A DNA stretch of 64,000 nt from an uncultured Candidatus Saccharibacteria bacterium (GCA_964537815.1 CAZIDJ010000002.1:996-64995); one strand, 5' to 3'; shown: positions 1 through 64,000, numbered from the stretch's first letter. Made by a program: numbers and translations. Notes: generated by a model from the sequence alone, not told the origin.

Positions 1-3
1 ACA

Positions 4-498
4 GTGGCGAAAGAAGCTCAGGTCGTAAAGACGAGTACATCAACTACTGGGTCAAAACCAGTGGAAAAATCTGCAACTATCGACAGAAAAACAGTTAATA
101 AGTGGCTAGCAGGGACTGCGCTTGCTGCAGCTGTAGTGGGGTTGATTGTAGGCGCAGTTGTAGGCAGTATTCGGGCAGATCACGGTCGCTTCGGTGGTCC
201 TGATTTTGATAACGATAGGTCTGGACGAAGTGGCAGAATGTTGCGTGGCGACGATACTCCGCGCGGCGGTATGATGCGTGGTACTGTCGATGCATCAACG
301 ATGGTGCACGGAACGGTTACCGAAGTGGGTGATACTACAATGCAGGTAGCTGGCAATGGAACGGTGAAGACGGTGACACTAAACGACAAAACTACCTATG
401 GTACCAAAAAGCCAGCCGTGAATGACAGCGTGATGGTGCGTGGCACAACCAGCAGCGACACCTTTACAGCTACGAGTGTGCAAGTGGTGAATCGCTAG
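4..498 (+). CDS. hypothetical membrane-anchored protein with a beta-rich DUF5666-like C-terminal domain. The start is uncertain (GTG at the window edge), so it may be 5' truncated.
   Basis: 164-aa ORF with one hydrophobic helix (LAGTALAAAVVGLIVGAVVG), a Gly/Arg-rich linker, and a GTVTEV...VMVRG...ATSVQVV pattern. Confidence 0.5.
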   Translation: MAKEAQVVKTSTSTTGSKPVEKSATIDRKTVNKWLAGTALAAAVVGLIVGAVVGSIRADHGRFGGPDFDNDRSGRSGRMLRGDDTPRGGMMRGTVDASTMVHGTVTEVGDTTMQVAGNGTVKTVTLNDKTTYGTKKPAVNDSVMVRGTTSSDTFTATSVQVVNR

Positions 499-522
499 CT
501 GTATACTTAATTCGCTCAAAAA

Positions 523-639
523 CAAACTGCTCCAACTCCTTGCGACAGACCGTTACACGCCCGTTTGTTCTTTGCTGCTGGCAGGAACAAACGGGGTTGC
601 ACTTCGTTTTAGTCTGTCTTAAGAAGCTGGAGCAGTTTG
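523..639 (+). other. 117-nt nested inverted-repeat element (three coaxial helices) in the spacer upstream of serS
   Basis: CAAACTGCTCCA 523-534 pairs with TGGAGCAGTTTG 628-639. GACAGAC 544-550 pairs with GTCTGTC 612-618. CCCGTTTGTTC 560-570 pairs with GAACAAACGGG 585-595. Confidence 0.45.
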
Positions 640-688
640 ATTTCTCAACTAGCTTGGGTGCACGCCCTACATCTGTTACAATAACACC

Positions 689-1933
689 ATGTTAGATATA
701 CGATACATCCGAGAAAACCCCGACAACGTTCAGGCTGCGGCTACTGCAAAAGGCTACTCGGTGAGTGTATCGGAACTTTTAAAATTAGATGATGATCGGC
801 GTGAGCTACAGCAAAAAGTAGATAGCTTGCGCGAAAAGCGCAATGCCGTTGCCGCACAGATGAAGGGCGGCAAGCCCACTCCAGAGCTTGTCGAGCAAGG
901 AAAGGCGCTTAAGGACGAGCTGGGCGGGTTGGAAGCGCAATTTAATGAGCTTGATGCCACATATCAATCTGCGCTTAATGCCATTCCAAACATTACTATG
1001 AGTGATGTGCCGCCGGGTGGTGAAGAAGATTCGGTGGAAATTAAAAAAGTAGGTGAACAAAAAACTGGTGCAATTGATCACTTAGATTTTGCCCTCAAGC
1101 GTGATTGGGTAGACTTTGAGCGCGGTGCTAAGGTTGCTGGTGCAAAGTTTTACTTTTTGAAAAATGAGCTAGCGCTGCTAGAGCAGGCGATGATCCAGTA
1201 TGGTATTAATTTTATTCGCGAAAAAGGATTTAACCTCCTGACTGTGCCACATATGGTGAATACAAAAATTGCCGAAGGTGCAGGGTTTGCGCCAAAAGGC
1301 GATGCGAGCGGGAATGAGTACTTTGTTGAAGACACCGACCTTACGATGATTGGTACCGCTGAAGCGCCACTGACAGGTTATCATGCTGATGAAATTTTGG
1401 ATGAACAAGATTTGCCGCTACTGTATGCGGGATTGAGTCCATGCTATCGACGTGAAGCAGGGACGTATGGCAAGCATACGCGTGGGCTGTTCAGGGTGCA
1501 TCAGTTCAACAAGCTTGAAATGTATGCCTTTACGCTGCCCGAACAATCAGCTGAAATGCATGAAAAAATTTTGGCTATCGAAGAGGAATTGTGGCAAAGC
1601 ATTGGCATTAGCTACCATGTCATTAATATTGCAGCAGGTGATTTGGGCGCACCAGCTGCCAAAAAGTATGACATTGAATATTGGTCACCAGTCGATGAAA
1701 AATACCGCGAACTTACTAGCTGCAGCAACTGTACTGATTACCAGGCACGTAACCTCAATATTCGTGTTCGTCGCAAAGACGGTACTGTTGAAACCGTACA
1801 CACTCTAAATGGTACGGCAATATCGCTGGCGCGCGGGCTTATTACAGTACTTGAAAACTTCCAAAATGAAGATGGCACGCTGACTGTGCCAGAAGTTTTA
1901 CGTCCATATATGGGTGGCCGAGAAATCATTTAG
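689..1933 (+). CDS. serS: seryl-tRNA synthetase
   Basis: N-terminal coiled-coil arm followed by class II core motifs (FRVHQFNKLE, TLNGTAISLARGLITVLEN); 414 aa. Confidence 0.95.
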   Translation: MLDIRYIRENPDNVQAAATAKGYSVSVSELLKLDDDRRELQQKVDSLREKRNAVAAQMKGGKPTPELVEQGKALKDELGGLEAQFNELDATYQSALNAIPNITMSDVPPGGEEDSVEIKKVGEQKTGAIDHLDFALKRDWVDFERGAKVAGAKFYFLKNELALLEQAMIQYGINFIREKGFNLLTVPHMVNTKIAEGAGFAPKGDASGNEYFVEDTDLTMIGTAEAPLTGYHADEILDEQDLPLLYAGLSPCYRREAGTYGKHTRGLFRVHQFNKLEMYAFTLPEQSAEMHEKILAIEEELWQSIGISYHVINIAAGDLGAPAAKKYDIEYWSPVDEKYRELTSCSNCTDYQARNLNIRVRRKDGTVETVHTLNGTAISLARGLITVLENFQNEDGTLTVPEVLRPYMGGREII

Positions 1934-1982
1934 GATAAGTGCTATACTAGAAGTACCATACCTAACCTAAAAGGAGGGGTAC

Positions 1983-2357
1983 ATGATCCAATCAGTTATT
2001 GTAAATGGTGTAAAATACAGCGTCGACGAACAGACGAGAAAGTACATCGAAAAGAAGATTGGGCGTCTTGATAGATTCTTGCCGCGCCACGCACGGAAAA
2101 GTGCAACAGCAGAAGTAAAACTGCGCGAAGTGAATCGTGACAACGGCAACAAATACGAGGCTGAAGTTATTTTAACAGTGCCCGACAAAAAGCTCACCGC
2201 AAAAGATTCTACCATGAATGTACTAGCGGCAATAGATATTGTTGAGGCGAAGCTCGTTAGTCAGCTACGAAAATATAAAGATACACGTGTAGCGCACTTG
2301 GGACGCACCCGTAGTATTCTAAGCAAGTTCAAGCGCAGCTACGCTCGCGAGCAGTAG
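1983..2357 (+). CDS. hpf: ribosome hibernation promoting factor / RaiA family (S30AE)
   Basis: Strong SD (AAAGGAGGGG) and a YIEKKIGRLDRF...AEVIL...DIVEAKL pattern typical of HPF. Confidence 0.85.
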   Translation: MIQSVIVNGVKYSVDEQTRKYIEKKIGRLDRFLPRHARKSATAEVKLREVNRDNGNKYEAEVILTVPDKKLTAKDSTMNVLAAIDIVEAKLVSQLRKYKDTRVAHLGRTRSILSKFKRSYAREQ

Positions 2358-2469
2358 TACCCTGTATTTCATCTGAGGCTTTTAAACAGTGTTATTCAAT
2401 AGACATCCCTCTTTTTTATTGGGTAAAAACAGCGTATAATGGATCGTAGTTTTACAGATATCGGCCAAG

Positions 2470-5112
2470 ATGAGGGAGTATACAGACGTGGCAATGAATA
2501 AGCAAAAAGTATTAACAAAAGTATTTGGTGACCCGCAAAAGAAAATTCTGCGGGGGCTCGAAAAACGTGTCGGCGCTATCAATGCACTCGAGGCGAAATA
2601 CAAAAAAATGACCAAAGCCGAACTAAAAGCTCAGACTGAGGTGCTAAAAAAGCGGCTTGCCAAAAAGGGTACCAAGCTTGATGACATTTTGCCGGATGCC
2701 TTTGCTGTAGTGCGTGAAGCGAGCGACCGAGTGCTTGGTATGCGTCATTTTGATGTCCAGCTGATTGGTGGTATGGCCCTGCATGATGGTAACGTGGCAG
2801 AAATGAAAACCGGTGAAGGTAAGACGCTGGTGGCAACTGCGCCGGTGTACCTTAATGCGCTTTCTGGCAAGGGTGTGCATGTTGTAACCGTGAATGACTA
2901 CCTCGCACAGCGCGACGCCGGGTGGAACGGTGAACTCTACCACTTTTTGGGGATGAGCACTGGGGTCATTATCAACGAAGCGAGTTATTTGTATGACCCT
3001 AACTACGATAACGAGAATCACGACGACGAACGAATGCGTAAGCTCCGTCCGTGTACGCGCAAGGAAGCGTACGCAGCTGATATAACCTACGGAACCAACA
3101 ACGAATTTGGCTTTGACTATCTACGCGATAACATGGTTGATGACGAAGAACTGCTTCGCCAGCGTGAACTGAATTTTGCCATCGTCGACGAGGTAGATTC
3201 GATTCTGATTGACGAGGCGCGGACACCGCTGATCATTAGTGCCCCGGCTGCTGAAAACCCAGATAGTTACTACCAGTTTGCTAAGGTAGCTGCCAAATTA
3301 GTCCCAGAGGATTATACGCTTGACGAGAAGCGTCGTAGTGTAGCGCTCACCGATGAAGGTGTTGACCGTGTAGAAAAAATGTTGGGCATAAAAAATTTGT
3401 ATACACCCGACAACGTGCGAACTGTCTACCACATGGATCAAGCGCTGCGTGCACAAACGCTATTTAAGCGCGATAAAGACTACGTAGTCACTCGCGAAGG
3501 CGAAGTGATAATCGTTGACGAACACACTGGCCGTTTGATGCAAGGTCGTCGCTACAACGAAGGCTTGCACCAGGCGATTGAAGCCAAGGAGCAGGTTCCC
3601 GTGCTGCAAGAAAGTATGACACTTGCAACGGTTTCATTCCAGAACTACTTTAGGCTCTACAGCAAGCTGAGTGGTATGACTGGTACAGCATTTACTGAGG
3701 CTGAAGAGTTCCAGCAAATCTACAGTCTTGATGTGATTCAAATTCCATCTAACCGGCCGACGGCGCGTATTGACAAACAAGACCTGATTTTCAAAACCGA
3801 AAAGGGCAAGCTAAAAGCTGTGGCTGAGGTGATAAAAGAGCATCACAAAGCCGGACGCCCAGTGCTAGTGGGAAGCGCAAGTATCGCTAAGAACGAACTT
3901 ATTGCAAGCTGGCTTGATAAAGAAAATGTGAAGTACGAGATTCTAAATGCTAAGAACAACGAACGTGAAGCCGCAATTATTGCCAAAGCTGGTGAAAAAG
4001 GCGCGATTACGCTCGCAACCAACATGGCGGGGCGTGGTACCGATATCAAACTTGGCAAAGGTGTCAAAGAGCTTGGTGGCTTGGTAGTGATTGGAAGTGA
4101 ACGTCACGAGTCGCGACGGATAGACAATCAGCTACGTGGACGTTCTGGACGACAGGGTGACCCTGGTGAAACGCAGTTCTTTGTGAGTACCGAAGACGAT
4201 TTGATGCGTATTTTCCAGGGCGAACGCATTGCCGCACTCATGGATCGTTTGGGTGTCGATGAAGACACGCCAATCCAAAACAAAGCGGTAAGCAAAACAC
4301 TCGAAGCTGCGCAAAAGCGGGTAGAAGGCTACAACTTTGACACGCGTAAAAATGTTGTTCAGTACGACAACGTGATTAATCGTCACCGTAAAGTTGTATA
4401 CGCCATGCGCCGTAGAATTTTGGAAGGTAAAGACATCCAGCCAGAGATTGAACGCTTGATGAAGGAAAAGGTGCAAGATCTTACCCCTGTTCCATCTAAA
4501 AATAACCCGAAGTTTAACGACGAGTTCACGAGCGTTTTCCCACTGACAGACAAACAGCTTGAGCCAATCGGAAGCGAACGAAAAGATAAAACTCGCACCG
4601 AAAAAGCAGAGAAAGCCGTGGCTAAGCTGTACGCCGAAAAGGAGAAAGAAATTGGCGCAGACATACTACGGAAAGTTGAACGCGATGTGTACATTCAGGT
4701 ACTCGACACCCTGTGGATGCAACACCTTGAAAACATGCAACACCTCCGTGATGGTATTCACTGGCGTAGTGTTGGCCAGCGTGACCCACTCGTTGAATAC
4801 CGTCAGGAATCACAAAAGCTGTTTGATGGGTTGCAGGCGACACTACGGGATGAAGTGCTGCGGACTATCATGCATGTTCACAAACATGATGTATTGGCAA
4901 AAGACGAAGAGCAGCATGAAACTGAACTGACACGGCTTGCAGAACGGGCGGTTGAAGCCGGGGTTAACGAAGTTGGAAGCGGTGAAACAAACCGTGATGA
5001 TGACTTTAAAGTGAAGAAGGGCGCCAGCGTAGCCGATCACAATAAAGTGCGCAACGATGCACGCAAGAAAAAGAAAAGCCAGCGCCAAAATCGCAAAAAA
5101 GGTCGCCGATAA
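2470..5112 (+). CDS. secA: preprotein translocase ATPase SecA (alternative start at ATG 2494)
   Basis: MKTGEGKTLVATAPVYLNAL Walker A, DEVDSILIDEARTPLIIS, TNMAGRGTDIKLG; basic C-terminal tail without a Cys zinc finger. Confidence 0.95.
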   Translation: MREYTDVAMNKQKVLTKVFGDPQKKILRGLEKRVGAINALEAKYKKMTKAELKAQTEVLKKRLAKKGTKLDDILPDAFAVVREASDRVLGMRHFDVQLIGGMALHDGNVAEMKTGEGKTLVATAPVYLNALSGKGVHVVTVNDYLAQRDAGWNGELYHFLGMSTGVIINEASYLYDPNYDNENHDDERMRKLRPCTRKEAYAADITYGTNNEFGFDYLRDNMVDDEELLRQRELNFAIVDEVDSILIDEARTPLIISAPAAENPDSYYQFAKVAAKLVPEDYTLDEKRRSVALTDEGVDRVEKMLGIKNLYTPDNVRTVYHMDQALRAQTLFKRDKDYVVTREGEVIIVDEHTGRLMQGRRYNEGLHQAIEAKEQVPVLQESMTLATVSFQNYFRLYSKLSGMTGTAFTEAEEFQQIYSLDVIQIPSNRPTARIDKQDLIFKTEKGKLKAVAEVIKEHHKAGRPVLVGSASIAKNELIASWLDKENVKYEILNAKNNEREAAIIAKAGEKGAITLATNMAGRGTDIKLGKGVKELGGLVVIGSERHESRRIDNQLRGRSGRQGDPGETQFFVSTEDDLMRIFQGERIAALMDRLGVDEDTPIQNKAVSKTLEAAQKRVEGYNFDTRKNVVQYDNVINRHRKVVYAMRRRILEGKDIQPEIERLMKEKVQDLTPVPSKNNPKFNDEFTSVFPLTDKQLEPIGSERKDKTRTEKAEKAVAKLYAEKEKEIGADILRKVERDVYIQVLDTLWMQHLENMQHLRDGIHWRSVGQRDPLVEYRQESQKLFDGLQATLRDEVLRTIMHVHKHDVLAKDEEQHETELTRLAERAVEAGVNEVGSGETNRDDDFKVKKGASVADHNKVRNDARKKKKSQRQNRKKGRR

Positions 5113-6399
5113 ATGAAGCATACTGTCGAAGAAGTTCGCCTGAAAAATGGTGCTCGTGGACTACTCATCGATGTTCCTGGTGCAACGGTAATGAGCTTTC
5201 AGTTTCAGTTTCGTGCTGGCAATCGCTACGTAAAGCACAAAGAAATTTACGAAACTGCGCACATTATGGAGCATATGGCATTTGGTGCTAACGCAAAATT
5301 TAAAAGTGAACACGAATACGAAGCCGAATTTACAAAAAATGGCGCCTACCACAATGCCTACACCAGCGATCTCAGCATGGTGTACATTGCTGATTGTGCC
5401 GATTTTGAATGGGAACGGATCTTGGCTCTACAAGAGGTAGCGATTTGTCAGCCGCGTTTTAACGAAGCAGAGCTTGAGGCAGAAAAGGGCAACGTAAAGA
5501 GCGAGCTGACTGGCTATTTAAATAATCACAACCGTGTGTTGTGGCCAAAGATTCAGCAACTACTGGGCGAAGATGTGTATACATTTTGGCAGCGCCTACA
5601 GACCATTCACAACGTTACCCTTGCTGATATAAAAGAGCACTACAAGCGTACGCATACGGCTGAAAACATGCGGTTTGTTATTGCCGGTAAGTTGCATGGC
5701 CGCAAAAGTGAGATTGTGCGCCAGCTCGAAGGCTGGCAACTGAATAGCGGCGAGCGATTTAGTGTGCCGCGTGATGAACTAAAAAGTGGCAACCCAACAT
5801 TGATTCGCCGTAAGGAAGCTAGCAATCTAACATTTGGTTTGAGCCTGGTTGTCCCGCGTGAACTGAGTGACGAAGAAAGCGACGCTATGAGTGCACTCGA
5901 TCATATTTTGACAGGAACAATGCATTCGCGTATTTATGGTTCAGCGCGTGCGAAAGGTTTGGCGTACGGTGTTTTTAGCGATACGAGCGCTGGATTCCAT
6001 GATTCATCGTGGGATTTTGGTGGCGAAGTCAACCACGACACAGCAAAACAGCTTTTTGACATTATTACTCGAGAAATCAAAAGCGTACTGGATGGCAAAA
6101 TTACTGAAGCTGAGCTAGAAGCTGCCAAGAGCTACGCACTGGGCCGACACCAAATGGGCGCACAAACCGTTTCGCAAATTAGCAATTTTTATACCAATCG
6201 TTATTTTGCAGATGGCGTGGTGAAAGATTACGAGAAAGTGCCTGAAGCCATACGAGCGATTAGTCGCGACTTAATGGTAGCAACTGCGAGCAGCTTTGTG
6301 GCGCACAATACGTGGGCGTTTGCAGGTGTGAGTAGCCAAGAAAAGCACGAAATCACTGAGCTTGGCGAAAAGCTCGATACGTTATTCCAAACAACATAG
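5113..6399 (+). CDS. M16 family (pitrilysin/insulinase-like) zinc peptidase
   Basis: Inverted zinc motif HxxEH (AHIMEHMAF); 428 aa with the two-domain M16 layout. Confidence 0.85.
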   Translation: MKHTVEEVRLKNGARGLLIDVPGATVMSFQFQFRAGNRYVKHKEIYETAHIMEHMAFGANAKFKSEHEYEAEFTKNGAYHNAYTSDLSMVYIADCADFEWERILALQEVAICQPRFNEAELEAEKGNVKSELTGYLNNHNRVLWPKIQQLLGEDVYTFWQRLQTIHNVTLADIKEHYKRTHTAENMRFVIAGKLHGRKSEIVRQLEGWQLNSGERFSVPRDELKSGNPTLIRRKEASNLTFGLSLVVPRELSDEESDAMSALDHILTGTMHSRIYGSARAKGLAYGVFSDTSAGFHDSSWDFGGEVNHDTAKQLFDIITREIKSVLDGKITEAELEAAKSYALGRHQMGAQTVSQISNFYTNRYFADGVVKDYEKVPEAIRAISRDLMVATASSFVAHNTWAFAGVSSQEKHEITELGEKLDTLFQTT

Positions 6400-6408
6400 G
6401 AGACATGT

Positions 6409-7698
6409 ATGAAAATCGCGATTGCAGGGTATGGCGTAGAAGGACAGGCGAGCTACGAGTTTTGGAACACAGGCGAGCATGATATTTCGATTGCGGATGA
6501 GCGAACAGATGTAGAGACGCCAAACGGGGTGAAAACTATACTTGGTGAAGGTGCATTCGAGCAGTTAGAAAATTTCGATATGGTGGTTCGAACAGCAAGT
6601 TTGCCTCCGAGTTCCATCCGAACCAACGGAAGAATTTGGAGTGCTACCAATGAATTTTTTGCTAAGTGCCCGGCAAAAATAATTGGCGTAACCGGCACAA
6701 AAGGCAAAGGCACGACTTGCTCGATGATAACCTCTATTTTGCAAGCTGCGGGCAAAACTGTTCATTTGGTAGGTAACATCGGCACGCCAGCGTTGGCAAT
6801 ACTACCAACCATCAGACCCGACGATATTGTTGTATACGAAATGAGTAGTTTTCAGCTGTGGGACATCGAAGCTTCACCAACTATCGGTGTGTGTTTGCTC
6901 ATAGAGCCCGACCATATGAATGTGCACGAGAATATGGAAGAATATGTGGGCGCAAAGGCTAATATAGCCAAATTCCAGCATGAGGATGATGCATTCTTTT
7001 TTCACCCAACCAATAGCTACGCGGCGGCAATTGCACTGCAAACAACTGCGCACGTAAATGCACGCTACAACTGCGCCGAAGATAGGCCGAGTGTGTACTA
7101 CGATGCGCATGATTTTTGCTACAAGGGCGATGCAATTTGCTCGCTCGATGCACTGCAACTACGTGGCGACCACAACAAAGAAAACGCCTGTGCAGCACTC
7201 TCAGTTGCTAAATATTTAGGCGTTTCAAATCAGGGGATTGAAAAAGGCCTTCGTGATTTTACTGGCTTACCGCATCGACTTGAATTTGTGCGCGGAGTAA
7301 ACGGCGTGGAATATTACAACGATAGCTTTTCCTCAGCGCCTGCAGCTACTATCGCTGCCATTAAATCTTTTAGCGTCCCTGAAATTGTTATTTTAGGGGG
7401 CATAGATAAGGGTGCTGATTTTGCCGAGCTGATTGTTGCTATGCAAAATCAAACCAATATAAAAAACGTCATTCTCATTGGTGAAATAAAGCAAAAACTC
7501 TACGACATGTTTGCAGAGAGCAACGTAAATGTACATATTTCGGATGCGAAATCTATGGCAGAAATTGTTGCAGAGGCTACTACACTGGCTAGTTCAGGTG
7601 ATGTAGTAGTTCTTAGCCCGGCGTGTGCTAGCTTTGATATGTTTAAGAATTTTTACGATCGCGGTGACCAATTTAGAGCAGTTGTTCAATCACTATGA
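6409..7698 (+). CDS. murD: UDP-N-acetylmuramoyl-L-alanine--glutamate ligase (MurD or MurD2-type)
   Basis: Mur ligase P-loop GVTGTKGKGTT, Rossmann-like N-terminus (IAIAGYGVEG), C-terminal Mur ligase domain. Confidence 0.85.
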   Translation: MKIAIAGYGVEGQASYEFWNTGEHDISIADERTDVETPNGVKTILGEGAFEQLENFDMVVRTASLPPSSIRTNGRIWSATNEFFAKCPAKIIGVTGTKGKGTTCSMITSILQAAGKTVHLVGNIGTPALAILPTIRPDDIVVYEMSSFQLWDIEASPTIGVCLLIEPDHMNVHENMEEYVGAKANIAKFQHEDDAFFFHPTNSYAAAIALQTTAHVNARYNCAEDRPSVYYDAHDFCYKGDAICSLDALQLRGDHNKENACAALSVAKYLGVSNQGIEKGLRDFTGLPHRLEFVRGVNGVEYYNDSFSSAPAATIAAIKSFSVPEIVILGGIDKGADFAELIVAMQNQTNIKNVILIGEIKQKLYDMFAESNVNVHISDAKSMAEIVAEATTLASSGDVVVLSPACASFDMFKNFYDRGDQFRAVVQSL

Positions 7699-8951
7699 AT
7701 GAATTAGTTTTTGAAAGCTATGGGTTCGATGGCAAGGTAGCAAGCTTTCGATATCGATACAACAATTTGCATTACACAGAATTTGCAACGTTTGATTCAT
7801 CGGAGCGGTACGACGAAGCCGTGCTGGAACGGGCATTATTTCTCGCGTTTTTGGTGATCGGTACATCGTATTACAAAGCATTCCCAGTAAAAAATGTGCG
7901 ATTTGAGATGGGCAACATCGATGTCTGGCAAGCAAGCTTTTGCAACAAAGTGTATCAGGAAGGGTTAAGCCAATATGCCTTCGAAAACCAACTGACACGT
8001 GACAACTTAGCCCGCTTTTTGCCCGGGCCTAGTGCAGAAGTTCTACAGGCCGTTTCATATGAAGGCAGCGGCATTTTGGCGCTGCAAAGTGGAGGCAAGG
8101 ACTCACTACTGCTTGCATCACTACTCGAAAAAGCCGGTAAGCAATTTGCGCCGTGGTACGTGACAAGCAGCGAGGGTCATCCGGCAGTACTTGATTTGCT
8201 TGCTGAGCCTTTGTTGGTGGCGCGACGACACCTAGACGTAGCTGCACTCAAAGAAGTTACGCGTCTGGGTGGAAAAAACGGCCATATACCAGTGACCTAT
8301 GTCGTACTTTCTCTCGCGCTCATCCAAGCAGTTTTGTTGGGTAAAAATACCGTACTGGCAGCAATCGCACACGAGGGTGAGGAGCCACACGAATGGATCG
8401 GCGATTTGCCTATAAATCACCAGTGGTCAAAAACATGGCAGGCCGAGCAGCTATTTGCGGACTATGTTACGCGCTACATTTCACCTGATATTCTGGTCGG
8501 TTCGCCGCTGCGTAGTATGAGTGAGCTAAAAGTAACTGAACTCTTTGCCGAAAATGCTTGGGAAAAATTTGGCAAAAAATTTAGTTCGTGTAATGAATCA
8601 AACTACAAACAGGGTGTCGATAATACTGAACTTACATGGTGTGGGCGCTGCCCAAAGTGCGCCAATTCGTACTTGTTGTTTGCGCCGTTTATCGCACCCA
8701 ATACGTTACAATCTCGATTGGGCGGCAAGCTGTTTGAAATGCCAGAATTAACAGATACGTTTAAAGGCTTACTTGGTGTTGATAACGTGATGAAGCCATT
8801 TGAATGCGTGGGTGAGATCGACGAATTGCGGGCTGCATACCACCTAGGACAACAAAATGGGTACGAGCCACTGCCGTTCGCCGTGCCGCACTCTACATTT
8901 GACAAGGATGCCCGCTACGACGCTCAGCAGTGGACAAAGAATATTCTATAG
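7695..8951 (+). CDS. PP-loop (SGGxDS) ATP pyrophosphatase-family protein coupled to murD; possible UDP-MurNAc-L-Ala-L-Glu epimerase MurL
   Basis: LALQSGGKDSLLLASLL PP-loop, C-terminal Cys cluster (SSCNES...WCGRCPKCANSY), and a 4-nt ATGA overlap with the murD stop. Confidence 0.5.
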   Translation: MNELVFESYGFDGKVASFRYRYNNLHYTEFATFDSSERYDEAVLERALFLAFLVIGTSYYKAFPVKNVRFEMGNIDVWQASFCNKVYQEGLSQYAFENQLTRDNLARFLPGPSAEVLQAVSYEGSGILALQSGGKDSLLLASLLEKAGKQFAPWYVTSSEGHPAVLDLLAEPLLVARRHLDVAALKEVTRLGGKNGHIPVTYVVLSLALIQAVLLGKNTVLAAIAHEGEEPHEWIGDLPINHQWSKTWQAEQLFADYVTRYISPDILVGSPLRSMSELKVTELFAENAWEKFGKKFSSCNESNYKQGVDNTELTWCGRCPKCANSYLLFAPFIAPNTLQSRLGGKLFEMPELTDTFKGLLGVDNVMKPFECVGEIDELRAAYHLGQQNGYEPLPFAVPHSTFDKDARYDAQQWTKNIL

Positions 8952-9046
8952 CCACCATCCATCAACCCAGATGATAACAGACTTACTATAAGCAAAATAA
9001 TCTCAAAAGTTGAACGGCCGGCACATAATTTGATACAGTATGTAAA

Positions 9047-9574
9047 ATGAATGATAAACGAAAAGGCCTAGCACAGCATGAACGTTTGCGAAAAAAATAT
9101 CGCTCGTCAACGCACTACATTTTGAGTGCGCTCGTGCCGTACACCGAAGCCAATCTCAAGCTATCATTTAAGCCCAATCAGTTTTTTAATGACCTAGAAA
9201 AACTGAGCAATCATCACTACACCAAGGCTGCGCTGCGCAATAGTTATTATCGCGCTGTACGGCGTGGCCTAGTTGAAGTTAGTGGCAACTCTCGGCCCTA
9301 CAGAACTAAAAAAGCCGAGTTGCTGCTGCAGCGATACGAACCGCAACAACTTACTGGCGACGTGTGCGTGATGGTAATTTTTGATATACCAGAATCGGAA
9401 CGATATCTTCGTCAAAAGTTACGTGCTTTGCTGCGTGAGCTAAAGTTCACATTTGTTCAGCAGAGTGTATGGAAAACGAACTACGATGTTTCACAGTACC
9501 TGAAAGAATATTTGCAAGAAGAGGGCGTAGATAAGGACTGGGTACAAGTGTATGAATCGGTCAGAATTTCGTAA
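9047..9574 (+). CDS. PaaX-like / Cas2-fold domain protein (a family common in CPR)
   Basis: C-terminal VMVIFDIPESERYLRQKLRALLRELKFTFVQQSVWKT resembles the ferredoxin-like Cas2/PaaX_C module. Confidence 0.5.
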   Translation: MNDKRKGLAQHERLRKKYRSSTHYILSALVPYTEANLKLSFKPNQFFNDLEKLSNHHYTKAALRNSYYRAVRRGLVEVSGNSRPYRTKKAELLLQRYEPQQLTGDVCVMVIFDIPESERYLRQKLRALLRELKFTFVQQSVWKTNYDVSQYLKEYLQEEGVDKDWVQVYESVRIS

Positions 9575-9649
9575 ATTGTATCAAAAAGTGTTCCGGCCGT
9601 TTAAAAAATGAGACAGGATGCATGAAAACCAGTGGTATAATTTAAAGAT

Positions 9650-10732
9650 ATGCATCCACTTGAAAAGAGAATCGGTACTTTAGTGAATGAGATTGCGGCA
9701 GCGATGGAGCGGCTTTTGATCGAGGCAAAAACTAATGAGCTGAGTGTGCTGGATGCGCAGTTAGCTGATCCTGAAATCTGGAATAATTCGGCACGTGCTC
9801 AAGAGGTAAGCAAAACAGCGGCAAGTTTGCGTGCGCAAATCGAACCGTGGACTCTGCTAAAAAATCAGGCCGATGATATTGCCGAACTTTTAGCGATGGG
9901 TGATGAGTCGATGCAAAAAGAATTTGAACAACAAATTGACACACTCGAAACCGAATTTGCCGAACGAAAAAAGGAGCTGCTATATAACGGCGAGTTTGAT
10001 GATCACAATGCGATTTTGCGCATTACTGCCGGTGTCGGCGGTACCGATGCGCAAGACTGGGCTGAAATGTTAGAGCGCATGTACCTGCGCTGGGCTGAAA
10101 AATCTGGGATGAAAACACAAAATGTTGAACGGAGTGCAGGTGAAGAGGCAGGTATAAAAACGAGTGTGATTGAAGTCGAGGGTGTGTATGCGTATGGCAA
10201 ATTGAAAAGCGAGCATGGCGTGCACCGTTTAGTACGACTGAGCCCATTTAACAGCGATAATCTGCGCCAAACTAGCTTTGCGCTAGTGGAGGTGCTGCCG
10301 CAAATAGATGCACCAGATGAAGTGCAGATTGATGATAAAGATCTAAAGATTGATGTATATCGTGCCGGCGGTCATGGCGGACAAAGTGTTAACACAACAG
10401 ATAGTGCCGTGCGTGTGACGCATATTCCAACGAACATTGTAGTGGCGATTCAAAACGAACGTAGCCAGCTACAGAATAAAGAAACGGCCATGAAAATCTT
10501 GCGCTCGAAACTTGCACAGCTAAAACTTGAGCAACATGCCGAAAAGCTGAGTGACCTACAGGCCGGTGAAAGCGCCAACTGGGGATCGCAAATTCGCAAT
10601 TACGTGCTGCATCCGTACACTTTGGTAAAAGACACTCGTACCAAGCACGAAGATCGCGATAGTAGTGGAGTACTAGACGGTAAGCTGGATGAATTTATCA
10701 TAAGCTATCTTGAGTCGGCCGGAGTCTCGTAG
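9650..10732 (+). CDS. prfB: peptide chain release factor 2, encoded in a single frame
   Basis: SPF tripeptide (RLSPFNS), GGQ (AGGHGGQSVN), and an uninterrupted N-terminal region. Confidence 0.95.
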   Translation: MHPLEKRIGTLVNEIAAAMERLLIEAKTNELSVLDAQLADPEIWNNSARAQEVSKTAASLRAQIEPWTLLKNQADDIAELLAMGDESMQKEFEQQIDTLETEFAERKKELLYNGEFDDHNAILRITAGVGGTDAQDWAEMLERMYLRWAEKSGMKTQNVERSAGEEAGIKTSVIEVEGVYAYGKLKSEHGVHRLVRLSPFNSDNLRQTSFALVEVLPQIDAPDEVQIDDKDLKIDVYRAGGHGGQSVNTTDSAVRVTHIPTNIVVAIQNERSQLQNKETAMKILRSKLAQLKLEQHAEKLSDLQAGESANWGSQIRNYVLHPYTLVKDTRTKHEDRDSSGVLDGKLDEFIISYLESAGVS

Positions 10733-10785
10733 TTCCGCTGTCATAAATCTGATATACTACAACCAATATAATCGGAGGAAATGGA

Positions 10786-11385
10786 ATGAAACGAAGTATA
10801 GTGTATGTTGTCGCTGGATTGGCAGCGCTACTAGTAATTTTTGCGGTGGCTATTGGCGGTACCTACAACAGTATGGTGGCAGGCCGTGAAAATGTGCGCA
10901 CATCGCTGGCGAAGGTGCAGAGCCAATATCAACGTAGGGCAGACCTAGTGCCAAACCTCGTGGCTACTGTAAAGGGCGCCGCAAATTTTGAACAAAGCAC
11001 GCTTACTAAGGTTGTCGAGGCTCGTGCCAAGGCAACGAGCATGAACATTGACCCGAGCAAAGCAACGCCAGAGCAACTGCAGCAATACCAGGCAGCACAG
11101 GGCGAACTAAGCCAGGCGTTGGGGCGACTTTTGGCGATATCTGAAAACTACCCAGAGCTAAAAGCGACTGAAGCGTTTCGCGACCTGCAAGTGCAGCTTG
11201 AGGGCACCGAGAACCGTATTTCGGTTGCACGTGACGACTTTAATACTACAACAAAAAGCTTCAATACGCAGGTGCAGCGATTTCCGGCAAATGTAGTAGC
11301 TGGTATGTTTGGTTTCCAAACCTTCCCATACTTCGAAGCCGACAAGGGTGCTGCGACTGCACCAAAAGTAGATTTCGGTAACTAG
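10786..11385 (+). CDS. lemA: LemA family membrane protein
   Basis: N-terminal TM helix and YNSMV...V...QYQRRADLVPNLV LemA signature; SD GGAGG. Confidence 0.9.
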   Translation: MKRSIVYVVAGLAALLVIFAVAIGGTYNSMVAGRENVRTSLAKVQSQYQRRADLVPNLVATVKGAANFEQSTLTKVVEARAKATSMNIDPSKATPEQLQQYQAAQGELSQALGRLLAISENYPELKATEAFRDLQVQLEGTENRISVARDDFNTTTKSFNTQVQRFPANVVAGMFGFQTFPYFEADKGAATAPKVDFGN

Positions 11386-11396
11386 ACTGGGCCACT

Positions 11397-12293
11397 ATGC
11401 CATATTTTCGCGCGGTTATTGGCGGGATTTTTGCAGCACTTTTGCTGAGTGCTGGTACATTCGCGCTTGATGTACCGCCCAAGCCACCCCTGGAGCGGCC
11501 AATTGTTGACACCACAAGTACGCTAACTTCAGGGCAGATTGATGCACTCGCTACGCTTATTAATCAAACGCGACAAGAAAAGGCGTATCAAATTGGAATA
11601 CTGATGGTTCCAGCACTTGAGAACCGCGCGTTAGAGGAATATTCACTCGACGTAGCGCGCGCTTGGGGCATTGGCGACACCACCAACAACGGTGTGCTTT
11701 TGCTCGTGGCAAAAAACGACCGATTGATGCGCATCGAAGTAGGCAGTGGGCTTGAAGGCGATTTGACTGATGCTGAAAGCGGGCGAATTATACGCAATGT
11801 CATAGCGCCGCAATTTCGTAGTGGCAACTACCACGAAGGAATTCGCCAAGGTGTTTTAAGTATTAAGGCCCAGGTTGAAAAAACTGCATCGGCCGATGCG
11901 AGTGCTAAGCAAACACTTACCCAGAGTGCGTTTGAGGCATTTTTCCCGCTGGTGTTTATAGGAACTATGGTTATTTCGTGGTTTGGTTCACTATTGGCCC
12001 GCAGCCGTAGCTGGTGGGCTGGGGGATTAATTGGTGGCGGTATAGGTGGCATAGTGGGACTTCTAGCACATTGGTCGCTAATCGGAGTGTTGGCAGTGCC
12101 CCTGCTTGCTATTCTTGGTTTGCTTTTCGACTATTTTGTGTCTAAGAACTTCTACTACAAAACGGCAAATGGTGATACGCCATCGTGGTGGGCTGGCGGT
12201 AGCTGGATTGATGGCAGCGGCGGTGGATTTAGTGGTGGTGGAAGCTTTGGCGGCGGCGGCTTTTCTGGCGGCGGCTCCAGCGGCAGCTGGTAA
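11397..12293 (+). CDS. TPM-domain protein (YgcG-like) with a Gly-rich C-terminal tail
   Basis: Signal/TM segment, TPM core (YQIGILMVPAL...GVLLLVAKNDRLMRIEVG), C-terminal TM helices and GGGFSGGG repeats; the usual lemA neighbour. Confidence 0.8.
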   Translation: MPYFRAVIGGIFAALLLSAGTFALDVPPKPPLERPIVDTTSTLTSGQIDALATLINQTRQEKAYQIGILMVPALENRALEEYSLDVARAWGIGDTTNNGVLLLVAKNDRLMRIEVGSGLEGDLTDAESGRIIRNVIAPQFRSGNYHEGIRQGVLSIKAQVEKTASADASAKQTLTQSAFEAFFPLVFIGTMVISWFGSLLARSRSWWAGGLIGGGIGGIVGLLAHWSLIGVLAVPLLAILGLLFDYFVSKNFYYKTANGDTPSWWAGGSWIDGSGGGFSGGGSFGGGGFSGGGSSGSW

Positions 12294-12328
12294 GCGTATC
12301 ATTTAGGTGTGGTATAATAACGGTAAGC

Positions 12329-13087
12329 ATGATTCTGTTAGACAGGGTAACCAAAACATATGGCAAAACCGCTAAACCGGCACTGAACCGGATTAGCTTG
12401 CACGTTGAACCGAAGGAATTTGTCATTTTGGTTGGGACCAGCGGGGCTGGAAAGAGCACACTATTGAAATTACTCACCCGTGAAGAAAAGCCGACCACCG
12501 GCAAAATTGTGGTAGGCGGGATTGATTACGACACACTCAAAGATCGCCACATTCCGCTTTTGCGCCGCAAAATTGGGGTAGTATTCCAAGATTTCAAACT
12601 GCTACCGCAGCGCACGGTGTTTGAAAACATCGCCTTTGCGCTAGAAATTGCCGGCATGACGAACAAAGAGATTAAAAATACCGTACCAAAAGTGATCGAA
12701 CTTGTTGGCTTAACTGGTAAAGAAAAATCATTCCCGCACCAACTAAGTGGTGGTGAGCGTCAGCGTGTGGCAATCGCTCGTGCCGTGGTACGTCAGCCAA
12801 AAATCCTTATTGCCGATGAGCCAACCGGAAACCTCGACCCTAAGCACAGCTGGGAAATTGTGAAATTACTGGAAAAGATTAATCGTTACGGCACCACTGT
12901 AATCCTCACCACTCACAACGTCGAGATTGTTAACAAACTGAAGCGTCGCGTTGTCACCATCGAAGGCGGCCGTATTACCAGCGACCAAGCACAGGGAAGT
13001 TACCGACAGTTTGCCAGGCAAGAGGCAATAGAAGCCGAGGCTGAGGCAGCTAAACAACCAGCTCGTCGCAGGAGCTTTGGCGTATGA
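12329..13087 (+). CDS. ftsE: cell division ABC ATPase FtsE
   Basis: Walker A GTSGAGKST, ABC signature LSGGERQR, Walker B ILIADEPTGNLD. Confidence 0.9.
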   Translation: MILLDRVTKTYGKTAKPALNRISLHVEPKEFVILVGTSGAGKSTLLKLLTREEKPTTGKIVVGGIDYDTLKDRHIPLLRRKIGVVFQDFKLLPQRTVFENIAFALEIAGMTNKEIKNTVPKVIELVGLTGKEKSFPHQLSGGERQRVAIARAVVRQPKILIADEPTGNLDPKHSWEIVKLLEKINRYGTTVILTTHNVEIVNKLKRRVVTIEGGRITSDQAQGSYRQFARQEAIEAEAEAAKQPARRRSFGV

Positions 13088-14061
13088 GCAAAAAAATGGA
13101 TGCCAAGCAGTTTGCACTACAAAAACGCAAACGCCGCCAGTGGATTACCTTTATGCGCATGGTACGCTACGGCGTCAACAACTTTAGCCGAAACGCGTGG
13201 CTCACTACTGCTGCCACTGCTGTTATGACAATCACGTTGCTAATTATTTTTATGACCATGGCAGCCAGGTTTACGCTGCAATCTACCGTCGAGGCAATCC
13301 GTAGCAGGGTAGATATGTCGATTTACGTGCGTAATAGTACAAAAGACGAGGACATAAAAAAGATAGGTGACAGTCTTCAGGCGCTCTCAACAGTAAAAAG
13401 TATCAAGTACGTTTCGCCCGATGAAGCTCGCGCAGATTTTGTGAATAAACACAGCAACGACAGCGGTACATTGAGTGCCATCAAAGAAGCAACTAATAAA
13501 TTTCCTGGTACCTTTCGGGTTAATTTAGTAGACATTAACGATACCAAACAGCTTGATGAATTTGTTAAGAATGATGCGCTGGTGAAGCGTGCGATCGATC
13601 CACAATACCCCCCGTCATTTTCAGGTGCTCGGCGGTCGGCTATACAAAATATTGCTAGTTGGGTAAGTTTTGCCGATAAGGCCGGTCTGGCTGCGAGCGC
13701 TCTGTTTATCGCCATATCTTCACTCATTGTCTTTAACACTATTCGTATGGCAATTTTTAACCGCAAGGAAGAAATTCAGATGATGAAGCTGATTGGCGCC
13801 GACAGGGGATTCATTCGCGGACCATTTATCGTTGAGGCAGTTGTCTATGGAGTCATCGCAGCGCTGCTTGCCACGGCTATCGGCTTGTTTGCTCTCTACG
13901 CAGCACGTGATACGCTTGTTTCGTACCAAATTGCGTTTGACCCAACTATCAATACCGTCACTACCTACAGCGCGTTCGTGCTACTTGCCATGATAGTTGT
14001 CGGATCACTTATTGGGGTATTCTCATCGCTCATTGCGACGCGTAAATACCTCAAGATTTAA
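13084..14061 (+). CDS. ftsX: cell division permease-like protein FtsX
   Basis: ATGA overlap with ftsE; TM1, a large extracytoplasmic loop, then three C-terminal TM helices (FtsX topology). Confidence 0.85.
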   Translation: MSKKMDAKQFALQKRKRRQWITFMRMVRYGVNNFSRNAWLTTAATAVMTITLLIIFMTMAARFTLQSTVEAIRSRVDMSIYVRNSTKDEDIKKIGDSLQALSTVKSIKYVSPDEARADFVNKHSNDSGTLSAIKEATNKFPGTFRVNLVDINDTKQLDEFVKNDALVKRAIDPQYPPSFSGARRSAIQNIASWVSFADKAGLAASALFIAISSLIVFNTIRMAIFNRKEEIQMMKLIGADRGFIRGPFIVEAVVYGVIAALLATAIGLFALYAARDTLVSYQIAFDPTINTVTTYSAFVLLAMIVVGSLIGVFSSLIATRKYLKI

Positions 14062-14102
14062 CAGAACACACCTAAAAGTGGCAAAATGGCGTGCAGCAAG
14101 TC

Positions 14103-14132
14103 TTGACGTAGGTGTAGTGCTTATGTTACAAT
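14103..14132 (+). promoter_or_regulatory. sigma70-like promoter of the CHAP hydrolase gene
   Basis: TTGACG 14103-14108, 18-nt spacer, TACAAT 14127-14132, then ATG 8 nt downstream. Confidence 0.55.
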
Positions 14133-14140
14133 GATATAGT

Positions 14141-15307
14141 ATGAAGATGCGACAGTTCACCTCAGCCGCCTCTGCCAAAAACAAAAAGATCATACTCACA
14201 ATCATGGTCGCCGTTACGGCAGTTCTCGCACCTCTTTCGCAGGCGCTCATTGTACGTGCCGATGACTTTGATGAAAAGATTGCTGCAGTGCAGCGACAAA
14301 TCGATGCCTATAGTGCAGAAGCCAGCAAACTAAACGCCGAAAAACAGACCTATCAAGGCCAGCTAGCAGTGCTATCGAATCAAAAAGCCCAAATACAAGC
14401 TCAGCTTGACCTTATCGTCACAAAGTTACAAAAACTTGAGTTTGACATTGCTGAAAAGAACAAACAAATTGAGCAGAACAAAGAAGCACTTGGTTCTACG
14501 ATGGCTGACATTTATGTTGATGATGGTATTTCGCCACTTGAAATGCTCGCGAGTAGCGACAATATCGCGGAGTATGTTGATAAGCAAACTAACCAAACGC
14601 AGGTTCAAAGTACACTTGAAACCACTGTAAAAACCATTCGTGCGCTAAAGGTAGAGCTTGAAAAGCAAAAAACTGAAGTCGAGCGCAACAAGAAAGATCA
14701 AGAAGGCGTACGTGATACACTTGCAGCCAAAGAAGCAGAACAGGCAAAGCTTATCGCTGATGTAGCTGGTCGCGAAGATCAGTACAACCAACTTTCTAGT
14801 CAAGCACAGGCACAGAAAAGCCAGCTCGAGCAACAACAGCAAGCTGCAATCCAGGCCGCCTTACAGCGTGGTGGCGGTGGGGGCGGCAGTGCGGTGGCAG
14901 GTAGCGCATCACGCGGTGGTTACCCTAACAATCTTGCAAACTCACCACTAGATTCATTGGTAGATCCATGGGGCATGTACAACCGCGAATGTGTTAGCTA
15001 CACCGCCTGGAAAGTCTACCAGAAAAATGGTTACATGCCATACTGGGGTGGCCGCGGAAATGCCAACCAATGGCCAGGTAACGCTCGTGCAGCCGGTATT
15101 CCAACCAGTAGCGTTCCTCGTGCACAATCTGTTGGTGTAATTAGCTCTGGCTACTACGGTCACGTCGTGTGGGTTGAGAGTGTTAACGGCAATGGTACAG
15201 TAAATATAAGCCAGTACAATGAATGGCTACCAGGCAGTGGTTGGGGTCAGTACTCTGAACGCTACAATGTCTACCCAAGTACGTACGACACGTACATTTA
15301 CTTCTAA
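14141..15307 (+). CDS. secreted coiled-coil + CHAP-domain peptidoglycan hydrolase (PcsB-like architecture)
   Basis: Signal peptide, about 230 aa of heptad-rich Q/E/K coiled coil, Gly linker, and a CHAP domain with Cys (NRECVSYTAW) and His (GHVVWVESV). Confidence 0.8.
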   Translation: MKMRQFTSAASAKNKKIILTIMVAVTAVLAPLSQALIVRADDFDEKIAAVQRQIDAYSAEASKLNAEKQTYQGQLAVLSNQKAQIQAQLDLIVTKLQKLEFDIAEKNKQIEQNKEALGSTMADIYVDDGISPLEMLASSDNIAEYVDKQTNQTQVQSTLETTVKTIRALKVELEKQKTEVERNKKDQEGVRDTLAAKEAEQAKLIADVAGREDQYNQLSSQAQAQKSQLEQQQQAAIQAALQRGGGGGGSAVAGSASRGGYPNNLANSPLDSLVDPWGMYNRECVSYTAWKVYQKNGYMPYWGGRGNANQWPGNARAAGIPTSSVPRAQSVGVISSGYYGHVVWVESVNGNGTVNISQYNEWLPGSGWGQYSERYNVYPSTYDTYIYF

Positions 15308-15368
15308 ACCATAGGCGTGTTTGCTAAAATCGGCTACAATAGAGTCAGTAAGTAAATAGGGAGTTATT

Positions 15369-16559
15369 TTGGCTGCAGAACGAAAACAAACAGCTTCGCT
15401 GTCGTATAAGATTGTGTTTTTAGTAAGTGTTTTGGTATTTTCGCTTGGGTTTGTGGTAGGCACGCGTCAGCGACAAGTGCTTGCGGTGTTAGCGCCACTC
15501 GTGGGCATGAAAGTCGAAGCAAGCACGCTTGATCTGTCGAGTGTGCAAACCACCTATCAAATACTGAAAGAGAAGTACGATGGCAAATTAGATGACCGCA
15601 AGCTTATTTATGGCGCCAACAGAGGTCTTGCAGATGCAACGGGCGACAAATATACCGTATATATGGACCCTACTGAGGCAAAAGAGTTTAATAATAGCCT
15701 CAGTGGTACCATTGGTGGTGGTGTGGGCGCTGAAATAGGTGTACGGAGCGACCGGCCAACTATTACGCGCGTATTGCCCGAACACCCAGCGGCAAATGCT
15801 GGCGTGTTGGTGGGCGATGTTATCGCGGCTGTTAACGATCAGTCGACTGAGGGCTGGGACTCAGATAAAACCGCTCGAGCCATTCGCGGTGAAATCGGTA
15901 CGACGGTAAAACTAAAAATTGTCCGTGGTCAAGAAATCAAGGAATTTGCGATTACACGTGAGGAAGTAAAAGACCCGAGTGTACGCAGTGAAGTGAAAAA
16001 TGGGGTGGGCATACTGACGGTAAGCCGGTTCGACGAGCAAACTGGATCACTTGCACGCAAAGCCGCACAAGAATTCGTGGGTCAAAACGTGCGCGGTGTA
16101 GTGCTTGACCTCCGTGGTGACGGCGGCGGCTATCTCGATGCGGCGCAAGCGCTTGCCAGCCTGTGGCTCGATAACAAGCTAGTGACTGAACAGAAACGCG
16201 ACGGTGTGACGATTGCACGAGTCATGTCGCAGGGCGATGCACTACTTGCCAACATCAAAACCGTCGTGCTGATAAATGGTGGCACAGCCAGTGCGAGCGA
16301 AATTGTAGCTGGCGCCCTGCACGACCACGGCAAGGCAACCCTACTAGGTGAGAAAAGTTTTGGCAAGGGAAGCGTTCAGGAGCCACTCGCACTCGACGAT
16401 GGTTCACTCCTGAAAATTACTGTCTCGCGCTGGTACACTCCTAAAGGAAACAACGTAAGCGACAAAGGTATAACGCCTGATACAGAGGTAAAGCGCAGTA
16501 ACGATGATGCCAATGCTGGACGTGACCCGCAGATGGATGCAGCCACCACACGACTGTAA
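15369..16559 (+). CDS. ctpA: S41 family C-terminal processing peptidase with a PDZ domain
   Basis: PDZ (GVLVGDVIAAVND), S41 core (LINGGTASASEIVAGAL...GEKSFGKGSVQ); TTG start with AGGGAG SD. Confidence 0.85.
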   Translation: MAAERKQTASLSYKIVFLVSVLVFSLGFVVGTRQRQVLAVLAPLVGMKVEASTLDLSSVQTTYQILKEKYDGKLDDRKLIYGANRGLADATGDKYTVYMDPTEAKEFNNSLSGTIGGGVGAEIGVRSDRPTITRVLPEHPAANAGVLVGDVIAAVNDQSTEGWDSDKTARAIRGEIGTTVKLKIVRGQEIKEFAITREEVKDPSVRSEVKNGVGILTVSRFDEQTGSLARKAAQEFVGQNVRGVVLDLRGDGGGYLDAAQALASLWLDNKLVTEQKRDGVTIARVMSQGDALLANIKTVVLINGGTASASEIVAGALHDHGKATLLGEKSFGKGSVQEPLALDDGSLLKITVSRWYTPKGNNVSDKGITPDTEVKRSNDDANAGRDPQMDAATTRL

Positions 16560-16612
16560 CTGAGTGCTATAGAGGTTGTGCTTTTTATGAAAGAGCGGTA
16601 GTATAGAACCAT

Positions 16613-17008
16613 ATGGACGTAAAAAAACGAATTTTGCTAGTAGAAGATGACGAAGCGCTTGCTGGTGTGTATCAGGCTCGTCTAGAGTTAGAGGGCTTTG
16701 ATGTACGGCAAGTGAACAACGGTGAGGATGCGCTTTCAGCTGCGCTCGACTTCAAACCCGATCTTATTTTGCTCGATGCTATGATGCCAAAAATCAGCGG
16801 TTTTGATGTATTGGATATCTTGCGTAATACTCCTGAAACTACGAACATCCGCGTTATTATGCTAACTGCACTGAGCCAGCCAAAGGACAAAGAGCGCGCC
16901 CAAAGCCTGGGTGTCGATGAATACTTGGTTAAATCACAAGTTGTCATTGGCGATGTGGTAGAGCGCGTGAAGCACCACCTTGGACTCAACACCGATACAC
17001 CTGCCTAG
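16613..17008 (+). CDS. single-domain response regulator (receiver only)
   Basis: LLVEDDE acidic pocket, LILLDAMMP phospho-Asp, MLTAL, and YLVKS Lys. Confidence 0.85.
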   Translation: MDVKKRILLVEDDEALAGVYQARLELEGFDVRQVNNGEDALSAALDFKPDLILLDAMMPKISGFDVLDILRNTPETTNIRVIMLTALSQPKDKERAQSLGVDEYLVKSQVVIGDVVERVKHHLGLNTDTPA

Positions 17009-17029
17009 CAGGCACAAAGCATAAGAATA

Positions 17030-17058
17030 TTGACATACTAGCACATATGTGCTATTAT
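17030..17058 (+). promoter_or_regulatory. sigma70-like promoter with an embedded perfect 16-bp palindrome (putative operator) upstream of fic
   Basis: TTGACA 17030-17035, 17-nt spacer, TATTAT 17053-17058; palindrome TAGCACATATGTGCTA at 17039-17054. Confidence 0.55.
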
Positions 17059-17084
17059 TATTCTATAAATCTTTAAAATAAAAA

Positions 17085-17783
17085 ATGACACACGAATCAA
17101 CGACGCAAAACGGTAATACAATACGTCATCCTGAAGAAAAGTTTAACGCCGGGAGCTTTCGCAAGTGTCTAGAACGAAATGGTTTAGTCGGTGAGACGTC
17201 ACTCGACCGCTTGAATAGTTTTAGAGCCATGGATATTGAGGACATTGCTGGCCTTTTAGACGAAGTTAATATGGGCATGGTTGGTTCAGAAGAGACAATG
17301 CTTTCGCCGACTACAATGAAACGACACAGGAACGGAGAAGAGACGGGAAGTTTCGTTCCAGTAGAGTACAGATATAATTTGTTCGAAGAAATTATGACCA
17401 AGTTGAAAAATTCACCTGATAGCATGAATCCCTCTAGAGTCGGAGATGCGTTAGCGTTAGCTATCGGAATACTTCACCCCTTCAAGGATGCAAATGGACG
17501 AACAGCCCGTGTAATGGGCTTTGCTTTTTCGGAGTACTATAGTGAATCTTCGCCAGATTATGACAAAGATTTTAATTATCTAGCACAATCAAGGGATGAG
17601 CTAAGGGAAGCTGGCATAACAACCTTCCCGGTGAGTTATGTACCATCTATGTCGCAACAGTTAGATTACAATGATCCGCAATCAGTAATACGCTACTTTG
17701 ATAAATTGCTTGATCCGAGCTATGATAATGAGTCTTTATACCAGGGTATTATGAACCAATCGCCAGCTTTTATGTCTAAATAA
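17085..17783 (+). CDS. Fic family protein
   Basis: Fic motif HPFKDANGRTAR, matching HxFx(D/E)(G/A)NGRxxR; the gene is visibly AT-richer than its neighbours. Confidence 0.8.
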   Translation: MTHESTTQNGNTIRHPEEKFNAGSFRKCLERNGLVGETSLDRLNSFRAMDIEDIAGLLDEVNMGMVGSEETMLSPTTMKRHRNGEETGSFVPVEYRYNLFEEIMTKLKNSPDSMNPSRVGDALALAIGILHPFKDANGRTARVMGFAFSEYYSESSPDYDKDFNYLAQSRDELREAGITTFPVSYVPSMSQQLDYNDPQSVIRYFDKLLDPSYDNESLYQGIMNQSPAFMSK

Positions 17784-17842
17784 ACCGCTACTGTAGACTA
17801 TATGGAGCTTAGGCTTGAGAAGTATGCATGCAGATTACACTA

Positions 17843-17878
17843 TAGTAAACTGGTCCGACATGTCGGACCAGTTTACTA
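17843..17878. terminator. perfect 36-nt palindrome; a bidirectional terminator between convergent fic and rpmA
   Basis: TAGTAAACTGGTCCGACA / TGTCGGACCAGTTTACTA read directly from the sequence. Confidence 0.7.
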
Positions 17879-17891
17879 AGAAACGTACAGT

Positions 17892-18164
17892 TTATTGTAC
17901 TGCAACTTGGGTACGAGGTGCAGTTTTGCCGGTAAAGCGGCGAACTTTTACTTTGCTAAATGCAACGACGCCGTCTTTTGCAGCGTGAATAGTAAAGTTT
18001 TTGCTCATAAATGTACCAGGGCCAGCAATTTTAGTGCTGCCTGTTTGGCGAACAAGTACTTCGCCCTCGCGGACTTTTTGACCACCGTAGCGCTTGACAC
18101 CCAAGCGGGCACCGGCGTTGTTGTGGATATTTTTGCTCGAGCCACCAGCTTTAACATGTGACAT
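17892..18164 (-). CDS. rpmA: 50S ribosomal protein L27
   Basis: MSHVKAGGSSKN...RLGVKRYGGQ...G.ILVRQ pattern; SD AAGGAG. Confidence 0.95.
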   Translation of the reverse strand: MSHVKAGGSSKNIHNNAGARLGVKRYGGQKVREGEVLVRQTGSTKIAGPGTFMSKNFTIHAAKDGVVAFSKVKVRRFTGKTAPRTQVAVQ

Positions 18165-18235
18165 AGGGCTATCTCCTTACGTTTATATAAACAATCTGTA
18201 TCATTGTACAGAAAAACCGGTACTTTTGCAAGAGG

Positions 18236-19549
18236 TTAACCGCGTTTGAGTACGAGGAGTTGGCGGGCGACGACTTGGTCTTCGCGGTAATAGAGCAAGC
18301 GTTTGTTGTCTGTGTGCTGCAGTGGCACAAATTCATAGCCGAGTTCTTCGAGCTGGGGAATGAGTTGCAAATACGTGGTGTAGCCATGGCCATCGCGCCA
18401 TGCTGGAACTGCAATGCACAGCGGTGTACCTTTTTTTATTTGTGGTGCGAGGTTGAGTAAAAAGCGTTTGGTAATATCGTTGCAGATACCACGAACTTGC
18501 GTGAGCTTATCAGGGGATGGTGGTGCGCTGAATGGTTGACCCAAATAAACTTCACTGGCAACTGCATGAATGGGCGGTTGCCACTGTGTTTCAATGGCAT
18601 CGCCGTGGTGGATGGTTACAGTGCCGGGAAAATTATATTTGTCTTTTGCCCATGCGAGGTTTTTGGTAGAGTAGTCTATCATTTTCTCAGATAGATCTGT
18701 GCCATACACATTTACACCGCGCAGCGCAGCTTCTTGCAGTACAACTCCGGTACCACAAAATGGATCGAGAAGGGTGAGTGAGCCATCGCCGCTCCCGTCG
18801 TTTACAGATTTCTCGGTAGAGAAATCGCCACGTAGGTCGCCCCACGCGGGTCCTGTCAGTCGATCCACCCCTTCGTCTCGCACACTCGACGAGGGCGTTG
18901 CCCCGTCTCCTGCCACCCGCTTAGAGCTAGATTTAAGCCCAGAGCCCATAGCCAAATTCACCATCATTAGCGCAAGTTTAGGTGGGAGCATGCCGACAAA
19001 TGCATCAGTTTTTGGACGGGCTTGATCGCGCGCGGCGTAGGCATCAATATTTTGCACACCAGTGAGCTGGCCTACAACAGTCTCGTTGCCATTTTTTATA
19101 AAAATAAGCTCCATCCCAAGTGCACCGGCCAGTTTGTTGTGTAGGCTCTGCGCACTTGAAAGTGCGGGCTCAGTGTTAGGCACAACACGTACTGAACGGC
19201 CGGCGTTTTTAATGGCTTTTTTGAGCGAAAGCGCATTGGCATTGATTTTTGCCAGTGGCATTGTACTGCCATATACACTAACACCGAGCTTGAGCTTGCC
19301 CTCGGGTAGGTGCGCTAAACGTTTTGGTAGTTCACGGCGGCAATAATCGAAAACTTTTTGCGGGTCGGTAGTTGGCAGGGTGGTCAGGTGCGTGGCGGTC
19401 TTTATTGTTCCACCCAGTGTGTCTATGGCTACGTCGCCGTCAACGAACGCATAGTTTTTTGCAAATGGCTGCACAGTAGCCGAACCAAAAAGCTGTTCAA
19501 GCTCTGCAATGCCCAGTTCGGGCTGGCGGCCAAGTACACAAATATTCAT
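18236..19549 (-). CDS. SAM-dependent RNA/DNA methyltransferase, Trm11/UPF0020-like, with a low-complexity insertion
   Basis: LLDPFCGTGVVLQEAALRG motif I, YGTDL, and the N-terminal THUMP-like region; Gly/Ser/Asp-rich insert before motif I. Confidence 0.65.
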   Translation of the reverse strand: MNICVLGRQPELGIAELEQLFGSATVQPFAKNYAFVDGDVAIDTLGGTIKTATHLTTLPTTDPQKVFDYCRRELPKRLAHLPEGKLKLGVSVYGSTMPLAKINANALSLKKAIKNAGRSVRVVPNTEPALSSAQSLHNKLAGALGMELIFIKNGNETVVGQLTGVQNIDAYAARDQARPKTDAFVGMLPPKLALMMVNLAMGSGLKSSSKRVAGDGATPSSSVRDEGVDRLTGPAWGDLRGDFSTEKSVNDGSGDGSLTLLDPFCGTGVVLQEAALRGVNVYGTDLSEKMIDYSTKNLAWAKDKYNFPGTVTIHHGDAIETQWQPPIHAVASEVYLGQPFSAPPSPDKLTQVRGICNDITKRFLLNLAPQIKKGTPLCIAVPAWRDGHGYTTYLQLIPQLEELGYEFVPLQHTDNKRLLYYREDQVVARQLLVLKRG

Positions 19550-19584
19550 AGCATTAGTATAGCAGCTTGGGGTATACTATTTAT

Positions 19585-20616
19585 ATGTCACTGCGTACTT
19601 GGGTAAGTGTAATAACAATAGTTTTCTTAGGCGTTATTGTGTATGGTGCCCGACACGAGATACACCAGGCGTGGGAATTGCTCCACGAAGTCAACTTGGG
19701 CATTTTGTCGCTACTACTACCATTCCAGATAATTTCCTACTTCATGGCCGGTGAAATGATGTTTAGTTACTTGCGTGCGAAGCGTGCCATTGATCATGTC
19801 TCGCCTCTAGCTCAAGCGCGTATGGCACTAGAAATGAATTTTGTAAACCACGTACTGCCCAGCGCGGGCGTGAGCGGCATGTCCTACATGACGTGGCGTA
19901 TGCACAAATACGGAATTGGTGCTGGCCGTGCCACTTTGGCACAAATCATACGGTATTTTATGAGCTTTGCTGCATTTATTAGTTTGCTCGTTTTGTCGCT
20001 TGTCGTCATAACGTTGGATGGACGGATTAATCGATGGATGATATTGATAAGTGCATTGTTGGTGATGGGTATGCTCGCGGCAGTGGTAGCAGCCATATAT
20101 TTGGTGTCTCGAGCAAGTCGCTATGAAAAGTTTTCTAAATGGGTGCATGGTGTTTTTTCGTGGGTCGTAAAAACTGTTTCGTTTGGTAAGAAAAAATCCC
20201 CGGTGAAACTTGCGGTGATTATAGAATTCTTTAAGGACATACACGATGACTACATTGCGGTGCGTGCCGAAAAGCGACTGCTGTGGGGGCCTTTCTGGTG
20301 GGGTATTGGGTTTACGGTTTTTGAAGTCTTACTGTTTTTGACGACATTTTGGGCGCTTGGCCACAACGTCAACCCAGCAGCAATTTTGATAGCATTTGGC
20401 CTAGCAGCGGGTGCCAGCACCTTTATGGCGACACCTGGTGGTGCCGGTGCGTATGAAATTGTGATGGCGAGCTTTTTAGTGGCGACAGGTGTACCAAAAG
20501 ATATTGCGATTGCTGGAACAGTACTGACGCGCGTAATTTTGCTTCTGGGTACAATCGTATTCGGCTACATTTTCTACCAAGATGCACTGGTGCGTTATGG
20601 AAAACCAAAACGTTAG
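19585..20616 (+). CDS. flippase-like / LPG_synthase_TM (UPF0104) family membrane protein. The track ORF starts at TTG 19567; ATG 19585 is preferred.
   Basis: About 8 TM helices, a conserved TPGGAGAYE motif near the C-terminus, and a -10 TATACT 6 nt upstream of ATG 19585. Confidence 0.6.
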   Translation: MSLRTWVSVITIVFLGVIVYGARHEIHQAWELLHEVNLGILSLLLPFQIISYFMAGEMMFSYLRAKRAIDHVSPLAQARMALEMNFVNHVLPSAGVSGMSYMTWRMHKYGIGAGRATLAQIIRYFMSFAAFISLLVLSLVVITLDGRINRWMILISALLVMGMLAAVVAAIYLVSRASRYEKFSKWVHGVFSWVVKTVSFGKKKSPVKLAVIIEFFKDIHDDYIAVRAEKRLLWGPFWWGIGFTVFEVLLFLTTFWALGHNVNPAAILIAFGLAAGASTFMATPGGAGAYEIVMASFLVATGVPKDIAIAGTVLTRVILLLGTIVFGYIFYQDALVRYGKPKR

Positions 20617-21694
20617 ATTGAGCGTCAGCGAATTCATTGCTCTTACGAATCAGACGTTGGAGTATGCGTACCCTAACATAGAAATTGAGGGTGAAGTAAG
20701 TGGATTCAAGGTGAACCAAGGCAAATATGTTTTCTTCGATCTGAAAGATAGCGAGGGCACTGTGGGGTGTTTCATGATGGTATTTGCACTGCGAGTGCCA
20801 ATAGAAGACGGCATGAAAGTGATAGTGACGGCAAGCCCTAAGCTAACGCAGTGGGGAAAGTTTAGTTTGACAGTCCGGCAGATTCGCCCAAGTGGCGAAG
20901 GGGCATTGAAAAAAAGTTTTGAGCTGCTGAAGAAAAAGCTCACTGATGAAGGCTTGTTTGCGCCGGAACGAAAACGACCGCTTCCAGAGCTGCCTGCGCG
21001 AATTGCAGTGATTAGCAGCACTGCCGCTGCGGGATATGCGGACTTTATAAAGATATTAAATGAACGCTGGGGAGGCATGGACGTCGAGGTGGCTCATGTG
21101 CAGGTACAGGGTGCAGTGGCGGCTGATCAAATTATACGTGCACTTAAATTTTTTAACGAACGCGAGCAACTACCGCAGGTGATTGTACTGATCCGCGGAG
21201 GTGGAAGTGCCGATGATTTAAGCGTGTTTAATGACGAGCTCCTCGTGCGAGAAGTGGCTTCTAGTCGTATACCGGTGCTGACAGGGATCGGCCACGAGAT
21301 CGATGAAAGTCTAGTAGACCTAGCGGCCGATGAAGCTGCGAGTACTCCCAGTAACGCTGCACAGCAGTTGGTGCCCGACAGGCGCGAGATTATTGAACGC
21401 GCCCAGTTTATGGCCAAAAGTTGTGCGCCGCGAATAGTGCAGCATATTAGTGAAAACCAACAGTATGTGGCGCAGTGCATAGAGCGAGCGGCGCAGCGCT
21501 TTTCGGAGCGCCATACTATGTACGCGCATGAGCTGGAGCTGCTTACGCGCATGGTTGAGCAGTACGATCCACGCCAAGTACTGGGTCGCGGCTACGCGAT
21601 TGTTCGCGGTGACGCAAAAAAGGGCGGTATAATAGAGATAGAACAGCTGAAACAGCGAATAACGGCGGAGGTAACCCATGTCGAAAAAACCTAG
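20597..21694 (+). CDS. xseA: exodeoxyribonuclease VII large subunit
   Basis: N-terminal OB fold (LSVSEFIALTNQTLE...V.GEVS....GH.YF.LKD pattern) and catalytic core (VIVLIRGGGSADDL, TGIGHEID). Confidence 0.9.
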   Translation: MENQNVRLSVSEFIALTNQTLEYAYPNIEIEGEVSGFKVNQGKYVFFDLKDSEGTVGCFMMVFALRVPIEDGMKVIVTASPKLTQWGKFSLTVRQIRPSGEGALKKSFELLKKKLTDEGLFAPERKRPLPELPARIAVISSTAAAGYADFIKILNERWGGMDVEVAHVQVQGAVAADQIIRALKFFNEREQLPQVIVLIRGGGSADDLSVFNDELLVREVASSRIPVLTGIGHEIDESLVDLAADEAASTPSNAAQQLVPDRREIIERAQFMAKSCAPRIVQHISENQQYVAQCIERAAQRFSERHTMYAHELELLTRMVEQYDPRQVLGRGYAIVRGDAKKGGIIEIEQLKQRITAEVTHVEKT

Positions 21695-21875
21695 TATTGA
21701 TGAAAAAATGAAGTCGCTCCGCGAGCTTGTGGCGTGGTTTGAGGGCGAGGACTTTGTGCTAGAGCAAGCAGGCGAAAAGTTTACGGCTGCCACGAAACTG
21801 GCAAACGAAATTGAGACCGAACTTTCCACGCTAAAAAACTCGGTAACGGTTTTGAAAGAGAAGTTCGACAACTAG
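21678..21875 (+). CDS. xseB: exodeoxyribonuclease VII small subunit
   Basis: 65 aa, helical, overlaps the xseA end; L.ELV..FE......LE pattern. Confidence 0.8.
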   Translation: MSKKPSIDEKMKSLRELVAWFEGEDFVLEQAGEKFTAATKLANEIETELSTLKNSVTVLKEKFDN

Positions 21876-21876
21876 C

Positions 21877-22392
21877 ATGTGGAGTGTGGTCGCGCCCGTA
21901 GCAATAATAGCGTTGTTTTTTACCGTGTTTTTCGGCGCACCGTATGTGCCAGCCAAACTCCGTGACGTGCAGCAAGCATTTGATGAATTACGACCAGTCA
22001 CGAAACATGATGTAGTGCTCGACCTGGGGAGTGGCGACGGAAAAGTACTGCGCGAAGTTTCGAGGCGAGGCGCTAAAGGTATAGGCTATGAACTACACCC
22101 GTTGCTGGTAGTGGTAACCAAGCTGCTGAGCCTGCACGATGAAAATGTAACAGTGCGATGGGGTAATTTATGGAGGCTGCCATTTCCGGACGATGTAACA
22201 GTGGTGTATTTATTTGGAGATGGTCGAGACATTGCACGCATGACGGCGAAAATTGAAGCTGAAAGTTTGCGACTTGGCCGGTCCCTCGATGTGATAAGCT
22301 ATGGCTTTTCGCTGCCTGGACATGAGTGTATTGACCAGGCAGGTGCGCACAACTTTTACCGCGTGGCCCCTTTACAGAACAAAAAAGCGTAA
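21877..22392 (+). CDS. class I SAM-dependent methyltransferase
   Basis: Motif I VVLDLGSGDGKVL followed by IGYELHP. Confidence 0.7.
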   Translation: MWSVVAPVAIIALFFTVFFGAPYVPAKLRDVQQAFDELRPVTKHDVVLDLGSGDGKVLREVSRRGAKGIGYELHPLLVVVTKLLSLHDENVTVRWGNLWRLPFPDDVTVVYLFGDGRDIARMTAKIEAESLRLGRSLDVISYGFSLPGHECIDQAGAHNFYRVAPLQNKKA

Positions 22393-22405
22393 GTATAATG
22401 CGGGT

Positions 22406-23065
22406 ATGATGCATAGAAAGTATGACGAGGGGAAGGTAGAAGCATCGCTTTTGGCGATTATTGGGCTTAGTATTGCTTCAGTACTGTTGATAGGGCTAAG
22501 TATTGTTCTGTACACACAATATGCCGACCAAAAAGATAATGTAGACGCCAAAGTTGAGACAGCGATTGCAAAAGCACAGAAAGATCAAGCTGATGCTGAT
22601 GCAAAGAAGTTCGCTGAGCGTGAAAAAGAACCAAACCGACAATTTGTTGGGCCAGATGATTATGGCCGATTGACATTTAGCTACCCAAAAACCTGGAGTG
22701 TATATGTAGCAAGTGCTACTGCCTCGGGTGGAGCAGCGTTTAAAGCGTATTTGAACCCTATCTTTGTGCCATCGACTGATGCAGATGGGCAGCGATACGC
22801 GCTACGAGTCGTGATAGAGAATGATGGCTTTGATAAAGTAGTGTCACAGTATGATTCCCAGGTAAAGTCGGGTGATTTGAAGTCATCACAGACAAGTTCT
22901 AACGGCCAGTCTGGCACGCGGCTTGATGGCAACTTTAGCAAGGACGTACGCGGTGCGGTGGTGATATATAAAGTGCGCGACAAAACCGTCAGCATTTTCA
23001 CCGATGCAGATACATTTAAACCTGACTTTGAAGAAATAATCAAAACGATCAAATTCAACCAATAG
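22406..23065 (+). CDS. hypothetical membrane-anchored extracytoplasmic protein
   Basis: The track ORF 22301..23065 overlaps the previous gene. ATG 22406 has a TATAAT 6 nt upstream. One TM helix, then a coiled segment and a beta-rich domain. Confidence 0.55.
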   Translation: MMHRKYDEGKVEASLLAIIGLSIASVLLIGLSIVLYTQYADQKDNVDAKVETAIAKAQKDQADADAKKFAEREKEPNRQFVGPDDYGRLTFSYPKTWSVYVASATASGGAAFKAYLNPIFVPSTDADGQRYALRVVIENDGFDKVVSQYDSQVKSGDLKSSQTSSNGQSGTRLDGNFSKDVRGAVVIYKVRDKTVSIFTDADTFKPDFEEIIKTIKFNQ

Positions 23066-23094
23066 TCGCAAAAAATCTGCTACACTAAGTACAG

Positions 23095-23838
23095 ATGAGA
23101 AGTGAGGGAAATGTGCTTCATGCAGCGGTTGGGTCTGTTGCTGATGCGCAAAGTATACCAGACTCACTGATCGCTGCCGCGTATGAATTAACATCGCCGC
23201 TGGTGTTGGTTCGACAGCTCGCGCTTGAACTTCAATCGGGTGCAGCAGACGAGGTGCAGCAGCACGAAATAGCGCAGCAGTTGCAACTTGTGGCGGAAAA
23301 ATCACTCAGGTTATCGAGTGATGTAACTGTATACAACAAACTACAAACCACGCTATTTGTGAATCAACCGCTTAATGTACGTGAACTTGTACGAGATGTT
23401 TGTAGCGAGGCACATTCGTTGTATGAAGCACGAGGCCGCACTTTGGTGATTCGACGGACTGTACGCCAGCCACTGGTAAATGCTAACTATGATTTGCTGC
23501 GTCGCATTGTGTTAAATTTTATTGATAATGCACTAGAGTACAGCGATAGTAACGGAGTAGTGGAGCTGTATACGCAGCTAGTAGGTGGCAAGGAGTTAGT
23601 GCGACTTGGTGTACGCGATTATGGCCCCGCCTTACCGCGTCAGCTATGGCAATCAATCCAAAGTGGTTACTTGTCACCACAGCCCGTCCACGCCAGACCA
23701 ACTACTGGTGGGATAGGGCTGCGCATAGCATGCGAATTTGCTGCTGCGACTGGTGCAAAAATAGGTGCCACGCGCCATCGTGATGGTGCGAGCTTTTTTG
23801 TCGACGTGCCAATTAGTAAACAGCTGTCGCTACTATGA
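23095..23838 (+). CDS. soluble histidine-kinase-like protein with an intact HATPase domain but Tyr at the phospho-acceptor His position
   Basis: H-box reads AAYELTSPL (consensus SHELRTPL); N box LNFIDNALEYS, G1 DYGPAL, G2 GGIGLRIA. Confidence 0.7.
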   Translation: MRSEGNVLHAAVGSVADAQSIPDSLIAAAYELTSPLVLVRQLALELQSGAADEVQQHEIAQQLQLVAEKSLRLSSDVTVYNKLQTTLFVNQPLNVRELVRDVCSEAHSLYEARGRTLVIRRTVRQPLVNANYDLLRRIVLNFIDNALEYSDSNGVVELYTQLVGGKELVRLGVRDYGPALPRQLWQSIQSGYLSPQPVHARPTTGGIGLRIACEFAAATGAKIGATRHRDGASFFVDVPISKQLSLL

Positions 23839-24197
23839 CGCGAGTTGTAATTGTTGAAGCTGACGAATGGCTGGCGCAGCACTATATGCGCACTTTGAAC
23901 AGGGCGGGCTATGAAGTGTACCATGCGCCTCATGCTATTGCGGCAATTGACCTTATTGATACCACTATCCCGGACGTGATTATACTCGACATACTCCTGC
24001 CTGGTACAACGGCGCTTGCGTTATTACACGAGCTTAAATCTCATGATGATCTCCGTAGCATTCCAATTATTCTTGCCACCAGCCTAAGCGATCACATCGC
24101 AATGGACGATGTAGCGAGCTATGGTGTAAAACGTATTCTTGACAAAGCATCAATGCACCCGGATGACATCGTGACAGCAGTGCGAGCGGTGCTATGA
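23835..24197 (+). CDS. single-domain response regulator (receiver only)
   Basis: ATGA overlap with the kinase-like gene; IILDILLPG Asp, ILATSL, ILDK Lys. Confidence 0.8.
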   Translation: MTRVVIVEADEWLAQHYMRTLNRAGYEVYHAPHAIAAIDLIDTTIPDVIILDILLPGTTALALLHELKSHDDLRSIPIILATSLSDHIAMDDVASYGVKRILDKASMHPDDIVTAVRAVL

Positions 24198-24871
24198 AAA
24201 CAGTACGAACCAAAGCTATCGTGCTCAGGCGTACCAATTATGGTGAGGCTAATCGAATCTTGCAACTATTAACTCCAGAGTACGGTAAGTTATCGGTGAT
24301 GGCAAAAGGGGTGAGACGTGAAAAGAGTAAACTCGCTAGCGGCATAGAGTTGTTTAGCCGCTCCGACGTTACTATTGCAACCGGCAAAGGTGAAATGGGT
24401 ACGTTGACTGGGGCACGTAGCGAAGTATTCTATCAAAAAATTGTAACTGAGTACGACCGACTGCAATTTGGGTACGAAGCATTGCAGCAAATAACGAAAG
24501 CCGCAGACATGTTGGATGAGCCAGCTTTCTTTGAGTTGCTTGATCAATGTTTTGAGGCTTTGAATAACCTAGTGATTCCACTAAAGCTTATTAAGGCATG
24601 GTTTTGGCTGCAGCTTGCAGTGCTTCTAGGCCAAGGACTTAATCTTGCAACAGACAGCAATGGCATGAAGCTGGTAGAAGACGCACGCTATGAATATGAC
24701 GTAAATGACCAAGTGTTTGGGTTTCACGAAGCGGGGCGATTTACGAGCGACCATATAAAAGTACTGCGATTACTGAGCGCACAGTTACCACATGTAGCCC
24801 AGCATGTGAGTGGTATCGAAGCACTTATCGATGACTGTCTGTGGGTGGCAGAACGGGCGCTGGCGCACTAA
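24194..24871 (+). CDS. recO: DNA repair protein RecO
   Basis: N-terminal OB pattern AIVLRRTNYGEANRILQLLTPEYGKLSVMAKGVRR; ATGA overlap with the upstream gene. Confidence 0.85.
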   Translation: MKTVRTKAIVLRRTNYGEANRILQLLTPEYGKLSVMAKGVRREKSKLASGIELFSRSDVTIATGKGEMGTLTGARSEVFYQKIVTEYDRLQFGYEALQQITKAADMLDEPAFFELLDQCFEALNNLVIPLKLIKAWFWLQLAVLLGQGLNLATDSNGMKLVEDARYEYDVNDQVFGFHEAGRFTSDHIKVLRLLSAQLPHVAQHVSGIEALIDDCLWVAERALAH

Positions 24872-25475
24872 TACGCCGTAACGAGCGAGAAACCATTGCT
24901 AGCCAGCCAACTGGCATCCCGCGTTCATGTGCTTGTATATAGGTCTCGTGTGCGGTGTCGGCGAGTGCAGTAAACGCCTGGGCTTTTACGGGGTTGCCAT
25001 GGGCGTAGGGGCAGCCTTTTCCTAGCATAGAATTAGCAATGTGCACCGAAGAGTCGAGCGCAATACCTTCATCTGTAACAGTGAGGTATCCGCCCATAGT
25101 GCGAAACGACTTTGTGAGTTCTGCGAACGCTGGTCCGTTCATACGATGAGCAAGATCGATTAACGTATGATGAGTTTGATCGCTTAACAAACGCTCACGT
25201 GTATCATCAGGTGTATAGCCTTGGGCAAGCATGCCACGTACAATGTCGTCAGCCGAAATATAGGCGGCCCAAACAAGCCGTTGTGCATCGTAATCACCAG
25301 GTCTGTCTACGGCTATGCCGCTCATTTTTGCTGCTACGTGAGCAATTTTGTTTATGCGATGAGCACTCGTAAGTACCTCCTCGATATCAAGATGGGTGGC
25401 AGCTTTAGCGACGGGTTCGCCGTATTTTATTTGCTGCTCGAGAGATGGCTTTTGAAAAAGCAATCGTTGTTGCAT
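24825..25475 (-). CDS. hypothetical protein (216 aa); its 3' end overlaps the recO 3' end by 47 nt
   Basis: Long ORF with a TATAAT 6 nt upstream of the ATG; no recognisable motif. Confidence 0.5.
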   Translation of the reverse strand: MQQRLLFQKPSLEQQIKYGEPVAKAATHLDIEEVLTSAHRINKIAHVAAKMSGIAVDRPGDYDAQRLVWAAYISADDIVRGMLAQGYTPDDTRERLLSDQTHHTLIDLAHRMNGPAFAELTKSFRTMGGYLTVTDEGIALDSSVHIANSMLGKGCPYAHGNPVKAQAFTALADTAHETYIQAHERGMPVGWLAMVSRSLRRISAPAPVLPPTDSHR

Positions 25476-25557
25476 AAGTATATTATATCACTATATATTT
25501 ATTTTGTCTATATATACATACATAAGCCTCGTGCAGCTATCTGTTATAATCATAGAT

Positions 25558-26847
25558 ATGAAGAGTCCTAACTTAGAAGACATTGTTAGTTTAGCAAAGC
25601 GGCGTGGCTTTATTTACCAGGGGAGTGATGTGTATGGTGGCCTGAGTGGCACATGGGATTACGGCCCATTTGGTGTGCAACTAAAGCGCAATATCATGAA
25701 CTTGTGGTGGCGGATGTTTGTTGATGAGCGCGACGATATGTACGGCGTGGATGCGGCAGTTTTGATGAACCAGAAAGTGTGGCAGGCCAGTGGGCACGTT
25801 GATACGTTTACCGACCCATTGGTCGAATGCAGTAACTGTAAGGGGCGTTTTCGGGCCGACAAGTTAGATGATCCGAACAAGTGTCCATCGTGCGGCAAGA
25901 CTGATTCATTCGGCGAAGCAAGAGCGTTTAACATGATGTTTACAACTAATGTCGGTCCGGTTGCTGATGATGCGAGCATTACCTACCTACGCCCAGAAAC
26001 CGCCCAAGGTATTTTTACCAACTACAAAAATGTAGTAGACAGTTTTTACCCCGATTTGCCGTTTGGTATCGCGCAGGTTGGCAAGGCATTTCGTAACGAA
26101 ATTAGCCCACGTGATTTCGTATTTCGCAGCCGTGAGTTTGAACAAATGGAAATCGAATATTTTGTTTCGCCCGAAAAATGGGAAGAAGTATTTGAGCATT
26201 GGGTAGGCGAGTGTAAGCGATTCTTCGAAGCGCTTGGTTTGCCGGCTGAAATGGTGCACGAGCTAGAAGTGCCAGAAAGTGATAGGGCGCACTACAGCAA
26301 GCGCACGATTGATTTTGAGTTCGATTTTCCGATTGGCCGCGAGGAACTAATGGGCCTAGCATACCGCACCGATTTTGATTTAATGAACATTCAAAACAAC
26401 AGTGGCAAAAGTATGGAATACCGCGTGAAGGGTAGCGATGAAAAGTTTGTGCCGCATGTGATTGAACCAAGCTTTGGTGTTGAGCGTGCATTGATGGCCG
26501 TACTGACTGCAGCGTACCGCGAAGACGAGCAAAATGGTGAAAAACGCATTTACCTAGCCCTGCCCGAACATTTGGCGCCAATGAAATATGCCGTTTCGCC
26601 GCTACTAAAAAACAAACCAGAATTAGTTGAAAAAGCCCGCGAAGTATACAAAAAACTTGCTAAAGAAAACCCAGGCCGTGGGATGTGGGACGACAACGGC
26701 AACATCGGTAAACGCTACCGCCGCCAAGATGAAATCGGCACACCATATTGTGTGGTTATTGACTTTCAGACACTTGAAGATGGTACAGTGACGGTGCGTA
26801 ATCGCGACACGACAGAACAAAAACGTATATCTATAGATAGTATTTAA
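25558..26847 (+). CDS. glyQS: glycyl-tRNA synthetase (alpha2 type)
   Basis: RRGFIYQGSDVYGGLSGTWDYGP, FRNEISPR, class II motifs, C-terminal anticodon-binding domain; starts at ATG 25558 rather than the track start 25504. Confidence 0.95.
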   Translation: MKSPNLEDIVSLAKRRGFIYQGSDVYGGLSGTWDYGPFGVQLKRNIMNLWWRMFVDERDDMYGVDAAVLMNQKVWQASGHVDTFTDPLVECSNCKGRFRADKLDDPNKCPSCGKTDSFGEARAFNMMFTTNVGPVADDASITYLRPETAQGIFTNYKNVVDSFYPDLPFGIAQVGKAFRNEISPRDFVFRSREFEQMEIEYFVSPEKWEEVFEHWVGECKRFFEALGLPAEMVHELEVPESDRAHYSKRTIDFEFDFPIGREELMGLAYRTDFDLMNIQNNSGKSMEYRVKGSDEKFVPHVIEPSFGVERALMAVLTAAYREDEQNGEKRIYLALPEHLAPMKYAVSPLLKNKPELVEKAREVYKKLAKENPGRGMWDDNGNIGKRYRRQDEIGTPYCVVIDFQTLEDGTVTVRNRDTTEQKRISIDSI

Positions 26848-26861
26848 CGTATACTAAAGAC

Positions 26862-27884
26862 ATGAAGATACAACTACTAGAATTACGTGAAAAAGTTAGT
26901 GCTGGGGTTGCGAAGCTTGGCTATAATGATGAAGATGCACAAATAATTACCGATGTACTTTTGTACGCTCAGCTGAGAGGTAATAACCAGGGTATAACAA
27001 AAATAGCTACCGGGGGAGTGCCGAATGCTTCTGAGCTTAAGCCATTTCAGCCTGTAAAAGAGAATCAGTGTGGAGCACTGTTTTCGGGTGGTCACTCGAT
27101 GGTGGCCACCGCAAAAGCGACTGAAAAAGCAGTGGAACTTGCTGAGCAGCATGGTGTGGGCATTGCTGCCGTTAACCAAACCGATACATCATCGGGAAGC
27201 ATTGGTTATTTCGCTCGATTAATTGCAAAAGCCGGCTATATTGGCTTCGTATCTGTTGGTAACGGTGATTGGGCGGCTGTCGCACCTTCAGGCTCATCAG
27301 AACCAAAACTCGGTACAAATCCACTTGCGTATGCATTTCCGTACGACGGTGGCGAGGTGGTGTTTGATATGGCAACCGCTGCAATTGCATACTTTGGTGT
27401 TGTGGAAGCCAAACTTAAAAACATACATCTTCCAGAGGGTGTAGCTGTTGATAGCAATGGCCAGATAACAACCGATGCCGCTAAAGTACTGGGAGGCGGT
27501 GAGGGTGAATCTGAAGGTGGAGCAATTTTAACAACTGCAGGCCACAAAGGTTATGGATTATCGGTCTTTGTGCAGTTGATGGGAAGCGCCTTCTCACTAG
27601 CTGGTTTTCCGGGTGGATACAGCGAAGATGGTAGTGGAACATTTATTTTCGCAATTGATCCAGGGCTATTTGCGGGCAAAGAGGAGTACATGAAGCGAAG
27701 TCGCGAACTTGTTGAAAGCATTAAGTCCGCTCGTCCAATTCCTGGGCAAGAAGTACTACTACCAGGTGAGCGTGGTGATAGAATTGCAAGGCAAGCGGAA
27801 GAATCGGGTGAGATCGAGATTGCTGATGGTGTTTGGAGTGAACTATGTAAGTTTGTAAAGAATAGTGAAGCTAACGATAGGTAA
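26862..27884 (+). CDS. Ldh_2 family (malate/L-lactate/sulfolactate-type) NAD(P)H-dependent oxidoreductase
   Basis: 340 aa; LLYAQLRGNNQG..., TNPLAYAFP, AGHKGYGLS patterns typical of the Ldh_2 family. Confidence 0.75.
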   Translation: MKIQLLELREKVSAGVAKLGYNDEDAQIITDVLLYAQLRGNNQGITKIATGGVPNASELKPFQPVKENQCGALFSGGHSMVATAKATEKAVELAEQHGVGIAAVNQTDTSSGSIGYFARLIAKAGYIGFVSVGNGDWAAVAPSGSSEPKLGTNPLAYAFPYDGGEVVFDMATAAIAYFGVVEAKLKNIHLPEGVAVDSNGQITTDAAKVLGGGEGESEGGAILTTAGHKGYGLSVFVQLMGSAFSLAGFPGGYSEDGSGTFIFAIDPGLFAGKEEYMKRSRELVESIKSARPIPGQEVLLPGERGDRIARQAEESGEIEIADGVWSELCKFVKNSEANDR

Positions 27885-28158
27885 AAGGAAACCAAAGAGG
27901 AGCAGTGCCATAGTGAGAGAACGTCAGATTACCAAAGTACGAAATAGTACATCGCGCAACTGGGTTTTAACGCTGTTGGCTCTTAGCGTGGCTGGGTTTG
28001 TTGGCTGGGCGGCAGTGATCTGTTGGATGAATTTGCATCACGATGCCTACATGGTTTTTGCGGCGATTACGTTGACACTTACGGCTTTGCTTTTCTTTGT
28101 AGCTGGAATTACTAGCAAGGCAGAAGAGTTCTTTTTGGCACTGATCGCCTGGTGGTAA
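27865..28158 (+). CDS. hypothetical small two-TM membrane protein (start uncertain)
   Basis: Two hydrophobic helices after a basic N-terminus; overlaps the end of the previous gene. Confidence 0.4.
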   Translation: MKLTIGKRKPKRSSAIVRERQITKVRNSTSRNWVLTLLALSVAGFVGWAAVICWMNLHHDAYMVFAAITLTLTALLFFVAGITSKAEEFFLALIAWW

Positions 28159-28207
28159 ACATTATAATACTATTGTAATGTTTTGTATTTTATGCTAGTA
28201 TGTAAAC

Positions 28208-28417
28208 ATGACTATTACGACAACTCAAAAGATTATAAAAATCGGTACAAGCAGGGGTGTAACACTTCCGGCTAAACAGCTGAAGGCATTGGGTGTTCGT
28301 GAGGGCTCAGAGGTAAAGATAACCGTTGAGGCCGTACAAAGATCAAATGTACTCGATGAATACGAGCGGTTTAAAAAGCAGTACGGTGAAACACTGCGTA
28401 ATCTTGCGGATCGATGA
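28208..28417 (+). CDS. AbrB/MazE/SpoVT-fold antitoxin (Phd-equivalent partner of Doc)
   Basis: IIKIGTSRGVTLPAKQLKALGVREGSEVKI swapped-hairpin motif; ATGA overlap with doc. Confidence 0.75.
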   Translation: MTITTTQKIIKIGTSRGVTLPAKQLKALGVREGSEVKITVEAVQRSNVLDEYERFKKQYGETLRNLADR

Positions 28418-28794
28418 AATATTTAACACTTGAAGAGATGCTGCAGCTTCATTTTGCAGTGATTGAAGACTTTGGAGGGTCACACGGTGTTCGAGATGAG
28501 GGTCGGCTGAAGTCTGTTGTGCTAGCTCCAGCACAAGAAGTGTTCAGTGCAGAACAATACCAGACTGTTCACGAAAAAGCAGCAGTATACCTGCGCAACA
28601 TCATCGGCGACCTTCCATTTGCCGATGGTAACAAAAGGACAGGCGTGACGGTAGCTGGTGTATTTTTATTCCGAAATGGTGTAAAGTTAACGGCTAGCCC
28701 AAAAGAACTAGAAGATTTTGCAGTTAAAATCACGGTAGATCATCTAGAGATTGCTGAAATTGCTGTGTGGCTACAGCAACATACCACTGACTAA
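28414..28794 (+). CDS. doc: Doc (death-on-curing, Fic-fold) family protein with Leu in place of the catalytic His
   Basis: Motif reads DLPFADGNKRTG instead of HPFxDGNKRT; the CTT codon is at 28612-28614. Confidence 0.8.
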   Translation: MKYLTLEEMLQLHFAVIEDFGGSHGVRDEGRLKSVVLAPAQEVFSAEQYQTVHEKAAVYLRNIIGDLPFADGNKRTGVTVAGVFLFRNGVKLTASPKELEDFAVKITVDHLEIAEIAVWLQQHTTD

Positions 28795-28993
28795 CCGCTA
28801 AACTTGTATTTTTTTACACTTCTCAGGGGTGAACCTTTTTAAGATGAGGAGTTACAGTCGAGAGACGTAACACTAGTCTAGTGTGGGAGAGTTTGTGCAC
28901 ACAACTTTTCCACATAAACTAAACGCTATATATGGTGTACGCTATATGTAGCGTAGAGCGTGGTAAGTACAAAGAACTTGTATAATAAAAAAG

Positions 28994-29809
28994 ATGATTG
29001 ATAGGTTTATTCACCGAACGCTTGGCATACCGTACACATTGCATGTGTACGAACAGCGGCGGGTTAAGAAAGCACAAACAACCTTAGTGTTTTTGCATGG
29101 TGTAGGCGCATCGGGTGCTGCGTGGGATGAGGTACTTAAGCAGTTAGCACACGAACAGGTGAACATACTTGTGGTAGATTTATTAGGGTTTGGGGCATCG
29201 CCTAAGCCGACGTGGGCGCAGTATAGCGCTACTATGCAGTCGAAGGCGCTGGCAAAAACACTGCTCAGTAAAGGTGTAGTGGGGAATGTGGTGCTGGTTG
29301 GTCATTCGATGGGCGCATTGATTGCAATAGAATTCGCGAAGCGATACGAGCGTTTCGTACGATCACTCGTGCTATGCAGCCCACCGTTATACGATGATAA
29401 GACGCGGAAGTATTTACCAGATCGTGACCGACAGCTAAAAGCAGTGTACCAATTTGCGCTGCGCTACCCTGATCAGCTGGTGCAGATGAGCATAATGGCG
29501 AAGAAATATGGACTTGTGGGGCAAGCGTTCACAATTACTCCAGATACTGTCGATGACTATAGTTCTGCGTTAAAAGCAGCAATTATTAATCAAACATCGT
29601 TAAAAGATATTGCGCAGCTTTCGCTTCCAATTGAGATTATATACGGCAGTATCGACCCATTCGTAATAGGAGGCCACTTTAAGAAATTAGCAAAGGAAAA
29701 TCAAAATGTTCACGTTGCTTCGTTCATTGGTGGGCATGAGATAGAAGGTCGGTATGTTGCTTTAGTAACGAATACAATAAAAAAACGAGTTCGTACGATA
29801 GCTACGTAA
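28994..29809 (+). CDS. alpha/beta hydrolase
   Basis: HG oxyanion motif (VFLHGVGAS) and nucleophile elbow GHSMGA. Confidence 0.8.
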   Translation: MIDRFIHRTLGIPYTLHVYEQRRVKKAQTTLVFLHGVGASGAAWDEVLKQLAHEQVNILVVDLLGFGASPKPTWAQYSATMQSKALAKTLLSKGVVGNVVLVGHSMGALIAIEFAKRYERFVRSLVLCSPPLYDDKTRKYLPDRDRQLKAVYQFALRYPDQLVQMSIMAKKYGLVGQAFTITPDTVDDYSSALKAAIINQTSLKDIAQLSLPIEIIYGSIDPFVIGGHFKKLAKENQNVHVASFIGGHEIEGRYVALVTNTIKKRVRTIAT

Positions 29810-29833
29810 TGTCTGAGGGCAAGGAGCAAAAGT

Positions 29834-30469
29834 ATGACTAAGAAGAACCTCTATTATCTTCATGGTTTTGGTGTGACCGCTACAAATCCAGACGTGTTTG
29901 TTGATATTGTCAGGGCATTTCCGGGATATAATGCACTGCATATAAACTTGAATGACAGAGATGTAAACGGAGATTTGCACGTTTCACCTTTGTCAGAACA
30001 GACTAGGCGAGCTGAGCTGCTTGCGAGTGGTGCTGGTGCTGGTGACATACTAATTACTCATTCACAAGGAGCGTTGGTTGCTGCACTTGCGAATCTACCA
30101 AGACTGCGAAAGATTGTTATGTTAGCGCCGCCACCGTACGCGTCGTCAAAGAAAATGCTGGAACGCATTAAAAATCGAGGCGGCGATCTGCTAAATGGTG
30201 TGTGGAAGTTTCCAAGTGTGAATGGGGCGACGCGCTGGGTCCCTCAAGATTACCTACATGAACTAGAGCAAATAGACGCTTTGGTGGCATATAGCAAACT
30301 AGCAGCACACCAGCAAGTAGTAGTTATTGAAGCGCTTGATGATGAGGTTCTAACAACGCACGATATGTCGGGCGTGCAGGGCGCAGAGATAGTAAAAATT
30401 CGCGCCGACCACAATTTCACCGACGGCAGTCGGGCGCGACTAATTAGTACGTTGCAAACAGTTCTCTAG
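29834..30469 (+). CDS. alpha/beta hydrolase-like protein
   Basis: YLHGFG and an ITHSQGA nucleophile-elbow-like motif; 211 aa. Confidence 0.6.
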   Translation: MTKKNLYYLHGFGVTATNPDVFVDIVRAFPGYNALHINLNDRDVNGDLHVSPLSEQTRRAELLASGAGAGDILITHSQGALVAALANLPRLRKIVMLAPPPYASSKKMLERIKNRGGDLLNGVWKFPSVNGATRWVPQDYLHELEQIDALVAYSKLAAHQQVVVIEALDDEVLTTHDMSGVQGAEIVKIRADHNFTDGSRARLISTLQTVL

Positions 30470-30470
30470 C

Positions 30471-30752
30471 TTATTTTTTGCCAAACAGTCCACCGAGCGT
30501 ATCGAGTATGCCACCTTTTTTCTTTTTGCTGCCACCAGTTAGTTGTCCAAGCATATCGAGTTTATCAAGCACGCCCTGAGCATCTTTGAAATCAATTTTA
30601 CCGTCACCGTTTGAATCAGCTACACCTTTTAGGTTCCCTAAAACTTCGCTGTACTGACCAAATTGCGCCTGGAGGTCTTCTAAATCTTTCGCATTAATTT
30701 TGCCGTCACCGTTTGCATCACCGCGCTTTTTAAGTTCGTTTAATAAGTCCAT
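30471..30752 (-). CDS. small EF-hand-type calcium-binding protein with a Lys/Gly-rich tail
   Basis: Two canonical 12-residue loops, DANGDGKINAKD and DSNGDGKIDFKD; SD GGAGG. Confidence 0.7.
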   Translation of the reverse strand: MDLLNELKKRGDANGDGKINAKDLEDLQAQFGQYSEVLGNLKGVADSNGDGKIDFKDAQGVLDKLDMLGQLTGGSKKKKGGILDTLGGLFGKK

Positions 30753-30790
30753 TATGCACCTCCGTTATTTCTAGTGTATAGTATAGCATA

Positions 30791-31282
30791 ATGACAAATT
30801 ATATCTCTGAAAAGAACGTACTCGATTTTTTGGATCAGCACGCCATCGACTATGAGTACCTGACGCATAAAGCGGTCTATACGGTAGAAGAAGCTGCAGC
30901 AGAGCTACCTGGACGGACAGAACTAAAGAACTTGTTTATTCAGGACGACAAGGCTAGGCGACAATACCTAGTAATTATGCCTGGCATGAAGCGTTTGGAC
31001 CTAAAGCAACTCGCAAGTGATTTGGGTGAAAAGAAAGTGCGGTTTTGCAGTACAGAAAAAGTTGAGGCTATGTTGGGTGTGAAACCGGGATCGGTGTCTA
31101 TTTTTTGCTGTATAAATGAGACTGCTCAGCACATAAAGATAATTGTCGATGAAGAACTACTTGGCGAACCCGACTTAGGCTTTCACCCAATTATCAATAC
31201 CGCAACAGTGTATGTTGCGACTGAAGCAATCCACAAAATTTTATCGGCGTTGCCGCAAGAATCATGCATACAAAAGCTATAA
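30791..31282 (+). CDS. YbaK/ProX-type aminoacyl-tRNA deacylase domain protein
   Basis: YLTHKAVYTVEEA...KNLFIQDDK...YLVIM..KRLDLKQLA pattern of prolyl-tRNA editing domain proteins. Confidence 0.75.
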   Translation: MTNYISEKNVLDFLDQHAIDYEYLTHKAVYTVEEAAAELPGRTELKNLFIQDDKARRQYLVIMPGMKRLDLKQLASDLGEKKVRFCSTEKVEAMLGVKPGSVSIFCCINETAQHIKIIVDEELLGEPDLGFHPIINTATVYVATEAIHKILSALPQESCIQKL

Positions 31283-32523
31283 TGAAGACAATTGCTGATG
31301 TTGAGGCGATGCTCGAACCGTATATTAACGTGGCAACGAAGACATTTCGCAAAGGAATTACTACAGACAGAACACTTGCGCTTGCGAAACATGTAGGTAG
31401 CCCACACGAACGCCTGCGAGTAGTGCATGTAGCTGGCACAAGTGGTAAAACATCGACCAGCTATTTTATGCGCAGCATGCTTGAAGCAGCTGGCAAGAAA
31501 ACAGGCCTCACTGTTTCACCACATGTAATGGGTATTACTGAGCGTGTTCAGGTCAGTGGCCAGCCACTATCTGATAAAACGTTTGTGCGGTACATGAATG
31601 AGTTTTTTGACTACATAGTTTCTGCACCTGAAACCCCTACGTATTTTGAAATATTAATCGTTTTTGCGCTGTGGGTTTTTGACAAAGAGGGCGTTGACTA
31701 TGCGGTGATAGAAACGGGCTTGGGTGGCCTCCACGATTCATCGAATATATGTAGACGTGAAGATAAATTGTGTATCATAACTGACATAGGCTACGACCAT
31801 ATGCACGTACTGGGCAATACACTAGCAGACATTGCTTCACAAAAATGCGGCATTATTGCATCCGGCAATACGGTGATGATATACAAGCAAAGTGGCGCAG
31901 TAATGGCTGTTGCAAAAAAAGCAGCAAACGCTATGAACGCGGACCTTCACGTTATAGAGCCAACTAAAAATCATCTGTATCAGCAGCGAAACTGGCGGCT
32001 TGCCTATCAGGCGTACGAACTACTCCGTAACAGAGACCACTTGCCGGAACTATCGAAAGAATCACAACAGCAGACGCGAAATACTGTGGTGCCGGGAAGA
32101 ATGGATGTATACACTGTAGGGACAAAGACGGTTTTGCTGGATGGGGCGCATAACGAACAAAAAATGGATGCGTTTTGGCAGAGCTTTGAACACAAATATT
32201 CTGGCGTAAAACCGCTCGTAATCTTTGGTATAAAGAATGGCAAAGATATACAGGCGGTTATTCCGCACATCACAGCACACGCACGGCGTATTGTCACGAC
32301 AAAAGCGCATGCCACTCAAGACTTGGGATTGGGGCTTGGAATGGAAGCGAACGACGTCGCTGACGCAGTATATAAACAAAGCGGAATAGTGTGCGATGTG
32401 GTGCCGCATTCGCATGATGCAATCAGGCACGCTTTGCAACAAGATGAGGCGATGATAGTGGTGACGGGATCATTATATTTGGTGGCAGAAATACGTACAA
32501 TTTTGAATACGAATATGCTATAG
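31282..32523 (+). CDS. folC: folylpolyglutamate synthase / dihydrofolate synthase-like Mur ligase family protein
   Basis: VVHVAGTSGKTSTS P-loop, VIETGLGGLHDSSN, LLDGAHN; the TAATG overlap with the ybaK-like stop favours ATG 31282 over 31264. Confidence 0.8.
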   Translation: MKTIADVEAMLEPYINVATKTFRKGITTDRTLALAKHVGSPHERLRVVHVAGTSGKTSTSYFMRSMLEAAGKKTGLTVSPHVMGITERVQVSGQPLSDKTFVRYMNEFFDYIVSAPETPTYFEILIVFALWVFDKEGVDYAVIETGLGGLHDSSNICRREDKLCIITDIGYDHMHVLGNTLADIASQKCGIIASGNTVMIYKQSGAVMAVAKKAANAMNADLHVIEPTKNHLYQQRNWRLAYQAYELLRNRDHLPELSKESQQQTRNTVVPGRMDVYTVGTKTVLLDGAHNEQKMDAFWQSFEHKYSGVKPLVIFGIKNGKDIQAVIPHITAHARRIVTTKAHATQDLGLGLGMEANDVADAVYKQSGIVCDVVPHSHDAIRHALQQDEAMIVVTGSLYLVAEIRTILNTNML

Positions 32524-32554
32524 TTACTTCAACACTAACTGTGAGGTAAAAACT

Positions 32555-33193
32555 ATGGCACAAGCCAAAAAACAAGTAAAAGCAGCTCCACTTTCTGAGG
32601 AAGAAAAGGCAGCGAAAGAAGTAGCCCGCGTGCAAAATGAGCGTGAACGCAATATGAAAGGTGGCTTTTTCTACACAGCGGCCGTATATATTTTAAGCCG
32701 TTTCTTTTTGACAAAGAATCGTTACCAGAACTGGACAAGAGGACGCCGCATTTTGGTTGGTTGGCTGCTATGGCTCATCGTACTTCCAATCATCCCAGTT
32801 GTAGCGATCATTGTTTGGTATCTTAACGATCCTGAAGGTTTTAAAAAGAGCCCGTGGGCAAAGGCACTGATTGCTCTCGCTGTGATGTGGGCTGGCTACG
32901 CTGGATTGGTAGTGACCGAGCCGTCGCAAGCTGATGTTAATGGTAAGTACTCGCCAATTCAAACAGCACCAAACGGTGAAACCAAAGTAGTGAACGACAA
33001 CCCTGCTGCGGTTCCAAGCGATGTATCAAAAGAAAAGATTAAAAACCAAGCAACTTCAAATGCTTCGAACGGACGTACATTTGAAAACTGTACCGAAGCC
33101 TTTGATGCCGGCGTGTTTAATATTCGTCGCAGCGATGCAAGTTACCAGAACAAGCTTGACCGCGACAATGACGGCATAGCCTGCGAAAAGTAG
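32555..33193 (+). CDS. membrane protein with a C-terminal Excalibur calcium-binding domain
   Basis: Three hydrophobic helices, then NCTEAFDAGV...DRDNDGIACE (Excalibur signature). Confidence 0.75.
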   Translation: MAQAKKQVKAAPLSEEEKAAKEVARVQNERERNMKGGFFYTAAVYILSRFFLTKNRYQNWTRGRRILVGWLLWLIVLPIIPVVAIIVWYLNDPEGFKKSPWAKALIALAVMWAGYAGLVVTEPSQADVNGKYSPIQTAPNGETKVVNDNPAAVPSDVSKEKIKNQATSNASNGRTFENCTEAFDAGVFNIRRSDASYQNKLDRDNDGIACEK

Positions 33194-33231
33194 CAGACAT
33201 TCTATACCACCAAAATTTTATTGAATCGGTT

Positions 33232-33264
33232 ACGTAAAAAAGCGCCATGTGCGCTTTTTTACGT
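33232..33264. terminator. bidirectional intrinsic terminator
   Basis: ACGTAAAAAAGCGC / GCGCTTTTTTACGT: a perfect 14-bp stem, 5-nt loop, with A-tract and T-tract flanks. Confidence 0.8.
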
Positions 33265-33317
33265 ATTGCATTGGTAACTATCGCAGCTAAACAAAACTTT
33301 ATATATAATAGGTAGCT

Positions 33318-34328
33318 ATGGAAGAAACTACACAAACGGCTGAACAACAAACAACTGAAAACATAACGGACATTTTTAACTGGGCAAATTTGGTAGATGG
33401 CATAAAAAATGAGCTAGACATAGAGCTATTTGTCTTTAACAAAAATTACACACCCTATACACTGCGACACGATAAAAATCTCGAGATGCAAATACGCGCG
33501 TTGTTTTTGTACGACATTCTAAATGACGTTGCTATGGGCGCGGGTACTGGGCTTAGTATTCACGAATTTGAAAAGAGCGATGGCGGGGAAGATATTTTGC
33601 TACGAACACGCGTCGCTAATGTAGGTAGAGCGGAAACGTTGCTGCATTTACTTGAAAAAGAGCGTAGCGACGTAGAGGAATTTAGTGAAGACGAGCACGA
33701 ATTTAAACGTATAAAAGGTATAGTTGTGAAGTTTTCACCGAAAAGCGAGAACGCGAAAGTAAAACCGTTTTATGTTGCAAAAGCAGTGGCGCAAAGTAAC
33801 GTGCTAAAGGGCACGGTTAGCTGGGAGCTGAATGGCGGCAAGTTTGAGCAATTTAAGGCAGACGTAGGAATTAAACTACCAGCAGATAATCAAGTGCTGG
33901 TAGTTGATGAAGATATATTCGTGTTTAACCAGAGTAAGTTTGAAAAGCTTTTCCAGTATGAATACAAAAAGCAATTGTTGGCTGATAAAAAGGTTGCTGA
34001 GATCGAAAAGGCCTACAAGCTAAGTTTTCCTGAAGGAGTCGACTTGCAGGCGCTGGTGCGCGATAAGAAAAATATTGTTAATAAACTGCAAAAACTTGAA
34101 ATAGGTGCCGTTAGCCAAGAAAAGGCGATTGAGTATGCAGACGAAATGCAACTCGAGCTCATGAGCGATGAAAAAGACAACATCATTATTATGGATGGGA
34201 ATGATCTGAGCATGTTTGTTAACCTGATTAACGAAGACTACATTACGAGTGCGATAACTGGTAAACGGTACGAAATAAAGAGTAAAAAATTGTTAGGCGA
34301 GCCTGACGGCGAAGCTCCCCGCGGATAA
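33318..34328 (+). CDS. DUF4868 / KwaB-like protein (tentative, assigned from memory of the family pattern)
   Basis: 336 aa and AT-richer than its neighbours. IKGIVVKF, VLVVDEDIFVFNQSKFEKLFQYEY and C-terminal FVNLINEDYITSAITGKRYEI resemble conserved blocks of Kiwa KwaB. Confidence 0.5.
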   Translation: MEETTQTAEQQTTENITDIFNWANLVDGIKNELDIELFVFNKNYTPYTLRHDKNLEMQIRALFLYDILNDVAMGAGTGLSIHEFEKSDGGEDILLRTRVANVGRAETLLHLLEKERSDVEEFSEDEHEFKRIKGIVVKFSPKSENAKVKPFYVAKAVAQSNVLKGTVSWELNGGKFEQFKADVGIKLPADNQVLVVDEDIFVFNQSKFEKLFQYEYKKQLLADKKVAEIEKAYKLSFPEGVDLQALVRDKKNIVNKLQKLEIGAVSQEKAIEYADEMQLELMSDEKDNIIIMDGNDLSMFVNLINEDYITSAITGKRYEIKSKKLLGEPDGEAPRG

Positions 34329-34338
34329 CGAAACGCAT

Positions 34339-35070
34339 ATGTGGCTTTTCGGGCAGAAAAAAACTTCATCTGAAACGAAAATAAACCTGGTAACTGATAT
34401 TTTGCCGCAGCGCGTTCGCGATCAAATCTACCACAACGATGGAATGGTGGATGCGCGTAGTATACGTGAGCTTATGGTGCCAGCCCGCTGTCAGCAGCGT
34501 TTTGGAGTGTACGCCACTCTAAAAGCAGCCAGCGGCGATATCGAACGCCAGGCAGCGGTGTTGACTGCGCTGATTGAAAAGCAGTTTGACTTTGATAGGA
34601 TGACCTATGATGATGTTGAGCTGGTGTTGGCCGAAATGGGACACGGCCTAGGTAGGGAAGTAAATGTTAAAAAACTTGCTGAAATATCGCGAAAAGATTT
34701 TTCTAACTGGACCAGCAGTGCATGGGAGCAGTATAAGCGCAATGTTCCTGAGGCTATTGATGTATTTCTGCACGCATACACTACTGTAATCGCAATCGAT
34801 GGAATTATGCGATGTGTGCGTGAAAAAAGACAGCGGCTTCACATCCTACTACCAAACGAGTTTGAATCTGCTAATGCATGTGTGGGGTTTTCTATTGCAG
34901 ATAATGAATTGACGCTGCTAGCGCGTGATTTTCAGCGTCCTGCCGGTGCAGTTGTTGTTGACGACATTGAGAACACCGGCAAGGCACGCGAACAAGTGCA
35001 TAAATTTTGGGGAGATAGCCCGTCGGTTGAATATAGAGCGCTAAGCTCTTCTGGAAATACTACGACGTAG
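34339..35070 (+). CDS. hypothetical protein with a phosphoribosyltransferase-like (PRPP-loop) C-terminal half
   Basis: AVVVDDIENTGKAREQV matches the hhhhDDxxxTGxT PRTase motif, preceded by VIAIDG; 10 nt downstream of the KwaB-like gene. Confidence 0.45.
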   Translation: MWLFGQKKTSSETKINLVTDILPQRVRDQIYHNDGMVDARSIRELMVPARCQQRFGVYATLKAASGDIERQAAVLTALIEKQFDFDRMTYDDVELVLAEMGHGLGREVNVKKLAEISRKDFSNWTSSAWEQYKRNVPEAIDVFLHAYTTVIAIDGIMRCVREKRQRLHILLPNEFESANACVGFSIADNELTLLARDFQRPAGAVVVDDIENTGKAREQVHKFWGDSPSVEYRALSSSGNTTT

Positions 35071-35071
35071 G

Positions 35072-35614
35072 CTATTCGAACCGTACGATGACCCAGCCCC
35101 AGGGGCCGTTGTACCAGACATTTGCAGGGGGTGAAGGGTTGCTTGTAAACAGCGTTATGCCAGGGCAGTCTGGGCTATCAATTTTTCCAGTTGTTTGATT
35201 TTCCATGTTCTTAATCCATAAAACATAGTACGGACCTTTGGCAGCTGGGCAGCCGTTATCGCCAGCGTTGAATGTACGGTACCAGTAGCCTTTGGTTGCG
35301 ACTGTTGGGTCTTTAGGGTCTTTGAAGCTCGTGTTGTTAATAACAGTTTGGAGGCTATTTAAAAATGTCGTGTCGGTGCTGACTTCGAACGTGCCGGAGC
35401 CAGGGTTGGGGTTGGCGGCTGGAAATACTCGATTGTAGGCGCGGTAGGTTGAAAGTGCGTCCATAATGCTTTTTGCATCAACAGCACGCTTTGTGTCGCG
35501 TGCACGTGATTGTGAGCCTGAATAGTACACAACACCTATCATCGATAAAAGAGCGATGAGGGCAATTGTGATGGCAAGTTCTACCAATGTAAAACCACTT
35601 ACGCTTTTTCTCAT
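35072..35614 (-). CDS. type IV pilin-like protein (prepilin-type N-terminal cleavage/methylation domain)
   Basis: MRKSVSGFTLVELAITIALIALL class III signal; Cys pair in the C-terminal domain. Confidence 0.8.
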   Translation of the reverse strand: MRKSVSGFTLVELAITIALIALLSMIGVVYYSGSQSRARDTKRAVDAKSIMDALSTYRAYNRVFPAANPNPGSGTFEVSTDTTFLNSLQTVINNTSFKDPKDPTVATKGYWYRTFNAGDNGCPAAKGPYYVLWIKNMENQTTGKIDSPDCPGITLFTSNPSPPANVWYNGPWGWVIVRFE

Positions 35615-35701
35615 AGTGTGATTGTAACAACGTACTGATAGGAAGTAAAGCCGGGCCGCATGTAGGCAGCATGGGGACCATTAGTATATACTTTCTAGAG
35701 A

Positions 35702-37216
35702 ATGAATCAACAACTTGCACTGGAAATAATGCTTGATGGGCAGCACGTTTTTTTGACGGGAGCGGCAGGGAGCGGCAAAACCTATGTGCTAAATCAATTC
35801 ATCGCGCTCGCAAAACACCAGGGTAAACACGTAAGTGTGACAGCAACCACTGGGTTGGCTGCATCGCATTTGGGCGGAACCACTATTCATAGCTGGAGCG
35901 GCATAGGAGTAGCTGATGAGTTGCCACCAAATTTTGCCGAACATTTAGCCAAAGGGCGACGAGAGATTATTGAAAAAACAGACGTGTTGATTATTGACGA
36001 AATAAGCATGCTGCATGATTTTCGACTCGATATGGTTGATGAAGTCTGCCGTATTGTACGTAAAGAACCAGATGTGCCATTTGGTGGCATACAAGTTATT
36101 ATGAGTGGCGACTTTTTCCAGCTGCCGCCTGTCAATCGAGGCGCAAGTAGTGGTGGATTTGTAGTGAACAGCCGGGCGTGGCAAGAGATTGATCCAGTAA
36201 TCTGCTATTTGGGTGAACAATATCGACAAGAAGATGGGATGCTACATGAGATTTTGACGGCAATGCGGAGTAAAGATTTGCGACGACGGCACGTAGAGGC
36301 GCTGATGGAACGGGGAGAATTTGCACCAGATGAAGGTGCAGTATATACCGAGCTTCACACGGTAAACGTAGATGTGGATACACAAAACGAAGCCCGTTTG
36401 AGAGACCTTGGAGGTGACGAAGTTAGTTATGAGCAAACCAGTACAGGCAGTGATAGCTATGTAGAAAATTTGCAACGCAGCGTGCTGGCACCAAAAGTAC
36501 TGCGGTTAAAAAAAGGTGCTTTGGTGATGGCTGTGAAAAACAGTCTTGATAAAAAATATGTAAATGGCAGCCTTGGTACGGTGGTGGACTTTGATCCACG
36601 GAGTGACTACCCAGTGGTGCAATTTACAAATGGTCGAGAGGTGACGATGGAGCCTGATACTTGGGAGCTGCGCGATGGCGATAAGAAGCGCGCGAGCATA
36701 ACGCAAATTCCGCTGCGACTGGCGTGGGCAATCACTGTGCATAAAAGTCAGGGAATGACACTTGATGCTGCGCTGATTGATCTTCGTAAAGCATTTGTTG
36801 AAGGTATGGGCTATGTGGCGCTAAGTCGCGTGCGTAGCCTGGAAACATTGTACCTGGCAGGAATAAATCGTATGGCGTTACAAATTAGTGAAGAAGCGCA
36901 TGGGATTGATGCGATGCTCAGAGAGAAGTCACATGATGACGCCAAGACGCATGCTCATTTAGCAGCGAATGCGAAAACAAGAGAGGTAAACTCGCCAAAG
37001 AAAAAGAACGGGGCAAGTGGGTGGGCCGAAAAATTAGCAAAAATGCGCAAAGAACATCCAAATGCTTATATGCCATGGACTAATGAACAAGACGCACTAC
37101 TAAAACAAGAATTTCAAAATGGTGTTGACTTACATACGCTTTCAAAACTGCTTGGTCGGCATGAGGGCAGTATAAAAATGCGGCTGCAGAAGCATTTTGG
37201 TGAAGATATTGCGTAG
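35702..37216 (+). CDS. Pif1/RecD-family (SF1B) DNA helicase with a C-terminal HTH-like extension
   Basis: Walker A GAAGSGKTY, LIIDEISML, SGDFFQLPPV, AITVHKSQGMT, ALSRV. Confidence 0.85.
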   Translation: MNQQLALEIMLDGQHVFLTGAAGSGKTYVLNQFIALAKHQGKHVSVTATTGLAASHLGGTTIHSWSGIGVADELPPNFAEHLAKGRREIIEKTDVLIIDEISMLHDFRLDMVDEVCRIVRKEPDVPFGGIQVIMSGDFFQLPPVNRGASSGGFVVNSRAWQEIDPVICYLGEQYRQEDGMLHEILTAMRSKDLRRRHVEALMERGEFAPDEGAVYTELHTVNVDVDTQNEARLRDLGGDEVSYEQTSTGSDSYVENLQRSVLAPKVLRLKKGALVMAVKNSLDKKYVNGSLGTVVDFDPRSDYPVVQFTNGREVTMEPDTWELRDGDKKRASITQIPLRLAWAITVHKSQGMTLDAALIDLRKAFVEGMGYVALSRVRSLETLYLAGINRMALQISEEAHGIDAMLREKSHDDAKTHAHLAANAKTREVNSPKKKNGASGWAEKLAKMRKEHPNAYMPWTNEQDALLKQEFQNGVDLHTLSKLLGRHEGSIKMRLQKHFGEDIA

Positions 37217-37224
37217 CCAGAGTA

Positions 37225-37276
37225 CGCCAAGCTGAGTGCGCTACCATCAAACAATGGTAGCGCACTCAGCTTGGCG
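37225..37276 (+). terminator. perfect 23-bp-stem hairpin (6-nt loop) 9 nt after the helicase stop, with no U-tract
   Basis: CGCCAAGCTGAGTGCGCTACCAT caaaca ATGGTAGCGCACTCAGCTTGGCG; every pair checked by hand. Confidence 0.6.
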
Positions 37277-37312
37277 CTGTACGACCCCAGGTACATACGA
37301 TATAATAAAGCT

Positions 37313-38578
37313 ATGATAAAGCAGTCAAAACTGCGATTTCCGAGGAAGTTTTTGTGGGGAGCAGCAACTTCGGCGCACCAAGTTGAAGGAGGTAACCACA
37401 ACCAATGGTCGGTGTGGGAACTTGAGAATGCGAAATCTTTGGCGATGCAGGCGGGGTATACGCTCAACGAGCTAGAAATTTGGCCTGACATCAAACGGCT
37501 TGCCACAACTCCTGGCAACTACGTTTCGGGGCGCGCCGTTGATCACTACCGCTGCTACGAAGCTGACTTTGACCTACTAAAAAAAATGAATTTAACCGCA
37601 TTTCGATTTAGTATAGAGTGGTCGAGAATTGAGCCAGAAGAAGGGATGTGGGACAGTAAAGCAGTCCAGCACTATACGTCGTATATTGATGCACTGCGGG
37701 TTCGTGGGATTGAGCCCGTTATGACGCTGATTCATTTTACGCTTCCTGAATGGTTTGCAAAAAAAGGCGGGTTTGAAAAGCGTCGGAATATACGCTATGT
37801 GGTGCGTTACGCCGAATACGTGATGACGCAGCTTGGTAAAAATGTGCGATTTATTCTTACTATCAATGAACCGGAAATTTATGCCACCGAAAGTTACTTA
37901 CACGCCAAGTGGCCGCCACAAAAACAAAACAAAACGCTATTTTTTAAAGTTCTGCAAAACCAGATAGCTGCCCACAATCGGATTGCACGAATGATTCACG
38001 GTCTAGCGCGCGGGCACAAGGTCTCCATTGCTAAAAACTCAGCCTTTTACTATCCGGGTGATAGCGCCACAATGACAAAAGTTACCAGCGCAGGTCTGCA
38101 GACTATGCAAGATGACTATGTGCTCAAACAAGTGATAAAGACCTGTGATTTTATTGGTCTTAATTATTATTTTAGCAATCGAGTGTACGGCAACAGAGTT
38201 CACAATCCTGGCCTGAAACAGAGTGACATGGCGTGGGATATGCAGCCAGAGAATATTGAATTTGTGCTAGAACGACTGTGGCGTAAATATAAAAAGCCGA
38301 TTATCATCACCGAAAATGGCGTGGCTGATATGCACGATTCTGTAAGGAAATGGTGGCTTGCGCATACACTTGTTGTCATGAGCAACGCCATAAAAAACGG
38401 CGTGAAACTGCAGGGCTACCTACACTGGAGTTTGCTCGACAATTTTGAATGGGCAAACGGTCGTTGGCCAAGATTTGGATTGGTCGAAGTAAATTATAAA
38501 ACGATGGAACGGCAAATCAGACCGAGCGGCAAATGGTTTGGTACAATAGTGGGGAAGCTACGAAAGGAATCTTGGTAA
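37313..38578 (+). CDS. GH1 family beta-glucosidase
   Basis: FLWGAATSAHQVEGG, acid/base TINEP, nucleophile ITENG; ATG 37313 is preferred because the track start lies inside the hairpin. Confidence 0.9.
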   Translation: MIKQSKLRFPRKFLWGAATSAHQVEGGNHNQWSVWELENAKSLAMQAGYTLNELEIWPDIKRLATTPGNYVSGRAVDHYRCYEADFDLLKKMNLTAFRFSIEWSRIEPEEGMWDSKAVQHYTSYIDALRVRGIEPVMTLIHFTLPEWFAKKGGFEKRRNIRYVVRYAEYVMTQLGKNVRFILTINEPEIYATESYLHAKWPPQKQNKTLFFKVLQNQIAAHNRIARMIHGLARGHKVSIAKNSAFYYPGDSATMTKVTSAGLQTMQDDYVLKQVIKTCDFIGLNYYFSNRVYGNRVHNPGLKQSDMAWDMQPENIEFVLERLWRKYKKPIIITENGVADMHDSVRKWWLAHTLVVMSNAIKNGVKLQGYLHWSLLDNFEWANGRWPRFGLVEVNYKTMERQIRPSGKWFGTIVGKLRKESW

Positions 38579-39588
38579 TGACTCGACACACAAACATCGT
38601 CGTGATTGGTGGAGGCACGGGTACTCATGCCATGCTTGAAAGTTTGAAGCACTACAGTGATAATTTAACTGCGATTGTTGGCATGGTTGATGATGGTGGG
38701 AGTCAAGGCGTCTTGCGCAACGAGCTTGGTACCAGGCCACCGGCTGATGCCTGGAAATGTATGACGGCGCTCAGTGATTCGCCAAAACTTTCGGCACTTT
38801 TCAAGTATCGATTCGAAGAAGGTACGTTTAAGGGGCACTCAGTTGGTAATTTATTTTTGGCAGGCCTCGAAAAAATGGACGGAAACTTTGCAGACGCGCT
38901 GCAAACAGCCAGTGAAGTGCTCCGTGTCAACGGCCGGGTCTTACCAGCTACGCTCGATGATGTACGACTGATGATGCGCTGGAATGATGAGGACAAAGAG
39001 CTTCACGGTGAGGTGATTGTTGATGATGCGGTATTTGAACACGATCCGCGTAAAGCTGAGCTGCACATAGTGCCAGAAGCTATGGCAAATCAAGAAGCGC
39101 TTGATGCAATACGCGATGCCGACTTGGTAGTTATTGCACCGGGTGACATTTATACATCATTGGGGCCACTACTTGTCATACAAGGGTTTGGGGAAGCGCT
39201 AGCGCAAACAAAGGCACTCGTTACATACGTGTGCAATCTTGTCACGAAGCACGGCCACACCGATGGTTTTAGTGTGCTTGATCATGTGCAAGAAATTGAA
39301 CGATTTGCTGGGCAACGAGTGGTTGACATGGTGTTCTATAATACCCAGATGCCGCAATCGAGCCAGGTAATGGCCTATGAAGCGGAGGACGCGCATGTCG
39401 TTACGTATGACAGTGATGAACTGATTCGACATGGGTATAAGGTTGTGCCAGGCAATTATCTCGGTGTGCCGACCCAAAAAGAAACCGCGGATGTTTTACC
39501 AGTCACGCGGGGATTTATTCGTCACGACACCAAAAAAATTGGAAAGGAGCTGCTACACGCCTATGAGGCGTGGGGAAAGGGGGAATGA
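38578..39588 (+). CDS. yvcK: YvcK/CofD-like (UPF0052, gluconeogenesis factor) protein
   Basis: IVVIGGGTGTHAML, VGMVDDGGSQGVLR; TAATG overlap with the GH1 stop. Confidence 0.85.
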   Translation: MTRHTNIVVIGGGTGTHAMLESLKHYSDNLTAIVGMVDDGGSQGVLRNELGTRPPADAWKCMTALSDSPKLSALFKYRFEEGTFKGHSVGNLFLAGLEKMDGNFADALQTASEVLRVNGRVLPATLDDVRLMMRWNDEDKELHGEVIVDDAVFEHDPRKAELHIVPEAMANQEALDAIRDADLVVIAPGDIYTSLGPLLVIQGFGEALAQTKALVTYVCNLVTKHGHTDGFSVLDHVQEIERFAGQRVVDMVFYNTQMPQSSQVMAYEAEDAHVVTYDSDELIRHGYKVVPGNYLGVPTQKETADVLPVTRGFIRHDTKKIGKELLHAYEAWGKGE

Positions 39589-39592
39589 ATCG

Positions 39593-40366
39593 ATGACACC
39601 AATTGAACACGAACAGGCACCACACAGTCGCGTTGTCGCCCTGATCGACGTTGATCGGACACTGATTAAATCTGATTATGTTTTTGGAGTAGCTATGCAT
39701 GCAGCGAGACAACTTGGCTTAGACGAGGCGACTGAAGCAGAACTAACGAGGCGGGAGCAGGAAAACCAAGGTAATGCGTTTGACTATCTAGCTGAACTTA
39801 GTCGGTTGGCACCTAGTATCGATCATTCTAAAATAGTTGAACGAATTCTTGCTGACTACGAAGGGGTTAACGCCAGCGAACTGATGAGCAACGTTTTTGC
39901 ACCTGGTGCGTTTGATCTTCTTGACGTAGTACATGAGACGTCTACCCGAGGTATGTTGCTGACGGCAGGTGGTGTGGAGACGCAAACCATGAAACTGCAG
40001 CTCGTCGAAAAACTGCTCGAACATATGGGTATGAAAATGTTTCCGTGGGTGATAGTGGATGATTCGCAGCAAGAGAAAACTGCTTTGGCAGCAAGTGTGT
40101 ACGATGCTGACAGGCAAGAATTTGACTTTGTGGCTATGGCAAGACTTGGGAAGGCTTCAAGTGGTGTCGAGATGCCAGCGGCAACAGACGTTGAGTGGGT
40201 ATATGTATTTGATGATAAAACAAGTAACACAGCACCAACACATTGCGATGCGGTGGTTGGCGTGCTGGTTGATCGGGCTGAGCGACAACCAGATGGTGAA
40301 GAGCGAATTCCTCTAGATGACGCGGCTCTATTACTACGTGATCTGGTACTGCGTTCTGACGCATAG
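39593..40366 (+). CDS. HAD superfamily hydrolase-like protein
   Basis: DxDxT motif (LIDVDRTLI) at the N-terminus; ATG lies 5 nt after the yvcK stop. Confidence 0.55.
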   Translation: MTPIEHEQAPHSRVVALIDVDRTLIKSDYVFGVAMHAARQLGLDEATEAELTRREQENQGNAFDYLAELSRLAPSIDHSKIVERILADYEGVNASELMSNVFAPGAFDLLDVVHETSTRGMLLTAGGVETQTMKLQLVEKLLEHMGMKMFPWVIVDDSQQEKTALAASVYDADRQEFDFVAMARLGKASSGVEMPAATDVEWVYVFDDKTSNTAPTHCDAVVGVLVDRAERQPDGEERIPLDDAALLLRDLVLRSDA

Positions 40367-40409
40367 TGCCACGTGAACCCACAAAAGAAGGGTGTGGTAT
40401 CATGATGGC

Positions 40410-40637
40410 ATGAGCACAAAAAAGAAGACACCTGCTGCACCTAAAGCAATTAAGTCTGCTAATAAGTCAAGAAAAATTACCTCGCGCGCGGTGGTGTTTA
40501 CCACAGGTGCAGATGTGAAAACGGCACTTTTGATTGTTTCAGTGACAATCAACCTTTTTATACTTTGTTTGTGGGTGGCGCTGCAGGTTACATCATATTA
40601 CGATCAGGCTCTGGTAAACTTTTTCATTCATCGTTAA
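40410..40637 (+). CDS. hypothetical small membrane protein
   Basis: Basic N-terminus plus one TM helix; TGGTATCAT extended -10 lies 6 nt upstream of the ATG. Confidence 0.45.
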   Translation: MSTKKKTPAAPKAIKSANKSRKITSRAVVFTTGADVKTALLIVSVTINLFILCLWVALQVTSYYDQALVNFFIHR

Positions 40638-40652
40638 GCCTAGTGGTAATTG

Positions 40653-40691
40653 ATAAATAGTGGTGCGAGCTATGGCCGCACCACTATTTAT
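40653..40691 (+). terminator. intrinsic terminator hairpin (15-bp stem)
   Basis: ATAAATAGTGGTGCG agctatggc CGCACCACTATTTAT. Confidence 0.65.
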
Positions 40692-40754
40692 GTGGGGGTG
40701 ATAGTAAAACTGTGGAAAACTTGCACATTTATGTAAAAAATGTCAGAAAAGTAC

Positions 40755-40807
40755 TTGCATGTGGGTGAAAGTGGGTAGTATAGTAGGGGTAGTGGAAAAA
40801 AGTGGGT
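40755..40807 (+). promoter_or_regulatory. mraZ/dcw promoter overlapped by phased GTGGGT boxes (putative MraZ operator)
   Basis: TTGCAT 40755-40760, 18-nt spacer, TATAGT 40779-40784. GTGGGT at 40761, 40771 and 40802, with degenerate GTAGGG at 40783 and GTGGAA at 40792 (about 10-bp phasing). Confidence 0.6.
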
Positions 40808-40888
40808 AACCACCACCACGAAACAAACACCACTTAACAAATAACTATCAAAATTACACTCTTTCAAAAGAGGAACGCTACACGCGCA

Positions 40889-41257
40889 ATGGACTATTTC
40901 GAACGCAAGCTCGACGACAAACGCCGGTTAACTATACCGACGGAGCTTCGCAATGAATTTGCCAGCGGTGTTGTTGTTACCCGGGGCTTCGGGTCGTATC
41001 TTCACCTATACCCCCAGCTTGTCTGGGACAGGGAAGTCGAACCTGCACTTGGTGGCAGTATCCTCGATGAAACGGTTGCGGACCTGAACGTTCGCTTCCG
41101 ACGCGGTAAGATTGCAAGCGAACTCGACCAAAAGCAGGGCCGAGTGACCTTAGAGCAGCATTTGCTCGACTACGCAAACATCGATAAAGATGTGGTTGCA
41201 GTCCGTGCAGGTGTGTACTGGCGCATAGTGTCGCCAGCTGAGGCCGACACGCTATAG
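40889..41257 (+). CDS. mraZ: transcriptional regulator MraZ (short form, 122 aa)
   Basis: Two SpoVT/AbrB-like repeats with LDDKRRLTIPTELR and LDQKQGRVTLEQHL. Confidence 0.85.
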   Translation: MDYFERKLDDKRRLTIPTELRNEFASGVVVTRGFGSYLHLYPQLVWDREVEPALGGSILDETVADLNVRFRRGKIASELDQKQGRVTLEQHLLDYANIDKDVVAVRAGVYWRIVSPAEADTL

Positions 41258-41773
41258 ATAGTTATTGCTTGCTCGTTAACAACTTAAACACCTCGAGACC
41301 ACCTATCTGGTAGCATGCGTTCGTGGAATGGACAACACATAAAACAAGTCTAGTACCTTCCTTCAAACACAACCTCCCAAAAAACTCCACCTCACACAAC
41401 GAATTTTCTTTCTCTTAGGAAAATTCACCTATAAGTCTCTCAAAACCTGCTCGCAACTAGGAATATGAGTTATAACGTAACCCATCCACCACTGAGTAGG
41501 GAAGCTTATATACAAAAACAAACACATGCGAAAATAAACAGATTCATGCTGCCAGTTAGGTGATCTCGATTTTCGGCCATTGGCCGATGTGCCTGCTAGC
41601 CAGCGTAGCTGTCTACCCGCACATCTCTTTGGCTACTGCACGATTTTTATCTGTGTTGCTCGTGAACAGTACTGAAGTACAGCCCACTGCGCTACTCGAT
41701 AAGAAATCGCACAGTTGCCCAAAGCCAATTGACCGAAAACCCTTGCTATTTTGCATATACATAACGTGCTATA
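41258..41773 (+). other. unusually long (516-nt) non-coding spacer between mraZ and rsmH; C/A-rich and G-poor on the + strand
   Basis: No credible ORF on either strand; contains the AAACAAACACAT motif (41515-41526) and a CGGCCATTGGCCG palindrome. Confidence 0.5.
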
Positions 41774-42676
41774 GTGAGGGAGATGAGTAAAGAACATCCA
41801 CCACAACATCAACATGTTCCTGTTCTTCTAGAAAAAACGCTGGAGTATTTGGCACCAAAGGAAGGGGAAACCTACCTCGACCTCACCGCTGGGTACGCTG
41901 GCCACGCAAAGCTTGTGCTAGAACATACAAAAAACTACTCTGGTGCGACACTGGTTGACCGCGATAGCATGGCTATCGACGCACTTGAACCACTCGCAAA
42001 AAAAGGAGTAACACTTGTTCATGCCGACTTTGTAACTGCCGCCACTAGGTTGGTAGCAGCAGAAAAAACATACGATTTGATTCTTGTGGATTTAGGGGTG
42101 TCATCACCACAGCTAGACTATGGTCATCGAGGCTTTTCTTTTACCCATGATGGTCCGCTTGATATGCGGATGGATCAGGGAAGGGGGAGGACGGCAGCCG
42201 ATATTGTCAATCATGCTTCACGCACTGAGCTGGAGCAACTGATTATCAATTACGGCGAAGAACCACGTGGGTTTGCTCGGCGTATTGCCGAAGCAATTAT
42301 CTCACACCGGCCGTTTACCACCACAAAAGAATTAGCCGACATTATTCTAGCGACGCATCGTGGCAAGTGGCAAAAAACCCACCCTGCTACGCGTACCTTT
42401 CAAGCCCTACGAATTGCGACGAACGACGAGTTAACGCAAATCGAACAATTGCTACCGCTGTTGCCAGAGCTGTTACGCCCTGGTGGACGGGCTGCTGTTA
42501 TCAGCTTCCACAGCCTTGAGGATCGTCTTGTAAAGCGTTATTTCAAGGAACAGGCCGAAGCTGGCTACGAATCGCAGCTAACTATTCTCACCAAAAAAGC
42601 AATTGCTGGGGCAACTGACGACGTTCACAATCCGCGTTCGCGCAGCGCTAAGCTACGCGTCGCCGTGAAAAAATAA
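41774..42676 (+). CDS. rsmH: 16S rRNA (cytosine1402-N4)-methyltransferase
   Basis: HVPVLL, DLTAGYAGHA, VDLGVSSPQLD, SFHSLEDRLVK; start is GTG 41774 or ATG 41783. Confidence 0.95.
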   Translation: MREMSKEHPPQHQHVPVLLEKTLEYLAPKEGETYLDLTAGYAGHAKLVLEHTKNYSGATLVDRDSMAIDALEPLAKKGVTLVHADFVTAATRLVAAEKTYDLILVDLGVSSPQLDYGHRGFSFTHDGPLDMRMDQGRGRTAADIVNHASRTELEQLIINYGEEPRGFARRIAEAIISHRPFTTTKELADIILATHRGKWQKTHPATRTFQALRIATNDELTQIEQLLPLLPELLRPGGRAAVISFHSLEDRLVKRYFKEQAEAGYESQLTILTKKAIAGATDDVHNPRSRSAKLRVAVKK

Positions 42677-42784
42677 ACAAAAACAAAGGAAGGGGACTGC
42701 TATGCCAATCCACATCCCGGTCCAAAACCAGTCTGACGTAGTGACGCAAGTCGCTGTACGACTGAAATAACTCCCATGGATTTA

Positions 42785-42814
42785 CAAGCCTCGCCTTACA
42801 CCAGGCGAGGCTTG
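42785..42814 (+). other. 12-bp-stem hairpin inside the rsmH-ftsL spacer, with no U-tract
   Basis: CAAGCCTCGCCT tacacc AGGCGAGGCTTG. Confidence 0.5.
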
Positions 42815-42854
42815 CCAGGGTAGAAACAAACACATAAAAAACAAACACCACCTC

Positions 42855-43199
42855 ATGTCATATCAACGAACCACCACCTATAACCGCCGGCAAACAGCTA
42901 TGCGCCGCAACCAAAATACGGTTGCGTTTGCTTCAAGTATCAAACTCGGCCCCGTAACTCATACCGTGCTTGTCGCGCTTATGATTACCGTCCTTGGTTT
43001 GATATACTTAACGCAGGCTACCCGCACGACAAGCTACGACTACGAAGCGCAAAAAATCGATACGAAGATCGCAGAACTCACAAACGAAAAAACCGATTTA
43101 GAAGTTGAAAATGCTCGACTTACTGCACTTGAAACTGTCCGTAACAGTAGTGTCGCCAAAGCCATGCAACCCGCCAGCTCTACTGAGTTTGCGCAGTAG
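42855..43199 (+). CDS. ftsL: FtsL-like cell division protein
   Basis: Basic N-terminus, one TM helix and a coiled coil (KIAELTNEKTDLEVENARL); canonical position in the dcw cluster. Confidence 0.65.
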   Translation: MSYQRTTTYNRRQTAMRRNQNTVAFASSIKLGPVTHTVLVALMITVLGLIYLTQATRTTSYDYEAQKIDTKIAELTNEKTDLEVENARLTALETVRNSSVAKAMQPASSTEFAQ

Positions 43200-43229
43200 C
43201 TACTGCCGTAAGGTACCTAAGCAACGCGT

Positions 43230-44969
43230 ATGAATAGTACTTATTCTCATTCTCGAGTTCGCACGCTCCGTCTGTTTTTGTACGGAGTTATTGGCATTTT
43301 GGTCCTGCGTTTGTTCTACATACAAGTCATTGAACACGGTAAATACGCAGTGCTTGCTCGAAATGAGCAGGTAAAAAGCCTCACCATACCAGCAAAACGC
43401 GGTGAAATTTATGCGCTTGATCAGGGCAAGCCTGCGAAGATTGTGCTGAATGAAGCAGTATTTACTGTGTTTGTTGACCCAAAAGAGGTAAAAGAGCCTG
43501 AGGCAATTGTGTCTGAGCTGCGTGCCATAGCTGGTGGAAATTTGGTGCGTAATGTTGATACGTTGGTTCGCGCAAAACCGGCTCGTTATCACGTGGTAGC
43601 GCGCAATGTTTCGCGTAAACAAGCAGATCTGCTGCAGCAAAAACACCTAGCAGGACTTGGTTTTCAGGAAGTATCACGCCGGGTGTATCCAGAAGCGACC
43701 ATGGCTGCACAAACGCTCGGATTTGTTAATGCAGAGGGAAAGGGTCAGTATGGCGTCGAAGAATTTTTGGATGAAGAGCTTCGCGGTCGCGACGGTATGT
43801 TGAAGGCGGTGACTGACATCAGCAATGTACCACTGACGATTGGGAGAGATAACATCGATATTCCAGCGAAAAATGGCACGAATGTAGTACTGAGTGTTGA
43901 TCGGAACGTTCAAGCCTATGTAGAAACGGCGCTGGTAAAAGGGCTGGAGCGCAGCGGCGCGAAATATGGCAGCGTAATTGTGATGAATCCGCAGAACGGC
44001 CAGGTAATGGCAATGGCAAACATGCCCACGTATAACCCCGGTGAATATAACAAGGTTACCGACGCCGCTGCATTCAACAATGGAACAATTTCAACACCTT
44101 ACGAACCAGGCTCGGTTATGAAAACATTTACTGTGGCTACAGGGCTCGATAAAGGCGTTATTGAGCCGACGTCTACGTATGTAAATAATGACTCGATTCG
44201 CGTAGAAGACCGCACGATAGGCAATGACTCAAAGGGGCAAACGGGTACGATTACAATCCAGCATGCCCTCAATTGGTCGCTAAACACTGGGATGGTGACC
44301 GTAGCACAGCGGCTTGGTAATGGTTCGAGCATTACACCGACAGCTCGCCAGACTATGTACGATTACTTTCATAATCGATTCGGACTCGGGCAGCTGACGG
44401 GTATTCAGGTAGCGGGGGAAGCAAAGGGACAAGTGTATGCGCCAAATAGCCCACAGGGAAATGCGGTGCAGTATGCCACAATGTCATTTGGTCAAGGCAT
44501 GAATCTTACTATGGTTCAGGTGGCGAGTGGCTTTTCGTCTATCGTCAACGGTGGTCGTTACTACGCACCAACACTGATTGCTGGTGCAGTTGATGCTGAT
44601 GGTGCATTTACGGCAGCCCCAGATCCAAAACCACTGCGTCAAACAATATCGCCACAAGCCTCTGCAAAAGCAAAGCAGATGATCCATGATGCTAGAGCGG
44701 CATTCTACAATAAGAATGACAAGAAAGGCTACGACGTTGGTGGCAAGACGGGAACATCGCAGACGCTCATTAACGGATCGTATGAAAACAGTCAAACAGT
44801 GGGAAGCTATTTAGGGTACGGTGGTAGCAATACCACACCTCGATATGTCATAATGGTACAGGTATCAAGCCCAGGAAAAAATATGGAGGGGAATACCGAT
44901 GCTATGCCGATATTTACTGACATTTCTAACTGGATGATTGACTACTTAAAATTACAACCGCAAGGATAA
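43230..44969 (+). CDS. ftsI: class B penicillin-binding protein (FtsI/PBP3-type transpeptidase)
   Basis: SxxK (GSVMKTF), SxN (WSLNTG), KTG (GKTGTS); N-terminal TM helix and dimerisation domain. Confidence 0.9.
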   Translation: MNSTYSHSRVRTLRLFLYGVIGILVLRLFYIQVIEHGKYAVLARNEQVKSLTIPAKRGEIYALDQGKPAKIVLNEAVFTVFVDPKEVKEPEAIVSELRAIAGGNLVRNVDTLVRAKPARYHVVARNVSRKQADLLQQKHLAGLGFQEVSRRVYPEATMAAQTLGFVNAEGKGQYGVEEFLDEELRGRDGMLKAVTDISNVPLTIGRDNIDIPAKNGTNVVLSVDRNVQAYVETALVKGLERSGAKYGSVIVMNPQNGQVMAMANMPTYNPGEYNKVTDAAAFNNGTISTPYEPGSVMKTFTVATGLDKGVIEPTSTYVNNDSIRVEDRTIGNDSKGQTGTITIQHALNWSLNTGMVTVAQRLGNGSSITPTARQTMYDYFHNRFGLGQLTGIQVAGEAKGQVYAPNSPQGNAVQYATMSFGQGMNLTMVQVASGFSSIVNGGRYYAPTLIAGAVDADGAFTAAPDPKPLRQTISPQASAKAKQMIHDARAAFYNKNDKKGYDVGGKTGTSQTLINGSYENSQTVGSYLGYGGSNTTPRYVIMVQVSSPGKNMEGNTDAMPIFTDISNWMIDYLKLQPQG

Positions 44970-44970
44970 C

Positions 44971-46011
44971 ATGAAACACTATTTAGACCCCGCAACAATG
45001 CAAGAAGCGTATAGCACGATCGTTTTATTGGGAGTCGCATCATTTGTGCTTGCTATGGCACTTACGCCGGTATATACCTATGTGGCATATCGTTATCGCT
45101 TTTGGAAGCGACAGCGCACTACAAGTGTAACGGGTGAAAACCTGGAAGTTTTTACTAAGCTCCACGCCAACAAGTTTAAACGTTCCATCCCGACGATGGC
45201 TGGAGCAATTGCGGTATTCGCAATCACTAGTATTACACTGGCGTTCAATCTCGACCGTAGTCAGACGTGGCTGCCGCTTGCGGCGCTGGTAGGGGGTGGG
45301 GCAGTGGGCCTGCTCGATGACATTATTAATCTTCGTAGCAATGGACACGGCGTAGCAGGGCTACGATCGAGCTTTAAGTTTCTCATGATCATTGCTATTG
45401 GTAGTGTGCTTGGCTGGTTTTTCTACCAAAAACTTGGGTTCACCGCAGTGTATGTGCCATTTTACGGCTCAGTCGATATTGGCTGGTTTATTGTGCCGCT
45501 CTTTGCATTTGTCGTAACAGCAACCGGGAATGCTGTGAATATCAGTGATGGACTGGACGGACTTGCAGGTGGACTTGCGGCTGCAAGCTATGCAGCGTTT
45601 GGCGTGATAGCATTGCTGCAAGGCCAATTTTTGCTGGCTGGATTCTGCTTCACGGTTATTGGTGCGCTGCTTAGCTATCTTTGGTTTAACATCCATCCGG
45701 CGCGCTTTTTCATGGGTGATGTCGGGAGTTTTGCCTATGGGGTGAGCCTAGGTGTTGTAGCAATGCTGACAAATTCACTGTTGCTTCTGCCAATCATTGG
45801 CGCGCTTTTTGTGGTTGAAGCTGGTTCAAGTCTGCTGCAGATTGCGTCCAAGCGCTTGCTGGGTCGTAAAATCTTCATTTCAGCGCCGATTCACCACCAT
45901 CTCGAAGCGAAAGGCTGGCCTGAAACCAAAGTTACTATGCGGTTTTGGGTGATAGCAATGGTGTGCGCCTACGTGGGAGTACTCATTGCTGTGTCTGGAG
46001 GTCATATTTAA
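44971..46011 (+). CDS. mraY: phospho-N-acetylmuramoyl-pentapeptide transferase
   Basis: NAVNISDGLDGLA, FMGDVGS, HHHLE motifs; 10 TM helices. Confidence 0.95.
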   Translation: MKHYLDPATMQEAYSTIVLLGVASFVLAMALTPVYTYVAYRYRFWKRQRTTSVTGENLEVFTKLHANKFKRSIPTMAGAIAVFAITSITLAFNLDRSQTWLPLAALVGGGAVGLLDDIINLRSNGHGVAGLRSSFKFLMIIAIGSVLGWFFYQKLGFTAVYVPFYGSVDIGWFIVPLFAFVVTATGNAVNISDGLDGLAGGLAAASYAAFGVIALLQGQFLLAGFCFTVIGALLSYLWFNIHPARFFMGDVGSFAYGVSLGVVAMLTNSLLLLPIIGALFVVEAGSSLLQIASKRLLGRKIFISAPIHHHLEAKGWPETKVTMRFWVIAMVCAYVGVLIAVSGGHI

Positions 46012-47294
46012 TGGACCGTCTTGCAAGCCGCATAAAACCACAGGGTAGTGGCGTCCGCAAGCACCGCGCCGACTATCAAATTGTTTTGTTTATGGGTATG
46101 CTCATGCTGTTAGGGTTGATTGTTATGTATGCGATCGGACCACAGCGTGCGCACGTGCTCAATTCATCGTACGGCACTGATTTCTACTCGGGCACCTACT
46201 TTTTTGTTAAGCAAACAGTTAGTTTGCTTCTAGCACTGGTAGCGTTTTTTGTTATGGCCAAGGTGCCGTACCGTTTCTTGCAAAAATATGCTTGGCAATT
46301 GTTGCTGGCGGGCTTTGCCGCATCAGCCCTATTGGTGCTGGTAGGGAATATCGGTAACAGCGGGTTGGCACAGTGTAGTCTTGGGGCATGCCGATGGTTT
46401 AATTTAGGCCCTTTAGGAAGTCTGCAGCCTGCTGAATTTTTGAAATTTGCACTGCTTATCTTTATGGCTGGATTTTTAGGTGCACGAGCACGAGAAGGCA
46501 AGGTGAACGATCTTCATGCAACGATCATACCAGTAGGGGTAATTTTGCTTGTAGCGGTGATATTTGTAATTGGATTTCAAAAAGATATGGGTACGGGTGC
46601 CGCGCTGTTATCGATCGTAGTTGCGATGATGTTTGCAGCGGGCATTGACCTACGGCTTGGGCTTATTGGAGCCGTCGTGTTAGTGCTTGCCGGCGTGCTT
46701 CTGATTATCATTGCACCTCACCGTATGGAACGCATCAGTACGTTTTTGGCAGGTGATACCACCAATGTAAGAGACGCTGACACCTATCACATTGCTCACG
46801 CCAAGATTGCCATTGGCAGTGGCGGATTGGTGGGTGTGGGTATTGGTAATAGCGTGCAGGCGACGGGCTATTTGCCAGAAGCAATCAATGACTCGGTATT
46901 TGCCATCATGGGTGAAACATTTGGATTTGTTGGGCTCGTGGTGATTCTTAGCTTGTTTGCTGCGCTGTTGCTACGCATTTTAAATGTCGCCGATCATTTG
47001 CCTGATATGACATCACGACTACTGGCAGTTGGTGTATTTGGTTGGCTTGGAGCGCATGTTGTTCTGAACGTGGCAGCTATGACGGGCTTGATACCGCTGA
47101 CTGGCATCACATTGCCGCTACTCAGCTTTGGCGGTACGAGCATGGTATTTATTGCCGGCGCAATAGGCATTGTTTTCCAGCTGTCGCGCTACACGCTACA
47201 TGAACTAGAGTCAGAAAGGAGCACGTCGTATGAGAATTCTCGTAGTCGGCGGGGGATCAGGCGGACACGTTACGCCAATCGCCGCGGTGCTTAA
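46011..47294 (+). CDS. ftsW: SEDS family peptidoglycan polymerase FtsW
   Basis: SEDS pattern (QPAEFLKFALLIF, SVFAIMGETFGFVG, PLTGITLPLLSFGGTS); TAATG overlap with the mraY stop. Confidence 0.9.
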   Translation: MDRLASRIKPQGSGVRKHRADYQIVLFMGMLMLLGLIVMYAIGPQRAHVLNSSYGTDFYSGTYFFVKQTVSLLLALVAFFVMAKVPYRFLQKYAWQLLLAGFAASALLVLVGNIGNSGLAQCSLGACRWFNLGPLGSLQPAEFLKFALLIFMAGFLGARAREGKVNDLHATIIPVGVILLVAVIFVIGFQKDMGTGAALLSIVVAMMFAAGIDLRLGLIGAVVLVLAGVLLIIIAPHRMERISTFLAGDTTNVRDADTYHIAHAKIAIGSGGLVGVGIGNSVQATGYLPEAINDSVFAIMGETFGFVGLVVILSLFAALLLRILNVADHLPDMTSRLLAVGVFGWLGAHVVLNVAAMTGLIPLTGITLPLLSFGGTSMVFIAGAIGIVFQLSRYTLHELESERSTSYENSRSRRGIRRTRYANRRGA

Positions 47295-48393
47295 TGCACT
47301 TGAACTAACAAGTCATGACGAAGTTAGATTCTGGTGTGATACAGGCTTTAGAGCGCAAAGTGAAACAATGATGGCACGAGTAAAAGCGCCGGTGCGCATA
47401 GAGACAATCTGCGCTGGAAAATTGCGTCGATATAACTCACTGACTGCCTGGCAGCATCTCACTCAATTTCGGGCTATTGTATGGCCAAATATTCGTGATG
47501 GTGTGAAAGTCGCAGTGGGCGTGGTGCAGAGTTTTTGCAAGCTGCTCATTTGGCGCCCGGATGTTGTGTTTTGCAAGGGCGGGTTTGTGTGTTTACCTGT
47601 TGGTGTGGCAGCACGTGTGCTCCGCATCCCACTTATTATTCACGATTCTGATGCGCATCCAGGATTAACAAATCGTATCTTAGCTAAGTGGGCTACAAAA
47701 ATTGCCACTGGCGCGCCGCTTGAGAACTACTATTACCCAGCACACAAAGCCGTATTTGTCGGAATCCCTATCGATGAGCAGTTTACACCGCCATCGAAGC
47801 AAGCACAGCAGACTGCTAAAGCACATTTGGGATTTGATAGTGATGCGCCCCTCACGCTTATCACTGGAGGTGGTTTGGGGTCAAATGACATGAATATGGC
47901 GGTCGTCGCTACACTCGAACAGCTTCTTGTTAGCACACAGGTGCTACTTATAACGGGAATGCACAACTATGAATCGGTGCATAAGGCTACGAAGCATTTG
48001 CAGACACCTCGGCTCCAGGTGCATGGATTTTTGAGCGAAACGATGATTGATGCAATGCAGGCTGCCGATGTCGTAGTGAGTCGAGCGGGTGCTACCGCAC
48101 TATTTGAATTATCGGCGTTGGCAAAACCGACAATTTTAGTACCCAATCCTTACTTAGCGGGGGGGCATCAAATAAAGAATGCCAAGATGTACGAAAAAGC
48201 TCAAGCAGCTGTTGTGGTAGATGATGGCGCTATGAATGAAAACCCTGAAATTTTGCTGCGCAGTATTACGGAACTGTGCAACAATCGCGAGAAGCAACAG
48301 CAACTTAGCGCGGCAATCCATCGCTTTGCCAAACCAAATGCCGCCAAAGACGTAGCCAAGCTGATCCGTAGCAGTAAGGTGCGTGCAAAATAA
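47230..48393 (+). CDS. murG: UDP-GlcNAc:lipid I N-acetylglucosaminyltransferase
   Basis: ILVVGGGSGGHVTP, ITGGGLGS, VVSRAGATALFEL; overlaps the ftsW tail by 65 nt. Confidence 0.9.
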   Translation: MRILVVGGGSGGHVTPIAAVLNALELTSHDEVRFWCDTGFRAQSETMMARVKAPVRIETICAGKLRRYNSLTAWQHLTQFRAIVWPNIRDGVKVAVGVVQSFCKLLIWRPDVVFCKGGFVCLPVGVAARVLRIPLIIHDSDAHPGLTNRILAKWATKIATGAPLENYYYPAHKAVFVGIPIDEQFTPPSKQAQQTAKAHLGFDSDAPLTLITGGGLGSNDMNMAVVATLEQLLVSTQVLLITGMHNYESVHKATKHLQTPRLQVHGFLSETMIDAMQAADVVVSRAGATALFELSALAKPTILVPNPYLAGGHQIKNAKMYEKAQAAVVVDDGAMNENPEILLRSITELCNNREKQQQLSAAIHRFAKPNAAKDVAKLIRSSKVRAK

Positions 48394-48429
48394 GGTCGGC
48401 CCCTGTACAATAGTGCTAGAGCTTTGATA

Positions 48430-49371
48430 ATGAAAAAACTATTTGGTAAAAAACCTGCTGAAGATATGCCGCGTCGGCGGTCATTTGATGATGTCGCCAA
48501 GCAGTCAGATGTTGAAGTGCCAGCACTTCCTACCTATCGGCGCAATCGTACCATTACAGGTAGCTCATCGGCTCAGGTCGCGAGCAGTAACGAGTTGAAC
48601 GCCGAGCTACGTTCACCGCGTGCGCATGTACACCATTTATCACGACGCCGCCGAACGGTGTTTGGGCATTTTACGCTTGCACTATTGGCCGGACTAGGCC
48701 TCTACATTTTAATGAGTCAAATGATCGCTTCGGTGGCAGTGAGTGCTGGTTCGGCTACTTTACTACCAGAACGTCAAGCGCAGTATACAAACAAAATTAC
48801 AAGTTACTTTGAACGGAACCCACTTGAGCGACTACTGTTTAACGTCAGCGAAGAAAAATTGCTGCGCTATGTGGCCAGCGAGTACCCTGAGATTTCAAAA
48901 GTACATCTCGATACAAGCGGCATCTTTGGGCGCGCACAGGCCTATATAAGCTTGCGTACACCTATTGCCAAGTGGTCCCTGCGCGGAGTCAACGAATTTG
49001 TTGACCAGCAAGGCGTAGTATTTGCCTACAATGGCTACGCCGCACCCACTTTGCAGATTGTCGATTCTACCGGTGCAACAACAGCCAGTGGCTTAGTCAC
49101 CAGCAACCGATTTCTGGCATTTGTGGGACGCGTCGTTGGTGCTGTTAAATCTCAAGGCTATACCGTTACTGAAGCAACCATCCCTCCGCTTACTACTCGT
49201 CAACTTGAGGTAAAAGTAGACGGCGTGCCATACCGTATAAAGTTTACGCTGGACCGATCAGCGGGTGAGCAGGCCGAAGATATGGCACGCACTATCACAT
49301 TCCTAAAGGGGAAGGGAGCAAGTCCAGCATATCTCGATGTTCGCGTTGAAGGCAGGGCAGTCTACAAGTGA
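48430..49371 (+). CDS. ftsQ: FtsQ-like cell division protein (POTRA)
   Basis: Basic cytoplasmic N-terminus, one TM helix and a periplasmic POTRA-like domain; position after murG. The track start is TTG 48424. Confidence 0.65.
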   Translation: MKKLFGKKPAEDMPRRRSFDDVAKQSDVEVPALPTYRRNRTITGSSSAQVASSNELNAELRSPRAHVHHLSRRRRTVFGHFTLALLAGLGLYILMSQMIASVAVSAGSATLLPERQAQYTNKITSYFERNPLERLLFNVSEEKLLRYVASEYPEISKVHLDTSGIFGRAQAYISLRTPIAKWSLRGVNEFVDQQGVVFAYNGYAAPTLQIVDSTGATTASGLVTSNRFLAFVGRVVGAVKSQGYTVTEATIPPLTTRQLEVKVDGVPYRIKFTLDRSAGEQAEDMARTITFLKGKGASPAYLDVRVEGRAVYK

Positions 49372-49394
49372 TCCTACCCGCCCTAGTGGATGGT

Positions 49395-49412
49395 GTTCTA
49401 TTTTTGTTCTAT
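49395..49412 (+). repeat. 18-nt direct repeat, copy 1 (GTTCTATTTTTGTTCTAT)
   Basis: Identical to 49983-50000; internally a GTTCTAT repeat with 11-nt phasing. Confidence 0.9.
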
Positions 49413-49444
49413 TTATGAAAAAAAATATATAAAAATACAAAAAC

Positions 49445-49460
49445 GAAAAAATGCAAATAG
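49445..49460 (+). repeat. 16-nt direct repeat, copy 1 (GAAAAAATGCAAATAG)
   Basis: Identical to 49499-49514. Confidence 0.9.
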
Positions 49461-49498
49461 TAGGGAACATCGAAAAAGAGTAGTGGGGGAATAAAATA

Positions 49499-49514
49499 GA
49501 AAAAATGCAAATAG
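49499..49514 (+). repeat. 16-nt direct repeat, copy 2 (GAAAAAATGCAAATAG)
   Basis: Identical to 49445-49460, 54 nt apart. Confidence 0.9.
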
Positions 49515-49982
49515 CTGTGAAAACCAACGTGATTTGTGGAAAACTGTGCAGCGACACGCGCGTCACGTTGTAGAAAATGACAACACTGGCTCACGTGTGC
49601 GGGTATGGAGTCAAGCTAGTAGATATAACTGCAGTGAGCTACAGAATGTAAGTAAGTAGTACTTAAACTTGTGATAGTATCGGCATATCGCCAAAAACTC
49701 CCCCGTTTGGGATGTATAGTGAATCATCTTTGTGGCCATATTCTAATGACGTAAAAGAAACATTGTGCGACGTATAATCTATCGAACGAATTTAGTACAT
49801 AGTGCGCTGCCCTTGCATGTATTCACGCCCTATTTTTCTAGCTTTGTGCTCTTCTCGCTTATTTGTATGTGCGTTCTCCTATTTTGCTTGCATAGTTTTA
49901 AATTTTATGTGCCTACACGCAATTTTTCTTATGCGTATATATACATGTCTAATCTGTGCCACCTCTGGTAACATTCGATCAA

Positions 49983-50000
49983 GTTCTATTTTTGTTCTAT
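49983..50000 (+). repeat. 18-nt direct repeat, copy 2 (GTTCTATTTTTGTTCTAT); an additional GTTCTAT lies at 50023-50029
   Basis: Identical to 49395-49412. Confidence 0.9.
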
Positions 50001-50040
50001 ATTGTATTACAGAGGCAAACTAGTTCTATAACAGGGGTCG

Positions 50041-51921
50041 CTACAACTCAACGTAGGTGCTCATCTGTATCGTCGTGTTTGGAGGCAATCGGTAGTAATC
50101 ACTCGCGTTCATGGCGTTACGGGCCATAAACAAGTATAGGTGCTTTTGCAAGCCGGGCATCACAGTATTGGCTTCGATAACTGGTTTCTGCTGTGACACG
50201 AAGTATGTTGCAGTGTACGGATTAAAATCAACCTCAGAACTGTACATACGGGCCTGTTCGAGTGCTTTGGGTACATTAGGTTGGTCCTTAAAGCCAAACT
50301 GCAGTGTAACATGACTTATGCCGTCGGATTGGTTTTGCAAATCATCGAACTTGACCTGCTGAGTATTTGGTACATGGGGTTGGTGGAGTGTTTCTACCGT
50401 AACAACAACGACTTTTTCGTGGAGTTCATGCAGCTGATGAGCACTTGCTTCAAGGGCAAGGGGTGCAAATCCGTTGTGACTACCCAAGTACACCGCATGG
50501 CCGGGGAGGCGGGCGAGCTTCTTCCCTTTGATCGATCGAGCAAAATCCTCAAGTGGCTGCTCCTTTCGATGACGCTCACGGGTAACAATTTGGTGGCCGC
50601 GCACCCAGGTGATAAGCAAGACGCCAGTGATGGCAGCAATACCGAGTGGCAGCCAACCGCCAGAGATGAGCTTCGTGCTGGTAGATGCAACAAACAGGCC
50701 GTCAATAGCCAGGAAAGATACCGCTAGACTACTGGTCGTTAGGAGGTTTGCCTGTTTCACGCGAGCTAATACCGCAACGAAAAGTAGAGTATCAACAAGC
50801 AGCGCGCCACTTACTGCCACACCGTATGCGTTGGCAAGTTTAGCGCTCGATCCGAATAGTATGACAATCATACATACGATTCCACCTAGTAGCCAGTTGA
50901 GCACAGGAATGTATACCTGCCCTTCTGTTTTGGTTGAAGTATACCGTACAAGCATTCTTGGTGCGTACCCAAGCTGAATTGCCTGGTGTGTCAATGAGAA
51001 TGCTCCTGCTATGACCGCTTGGGATGCGATTACTGTGGCTAGTGTAGCAATTATTACTACAAATGGCTGCACAGCTTCAGGGTACAGCAGGTAAAACGTG
51101 CTGTGAATGGCCCCGGGGTTCGAAAGCAGTAGAGCTCCCTGCCCCATGTAGTTTGCGAGTAGTGCGGGAAACACCACCAGGAACCATGCGCGCCAAATTG
51201 CTGGCCGACCAAAGTGCCCCATATCTGCATACAGTGCTTCAGCGCCAGTGACGGCTAGTACAACTGCGCCCAGCACAATGAAGCTGGCAAATGGGTAGGA
51301 CGCAATGAATATCACAGCTGGGTGTGGCAGCAAGGCTTCTAAAATACCAGGATGTTGAACAATATGTGCTACTCCTCCGAGTCCCATTATCGCCAGCCAT
51401 AGCACCATGATAGGCCCAAAAAGCCGTCCAATTGCCCCACTTCCACGTGACTGCAAAATAAAAAGCCCCGCTAAAATTGCGAGCGTACTTGGCACCACCC
51501 ATGCGCTCAGACCAGGTTGGACCAGTTGGATCCCTTCTACAGCTGAAAGCACTGATATGGCGGGCGTGATAACGCTATCACCGTAGAATAGCGCCATGCC
51601 AGCCAGACCTACGGTTACGAGGAGCCACTTATTCTTGGGGTGCATAGACGCCTTTTGGAGCAGTGCCACTAAAGCTATGATGCCCCCTTCACCTCTGTTG
51701 TCTATACGCATAATGCCCATGAGGTATTTAACCGACACAACAAGAATGAGTGCCCAGACGATGAGCGAGATAACTCCATAGATTGTAGTGTGAGTGAGCG
51801 GTAGCTTGCCGGCCCCGAATGCTGCCGGCAGTACATAAAGCGGACTAGTGCCGATATCACCAAATACGACGCCAATTGCACCCAGGACTAGACTGGCGCG
51901 AGTTGCCTTCCCCACTTTCAT
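50041..51921 (-). CDS. kup: KUP/HAK/KT family potassium transporter
   Basis: GVVFGDIGTSPLYV signature, 12 TM helices and a cytoplasmic C-terminal domain. Confidence 0.95.
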   Translation of the reverse strand: MKVGKATRASLVLGAIGVVFGDIGTSPLYVLPAAFGAGKLPLTHTTIYGVISLIVWALILVVSVKYLMGIMRIDNRGEGGIIALVALLQKASMHPKNKWLLVTVGLAGMALFYGDSVITPAISVLSAVEGIQLVQPGLSAWVVPSTLAILAGLFILQSRGSGAIGRLFGPIMVLWLAIMGLGGVAHIVQHPGILEALLPHPAVIFIASYPFASFIVLGAVVLAVTGAEALYADMGHFGRPAIWRAWFLVVFPALLANYMGQGALLLSNPGAIHSTFYLLYPEAVQPFVVIIATLATVIASQAVIAGAFSLTHQAIQLGYAPRMLVRYTSTKTEGQVYIPVLNWLLGGIVCMIVILFGSSAKLANAYGVAVSGALLVDTLLFVAVLARVKQANLLTTSSLAVSFLAIDGLFVASTSTKLISGGWLPLGIAAITGVLLITWVRGHQIVTRERHRKEQPLEDFARSIKGKKLARLPGHAVYLGSHNGFAPLALEASAHQLHELHEKVVVVTVETLHQPHVPNTQQVKFDDLQNQSDGISHVTLQFGFKDQPNVPKALEQARMYSSEVDFNPYTATYFVSQQKPVIEANTVMPGLQKHLYLFMARNAMNASDYYRLPPNTTIQMSTYVEL

Positions 51922-51942
51922 ATTCGTAGTATAACAAAAGCA

Positions 51943-54624
51943 CTAGCGCAGTGACAGTAGCGTGTCGTCTTTTGATGACGCGGCTTTCGGCGCTTGTGGC
52001 GGCGTTGAAGGAGTTTCCTCGGTGCTAGATGGTTTCTTCTTGCGACTTCGCGTGCGCTTTTTCTTCGGGGGTGCATCAGGAGCTGAAGTAGCAGTCTGCG
52101 CCGGGCTAGGATCTGGACCGCCCGGTGTTACAACGTTAGTGTGTGCATTGATTGGCCAGTTTGCCGCCTGAGCGTTACTCTGCGGAGTAGGTTTTTGGCT
52201 GCCACCCATCATTAGTTCAGATATCTCAGCTTCAACTTCTGCCCTGTCACGACTGTATCGATGGCGTGTTTGTTCAATAATATGGGGCGTATTGTTAGCC
52301 TGCGCTGGCGGCAAATTGAGCGTGCGACCGCTAAATGCCGGAGTTTTCTCACCGCCAATCACCATGTTGATAACAAAATTTCGATTATGCATTTGAAGGA
52401 GGTCGAGTGCTTCAAAATTTGGCTCAAACTGTTTTGAAAGTATAGGTGCATCATCAGCTGATACGCGGAAGCAAATCATGGTTCCAACGTTGCCAAACAC
52501 CGCATCGCGCACTGTTTCAGACATCTGGCTAATGTACTGGTTGGCCACTGTCAAATTGAGCCCATACTTGCGCGCTTCAGATAAAATAGTCGCAAAACTA
52601 TCGGTGGCAAAGTTCTGAAACTCATCAACATATAGATAGAATGGGCGTCGATCTTCGATGTTTGGGATGTCCTGACGGCTCATAGCGGCAAGTTGGATTT
52701 TGGTGACCAAAAACGAACCAAGGATTGCAGCGTTATCTTCACCAATCAAACCCTTCGAAAGATTGACAATCAAAATTTTGCCCTCGTCCATAATTTGGCG
52801 AATGTTGAAAGTGCTTTTTGGCTGGCCAATGATGTTACGAATAACTGGGTTGGCGGTAAATGCCCCAACCTTGTTGAGTACTGGCGCGATGGCCTCGGCT
52901 TGGAACTTGTCATTCCAGCTGGCAAACTCGATGTTCCAAAACTGCAGTACCACTGTATCAGTACAGGTTGCCAGGACCTCTTTGCGAAACTTCTTGTCGG
53001 TGAGCATGCGAGTGATATCAAGCATCGTGGTGTTGGGGTGGTCGAGCAGTGCCAAAATAGTGTAGCGCAAAATGTACTCCAAACGTGGCCCCCAGCTTTC
53101 ACCAAACATGCGCTTTAATACGCCAATCACCTCTGATGAAATATTGGTTTTTTGGTTTTCATCGGTTACTTCGAGTGGATTAAATCCGAGCGGGTGCGCT
53201 GTGTCCGCCGGATTAAAGTACACCACGTCATCAATTCTGCTACCAGGTATGAATTTCATGTTATTGACGGCAAAATCGCCGTGCGGGTCAATAATAGCGT
53301 AGCCGTGATTGTGAAAAACATCGCTGAGTGCGAAGAGTTCTAACAGACCGCTCTTCCCTGCTCCAGTTTGTCCAATGATATATACATGTCGCGAGCGGTC
53401 GTAGCGCAGCATGCCAAACTGGTGCGATATGCCTCGGAAATTAGTAATACCAAAGGCCGAAATATTCTCGTCGATTGCATCGTTACCGGTAATAACCGGC
53501 AGCTTTGAAGGCGGTTCAGCTGTTTTACTACTTGCCCACACGATGTTTGGTGTTTCTACGTTCGTGTGCGGCAAATGGAAAACACTGGCCAGCTCTTCGA
53601 TATTGAGTACAAAGCCTTTATCGGTGAAACTCCTGGAAGTATAGCTTGCTAATGCTTCTTTGTTGAAACTGGCACCGTAAGCTTTAAACCCGTTCAGGTT
53701 GGTGCTGTTAAACTGCTTGAACGTACCAACAATCGCTTGCATCTGCAGCTTAGCGTTGGTTTCGCTTTCACCCAAATACGCCAGGCGAATTTTTACTTGG
53801 TAGCCAAGTTTTGTGGCCTTTTTTTCGGCTTCAGCTATGCGAGTTTTTTCTCGTTCTGATAGTATTTTTTCACCTGTTGCTGTGGTGCCTTGTTCTGGCG
53901 GTTTCCATAGTGCTTCAAAAAAGCTTGCGAGCCAACGGCCGTCTATGCTGCCGCCGCCAAACAACGCATTGAAGGGGTTGCCACCCTTCACCGATTGTAT
54001 CCAGCGATCGCTCGCACGGTGCCATTCATCGGCAATCGGCCGGACCAACACTTGCACCCATAGTTCTTCACCGGTGCTCTCTAGCTTAGCAAGTGTTCCG
54101 GTGATGCCAGCAAGCGGGTCGACTTCAAAGCTCTGAAATGTCTTGATTGGCAAAAATTCGCTTTCAGTTAAGCGAATTTCATTCGTATAAATAACACGGT
54201 GTTGGCGTTCATGCGATGTGTAGTCTTCATCGGCAGCGTGAATTTGTACCGTTGGGTACTGCGAGTAAATTTGACCCTCGACAAAGCCCTGCAGAGCCTT
54301 TGGAACCCATACATAAAACCGTATTTGCCCGTTTACGCTGGCAATTTCAAAGCTCAAATGTTCTTGCACGCCGCGTGCACGGCGAAGCTCTGACTTATCA
54401 CGCAAAATACCGTGCAAACTCGCAAATAATTGTTCGGCGGCTAGCTCAGATTTATCATTAGCCTTTGGGATTTCGAGTACTAATAACGTGCTTTCAATCG
54501 GTCCAACCTGTTGTAGCTCGGCTTTTTGAAAATTACGCCACGCCAAGCCAAGCAAGACCAGCGTGAGTGGAATCCAGATGTACCACTGGAGTAATAGTTC
54601 AAGTAGTGCCGAAAAAATGCCCAT
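51943..54624 (-). CDS. membrane-anchored TraD/VirD4/TraG-like (coupling-protein-type) P-loop ATPase with a large N-terminal domain of unknown function and a Pro/Ala/Lys-rich tail
   Basis: N-terminal TM helix, Walker A GQTGAGKSG, Walker B FYLYVDEFQNF, and SEARKYGLNLTVANQYISQ (TraG-D_C-like); 893 aa. Confidence 0.7.
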   Translation of the reverse strand: MGIFSALLELLLQWYIWIPLTLVLLGLAWRNFQKAELQQVGPIESTLLVLEIPKANDKSELAAEQLFASLHGILRDKSELRRARGVQEHLSFEIASVNGQIRFYVWVPKALQGFVEGQIYSQYPTVQIHAADEDYTSHERQHRVIYTNEIRLTESEFLPIKTFQSFEVDPLAGITGTLAKLESTGEELWVQVLVRPIADEWHRASDRWIQSVKGGNPFNALFGGGSIDGRWLASFFEALWKPPEQGTTATGEKILSEREKTRIAEAEKKATKLGYQVKIRLAYLGESETNAKLQMQAIVGTFKQFNSTNLNGFKAYGASFNKEALASYTSRSFTDKGFVLNIEELASVFHLPHTNVETPNIVWASSKTAEPPSKLPVITGNDAIDENISAFGITNFRGISHQFGMLRYDRSRHVYIIGQTGAGKSGLLELFALSDVFHNHGYAIIDPHGDFAVNNMKFIPGSRIDDVVYFNPADTAHPLGFNPLEVTDENQKTNISSEVIGVLKRMFGESWGPRLEYILRYTILALLDHPNTTMLDITRMLTDKKFRKEVLATCTDTVVLQFWNIEFASWNDKFQAEAIAPVLNKVGAFTANPVIRNIIGQPKSTFNIRQIMDEGKILIVNLSKGLIGEDNAAILGSFLVTKIQLAAMSRQDIPNIEDRRPFYLYVDEFQNFATDSFATILSEARKYGLNLTVANQYISQMSETVRDAVFGNVGTMICFRVSADDAPILSKQFEPNFEALDLLQMHNRNFVINMVIGGEKTPAFSGRTLNLPPAQANNTPHIIEQTRHRYSRDRAEVEAEISELMMGGSQKPTPQSNAQAANWPINAHTNVVTPGGPDPSPAQTATSAPDAPPKKKRTRSRKKKPSSTEETPSTPPQAPKAASSKDDTLLSLR

Positions 54625-54704
54625 AATTTTCTTTTTCTATTGTCCCACCTCTAGCGTGCGTTTGCAAGTGACTACTGCTGATGCAGTATGCATGCCGCCA
54701 GTAG

Positions 54705-55757
54705 TTACTTTGTTTCTGCAAGTGTATAGGTTGCTTTCGAAACGCGTTTGAACTGTGGCTTGCTCTGCAGGTTCAACAGAATAGTCGTTTCCTTCACTTG
54801 GCGGCTTTTTAGAACCCGCTTGACAATCTCATCGCGGTGAAGTGGCTCACCAGCCTTCTTTAGTACATCAGTAATGATATCGCTTACTGTACCCTTGCTA
54901 TAGCCCCAAGCATCAAGCGCGTAAATACCGCGGCCAATTAACACAAAGCGCTTGTCTTTGATAAGTTCATTGTGAATCGCCTGCGTGGTAACGTCTTTTC
55001 GCTTAAAGTCGCTTCCCTTTATGCTCTTTGCGATTTCACTAAAGTGCATTGGCTTGCCGTTTTCGGCCAAAATAACATAAATTTTATCGCGAATGTTCTT
55101 TGGGTTCACCGTCGGCCACTTCGTAAGGCCCCACATGTCTTTGAGATGTGCCAGTTTTTTGCTGATGCTGGCGAGCGCCCGTACGTGGTCAGGGTGTTCG
55201 TAGTTTAGCTTGCCGTGTAGATCTTCGCCACTAATTGGTTCGCCGTGAGTTTTGATAGTCTTTAGGATTGTATCAACACCAGCTCGCAGCTTTTTTTCGT
55301 CGCCGTGTTCGGCAATACCTACACCATGGTGATAGGTGTCGTTTTCGTTTACAACTGTAAGCTTTGGTGATAGTTCAGCCAAAAATGCTACACGAGCGCG
55401 CTCAAGGCTGTCGCTCGTCTTGCCAACGACGCGATCGGCTAAATCACTTACGCGAGCAACGCGACCATTTTCAGACAAGTGACGAACGAGTGTGCGCTCA
55501 GCGTCACGAATTGCAGGAACTTTGCCATCTTCGGCAGCAATCTTAAGACGAATCAGAATGGCTTTTTCAAGCTGACGAACACGCTCACGAGTAATCCCAA
55601 GCAGCTCACCAATTTGTTCGAGCGTTTCTTTGCGATCAAACAGACCAAAACGTCGGGTTATAATTTCACGCTCGCGGTCTTGCTCGACAATTGTAAGCAC
55701 ATCATCAACAGCCATCTTCAGCTCATTTGCTGCGCTTTGTTGTACGTCTTCGCTCAT
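54705..55757 (-). CDS. sigma-70 region-4-like HTH fused to tandem HARE-HTH domains
   Basis: REREIITRRFGL...TLEQIGELLGITRERVRQLEKAILIRL (region 4). Repeated HARE-HTH pattern (ILAENGKPMHFSEIAKSI...DKRFVLIGRGIYALDAWG; VLKKAGEPLHRDEIVKRV...FKRVSKATYTL). Confidence 0.7.
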   Translation of the reverse strand: MSEDVQQSAANELKMAVDDVLTIVEQDREREIITRRFGLFDRKETLEQIGELLGITRERVRQLEKAILIRLKIAAEDGKVPAIRDAERTLVRHLSENGRVARVSDLADRVVGKTSDSLERARVAFLAELSPKLTVVNENDTYHHGVGIAEHGDEKKLRAGVDTILKTIKTHGEPISGEDLHGKLNYEHPDHVRALASISKKLAHLKDMWGLTKWPTVNPKNIRDKIYVILAENGKPMHFSEIAKSIKGSDFKRKDVTTQAIHNELIKDKRFVLIGRGIYALDAWGYSKGTVSDIITDVLKKAGEPLHRDEIVKRVLKSRQVKETTILLNLQSKPQFKRVSKATYTLAETK

Positions 55758-55811
55758 AGTAAATCGATGTGCCTCTCTGCCCCACCTGCGGTTAATCTAG
55801 TATCTATAACG

Positions 55812-55834
55812 ATTTGTTCAATTATAGAACAAAT
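55812..55834 (-). promoter_or_regulatory. 8-bp-arm inverted repeat bracketing a TATAAT (minus strand) upstream of the sigma-r4/HARE-HTH gene
   Basis: ATTTGTTC aattata GAACAAAT; the reverse complement of the spacer contains TATAAT. Confidence 0.45.
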
Positions 55835-56043
55835 TTTTATTAATGTCAAACACTTTTTATAACTAAAATGTGATTAGCTTTATTATAGCACATACTAGAC
55901 GCTTATGGTAAAGCATGAAATTGGGCTTTTTTTCCACAGGTTTTGTTATTAGCCTCATCCTGAATATAAATACATGTCAAAAAACGAGGTGCTTCTACCT
56001 CTGTAATATAGTATTCCTCGTAGCAGTACGCAGTCTTCGTGCA

Positions 56044-56775
56044 TCACGGGTAGTGAAGGTCTGGGTCGGCAGGACACGGGCCCTGTACCGGTGTTTTGTC
56101 GGTAGAAGTAGTGTGATACACAATGTCGCCAAAGTTAGCCGCAACACCTTCCAGGCAGTATTTAGTACCAGTATTTTCGATTGGAATGTAGGTCGGTTCT
56201 GGGAGTGCAACTTGTTTTTTGGGCACCACCACCGGCCAGTAGCCACCTTGTGTACCAAAGACGCTCACTATGCTGGCCTGCGCGGCGTCACATACCGCTC
56301 CACACGTCAGCACAAACTCAGATTGCTGAATTGTAGGACCATGCAGTAACACATTTGTGCTTTGGGTGCCCTGTATATGAAAATTATTGCCCGCAAACGA
56401 GCACGCGGTGTTGTACGTCGTGCCATTTGCAACAGTTGGCATATATGAATTGCAGGAATTTAGCAGCAGCTGAGCGTTCTCATCAGGGGTGAGGCTAGTG
56501 TAATACGGTACTTGCTGTGAGTTGGTTTTAAATTTCATGGCTACGATGGGTGACGCTGCGAAGCCAGTCCCTGCTAAGTTTGAAGGGTAGTAATTGTTGC
56601 TGTTCTTGTAGCGCTCCAGACCACCGGATGCTTCTAGCAGATCATGCTGAACCGCTTTATCGGCAAAACTGCGCTGCCATGAGCCATACCCCATATAACT
56701 AACGGCAGCCAAAATAGCAATCACGACAATGATGACGAACAGCTCTACCAAAGTAAACGCAAGGTGTCGCTTCAT
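56044..56775 (-). CDS. type IV pilin-like protein
   Basis: MKRHLAFTLVELFVIIVVIAILAAV prepilin-type N-terminus; Cys residues in the C-terminal domain. Confidence 0.8.
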   Translation of the reverse strand: MKRHLAFTLVELFVIIVVIAILAAVSYMGYGSWQRSFADKAVQHDLLEASGGLERYKNSNNYYPSNLAGTGFAASPIVAMKFKTNSQQVPYYTSLTPDENAQLLLNSCNSYMPTVANGTTYNTACSFAGNNFHIQGTQSTNVLLHGPTIQQSEFVLTCGAVCDAAQASIVSVFGTQGGYWPVVVPKKQVALPEPTYIPIENTGTKYCLEGVAANFGDIVYHTTSTDKTPVQGPCPADPDLHYP

Positions 56776-56878
56776 AGATTTATTGTAGCATAAGCGACAT
56801 ACGTCTAACGTGGCTATCTATAGAGGTGTTACGATCGAACACTTCTAGCGGATCAGTTGTTTACCCTAGTGTCTAGCC

Positions 56879-59374
56879 TTACTTCTTGCGCTTAGGTATG
56901 CGGCGTTTTGGTTTAGACGGTGCCTCGGCGAGCATTGCTTTGGCTTTGTCGTGGGTAATGGCCTTCGGATCGTCGTCTTTGGGTACTTTTACGTTCGTTT
57001 TTCCATCGGTCACATAGGCACCCCAGCGGCCGTTTAAGACTTTTATGCCATCGCCAAAATCGGCAATGTTCTTTTCGGCTTCTGCCTTTAACTTGGCTTC
57101 GTAGAGTTCGAGTGCTGTTTCGAGCGTAATTGTGTGCGGGTCTTCGGGTTTTATGCTTACAAATAGCTTGCCAACCTGAATGTACGGGCCAAAACGGCCA
57201 ACATTGGCTTTGATGACTTGGCCATCAGCAGTCTTGCCTACCGTTCGCGGTAATTCAAAGGCGGTCAGCGCCTGTTCTAGGGTCACCGTATCGATGCGGG
57301 CACCCTTTGGCATAGGAGCAAATTCAGGCTTTTCGCTGCTTCCTTTTTCGGGGTTTCCAAGTTGTAGCATGGGGCCAAACCTGCCAAACCGGGCTAAAAT
57401 TGGTTTGCCAGTTTTAGGGTGGGTACCTATTTCGCGGGCTTCGCCTACCGTGCTGCGGTCAATATCACCAGATTTTTCGATCAGCTTGTGGAACGGGTCA
57501 TAAAATTCCTGCAGCATGGTGTTGCGAGCAAGCTTGTTTTCGGCAATATCATCGAAGTGTTCCTCGACTGCAGCTGTAAAGCCGTAGTCGACGACTTGTT
57601 CGAAGTGGGTACCCAAAAAGTCGGCAATGAGTTCGCCGGCGGGGGTAGGAATAAGTTTTCCCTTGGTCGAGCCAGTTTTTTCTTCGACAATCTCGCGAGT
57701 GAGCAATTCAATTTCGTTCCCGCCTCGTGTCACCCGCTTAGCGCCATCTTCATGCTCCTCACTCCCTACTCCGTACTCCTGCGGCGATAGCCGCAATACA
57801 ACAACTTCGCGCGGTTCGCCTTCGCCCTCTCCGCGTTCCACGTAGCCACGAGTTTGCACAGTGTCAATGATGGTCGCGTACGTGCTAGGGCGTCCGATAC
57901 CGAGTTCTTCGAGCTTTTTGACCAAGCTTCCTTCGGTATAACGGGCTGGTGGGCGAGCAAAAACTTGACGAGCTTCTACGCCTGATGGTACCAGTGAATC
58001 GCCAGAACTTATGGCAGGTAATAGTTCATCCTTGCCACCTCCGTATACTCGCAGGAAGCCATCGAATACAACAACTTCGCCCTTTGCTTCAAATAGCAGG
58101 CTAGTACCGCCTTTTCGAACAATTCCATCAGAGAGACCGTTTCGCTCCGGCGCGCTCTTTGCTCCTGGCAGGAGCGCGTCGGGCTGCACTTCGCCTATAG
58201 TCTCTCCTCCTGAATTGTTCGAACGGCTATCAATACGCACCGAAATAGTGGTTTTTTCCAGCTTCGCAGGTGCCATTTGGCTCGCCAGCGTGCGGCGTCG
58301 AATTAAATCGTAGAGCTTCTGGTCGTATTCGTTATTGCTGGCTGTTTCAAGCGTCATATCAGTTGGACGGATCGCCTCGTGCGCTTCTTGGGCGCTGGTG
58401 TTCTTGTTTTTGTATTTACGCACCGTACTATACTCTGGCCCGTAGAGCCGCTTTATATAGTCTGTTGCAGCGGCGATTGCCTGTCCGCTCAGGTTCACGC
58501 TATCAGTTCGCATGTAGGTTATTTTACCGGCCTGATACAACTTTTGGGCGGCGGCCATAGTCGCCTTGCTGCCATAGCCCAGCTTGCTGTTGGCCTCTTG
58601 CTGCAATGTACTCGTGGTAAATGGCGCGCTTGGGGTGCGCGTACCAGGATTTTTTGCAATATTACTCACACTAAACTGGGCATCTCGCAAGCTTTCCAAG
58701 AATGCCTTTGCCTCAGCCTCGCTGTCAAAACGTTGGTTTAGCTCGGCTTTAAACTCTTGGTTATCGTGTAAAAACAGTGCTGTAACCTTAAACTGGCTGC
58801 TACCTTCAAAGGCACGGATTTCTCTTTCACGCTCTACTAATAGTCGCACGGCAGGGCTTTGCACGCGCCCGGCACTTTTACCGCCCGGTACTTTTTGCCA
58901 CACTACAGGGCTTAGTTCAAACCCTACGATGCGGTCTAATATTTGACGTGCCTGCTGAGCCTGCACCAAATGCATGTCGACGGTTCGCGGTTCTTTTATC
59001 GCTTTTGTAATGGCATCTTTGGTAATTTCGTGAAACACAATACGATTGGTTTTGGCTGGGTCAAGTCCGAGCACTTCGCATAGGTGCCAGGCAATCGCCT
59101 CCCCTTCGCGGTCTTCATCGGTTGCTAGCCATACTGTTTCGGCAGCCTTCACAGCTTTCTTCAGTTCGGCAATTACCTTCTTTTTCTCGGGGTCCACTTC
59201 ATAGGTGGTCTTAAAACCATTTTTTACATCGATCGGCGGCGTGCCATCCTTAGTTTTTTTCACGATACTGCGAATATGGCCAATGCTTGAAAGCACCTTA
59301 AAATCTTTTCCAAGGTACTTTTCAATGGTTTTGGCCTTTGCAGGGCTCTCGACGATGACTAAATTTTTGCTCAT
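56879..59374 (-). CDS. topA: DNA topoisomerase I (type IA), with Cys-free Topo_C-repeat type C-terminal domains
   Basis: TOPRIM (LVIVESPAKAKTIEKYLG, ATDEDREGEAIAWH) and active-site region ITYMRTDS; 831 aa. Confidence 0.95.
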   Translation of the reverse strand: MSKNLVIVESPAKAKTIEKYLGKDFKVLSSIGHIRSIVKKTKDGTPPIDVKNGFKTTYEVDPEKKKVIAELKKAVKAAETVWLATDEDREGEAIAWHLCEVLGLDPAKTNRIVFHEITKDAITKAIKEPRTVDMHLVQAQQARQILDRIVGFELSPVVWQKVPGGKSAGRVQSPAVRLLVEREREIRAFEGSSQFKVTALFLHDNQEFKAELNQRFDSEAEAKAFLESLRDAQFSVSNIAKNPGTRTPSAPFTTSTLQQEANSKLGYGSKATMAAAQKLYQAGKITYMRTDSVNLSGQAIAAATDYIKRLYGPEYSTVRKYKNKNTSAQEAHEAIRPTDMTLETASNNEYDQKLYDLIRRRTLASQMAPAKLEKTTISVRIDSRSNNSGGETIGEVQPDALLPGAKSAPERNGLSDGIVRKGGTSLLFEAKGEVVVFDGFLRVYGGGKDELLPAISSGDSLVPSGVEARQVFARPPARYTEGSLVKKLEELGIGRPSTYATIIDTVQTRGYVERGEGEGEPREVVVLRLSPQEYGVGSEEHEDGAKRVTRGGNEIELLTREIVEEKTGSTKGKLIPTPAGELIADFLGTHFEQVVDYGFTAAVEEHFDDIAENKLARNTMLQEFYDPFHKLIEKSGDIDRSTVGEAREIGTHPKTGKPILARFGRFGPMLQLGNPEKGSSEKPEFAPMPKGARIDTVTLEQALTAFELPRTVGKTADGQVIKANVGRFGPYIQVGKLFVSIKPEDPHTITLETALELYEAKLKAEAEKNIADFGDGIKVLNGRWGAYVTDGKTNVKVPKDDDPKAITHDKAKAMLAEAPSKPKRRIPKRKK

Positions 59375-59556
59375 ATATATCTATTGTAGCTAAATACAGT
59401 TGCCTATACTACGCGGACGCTTGCTAAAATGCAAGTAAGTAGAGTTTTACGACGTACCAAAAAGTCTTGACACAGAGGCTGCAGGGTGTAGCATTAGAAG
59501 TATATCGGTACCACGTGAGGTGCCAGATAAAATAGACAGCTAAAAAGGAGCAACAT

Positions 59557-59787
59557 ATGAGCATCGATAGCGATCCGTTTCGTAGAACTGGTGAACGGAG
59601 TACATCGCCAGATAGAGTATTGCTTGTAGGAGGACTAGGAGTAGTAGCGCGCCAGGCTGCCGAGCTACCGGGTATTGAGCGACCAGACCCAACGCCCCGC
59701 GACCGGTATATTGGCCCTATAGATCGGCCTCACTACACTGTTCCCCGCGACCCAGAAATTCCCGTTAAGACTGTTCATGTTAAATAA
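59557..59787 (+). CDS. hypothetical small Pro/Arg/Asp-rich protein (76 aa)
   Basis: Strong SD AAAGGAG 6 nt upstream of the ATG and a TTGACA-containing promoter-like sequence upstream; no family recognised. Confidence 0.45.
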   Translation: MSIDSDPFRRTGERSTSPDRVLLVGGLGVVARQAAELPGIERPDPTPRDRYIGPIDRPHYTVPRDPEIPVKTVHVK

Positions 59788-59823
59788 TAATCTAAAAGAG
59801 AAATTTCTCTCTTGATAAACGCA

Positions 59824-60681
59824 TCATCGCAAAGTCCACTGGTTAGCCCCAAGGGCGCGGATGGTGCCGGCGATTTCGAGCATGGTGAGGCTGGTCGAGA
59901 GTTCGGTGGCTGAAATGCCCAGCGCCGCTTGCATGGCATCGCCATCGCGGCCGCCGTTTTGCAAGAATTCTAGTATAGCTATCTCTGTATCATTGTTGCC
60001 GAGTGCCAACGATGCTTGGGGCGCGCGCAGCGAAGGCGCGATGATGTCAATAACATCATCACTACTAAGCAGCGGCGTGGCACCTTGTTTAAGTAGGCTG
60101 TTGCAGCCCAGGCTCATTGGGCTCGTAATCGGTCCGGGCACAACAAATACTTCCTTCCCCTGTTCCATAGCGTGCATAGCTGTATTAAGCGTTCCACTAC
60201 GCTGAGCAGCTTCGGTGATAACAATTGCATCTGCCAGTCCACTAACGATGCGGTTACGCTCTAAAAAATGCGCCGGGTAAGCTGGGTCGTTCTCAGGGTA
60301 TTCACTCAGTAGCGCGCCCCCTTGGCGTACAATGTCATCGGCTAGTTGACGATGTGTTGAGGGGTAAATAGCTGGCAGCCCATTGCCGAGTACAGCGATG
60401 GTAGTGCCGCCCGCATCCAGCGCAGCTCTGTGTGCAAGCCCATCGACGCCCAGCGCCAACCCACTTACTATCACTATGCCTCTGTGCGCCAGTTCGAATG
60501 CAATTCGCTCGGTCACCTCTTTGCCGTATTTAGTAGGCTTGCGGGTGCCCACTATTGCGACGCTTGGTCGCCGTTCTGTCGGCAGATTTCCTATATAGTT
60601 TAATGTTTTAGGCGCACCGGCAATGTTCGCTATTACCTTAAGAAAATTGTTGTCTTGGGGTCGAATATTATTGATTTTCAT
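59824..60681 (-). CDS. dprA: DNA processing protein DprA
   Basis: Rossmann-like DprA core (VIVSGLALGVDGLAHRAAL, GTLNTA) and a C-terminal winged-helix (DML1-like) domain. Confidence 0.9.
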   Translation of the reverse strand: MKINNIRPQDNNFLKVIANIAGAPKTLNYIGNLPTERRPSVAIVGTRKPTKYGKEVTERIAFELAHRGIVIVSGLALGVDGLAHRAALDAGGTTIAVLGNGLPAIYPSTHRQLADDIVRQGGALLSEYPENDPAYPAHFLERNRIVSGLADAIVITEAAQRSGTLNTAMHAMEQGKEVFVVPGPITSPMSLGCNSLLKQGATPLLSSDDVIDIIAPSLRAPQASLALGNNDTEIAILEFLQNGGRDGDAMQAALGISATELSTSLTMLEIAGTIRALGANQWTLR

Positions 60682-60701
60682 ATAAAAGGTGATAAAAAGT
60701 G

Positions 60702-60730
60702 TTGACTTTATGTCAAATAAGTGCTAAAAT
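60702..60730 (+). promoter_or_regulatory. near-consensus sigma70-like promoter
   Basis: TTGACT 60702-60707, 17-nt spacer, TGcTAAAAT (extended -10) ending at 60730. Confidence 0.6.
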
Positions 60731-60736
60731 GGTGCT

Positions 60737-61094
60737 GATTGGTTGAGTTTCAATGCGAGGTCAACCAAACGCACCTTATACCCCCTATTCTAACAGAATC
60801 CCCCGATTTTTCTCAGGGAATTCTATATGTTAGGTTGTGTATAACGGCCGTCTGAAGTATTCTACCCTCCACTTCTTATGGTATGGCAGCTTGCCTAAAC
60901 GTTATACGCATACTAATCCCTTTAACCCTTTTCATTAGGATTATCGTATGAGTAACTATCCAGTAGCGCATCTTGTGCGGGCGTCCACTCTCAGGTGGAG
61001 TAGTGCTGTACGCTTTACTCGATGATTCTAGGGTGGTTGAAGGGCAAAATGGCGCTTTCAAGTGATGCCCACCCTTACTTGGAGGCGCTTTTTT
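60737..61094 (+). ncRNA. candidate non-coding transcript or long structured leader (class unknown)
   Basis: Lies between the promoter above and a T-run at 61089-61094. It opens with a 45-nt hairpin (60731-60775) and holds no credible ORF. The downstream ZIP gene has its own TGGTATAGT -10 and SD. Confidence 0.3.
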
Positions 61095-61210
61095 GTTTGT
61101 TTAAACCTATGGTATAGTAGAACTATTGCTATGTGCGGCACGATGTATACGGATTCCATAGCCACCGAAACCTTGTATTTACTTGTGATATTTAAACCAA
61201 AAGGAAATAT

Positions 61211-62017
61211 ATGGACTACATAACAGTTCTATTTTGGTCGCTTGTGGGCAGTGTATTTTCACTGGCGGGCGGCCTTGTGCTCATTAGCAACAATAAACTA
61301 CGCGCTATTGCTATGCGCTATGGTTTGCCATTTGGTGCCGGTGCTCTGCTGGCAGCGGCTTTTTTGACTGTGTTACCCGAAGCTGTTGAAGGTAGCGATA
61401 TTCACCAAACTGCTGCCTTTGCACTGGGCGGGTTTTTAGCCTTTTTTGTGCTAGAACGCTTTTTGGGCTGGTTTCACCACCACGAAAGCCACCATCACAA
61501 CGAAGTGCACGGCGCGAAAAACAAAACCCACCAAAGCTTAGTTATTGTTGGTGATACCTTGCATAATGCGATTGATGGCGTGGCAATTGGCGCGGCCTTT
61601 TTAGTCAGCCCAGCGGCCGGTATTGGCACAGCGCTTGCAGTGGCGGCTCATGAAATCCCACAAGAAATTGGCGATTTTGGTATATTGCTAGGAAAAGGCA
61701 TGAAGCCACGCATGGTAGTGATGGTGAATGTGTTGAGCGCACTGGCAACGGTAGTGATGGCGGTGGGTACGTATGCGCTTGGCATCGCCGCCGATGTTAA
61801 CCCTGCCCCACTGCTGGCCGTTGCGGCTGGGTTCTTTATTTACATTGCTGCCAGTGATATCATTCCAGATATTCACGAAAAGCCCCGCCGTGAAGGTAAT
61901 GTGCAAGCTATTATGCTATTGGTTGGGGTGGCGGTAATCGCCCTTGTTGTAGGCGCTACACCGCACTCGCATGTCGTGCCCGCTGAAAATAATTCCGGTG
62001 AGCATTCACAGCACTAA
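61211..62017 (+). CDS. zupT: ZIP family (ZupT-like) metal transporter
   Basis: HNAIDGVAIG and HEIPQEIGDF motifs, His-rich loop HHHESHHHNEVH, 8 TM helices. Confidence 0.9.
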   Translation: MDYITVLFWSLVGSVFSLAGGLVLISNNKLRAIAMRYGLPFGAGALLAAAFLTVLPEAVEGSDIHQTAAFALGGFLAFFVLERFLGWFHHHESHHHNEVHGAKNKTHQSLVIVGDTLHNAIDGVAIGAAFLVSPAAGIGTALAVAAHEIPQEIGDFGILLGKGMKPRMVVMVNVLSALATVVMAVGTYALGIAADVNPAPLLAVAAGFFIYIAASDIIPDIHEKPRREGNVQAIMLLVGVAVIALVVGATPHSHVVPAENNSGEHSQH

Positions 62018-62051
62018 GCTCACTAAGACAGCATAACTCTGATAAAGAACC

Positions 62052-62077
62052 AGCCCCCGACATTTCTGCCGGGGGCT
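62052..62077. terminator. GC-rich hairpin between convergent genes
   Basis: AGCCCCCG acatttctgc CGGGGGCT. Confidence 0.65.
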
Positions 62078-62090
62078 TGGAGCTTGAGGG

Positions 62091-62309
62091 TCAGCGCGGA
62101 TCAGGGTCGAAAAGCAGTGCTGCTGCAACCGATTCGTAGATCGGGGTGGCTGCGTCAGGTGCAGGTGCGCTGTCGTCGGAGACCAGGTGCAGGCCGCGGT
62201 AGTCTTCTTTTATACAATAGATAAGGATGTCGGGCAGCGTCTCTTCATCTGCCAGCATCATTATGACAAACCCTGCAATGAGGCCTTGCAATTCCATGAA
62301 AGTACGCAT
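62091..62309 (-). CDS. hypothetical small acidic protein. The track ORF extends to a TTG at 62375; ATG 62309 is preferred.
   Basis: 72-aa ORF directly downstream of the 147-aa hypothetical gene; no motif recognised. Confidence 0.4.
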   Translation of the reverse strand: MRTFMELQGLIAGFVIMMLADEETLPDILIYCIKEDYRGLHLVSDDSAPAPDAATPIYESVAAALLFDPDPR

Positions 62310-62425
62310 TGAATTTCTCTCTATTAAGCTCCAACCAGTGTCGGAGCAGTTGGTGGTCGCCAAGCTCGTGCTCAACGACGAGGTTGCAGATACTATAGCA
62401 TGGAAATGACACTTTTACTAGAAGA

Positions 62426-62869
62426 TTATTGCGTTCGCTGTTTTAAATCACCCAGCAGGGCTGCTACGTGTGTCATAACGGCTTGCGGAGCTGGCTTGAA
62501 GTTGTCTGCTTTCCCCGGGTCTCCCTTAAAGAAATCGCCGTGTGGAGTGAGGTAAATGTGTGATGTATACGGATCTTGTTGGCTCAATACACCAATCTCC
62601 CACGCGAAGGTCGATACGTACGTGCTTGCTCTCACACCGCGGGTACCGTCGGGCACCGTAATCCTACTCAAACCAAGATCATCTCTATAGTGTGCCTCGT
62701 GAAGAGCGCGGATGGCCAGAAGCTGTTGACGCAGCGCGTTTTGCGCTTCCCGCTCACGTGAATCTTTCCATTTTGTGGGAATCTTGTCTAAAAGCCCACG
62801 GCCCATAGTCTGCAATCTTGGCAATATCGTAGGATCTGTAGTCGGCGCAAGTCCTAGTTCTGTCATCAC
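62426..62869 (-). CDS. hypothetical protein (147 aa)
   Basis: SD GAGGAGG upstream of the ATG; no motif recognised. Confidence 0.5.
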   Translation of the reverse strand: MMTELGLAPTTDPTILPRLQTMGRGLLDKIPTKWKDSREREAQNALRQQLLAIRALHEAHYRDDLGLSRITVPDGTRGVRASTYVSTFAWEIGVLSQQDPYTSHIYLTPHGDFFKGDPGKADNFKPAPQAVMTHVAALLGDLKQRTQ

Positions 62870-62940
62870 AGGTCCTCCTCTCTGTTAATTGCACTATATA
62901 CTATTTACGCTTATTAAACAAGCAGCGCATGCACCGCTCA

Positions 62941-63492
62941 CTACAAACTAAGTGTGTGCGGTGTGAGTGTTTCACTAATAAAGCAGTCTATCGCATGCGC
63001 TATATCTGCTTGTCGACTTGCAAGCACCTTGTGCTCGGCCTGCGATAGCTTGCCAAGCACAAAAGCGGCGTCGTCGCCAATACGCGAGCGTAAATCTGTG
63101 TGCATGCCGATGCGTAGTCGGTACGTTACCTCACCCCCGTGTGCGTTGATACTCTTAATGCCGTTATTGCCGCCATCTGATCCACCCACACGCACGCGAA
63201 TGGTGCCAAGCTCAAGCGCCAAATCATCGTGAACAATCAGCACATCGGTGGGTAGGAGTTTATAGAAATCCGCGATAGCTCGAAAGCTTTCCCCGGCCAC
63301 GTTATAGAATGTCAGAGGCTTGGCAAAGATAACTTTTTCGTCATTTACTAGCTTTTCAGATACAAGTGCCTTGAATTTTGGCTTTTCGTGCCACGTCCTG
63401 GTGGCAATTCTGTCTAGCACATCAAATCCAATATTATGACGAGTACCGGTATATTCCGGCCCATTATTACCAAGTGCAAAAACTAATTTCAT
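62941..63492 (-). CDS. pth: peptidyl-tRNA hydrolase
   Basis: LVFALGNNGPEYTGTRHNIGF, HDDLAL, GGNNGIKS. Confidence 0.95.
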   Translation of the reverse strand: MKLVFALGNNGPEYTGTRHNIGFDVLDRIATRTWHEKPKFKALVSEKLVNDEKVIFAKPLTFYNVAGESFRAIADFYKLLPTDVLIVHDDLALELGTIRVRVGGSDGGNNGIKSINAHGGEVTYRLRIGMHTDLRSRIGDDAAFVLGKLSQAEHKVLASRQADIAHAIDCFISETLTPHTLSL

Positions 63493-63550
63493 ACCTGTAG
63501 AACAGTATATACTATTGTATTATAGTGTGAAATATGATATAATATAACAA

Positions 63551-64000
63551 ATGAATCTCACGTTCGAACCGCACACTGTCCCACAAGTTTACGACGCGTA
63601 TGACGAAGATCCCGAGCTTGTAGCACTCATACGACTCTGTATGGCTGCGGAGGGCAATGAGGATGGTGATTTCAACGAACGAGCGGCATACGAGCTTGAT
63701 AAGCTTGAGGCTTCGGAGGTATACGTTGTACGGGGAGACACTGCAAGGATTCTAGGATTACTGGCCGTAAATGTGAGCGAGCGAAATGAGGCTAAGACCC
63801 TTCTCATTGAAGCAATTGCAGTTGACGCACGACTTCGGGATCGCAAGATTGGCTCTAAGATTTTACATTTTGCCGAAATTCTCGCCCTTGACCATGGGTG
63901 CACATCAGTGCAGGCCTATGCCCTTGATGACGATAAGGTAATAGGATTTTATGAGCGACAGGGGTATGATGAGCTCAGCATGCATGGAGCGTATGTACAC
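63551..64000 (+). CDS. GNAT family N-acetyltransferase, 3' truncated by the window end (absent from the ORF track because it has no stop)
   Basis: Open frame of 150 codons translated by hand; motif A IAVDARLRDRKIGSKIL and FYERQGY; TGaTATAAT lies 7 nt upstream of the ATG. Confidence 0.7.
   Translation, partial: MNLTFEPHTVPQVYDAYDEDPELVALIRLCMAAEGNEDGDFNERAAYELDKLEASEVYVVRGDTARILGLLAVNVSERNEAKTLLIEAIAVDARLRDRKIGSKILHFAEILALDHGCTSVQAYALDDDKVIGFYERQGYDELSMHGAYVH

What the first reader, a model, noticed from the sequence alone, without database searches (positions are those of the whole stretch)
33318..35070. Orphan KwaB(DUF4868)-like gene paired with a phosphoribosyltransferase-like gene: a candidate non-canonical Kiwa-type defence cassette
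Two co-directional ORFs (33318..34328 and 34339..35070) lie 10 nt apart and form an isolated unit.

Boundaries:
- Upstream is a strong 14-bp-stem bidirectional terminator (33232..33264).
- Downstream, a convergent pilin gene ends 2 nt after the second ORF.
- The first ORF is visibly AT-richer than the flanking housekeeping genes, which suggests horizontal acquisition.

First ORF: its blocks IKGIVVKF, VLVVDEDIFVFNQSKFEKLFQYEY and the C-terminal FVNLINEDYITSAITGKRYEI resemble my recollection of the DUF4868 family, the KwaB effector of the Kiwa anti-phage system.

Why it is unusual: canonical Kiwa has a multi-TM kwaA immediately upstream, and none is present here. The nearest membrane-protein gene has an Excalibur domain and is cut off by the terminator. 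The partner instead carries a PRPP-loop-like motif (AVVVDDIENTGKAREQV, preceded by VIAIDG) typical of type I phosphoribosyltransferases. I am not aware of this pairing as a described system. A Pif1-like helicase lies just beyond the intervening pilin gene.
Basis: partly seen in the sequence, partly recalled or inferred. Interest (0 to 1): 0.75.

Follow-up and report, generated by a model that had tools for sequence, protein, structure and literature searches.

The report
KwaA-less KwaB gene beside Pif1 helicase
The KwaB-like gene is real, but it is not a newly acquired defence cassette: it is an anchor-less relative of the Kiwa anti-phage protein that nearly all sampled Saccharibacteria inherit next to a Pif1 helicase, and the "phosphoribosyltransferase-like" gene is an occasional add-on found just upstream of that helicase.

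Summary
Observation confirmed; interpretation partly supported.

- **ORF1 (33318..34328)** is a true but very divergent KwaB homologue. It passes the Pfam KwaB threshold, matches PADLOC KwaB nearly full-length, and its only significant structural matches are solved KwaB structures. No KwaA exists in the window or in 84 related loci.
- **It is not horizontally acquired.** At least 368 Saccharibacteria species genomes carry it. In the 80 fetched it lies in one chromosomal block (RNase HI, KwaB-like, Pif1, GH1, CofD/YvcK). Its low GC is a family-wide trait (80 of 83 genomes).
- **Its conserved neighbour is the Pif1-like helicase.** Pif1 lies within 3 kb in 60 of 64 genomes, often abutting, and stays adjacent where the gene order is inverted (Southlakia, L122).
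- **It is dispensable in culture.** Published Tn-seq calls both genes non-essential in Southlakia.
- **ORF2 (34339..35070)** belongs to a rare, unannotated Patescibacteria family with a conserved PRPP-loop-like motif and a weakly PRTase-like C-terminal domain. It is absent from all 80 species representatives. Its five closest relatives all sit immediately upstream of pif1.

The real unit is KwaB-like plus Pif1, with ORF2 as a sporadic accessory. Function is inferred: a conditional DNA-handling or DNA-surveillance module.

The parts
33232..33264 (.). Perfect 14-bp inverted repeat (A6...GCGC / GCGC...T6), a plausible bidirectional intrinsic terminator. It separates the Excalibur membrane-protein gene from the KwaB-like gene.
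   Evidence: Sequence read. RNA fold gives dG -21.7 kcal/mol and z = -4.41, with 0 of 200 shuffles folding as well.
33318..34328 (+). KwaB-like protein (336 aa) with an N-terminal Rossmann-like region and a C-terminal DUF4868 domain. It belongs to a KwaA-less, vertically inherited clade found across Saccharibacteria.
   Evidence: Pfam KwaB 39.5 bits (cutoff 26.3). PADLOC KwaB E = 3.8e-12, nearly full-length. NCBIfam KwaB equivalog only 46.4 bits against a cutoff of 200. Foldseek: the only significant hits are KwaB structures 9mrx, 9mtn and 9nyu (E about 5e-9, 14% identity). 2572 homologue clusters, the top 120 at 67-85% identity (the 100% hit is the window's own sequence), all source-named ones from Saccharibacteria. 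At least 368 GTDB species genomes.
34339..35070 (+). ORF2 (243 aa), a member of a rare unannotated Patescibacteria family. It has an N-terminal helical domain (about residues 24-135) and a C-terminal alpha/beta domain (about 142-236) carrying a conserved PRPP-loop-like motif (RPxxAVxxDDxxxTG, residues 200-214). It is a lineage-restricted accessory gene that, in its closest relatives, sits directly upstream of pif1.
   Evidence: 75 cluster representatives in the exhaustive HMMER search. Conserved columns. AF2 model pLDDT 90.2, pTM 0.87. Weak PRTase signals. No Pfam, PADLOC, NCBIfam or PHROG hit. Genomic context.
35072..35614 (-). Type IV pilin-like gene (prepilin N-methylation motif), convergent with ORF2. 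Pilins are the commonest occupants of the variable slot between the KwaB-like gene and pif1.
   Evidence: PF07963 E = 4.6e-5. TIGR02532. The pilin cluster accounts for 16 of 68 slot proteins across loci.
35702..37216 (+). Pif1/RecD-like SF1B DNA helicase (504 aa) with a C-terminal HTH-like extension. It is the conserved neighbour of the KwaB-like gene across Saccharibacteria.
   Evidence: PF05970 E = 1.1e-35 and Pif1_2B domain. Dda-like helicase phrog_325 E = 2e-65, and residues 398-497 hit a D5-like regulator PHROG. Downstream of KwaB within 3 kb in 60 of 64 species genomes, and within 100 nt in 26.
32555..33193 (+). Membrane protein with a C-terminal Excalibur Ca-binding domain. It is the upstream neighbour and is not a KwaA.
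   Evidence: PF05901 E = 3.5e-12. No PADLOC hit at E <= 1. A homologue of this protein is the immediate upstream neighbour of the KwaB-like gene in only a few loci (window lineage, L003-L005, L012).
37271..39588 (+). GH1 glycosidase and CofD/YvcK genes. These are housekeeping synteny anchors showing that the locus lies in a conserved chromosomal block leading to mraZ and the dcw cluster.
   Evidence: Synteny. Identity to the window: GH1 57.9% and CofD 51.8%, against 66.7% for KwaB-like.

Best explanation
ORF1 encodes a KwaA-independent member of the KwaB fold family. It has been fixed and vertically inherited in Saccharibacteria, so it is not a recently acquired orphan.

Its conserved genomic partner is the Pif1/RecD-like SF1B helicase at 35702..37216. 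The ancestral block is RNase HI, KwaB-like, Pif1, GH1, YvcK. The short interval between the KwaB-like gene and pif1 is a variable slot. In this lineage the slot holds ORF2 and a pilin gene.

ORF2 belongs to a rare Patescibacteria family with a helical N-domain and a reduced PRTase-like, phosphate- or nucleotide-binding C-domain. In the few lineages that have a close relative of ORF2, it sits directly upstream of pif1. It is therefore an optional accessory of the helicase and KwaB module, not KwaB's defining partner.

Inferred mechanism:
- As in E. coli KwaB, the DUF4868 half of a KwaB-like dimer probably binds DNA without sequence specificity.
- With no KwaA to tether and gate it at the membrane, the protein would be soluble.
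- It probably acts together with the 5'-3' helicase on particular DNA substrates such as incoming or foreign linear DNA, DNA ends, or stalled forks and R-loops.
- The role is conditional, because both genes are dispensable in phage-free laboratory co-culture.

My split of the function: domesticated genome-maintenance or incoming-DNA processing about 45%; dedicated KwaA-independent anti-phage or anti-MGE immunity about 35%; other about 20%.

Shown: homology, absence of KwaA, vertical inheritance, linkage to Pif1, ORF2's distribution, and non-essentiality (from the literature). Inferred: DNA binding, cooperation with Pif1, and any ligand binding by ORF2.
For: KwaB homology:
- Pfam and PADLOC hits.
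- Foldseek gives only the KwaB structures 9mrx, 9mtn and 9nyu as significant hits (E about 5e-9, full-length).

No KwaA.

Class-wide vertical inheritance:
- 2572 homologue clusters, the top 120 at 67-85% identity (the 100% hit is the window's own sequence), and every hit that carries a source name is from Saccharibacteria, including RAAC3_TM7_1.
- At least 368 GTDB species genomes, including the complete genomes TM7i and GWC2_44_17 and oral taxon HOT-348.
- The same block is present in sediment, groundwater and oral lineages.
- The KwaB-like protein is more conserved than the neighbouring GH1 and CofD in 35 of 35 paired genomes.
- Low GC is a family trait in 80 of 83 genomes.

Pif1 linkage:
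- Pif1 lies within 3 kb downstream in 60 of 64 genomes. The comparison values are 42 of 57 for Pif1 to GH1 (p = 0.003) and 40 of 68 for RNase H to KwaB (p = 2e-6).
- 26 genomes have gaps of 100 nt or less, and several have overlapping or abutting stop and start codons (-1 to 4 nt).
- Adjacency survives order inversion in L122 and in Southlakia epibionticum (SEML1_0264 helicase, SEML1_0265 DUF4868; PMC10633639 Table S1/S2).

Conditional role: both genes are called NE at all three Tn-seq time points with stable read counts.

ORF2:
- Real family with a conserved motif and a confident model.
- Four weak PRTase signals: the PDB profile search, Foldseek against PDB, hhalign P = 1.4e-4 on the PRPP loop and Foldseek against BFVD.
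- The closest relatives are always directly upstream of pif1.
- ORF2 is absent from 80 of 80 species representatives.

KwaB DNA binding and fork stalling are taken from PMC11785009.
Against: - Saccharibacteria genomes are highly collinear, so part of the KwaB-Pif1 linkage may be inherited synteny without functional coupling. GH1 and CofD are also linked at 74-77%.
- The 80 loci analysed are the best KwaB matches out of at least 368. This inflates apparent conservation: a more divergent KwaB-like gene (45% identity) exists in L122.
- Four loci have no Pif1 within 7 kb.
- No direct evidence exists that this protein binds DNA. It shares only 14% identity with the solved KwaB, the AF2 model of the DUF4868 half is poor (pLDDT below 50), and the DNA-contact residues could not be compared.
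- Prevalence across all Saccharibacteria could not be measured, because the scan was truncated and the denominator is unknown.
- ORF2's PRTase-likeness never reaches significance in any library.
Confidence: 0.62

Rival explanations
1. One reading: ORF1 and ORF2 form a horizontally acquired two-gene anti-phage cassette, a non-canonical Kiwa in which a PRTase-like enzyme replaces KwaA as KwaB's partner.
For: The ORFs are co-directional and 10 nt apart, with a hairpin upstream. ORF1 is KwaB-like. ORF2 has a conserved PRPP-loop-like motif. KwaB followed by an ORF2 homologue recurs in one distant genome, L006.
Against: - None of 80 species genomes carrying the KwaB-like gene has an ORF2 relative in the locus.
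- In L091 and L122 the ORF2 homologue follows RNase H and precedes Pif1, with KwaB either absent from that position or downstream of Pif1.
- More distant ORF2 relatives lie in unrelated contexts.
- The KwaB-like gene is vertically inherited, and its AT-richness is a family trait.
- ORF2 has no PADLOC or Pfam hit.
Confidence: 0.07
2. A dedicated KwaA-independent immune system. KwaB-like plus Pif1 helicase, with ORF2 as an optional sensor or modulator, is a chromosomally fixed anti-phage or anti-plasmid system of Saccharibacteria. KwaB-like blocks invader DNA replication and the helicase supplies recognition or processing, replacing membrane sensing by KwaA.
For: - The only characterised function of the KwaB fold is anti-phage (PMC11785009).
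- Both genes are non-essential without phage.
- The Pif1 protein hits PADLOC candidate-defence helicase models (PDC-S68, type IV RecD, PDC-M16A).
- KwaA-less KwaB-like genes are carried by phages in moron-like positions, as defence and exclusion genes often are.
- PRTase-like domains occur in conflict systems. Pfam has a PRTase-CE family, weakly hit by one ORF2 relative.
Against: - Class-wide conservation at roughly 62-85% identity and fixed synteny among housekeeping genes are atypical of defence genes, which are patchy, MGE-linked and fast-evolving. Canonical Kiwa is 53% MGE-associated and shaped by HGT.
- The NCBIfam KwaB equivalog threshold is missed by a wide margin.
- The slot and flanks contain no other defence genes.
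Confidence: 0.3
3. Synteny only. The KwaB-like gene, pif1 and ORF2 are functionally unrelated neighbours kept together by the general collinearity of reduced Saccharibacteria genomes. The KwaB-like protein acts alone, for example as a nucleoid-associated or other DNA- or nucleotide-binding protein.
For: GH1 and CofD/YvcK, which are clearly unrelated in function, are also conserved neighbours (74-77%). The slot between the KwaB-like gene and pif1 readily accepts unrelated genes. Four loci lack Pif1 nearby.
Against: KwaB-Pif1 linkage is significantly tighter than the other links in the block. It includes overlapping stop and start codons and survives inversion of gene order in two lineages.
Confidence: 0.2

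Closest known systems
Kiwa anti-phage system (KwaA + KwaB; E. coli O55:H7 RM12579; structures 9mrx, 9mtn, 9nyu)
   Same: ORF1 has the KwaB architecture and fold: an N-terminal Rossmann-like region plus C-terminal DUF4868. Support comes from Pfam and PADLOC hits and from Foldseek (E about 5e-9, full-length).
   Different: - No KwaA membrane sensor in the window or in any related locus.
- Only 14% identity to the solved KwaB, and it fails the NCBIfam equivalog cutoff (46 against 200 bits).
- Vertically inherited and fixed across a bacterial class, rather than patchy and MGE-borne.
- The conserved neighbour is a Pif1-like helicase.
Type I phosphoribosyltransferases (PF00156; HPRT, APRT, OPRT, UPRT, PyrR, PurR)
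   Same: ORF2 has a beta-strand, loop, helix element carrying hhhhDDxxxTG. hhalign places it exactly on the PRPP-binding loop (P = 1.4e-4). The weak Foldseek hits with the highest probabilities in two libraries are PRTases.
   Different: - No Pfam hit, and no structural match with E <= 0.001. TM-scores are 0.37 or lower.
- The final Thr of the TGxT element is not conserved.
- A roughly 110-residue helical N-domain replaces the usual hood or N-terminal elements.
- Catalytic competence is unknown.
ComFA/ComFC (DNA-uptake helicase plus PRTase-fold protein of natural competence)
   Same: By analogy only: a PRTase-like protein is encoded directly upstream of a DNA helicase, next to a pilin gene, in a naturally competent lineage (competence from PMC10633639).
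   Different: - ORF2 lacks the ComFC Cys4 zinc finger. It has Cys only at positions 51, 159 and 181.
- ORF2 does not hit PF00156.
- The helicase is SF1B Pif1, not DEAD-box ComFA.
- Southlakia has a separate gene assigned KEGG K02242 in Table S1; that K02242 denotes ComFC is from my own knowledge.
- This is a lead from my own knowledge, not a tested relationship.
Bacterial Pif1/RecD2-family SF1B helicases
   Same: The neighbour at 35702..37216 has the PIF1 and Pif1_2B domains and is assigned KEGG K15255 in Southlakia.
   Different: It has a C-terminal HTH-like extension, and its near-universal linkage to a KwaB-fold gene is not a described feature of bacterial Pif1.

Membership tests
Kiwa defence system | KwaB component with a DUF4868 domain (Pfam PF16162 above the gathering score) | tested here: met
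   39.5 bits against a cutoff of 26.3, residues 131-314. PADLOC KwaB E = 3.8e-12 over residues 30-324. Foldseek to KwaB structures, E about 5e-9.
Kiwa defence system | Adjacent kwaA gene encoding a membrane protein of about 200 aa with 4 TM helices | tested here: not met
   The upstream gene is an Excalibur-domain protein with 2 hydrophobic segments by the simple hydropathy count used here and no PADLOC hit. None of the 6 multi-TM proteins in the 64-kb window hits KwaA. No 4-TM protein of about 200 aa lies upstream in 84 related loci.
Kiwa defence system | KwaB at equivalog level (NCBIfam NF041623 cutoff) | tested here: not met
   46.4 bits against a cutoff of 200.
Kiwa defence system | Patchy, HGT- and MGE-associated distribution typical of the system (PMC11785009) | tested here: not met
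   At least 368 Saccharibacteria species genomes carry the gene; in the 80 fetched it lies in fixed chromosomal synteny. Low GC is a family-wide trait and not a signature of HGT.
Kiwa defence system | DNA-contacting residues of DUF4868 (E. coli KwaB N134, R142, R167, D169, K187, R233) and DNA binding | not testable with these tools
   No sequence alignment to the solved KwaB could be obtained. The AF2 model of the DUF4868 half has pLDDT below 50.
Kiwa defence system | Protection against phage or plasmid | not testable with these tools
   Needs an experiment. The only relevant data are that the Southlakia orthologue is non-essential in phage-free co-culture.
Type I phosphoribosyltransferase (PF00156) | Profile match above the Pfam gathering score | tested here: not met
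   ORF2 has no hit at E <= 1. Only 1 of 43 family members reaches E = 0.066.
Type I phosphoribosyltransferase (PF00156) | PRPP-binding loop: four hydrophobic residues, two acidic residues, then xxxTGxT, on a strand-loop-helix element | tested here: inconclusive
   AVVVDDIENTGKA lies on strand 205-210 followed by helix 214-224. D208, D209 and G214 are nearly invariant, but the last Thr is not conserved. hhalign aligns the motif to the PRTase loop with P = 1.4e-4 and probability 53%.
Type I phosphoribosyltransferase (PF00156) | PRTase core fold (five-stranded parallel sheet) recognisable by structure comparison | tested here: inconclusive
   No hit with E <= 0.001. The best PRTase hits have probability 0.8-0.96, rmsd 4.1-8 Å over 104-140 columns and TM-score 0.37 or lower.
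Pif1-like SF1B helicase (neighbour gene) | PIF1 helicase domain and 2B domain | tested here: met
   PF05970 E = 1.1e-35 and PF21530 E = 2.5e-7.
ComFC (competence PRTase-fold protein) | N-terminal Cys4 zinc finger plus PF00156 domain | tested here: not met
   ORF2 has Cys only at positions 51, 159 and 181, with no CxxC pairs, and no PF00156 hit.

The most novel reading that the evidence does not exclude
Saccharibacteria have domesticated the DNA-binding effector of Kiwa. A KwaA-free KwaB-fold protein works with a Pif1 helicase, and in some lineages with a PRTase-like ligand-binding accessory, as the lineage's fixed cytoplasmic gatekeeper for DNA entering the cell. It would capture and process or neutralise phage DNA and pilus-imported DNA. 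That would link anti-phage immunity to natural competence and nucleotide scavenging in these nucleotide-auxotrophic epibionts. Phage-encoded KwaA-less homologues would then be either the source of the gene or counter-measures against it.
Probability: 0.15. Interest if true: 0.8.

Novelty: new variant of a known kind. Interest (0 to 1): 0.55.

Why it matters
Kiwa is currently understood as an obligate two-part machine. KwaA senses membrane perturbation, then tethers and gates KwaB, which keeps a non-specific DNA binder from harming the host.

This locus shows a KwaB-fold protein that an entire bacterial class keeps without KwaA, under strong purifying selection, next to a Pif1 helicase. That raises three possibilities:
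- the KwaB fold has a KwaA-independent mode of control;
- it has a second, non-immune function in DNA metabolism;
- a defence effector has been domesticated as a core gene in ultra-small epibionts that otherwise carry few recognised defence systems (that last point is from general knowledge of CPR genomes, not tested here).

The question is directly testable. Southlakia epibionticum is genetically tractable, and both genes tolerate transposon insertions.

The finding also shows that annotating these genes as 'Kiwa' from a KwaB hit alone would be misleading. It additionally flags a small uncharacterised Patescibacteria protein family, the ORF2 family, that is positionally tied to the helicase.

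Tried and rejected
- **Locus scan with the ORF2 family profile** failed because no stretch was conserved enough. I inverted the test and scanned with the KwaB-like alignment instead.
- **Sequence searches of the PDB** with ORF1 and with its family profile found no KwaB. Only the fold search did.
- **tblastn of ORF1 against plasmids** gave no match at E <= 1, so I obtained no canonical KwaA-linked comparator sequence and made no residue-level comparison.
- **The AF2 model of ORF1** from a shallow alignment was poor in the DUF4868 half. I used it only for fold recognition.
- **The 222-aa gene in the slot of the nearest relative (L003)** is not an ORF2 homologue (hhalign probability 0.2%).
- **A regex search for canonical PRTases** in all fetched Saccharibacteria sequence found none. 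I used six E. coli K-12 PRTases for the profile comparison instead.
- **The Excalibur membrane protein as a cryptic KwaA:** rejected. It has no PADLOC hit, and a homologue is the immediate upstream neighbour of the KwaB-like gene in only a few loci (window lineage, L003-L005, L012).
- **AT-richness as evidence of HGT:** rejected.
- **The KwaB-Pif1 interval as a defence island:** rejected. Its contents are pilins, prephenate dehydratase, RNase H, an HD-domain protein and hypothetical proteins.
- **ORF2 as ComFC:** rejected as a member, because it has no Cys4 finger and no PF00156 hit. I kept it only as an analogy.
- **ORF2 as a spurious ORF:** rejected. It has 75 family representatives, syntenic homologues at 35-44% identity, and an AF2 model with pLDDT 90.
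Full report
**1. Checking the observation**

They are on the same strand and 10 nt apart.

The upstream inverted repeat at 33232..33264 is a perfect 14-bp stem with an A6 run before and a U6 run after. It folds at -21.7 kcal/mol with z = -4.4 against shuffles.

A convergent pilin gene (35072..35614, prepilin N-methylation motif) ends 1 nt after ORF2.

ORF1 really is AT-rich. Its GC of 0.41 is the lowest of 49 genes of at least 150 aa in the window (mean 0.478).

**2. ORF1 is a genuine but very divergent KwaB homologue, and there is no KwaA**

- Pfam PF16162 (KwaB) scores 39.5 bits against a gathering cutoff of 26.3.
- Five PADLOC KwaB models hit, the best nearly full-length at E = 3.8e-12.
- The AlphaFold model is only mediocre (pLDDT 61, with the C-terminal half below 50). 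Even so, its only significant PDB matches are the solved KwaB structures 9mrx, 9mtn and 9nyu (E about 5e-9, probability 1.0, about 330 aligned columns, 14% identity). The next hit has E > 1.
- At sequence level it is far from the characterised protein. PDB sequence searches miss KwaB altogether. NCBI's KwaB equivalog model gives 46 bits against a 200-bit cutoff.
- No KwaA was found. The upstream Excalibur-domain protein and all six multi-TM proteins in the 64-kb window have no KwaA hit in PADLOC.

**3. The gene is not an acquired orphan**

It is a vertically inherited gene found across Saccharibacteria.

- The homology search returned 2572 clusters. The top 120 are 67-85% identical (the 100% hit is the window's own sequence), and every hit that carries a source name is from Saccharibacteria or Saccharimonadales, including RAAC3_TM7_1.
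- A scan of GTDB species representatives found at least 368 genomes before the search was truncated. These include the complete genomes TM7i and GWC2_44_17, oral taxon HOT-348, Nanosynbacteraceae and Microsaccharimonas.
- In sediment, groundwater and oral lineages alike the gene sits in the same block, upstream of Pif1, GH1 and CofD/YvcK and leading to mraZ.
- RNase HI lies upstream on the same strand in 61 of 84 loci.
- Against the window, the KwaB-like protein (median 66.7% identity) is more conserved than GH1 (57.9%) and CofD (51.8%) in all 35 paired genomes. It is slightly less conserved than Pif1 (71.0%).
- Caveat: the loci were chosen by KwaB similarity, and a 45%-identical version exists in L122.
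- The AT-richness that suggested horizontal transfer is an intrinsic property of the family. The gene is AT-richer than its flanks in 80 of 83 genomes, across locus GC of 36-56% (p about 2e-14).
- This contrasts with canonical Kiwa, which is shaped by HGT and about 53% MGE-associated. The authors of that study analysed only complete KwaA plus KwaB systems (PMC11785009).

**4. The conserved partner is Pif1, not ORF2**

| Link (GTDB representatives with enough sequence) | Within 3 kb | Fisher p against KwaB to Pif1 |
|---|---|---|
| KwaB-like to Pif1 | 60 of 64 (94%) | reference |
| Pif1 to GH1 | 42 of 57 (74%) | 0.003 |
| Pif1 to CofD | 44 of 57 (77%) | 0.016 |
| RNase H to KwaB-like | 40 of 68 (59%) | 2e-6 |

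- In 26 genomes the KwaB-Pif1 gap is 100 nt or less, and in several the stop and start codons overlap or abut.
- Adjacency survives inversion of the gene order. L122 has RNase H, ORF2 homologue, Pif1, a hypothetical gene, then KwaB.
- Southlakia epibionticum ML1 has SEML1_0264 (helicase, 250274-251803) followed by SEML1_0265 (DUF4868, 251904-252917) (PMC10633639 Tables S1 and S2).
- That study's Tn-seq calls both genes non-essential at all three time points. SEML1_0265 has stable normalised reads of 2590, 2504 and 2503. The function is therefore conditional.
- The interval between the KwaB-like gene and pif1 is a variable slot. It holds pilins (16 of 68 proteins), prephenate dehydratase, RNase H, an HD-domain protein and assorted hypothetical proteins. 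It holds no recognisable defence genes.

**5. ORF2**

- The word-index search made ORF2 look like an orphan. The exhaustive HMMER search found 75 cluster representatives of about 240 aa.
- The family has no Pfam, PADLOC, NCBIfam or PHROG match and no annotation anywhere. One cluster comes from Candidatus Paceibacterota.
- The family conserves RPxxAVxxDDxxxTG. D208, D209 and G214 are nearly invariant, and P23, K62, K112 and G183 are invariant.
- A confident AF2 model (pLDDT 90, pTM 0.87) shows a helical N-domain and an alpha/beta C-domain. The motif lies on a strand-loop-helix element.

Four weak lines of evidence point to a PRTase-like C-domain:
- Five of the eight sub-threshold PDB profile hits are PRTases aligned on the motif.
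- In the Foldseek PDB search, the highest-probability hits are PRTases (probability up to 0.96, rmsd 4.9 Å over 117 columns).
- The same holds in the viral structure library (probability up to 0.92, rmsd 4.1 Å over 104 columns).
- hhalign against six E. coli PRTases places the motif exactly on the PRPP loop (P = 1.4e-4, probability 53%, 39 columns).

None of these is significant on its own, and TM-scores stay at or below 0.37. 'PRTase-like phosphate- or nucleotide-binding domain' is therefore reasonable, but 'a phosphoribosyltransferase' is not established.

**6. Is ORF2 a partner of KwaB?**

- None of the 80 species representatives has an ORF2 relative in the locus.
- The genomes that do have one are not sister lineages. 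The window's nearest relative (85% KwaB identity) and L006's nearest relatives all lack it.
- More distant family members (33% identity or less) lie beside SmpB, RuvX and PilM, NDK, or a PD-(D/E)XK nuclease.
- However, every member at 35% identity or more sits immediately upstream of pif1 inside this block:
  - window: KwaB, ORF2, pilin, Pif1;
  - L006: KwaB, ORF2 homologue, Pif1;
  - L091: RNase H, ORF2 homologue, Pif1;
  - L122 and L123: RNase H, ORF2 homologue, Pif1, a hypothetical gene, KwaB.
- ORF2 is thus a sporadic accessory tied to the helicase and KwaB module. It is not KwaB's defining partner.

**7. Mechanism (inferred)**

E. coli KwaB binds DNA through DUF4868 without sequence specificity and stalls replication forks. 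KwaA's membrane tether is proposed to limit self-damage (PMC11785009).

A KwaA-less, presumably soluble homologue kept under strong purifying selection beside a 5'-3' SF1B helicase, and often near RNase HI, most plausibly acts with that helicase on specific DNA substrates. I split the function as follows:
- about 45%: domesticated genome maintenance or processing of incoming DNA;
- about 35%: dedicated KwaA-independent immunity;
- about 20%: other.

The synteny-only alternative cannot be excluded, because these genomes are highly collinear.

**8. Novelty and verdict**

No paper in the held library links DUF4868, KwaB or Kiwa with Saccharibacteria or the CPR. The Southlakia study lists the gene only as a DUF4868 hypothetical protein.

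I rate this a new variant of a known kind: a KwaA-less, class-fixed, Pif1-linked KwaB homologue. The cassette as originally proposed, KwaB plus PRTase acquired horizontally, is not supported. Interest is moderate at 0.55. The result is surprising for people who work on defence systems, and it is directly testable in a tractable organism. The function remains inferred.

Noticed in passing
L103-L121 (IMG/VR viral contigs), e.g. L105:5208-6173: Bona fide phage contigs of 30-45 kb carry a full-length KwaA-less KwaB-like gene. It is 31-37% identical to ORF1 and scores 59.5 bits on Pfam KwaB. One group has TerS, TerL and HNH before the gene and KilA-N after it. Another has a PD-(D/E)XK-FtsK fusion and an SNF2 helicase. 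Several contigs carry 7000000xxx sample numbers; I take these to be Human Microbiome Project samples (unverified). These are the closest non-Saccharibacteria relatives found here. Hosts are unknown.
   Followed up: partly
window 34329..35701, and the same interval in L001-L090: The short interval between the KwaB-like gene and pif1 behaves as an insertion hot-spot flanked by two highly conserved genes. It ranges from 0 to 2.5 kb and holds 39 different protein clusters across 84 loci, most often type IV pilins on the opposite strand.
   Followed up: partly
window 28208..28794: A small AbrB/MazE-type antitoxin ORF (69 aa) overlaps the start of a Fic/Doc-family ORF (126 aa), which looks like a toxin-antitoxin pair. 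The Pfam labels come from the identical genes in L007.
   Followed up: no
window 35702..37216, residues about 398-497: The Pif1-like helicase has a C-terminal extension that hits a 'D5-like transcriptional regulator' PHROG. In the Southlakia structural annotation the equivalent region is a tri-helical (HTH-like) domain. This is an extra DNA-binding module on the helicase.
   Followed up: no
whole window (1..64000): RNase HI lies upstream of the KwaB-like gene in 61 of 84 related loci, and directly downstream in the nearest relative L003. It is absent from this entire 64-kb window, so this lineage has moved or lost it from the block.
   Followed up: partly
window 30471..30752 (minus strand): A 93-aa protein with repeated DxNGDGKI motifs (EF-hand or dockerin-like Ca-binding repeats) is conserved at the same position in the 84%-identity relative (L003-L005). 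With the Excalibur-domain membrane protein at 32555..33193, this makes two putative Ca-binding proteins upstream of the locus.
   Followed up: no
L126:209-985 and L126:1027-1755; L094:6001-7163: More distant ORF2-family members sit directly next to nucleic-acid enzymes: a PD-(D/E)XK nuclease in L126 and RuvX in L094. This hints that the family as a whole may be tied to DNA or RNA transactions.
   Followed up: no
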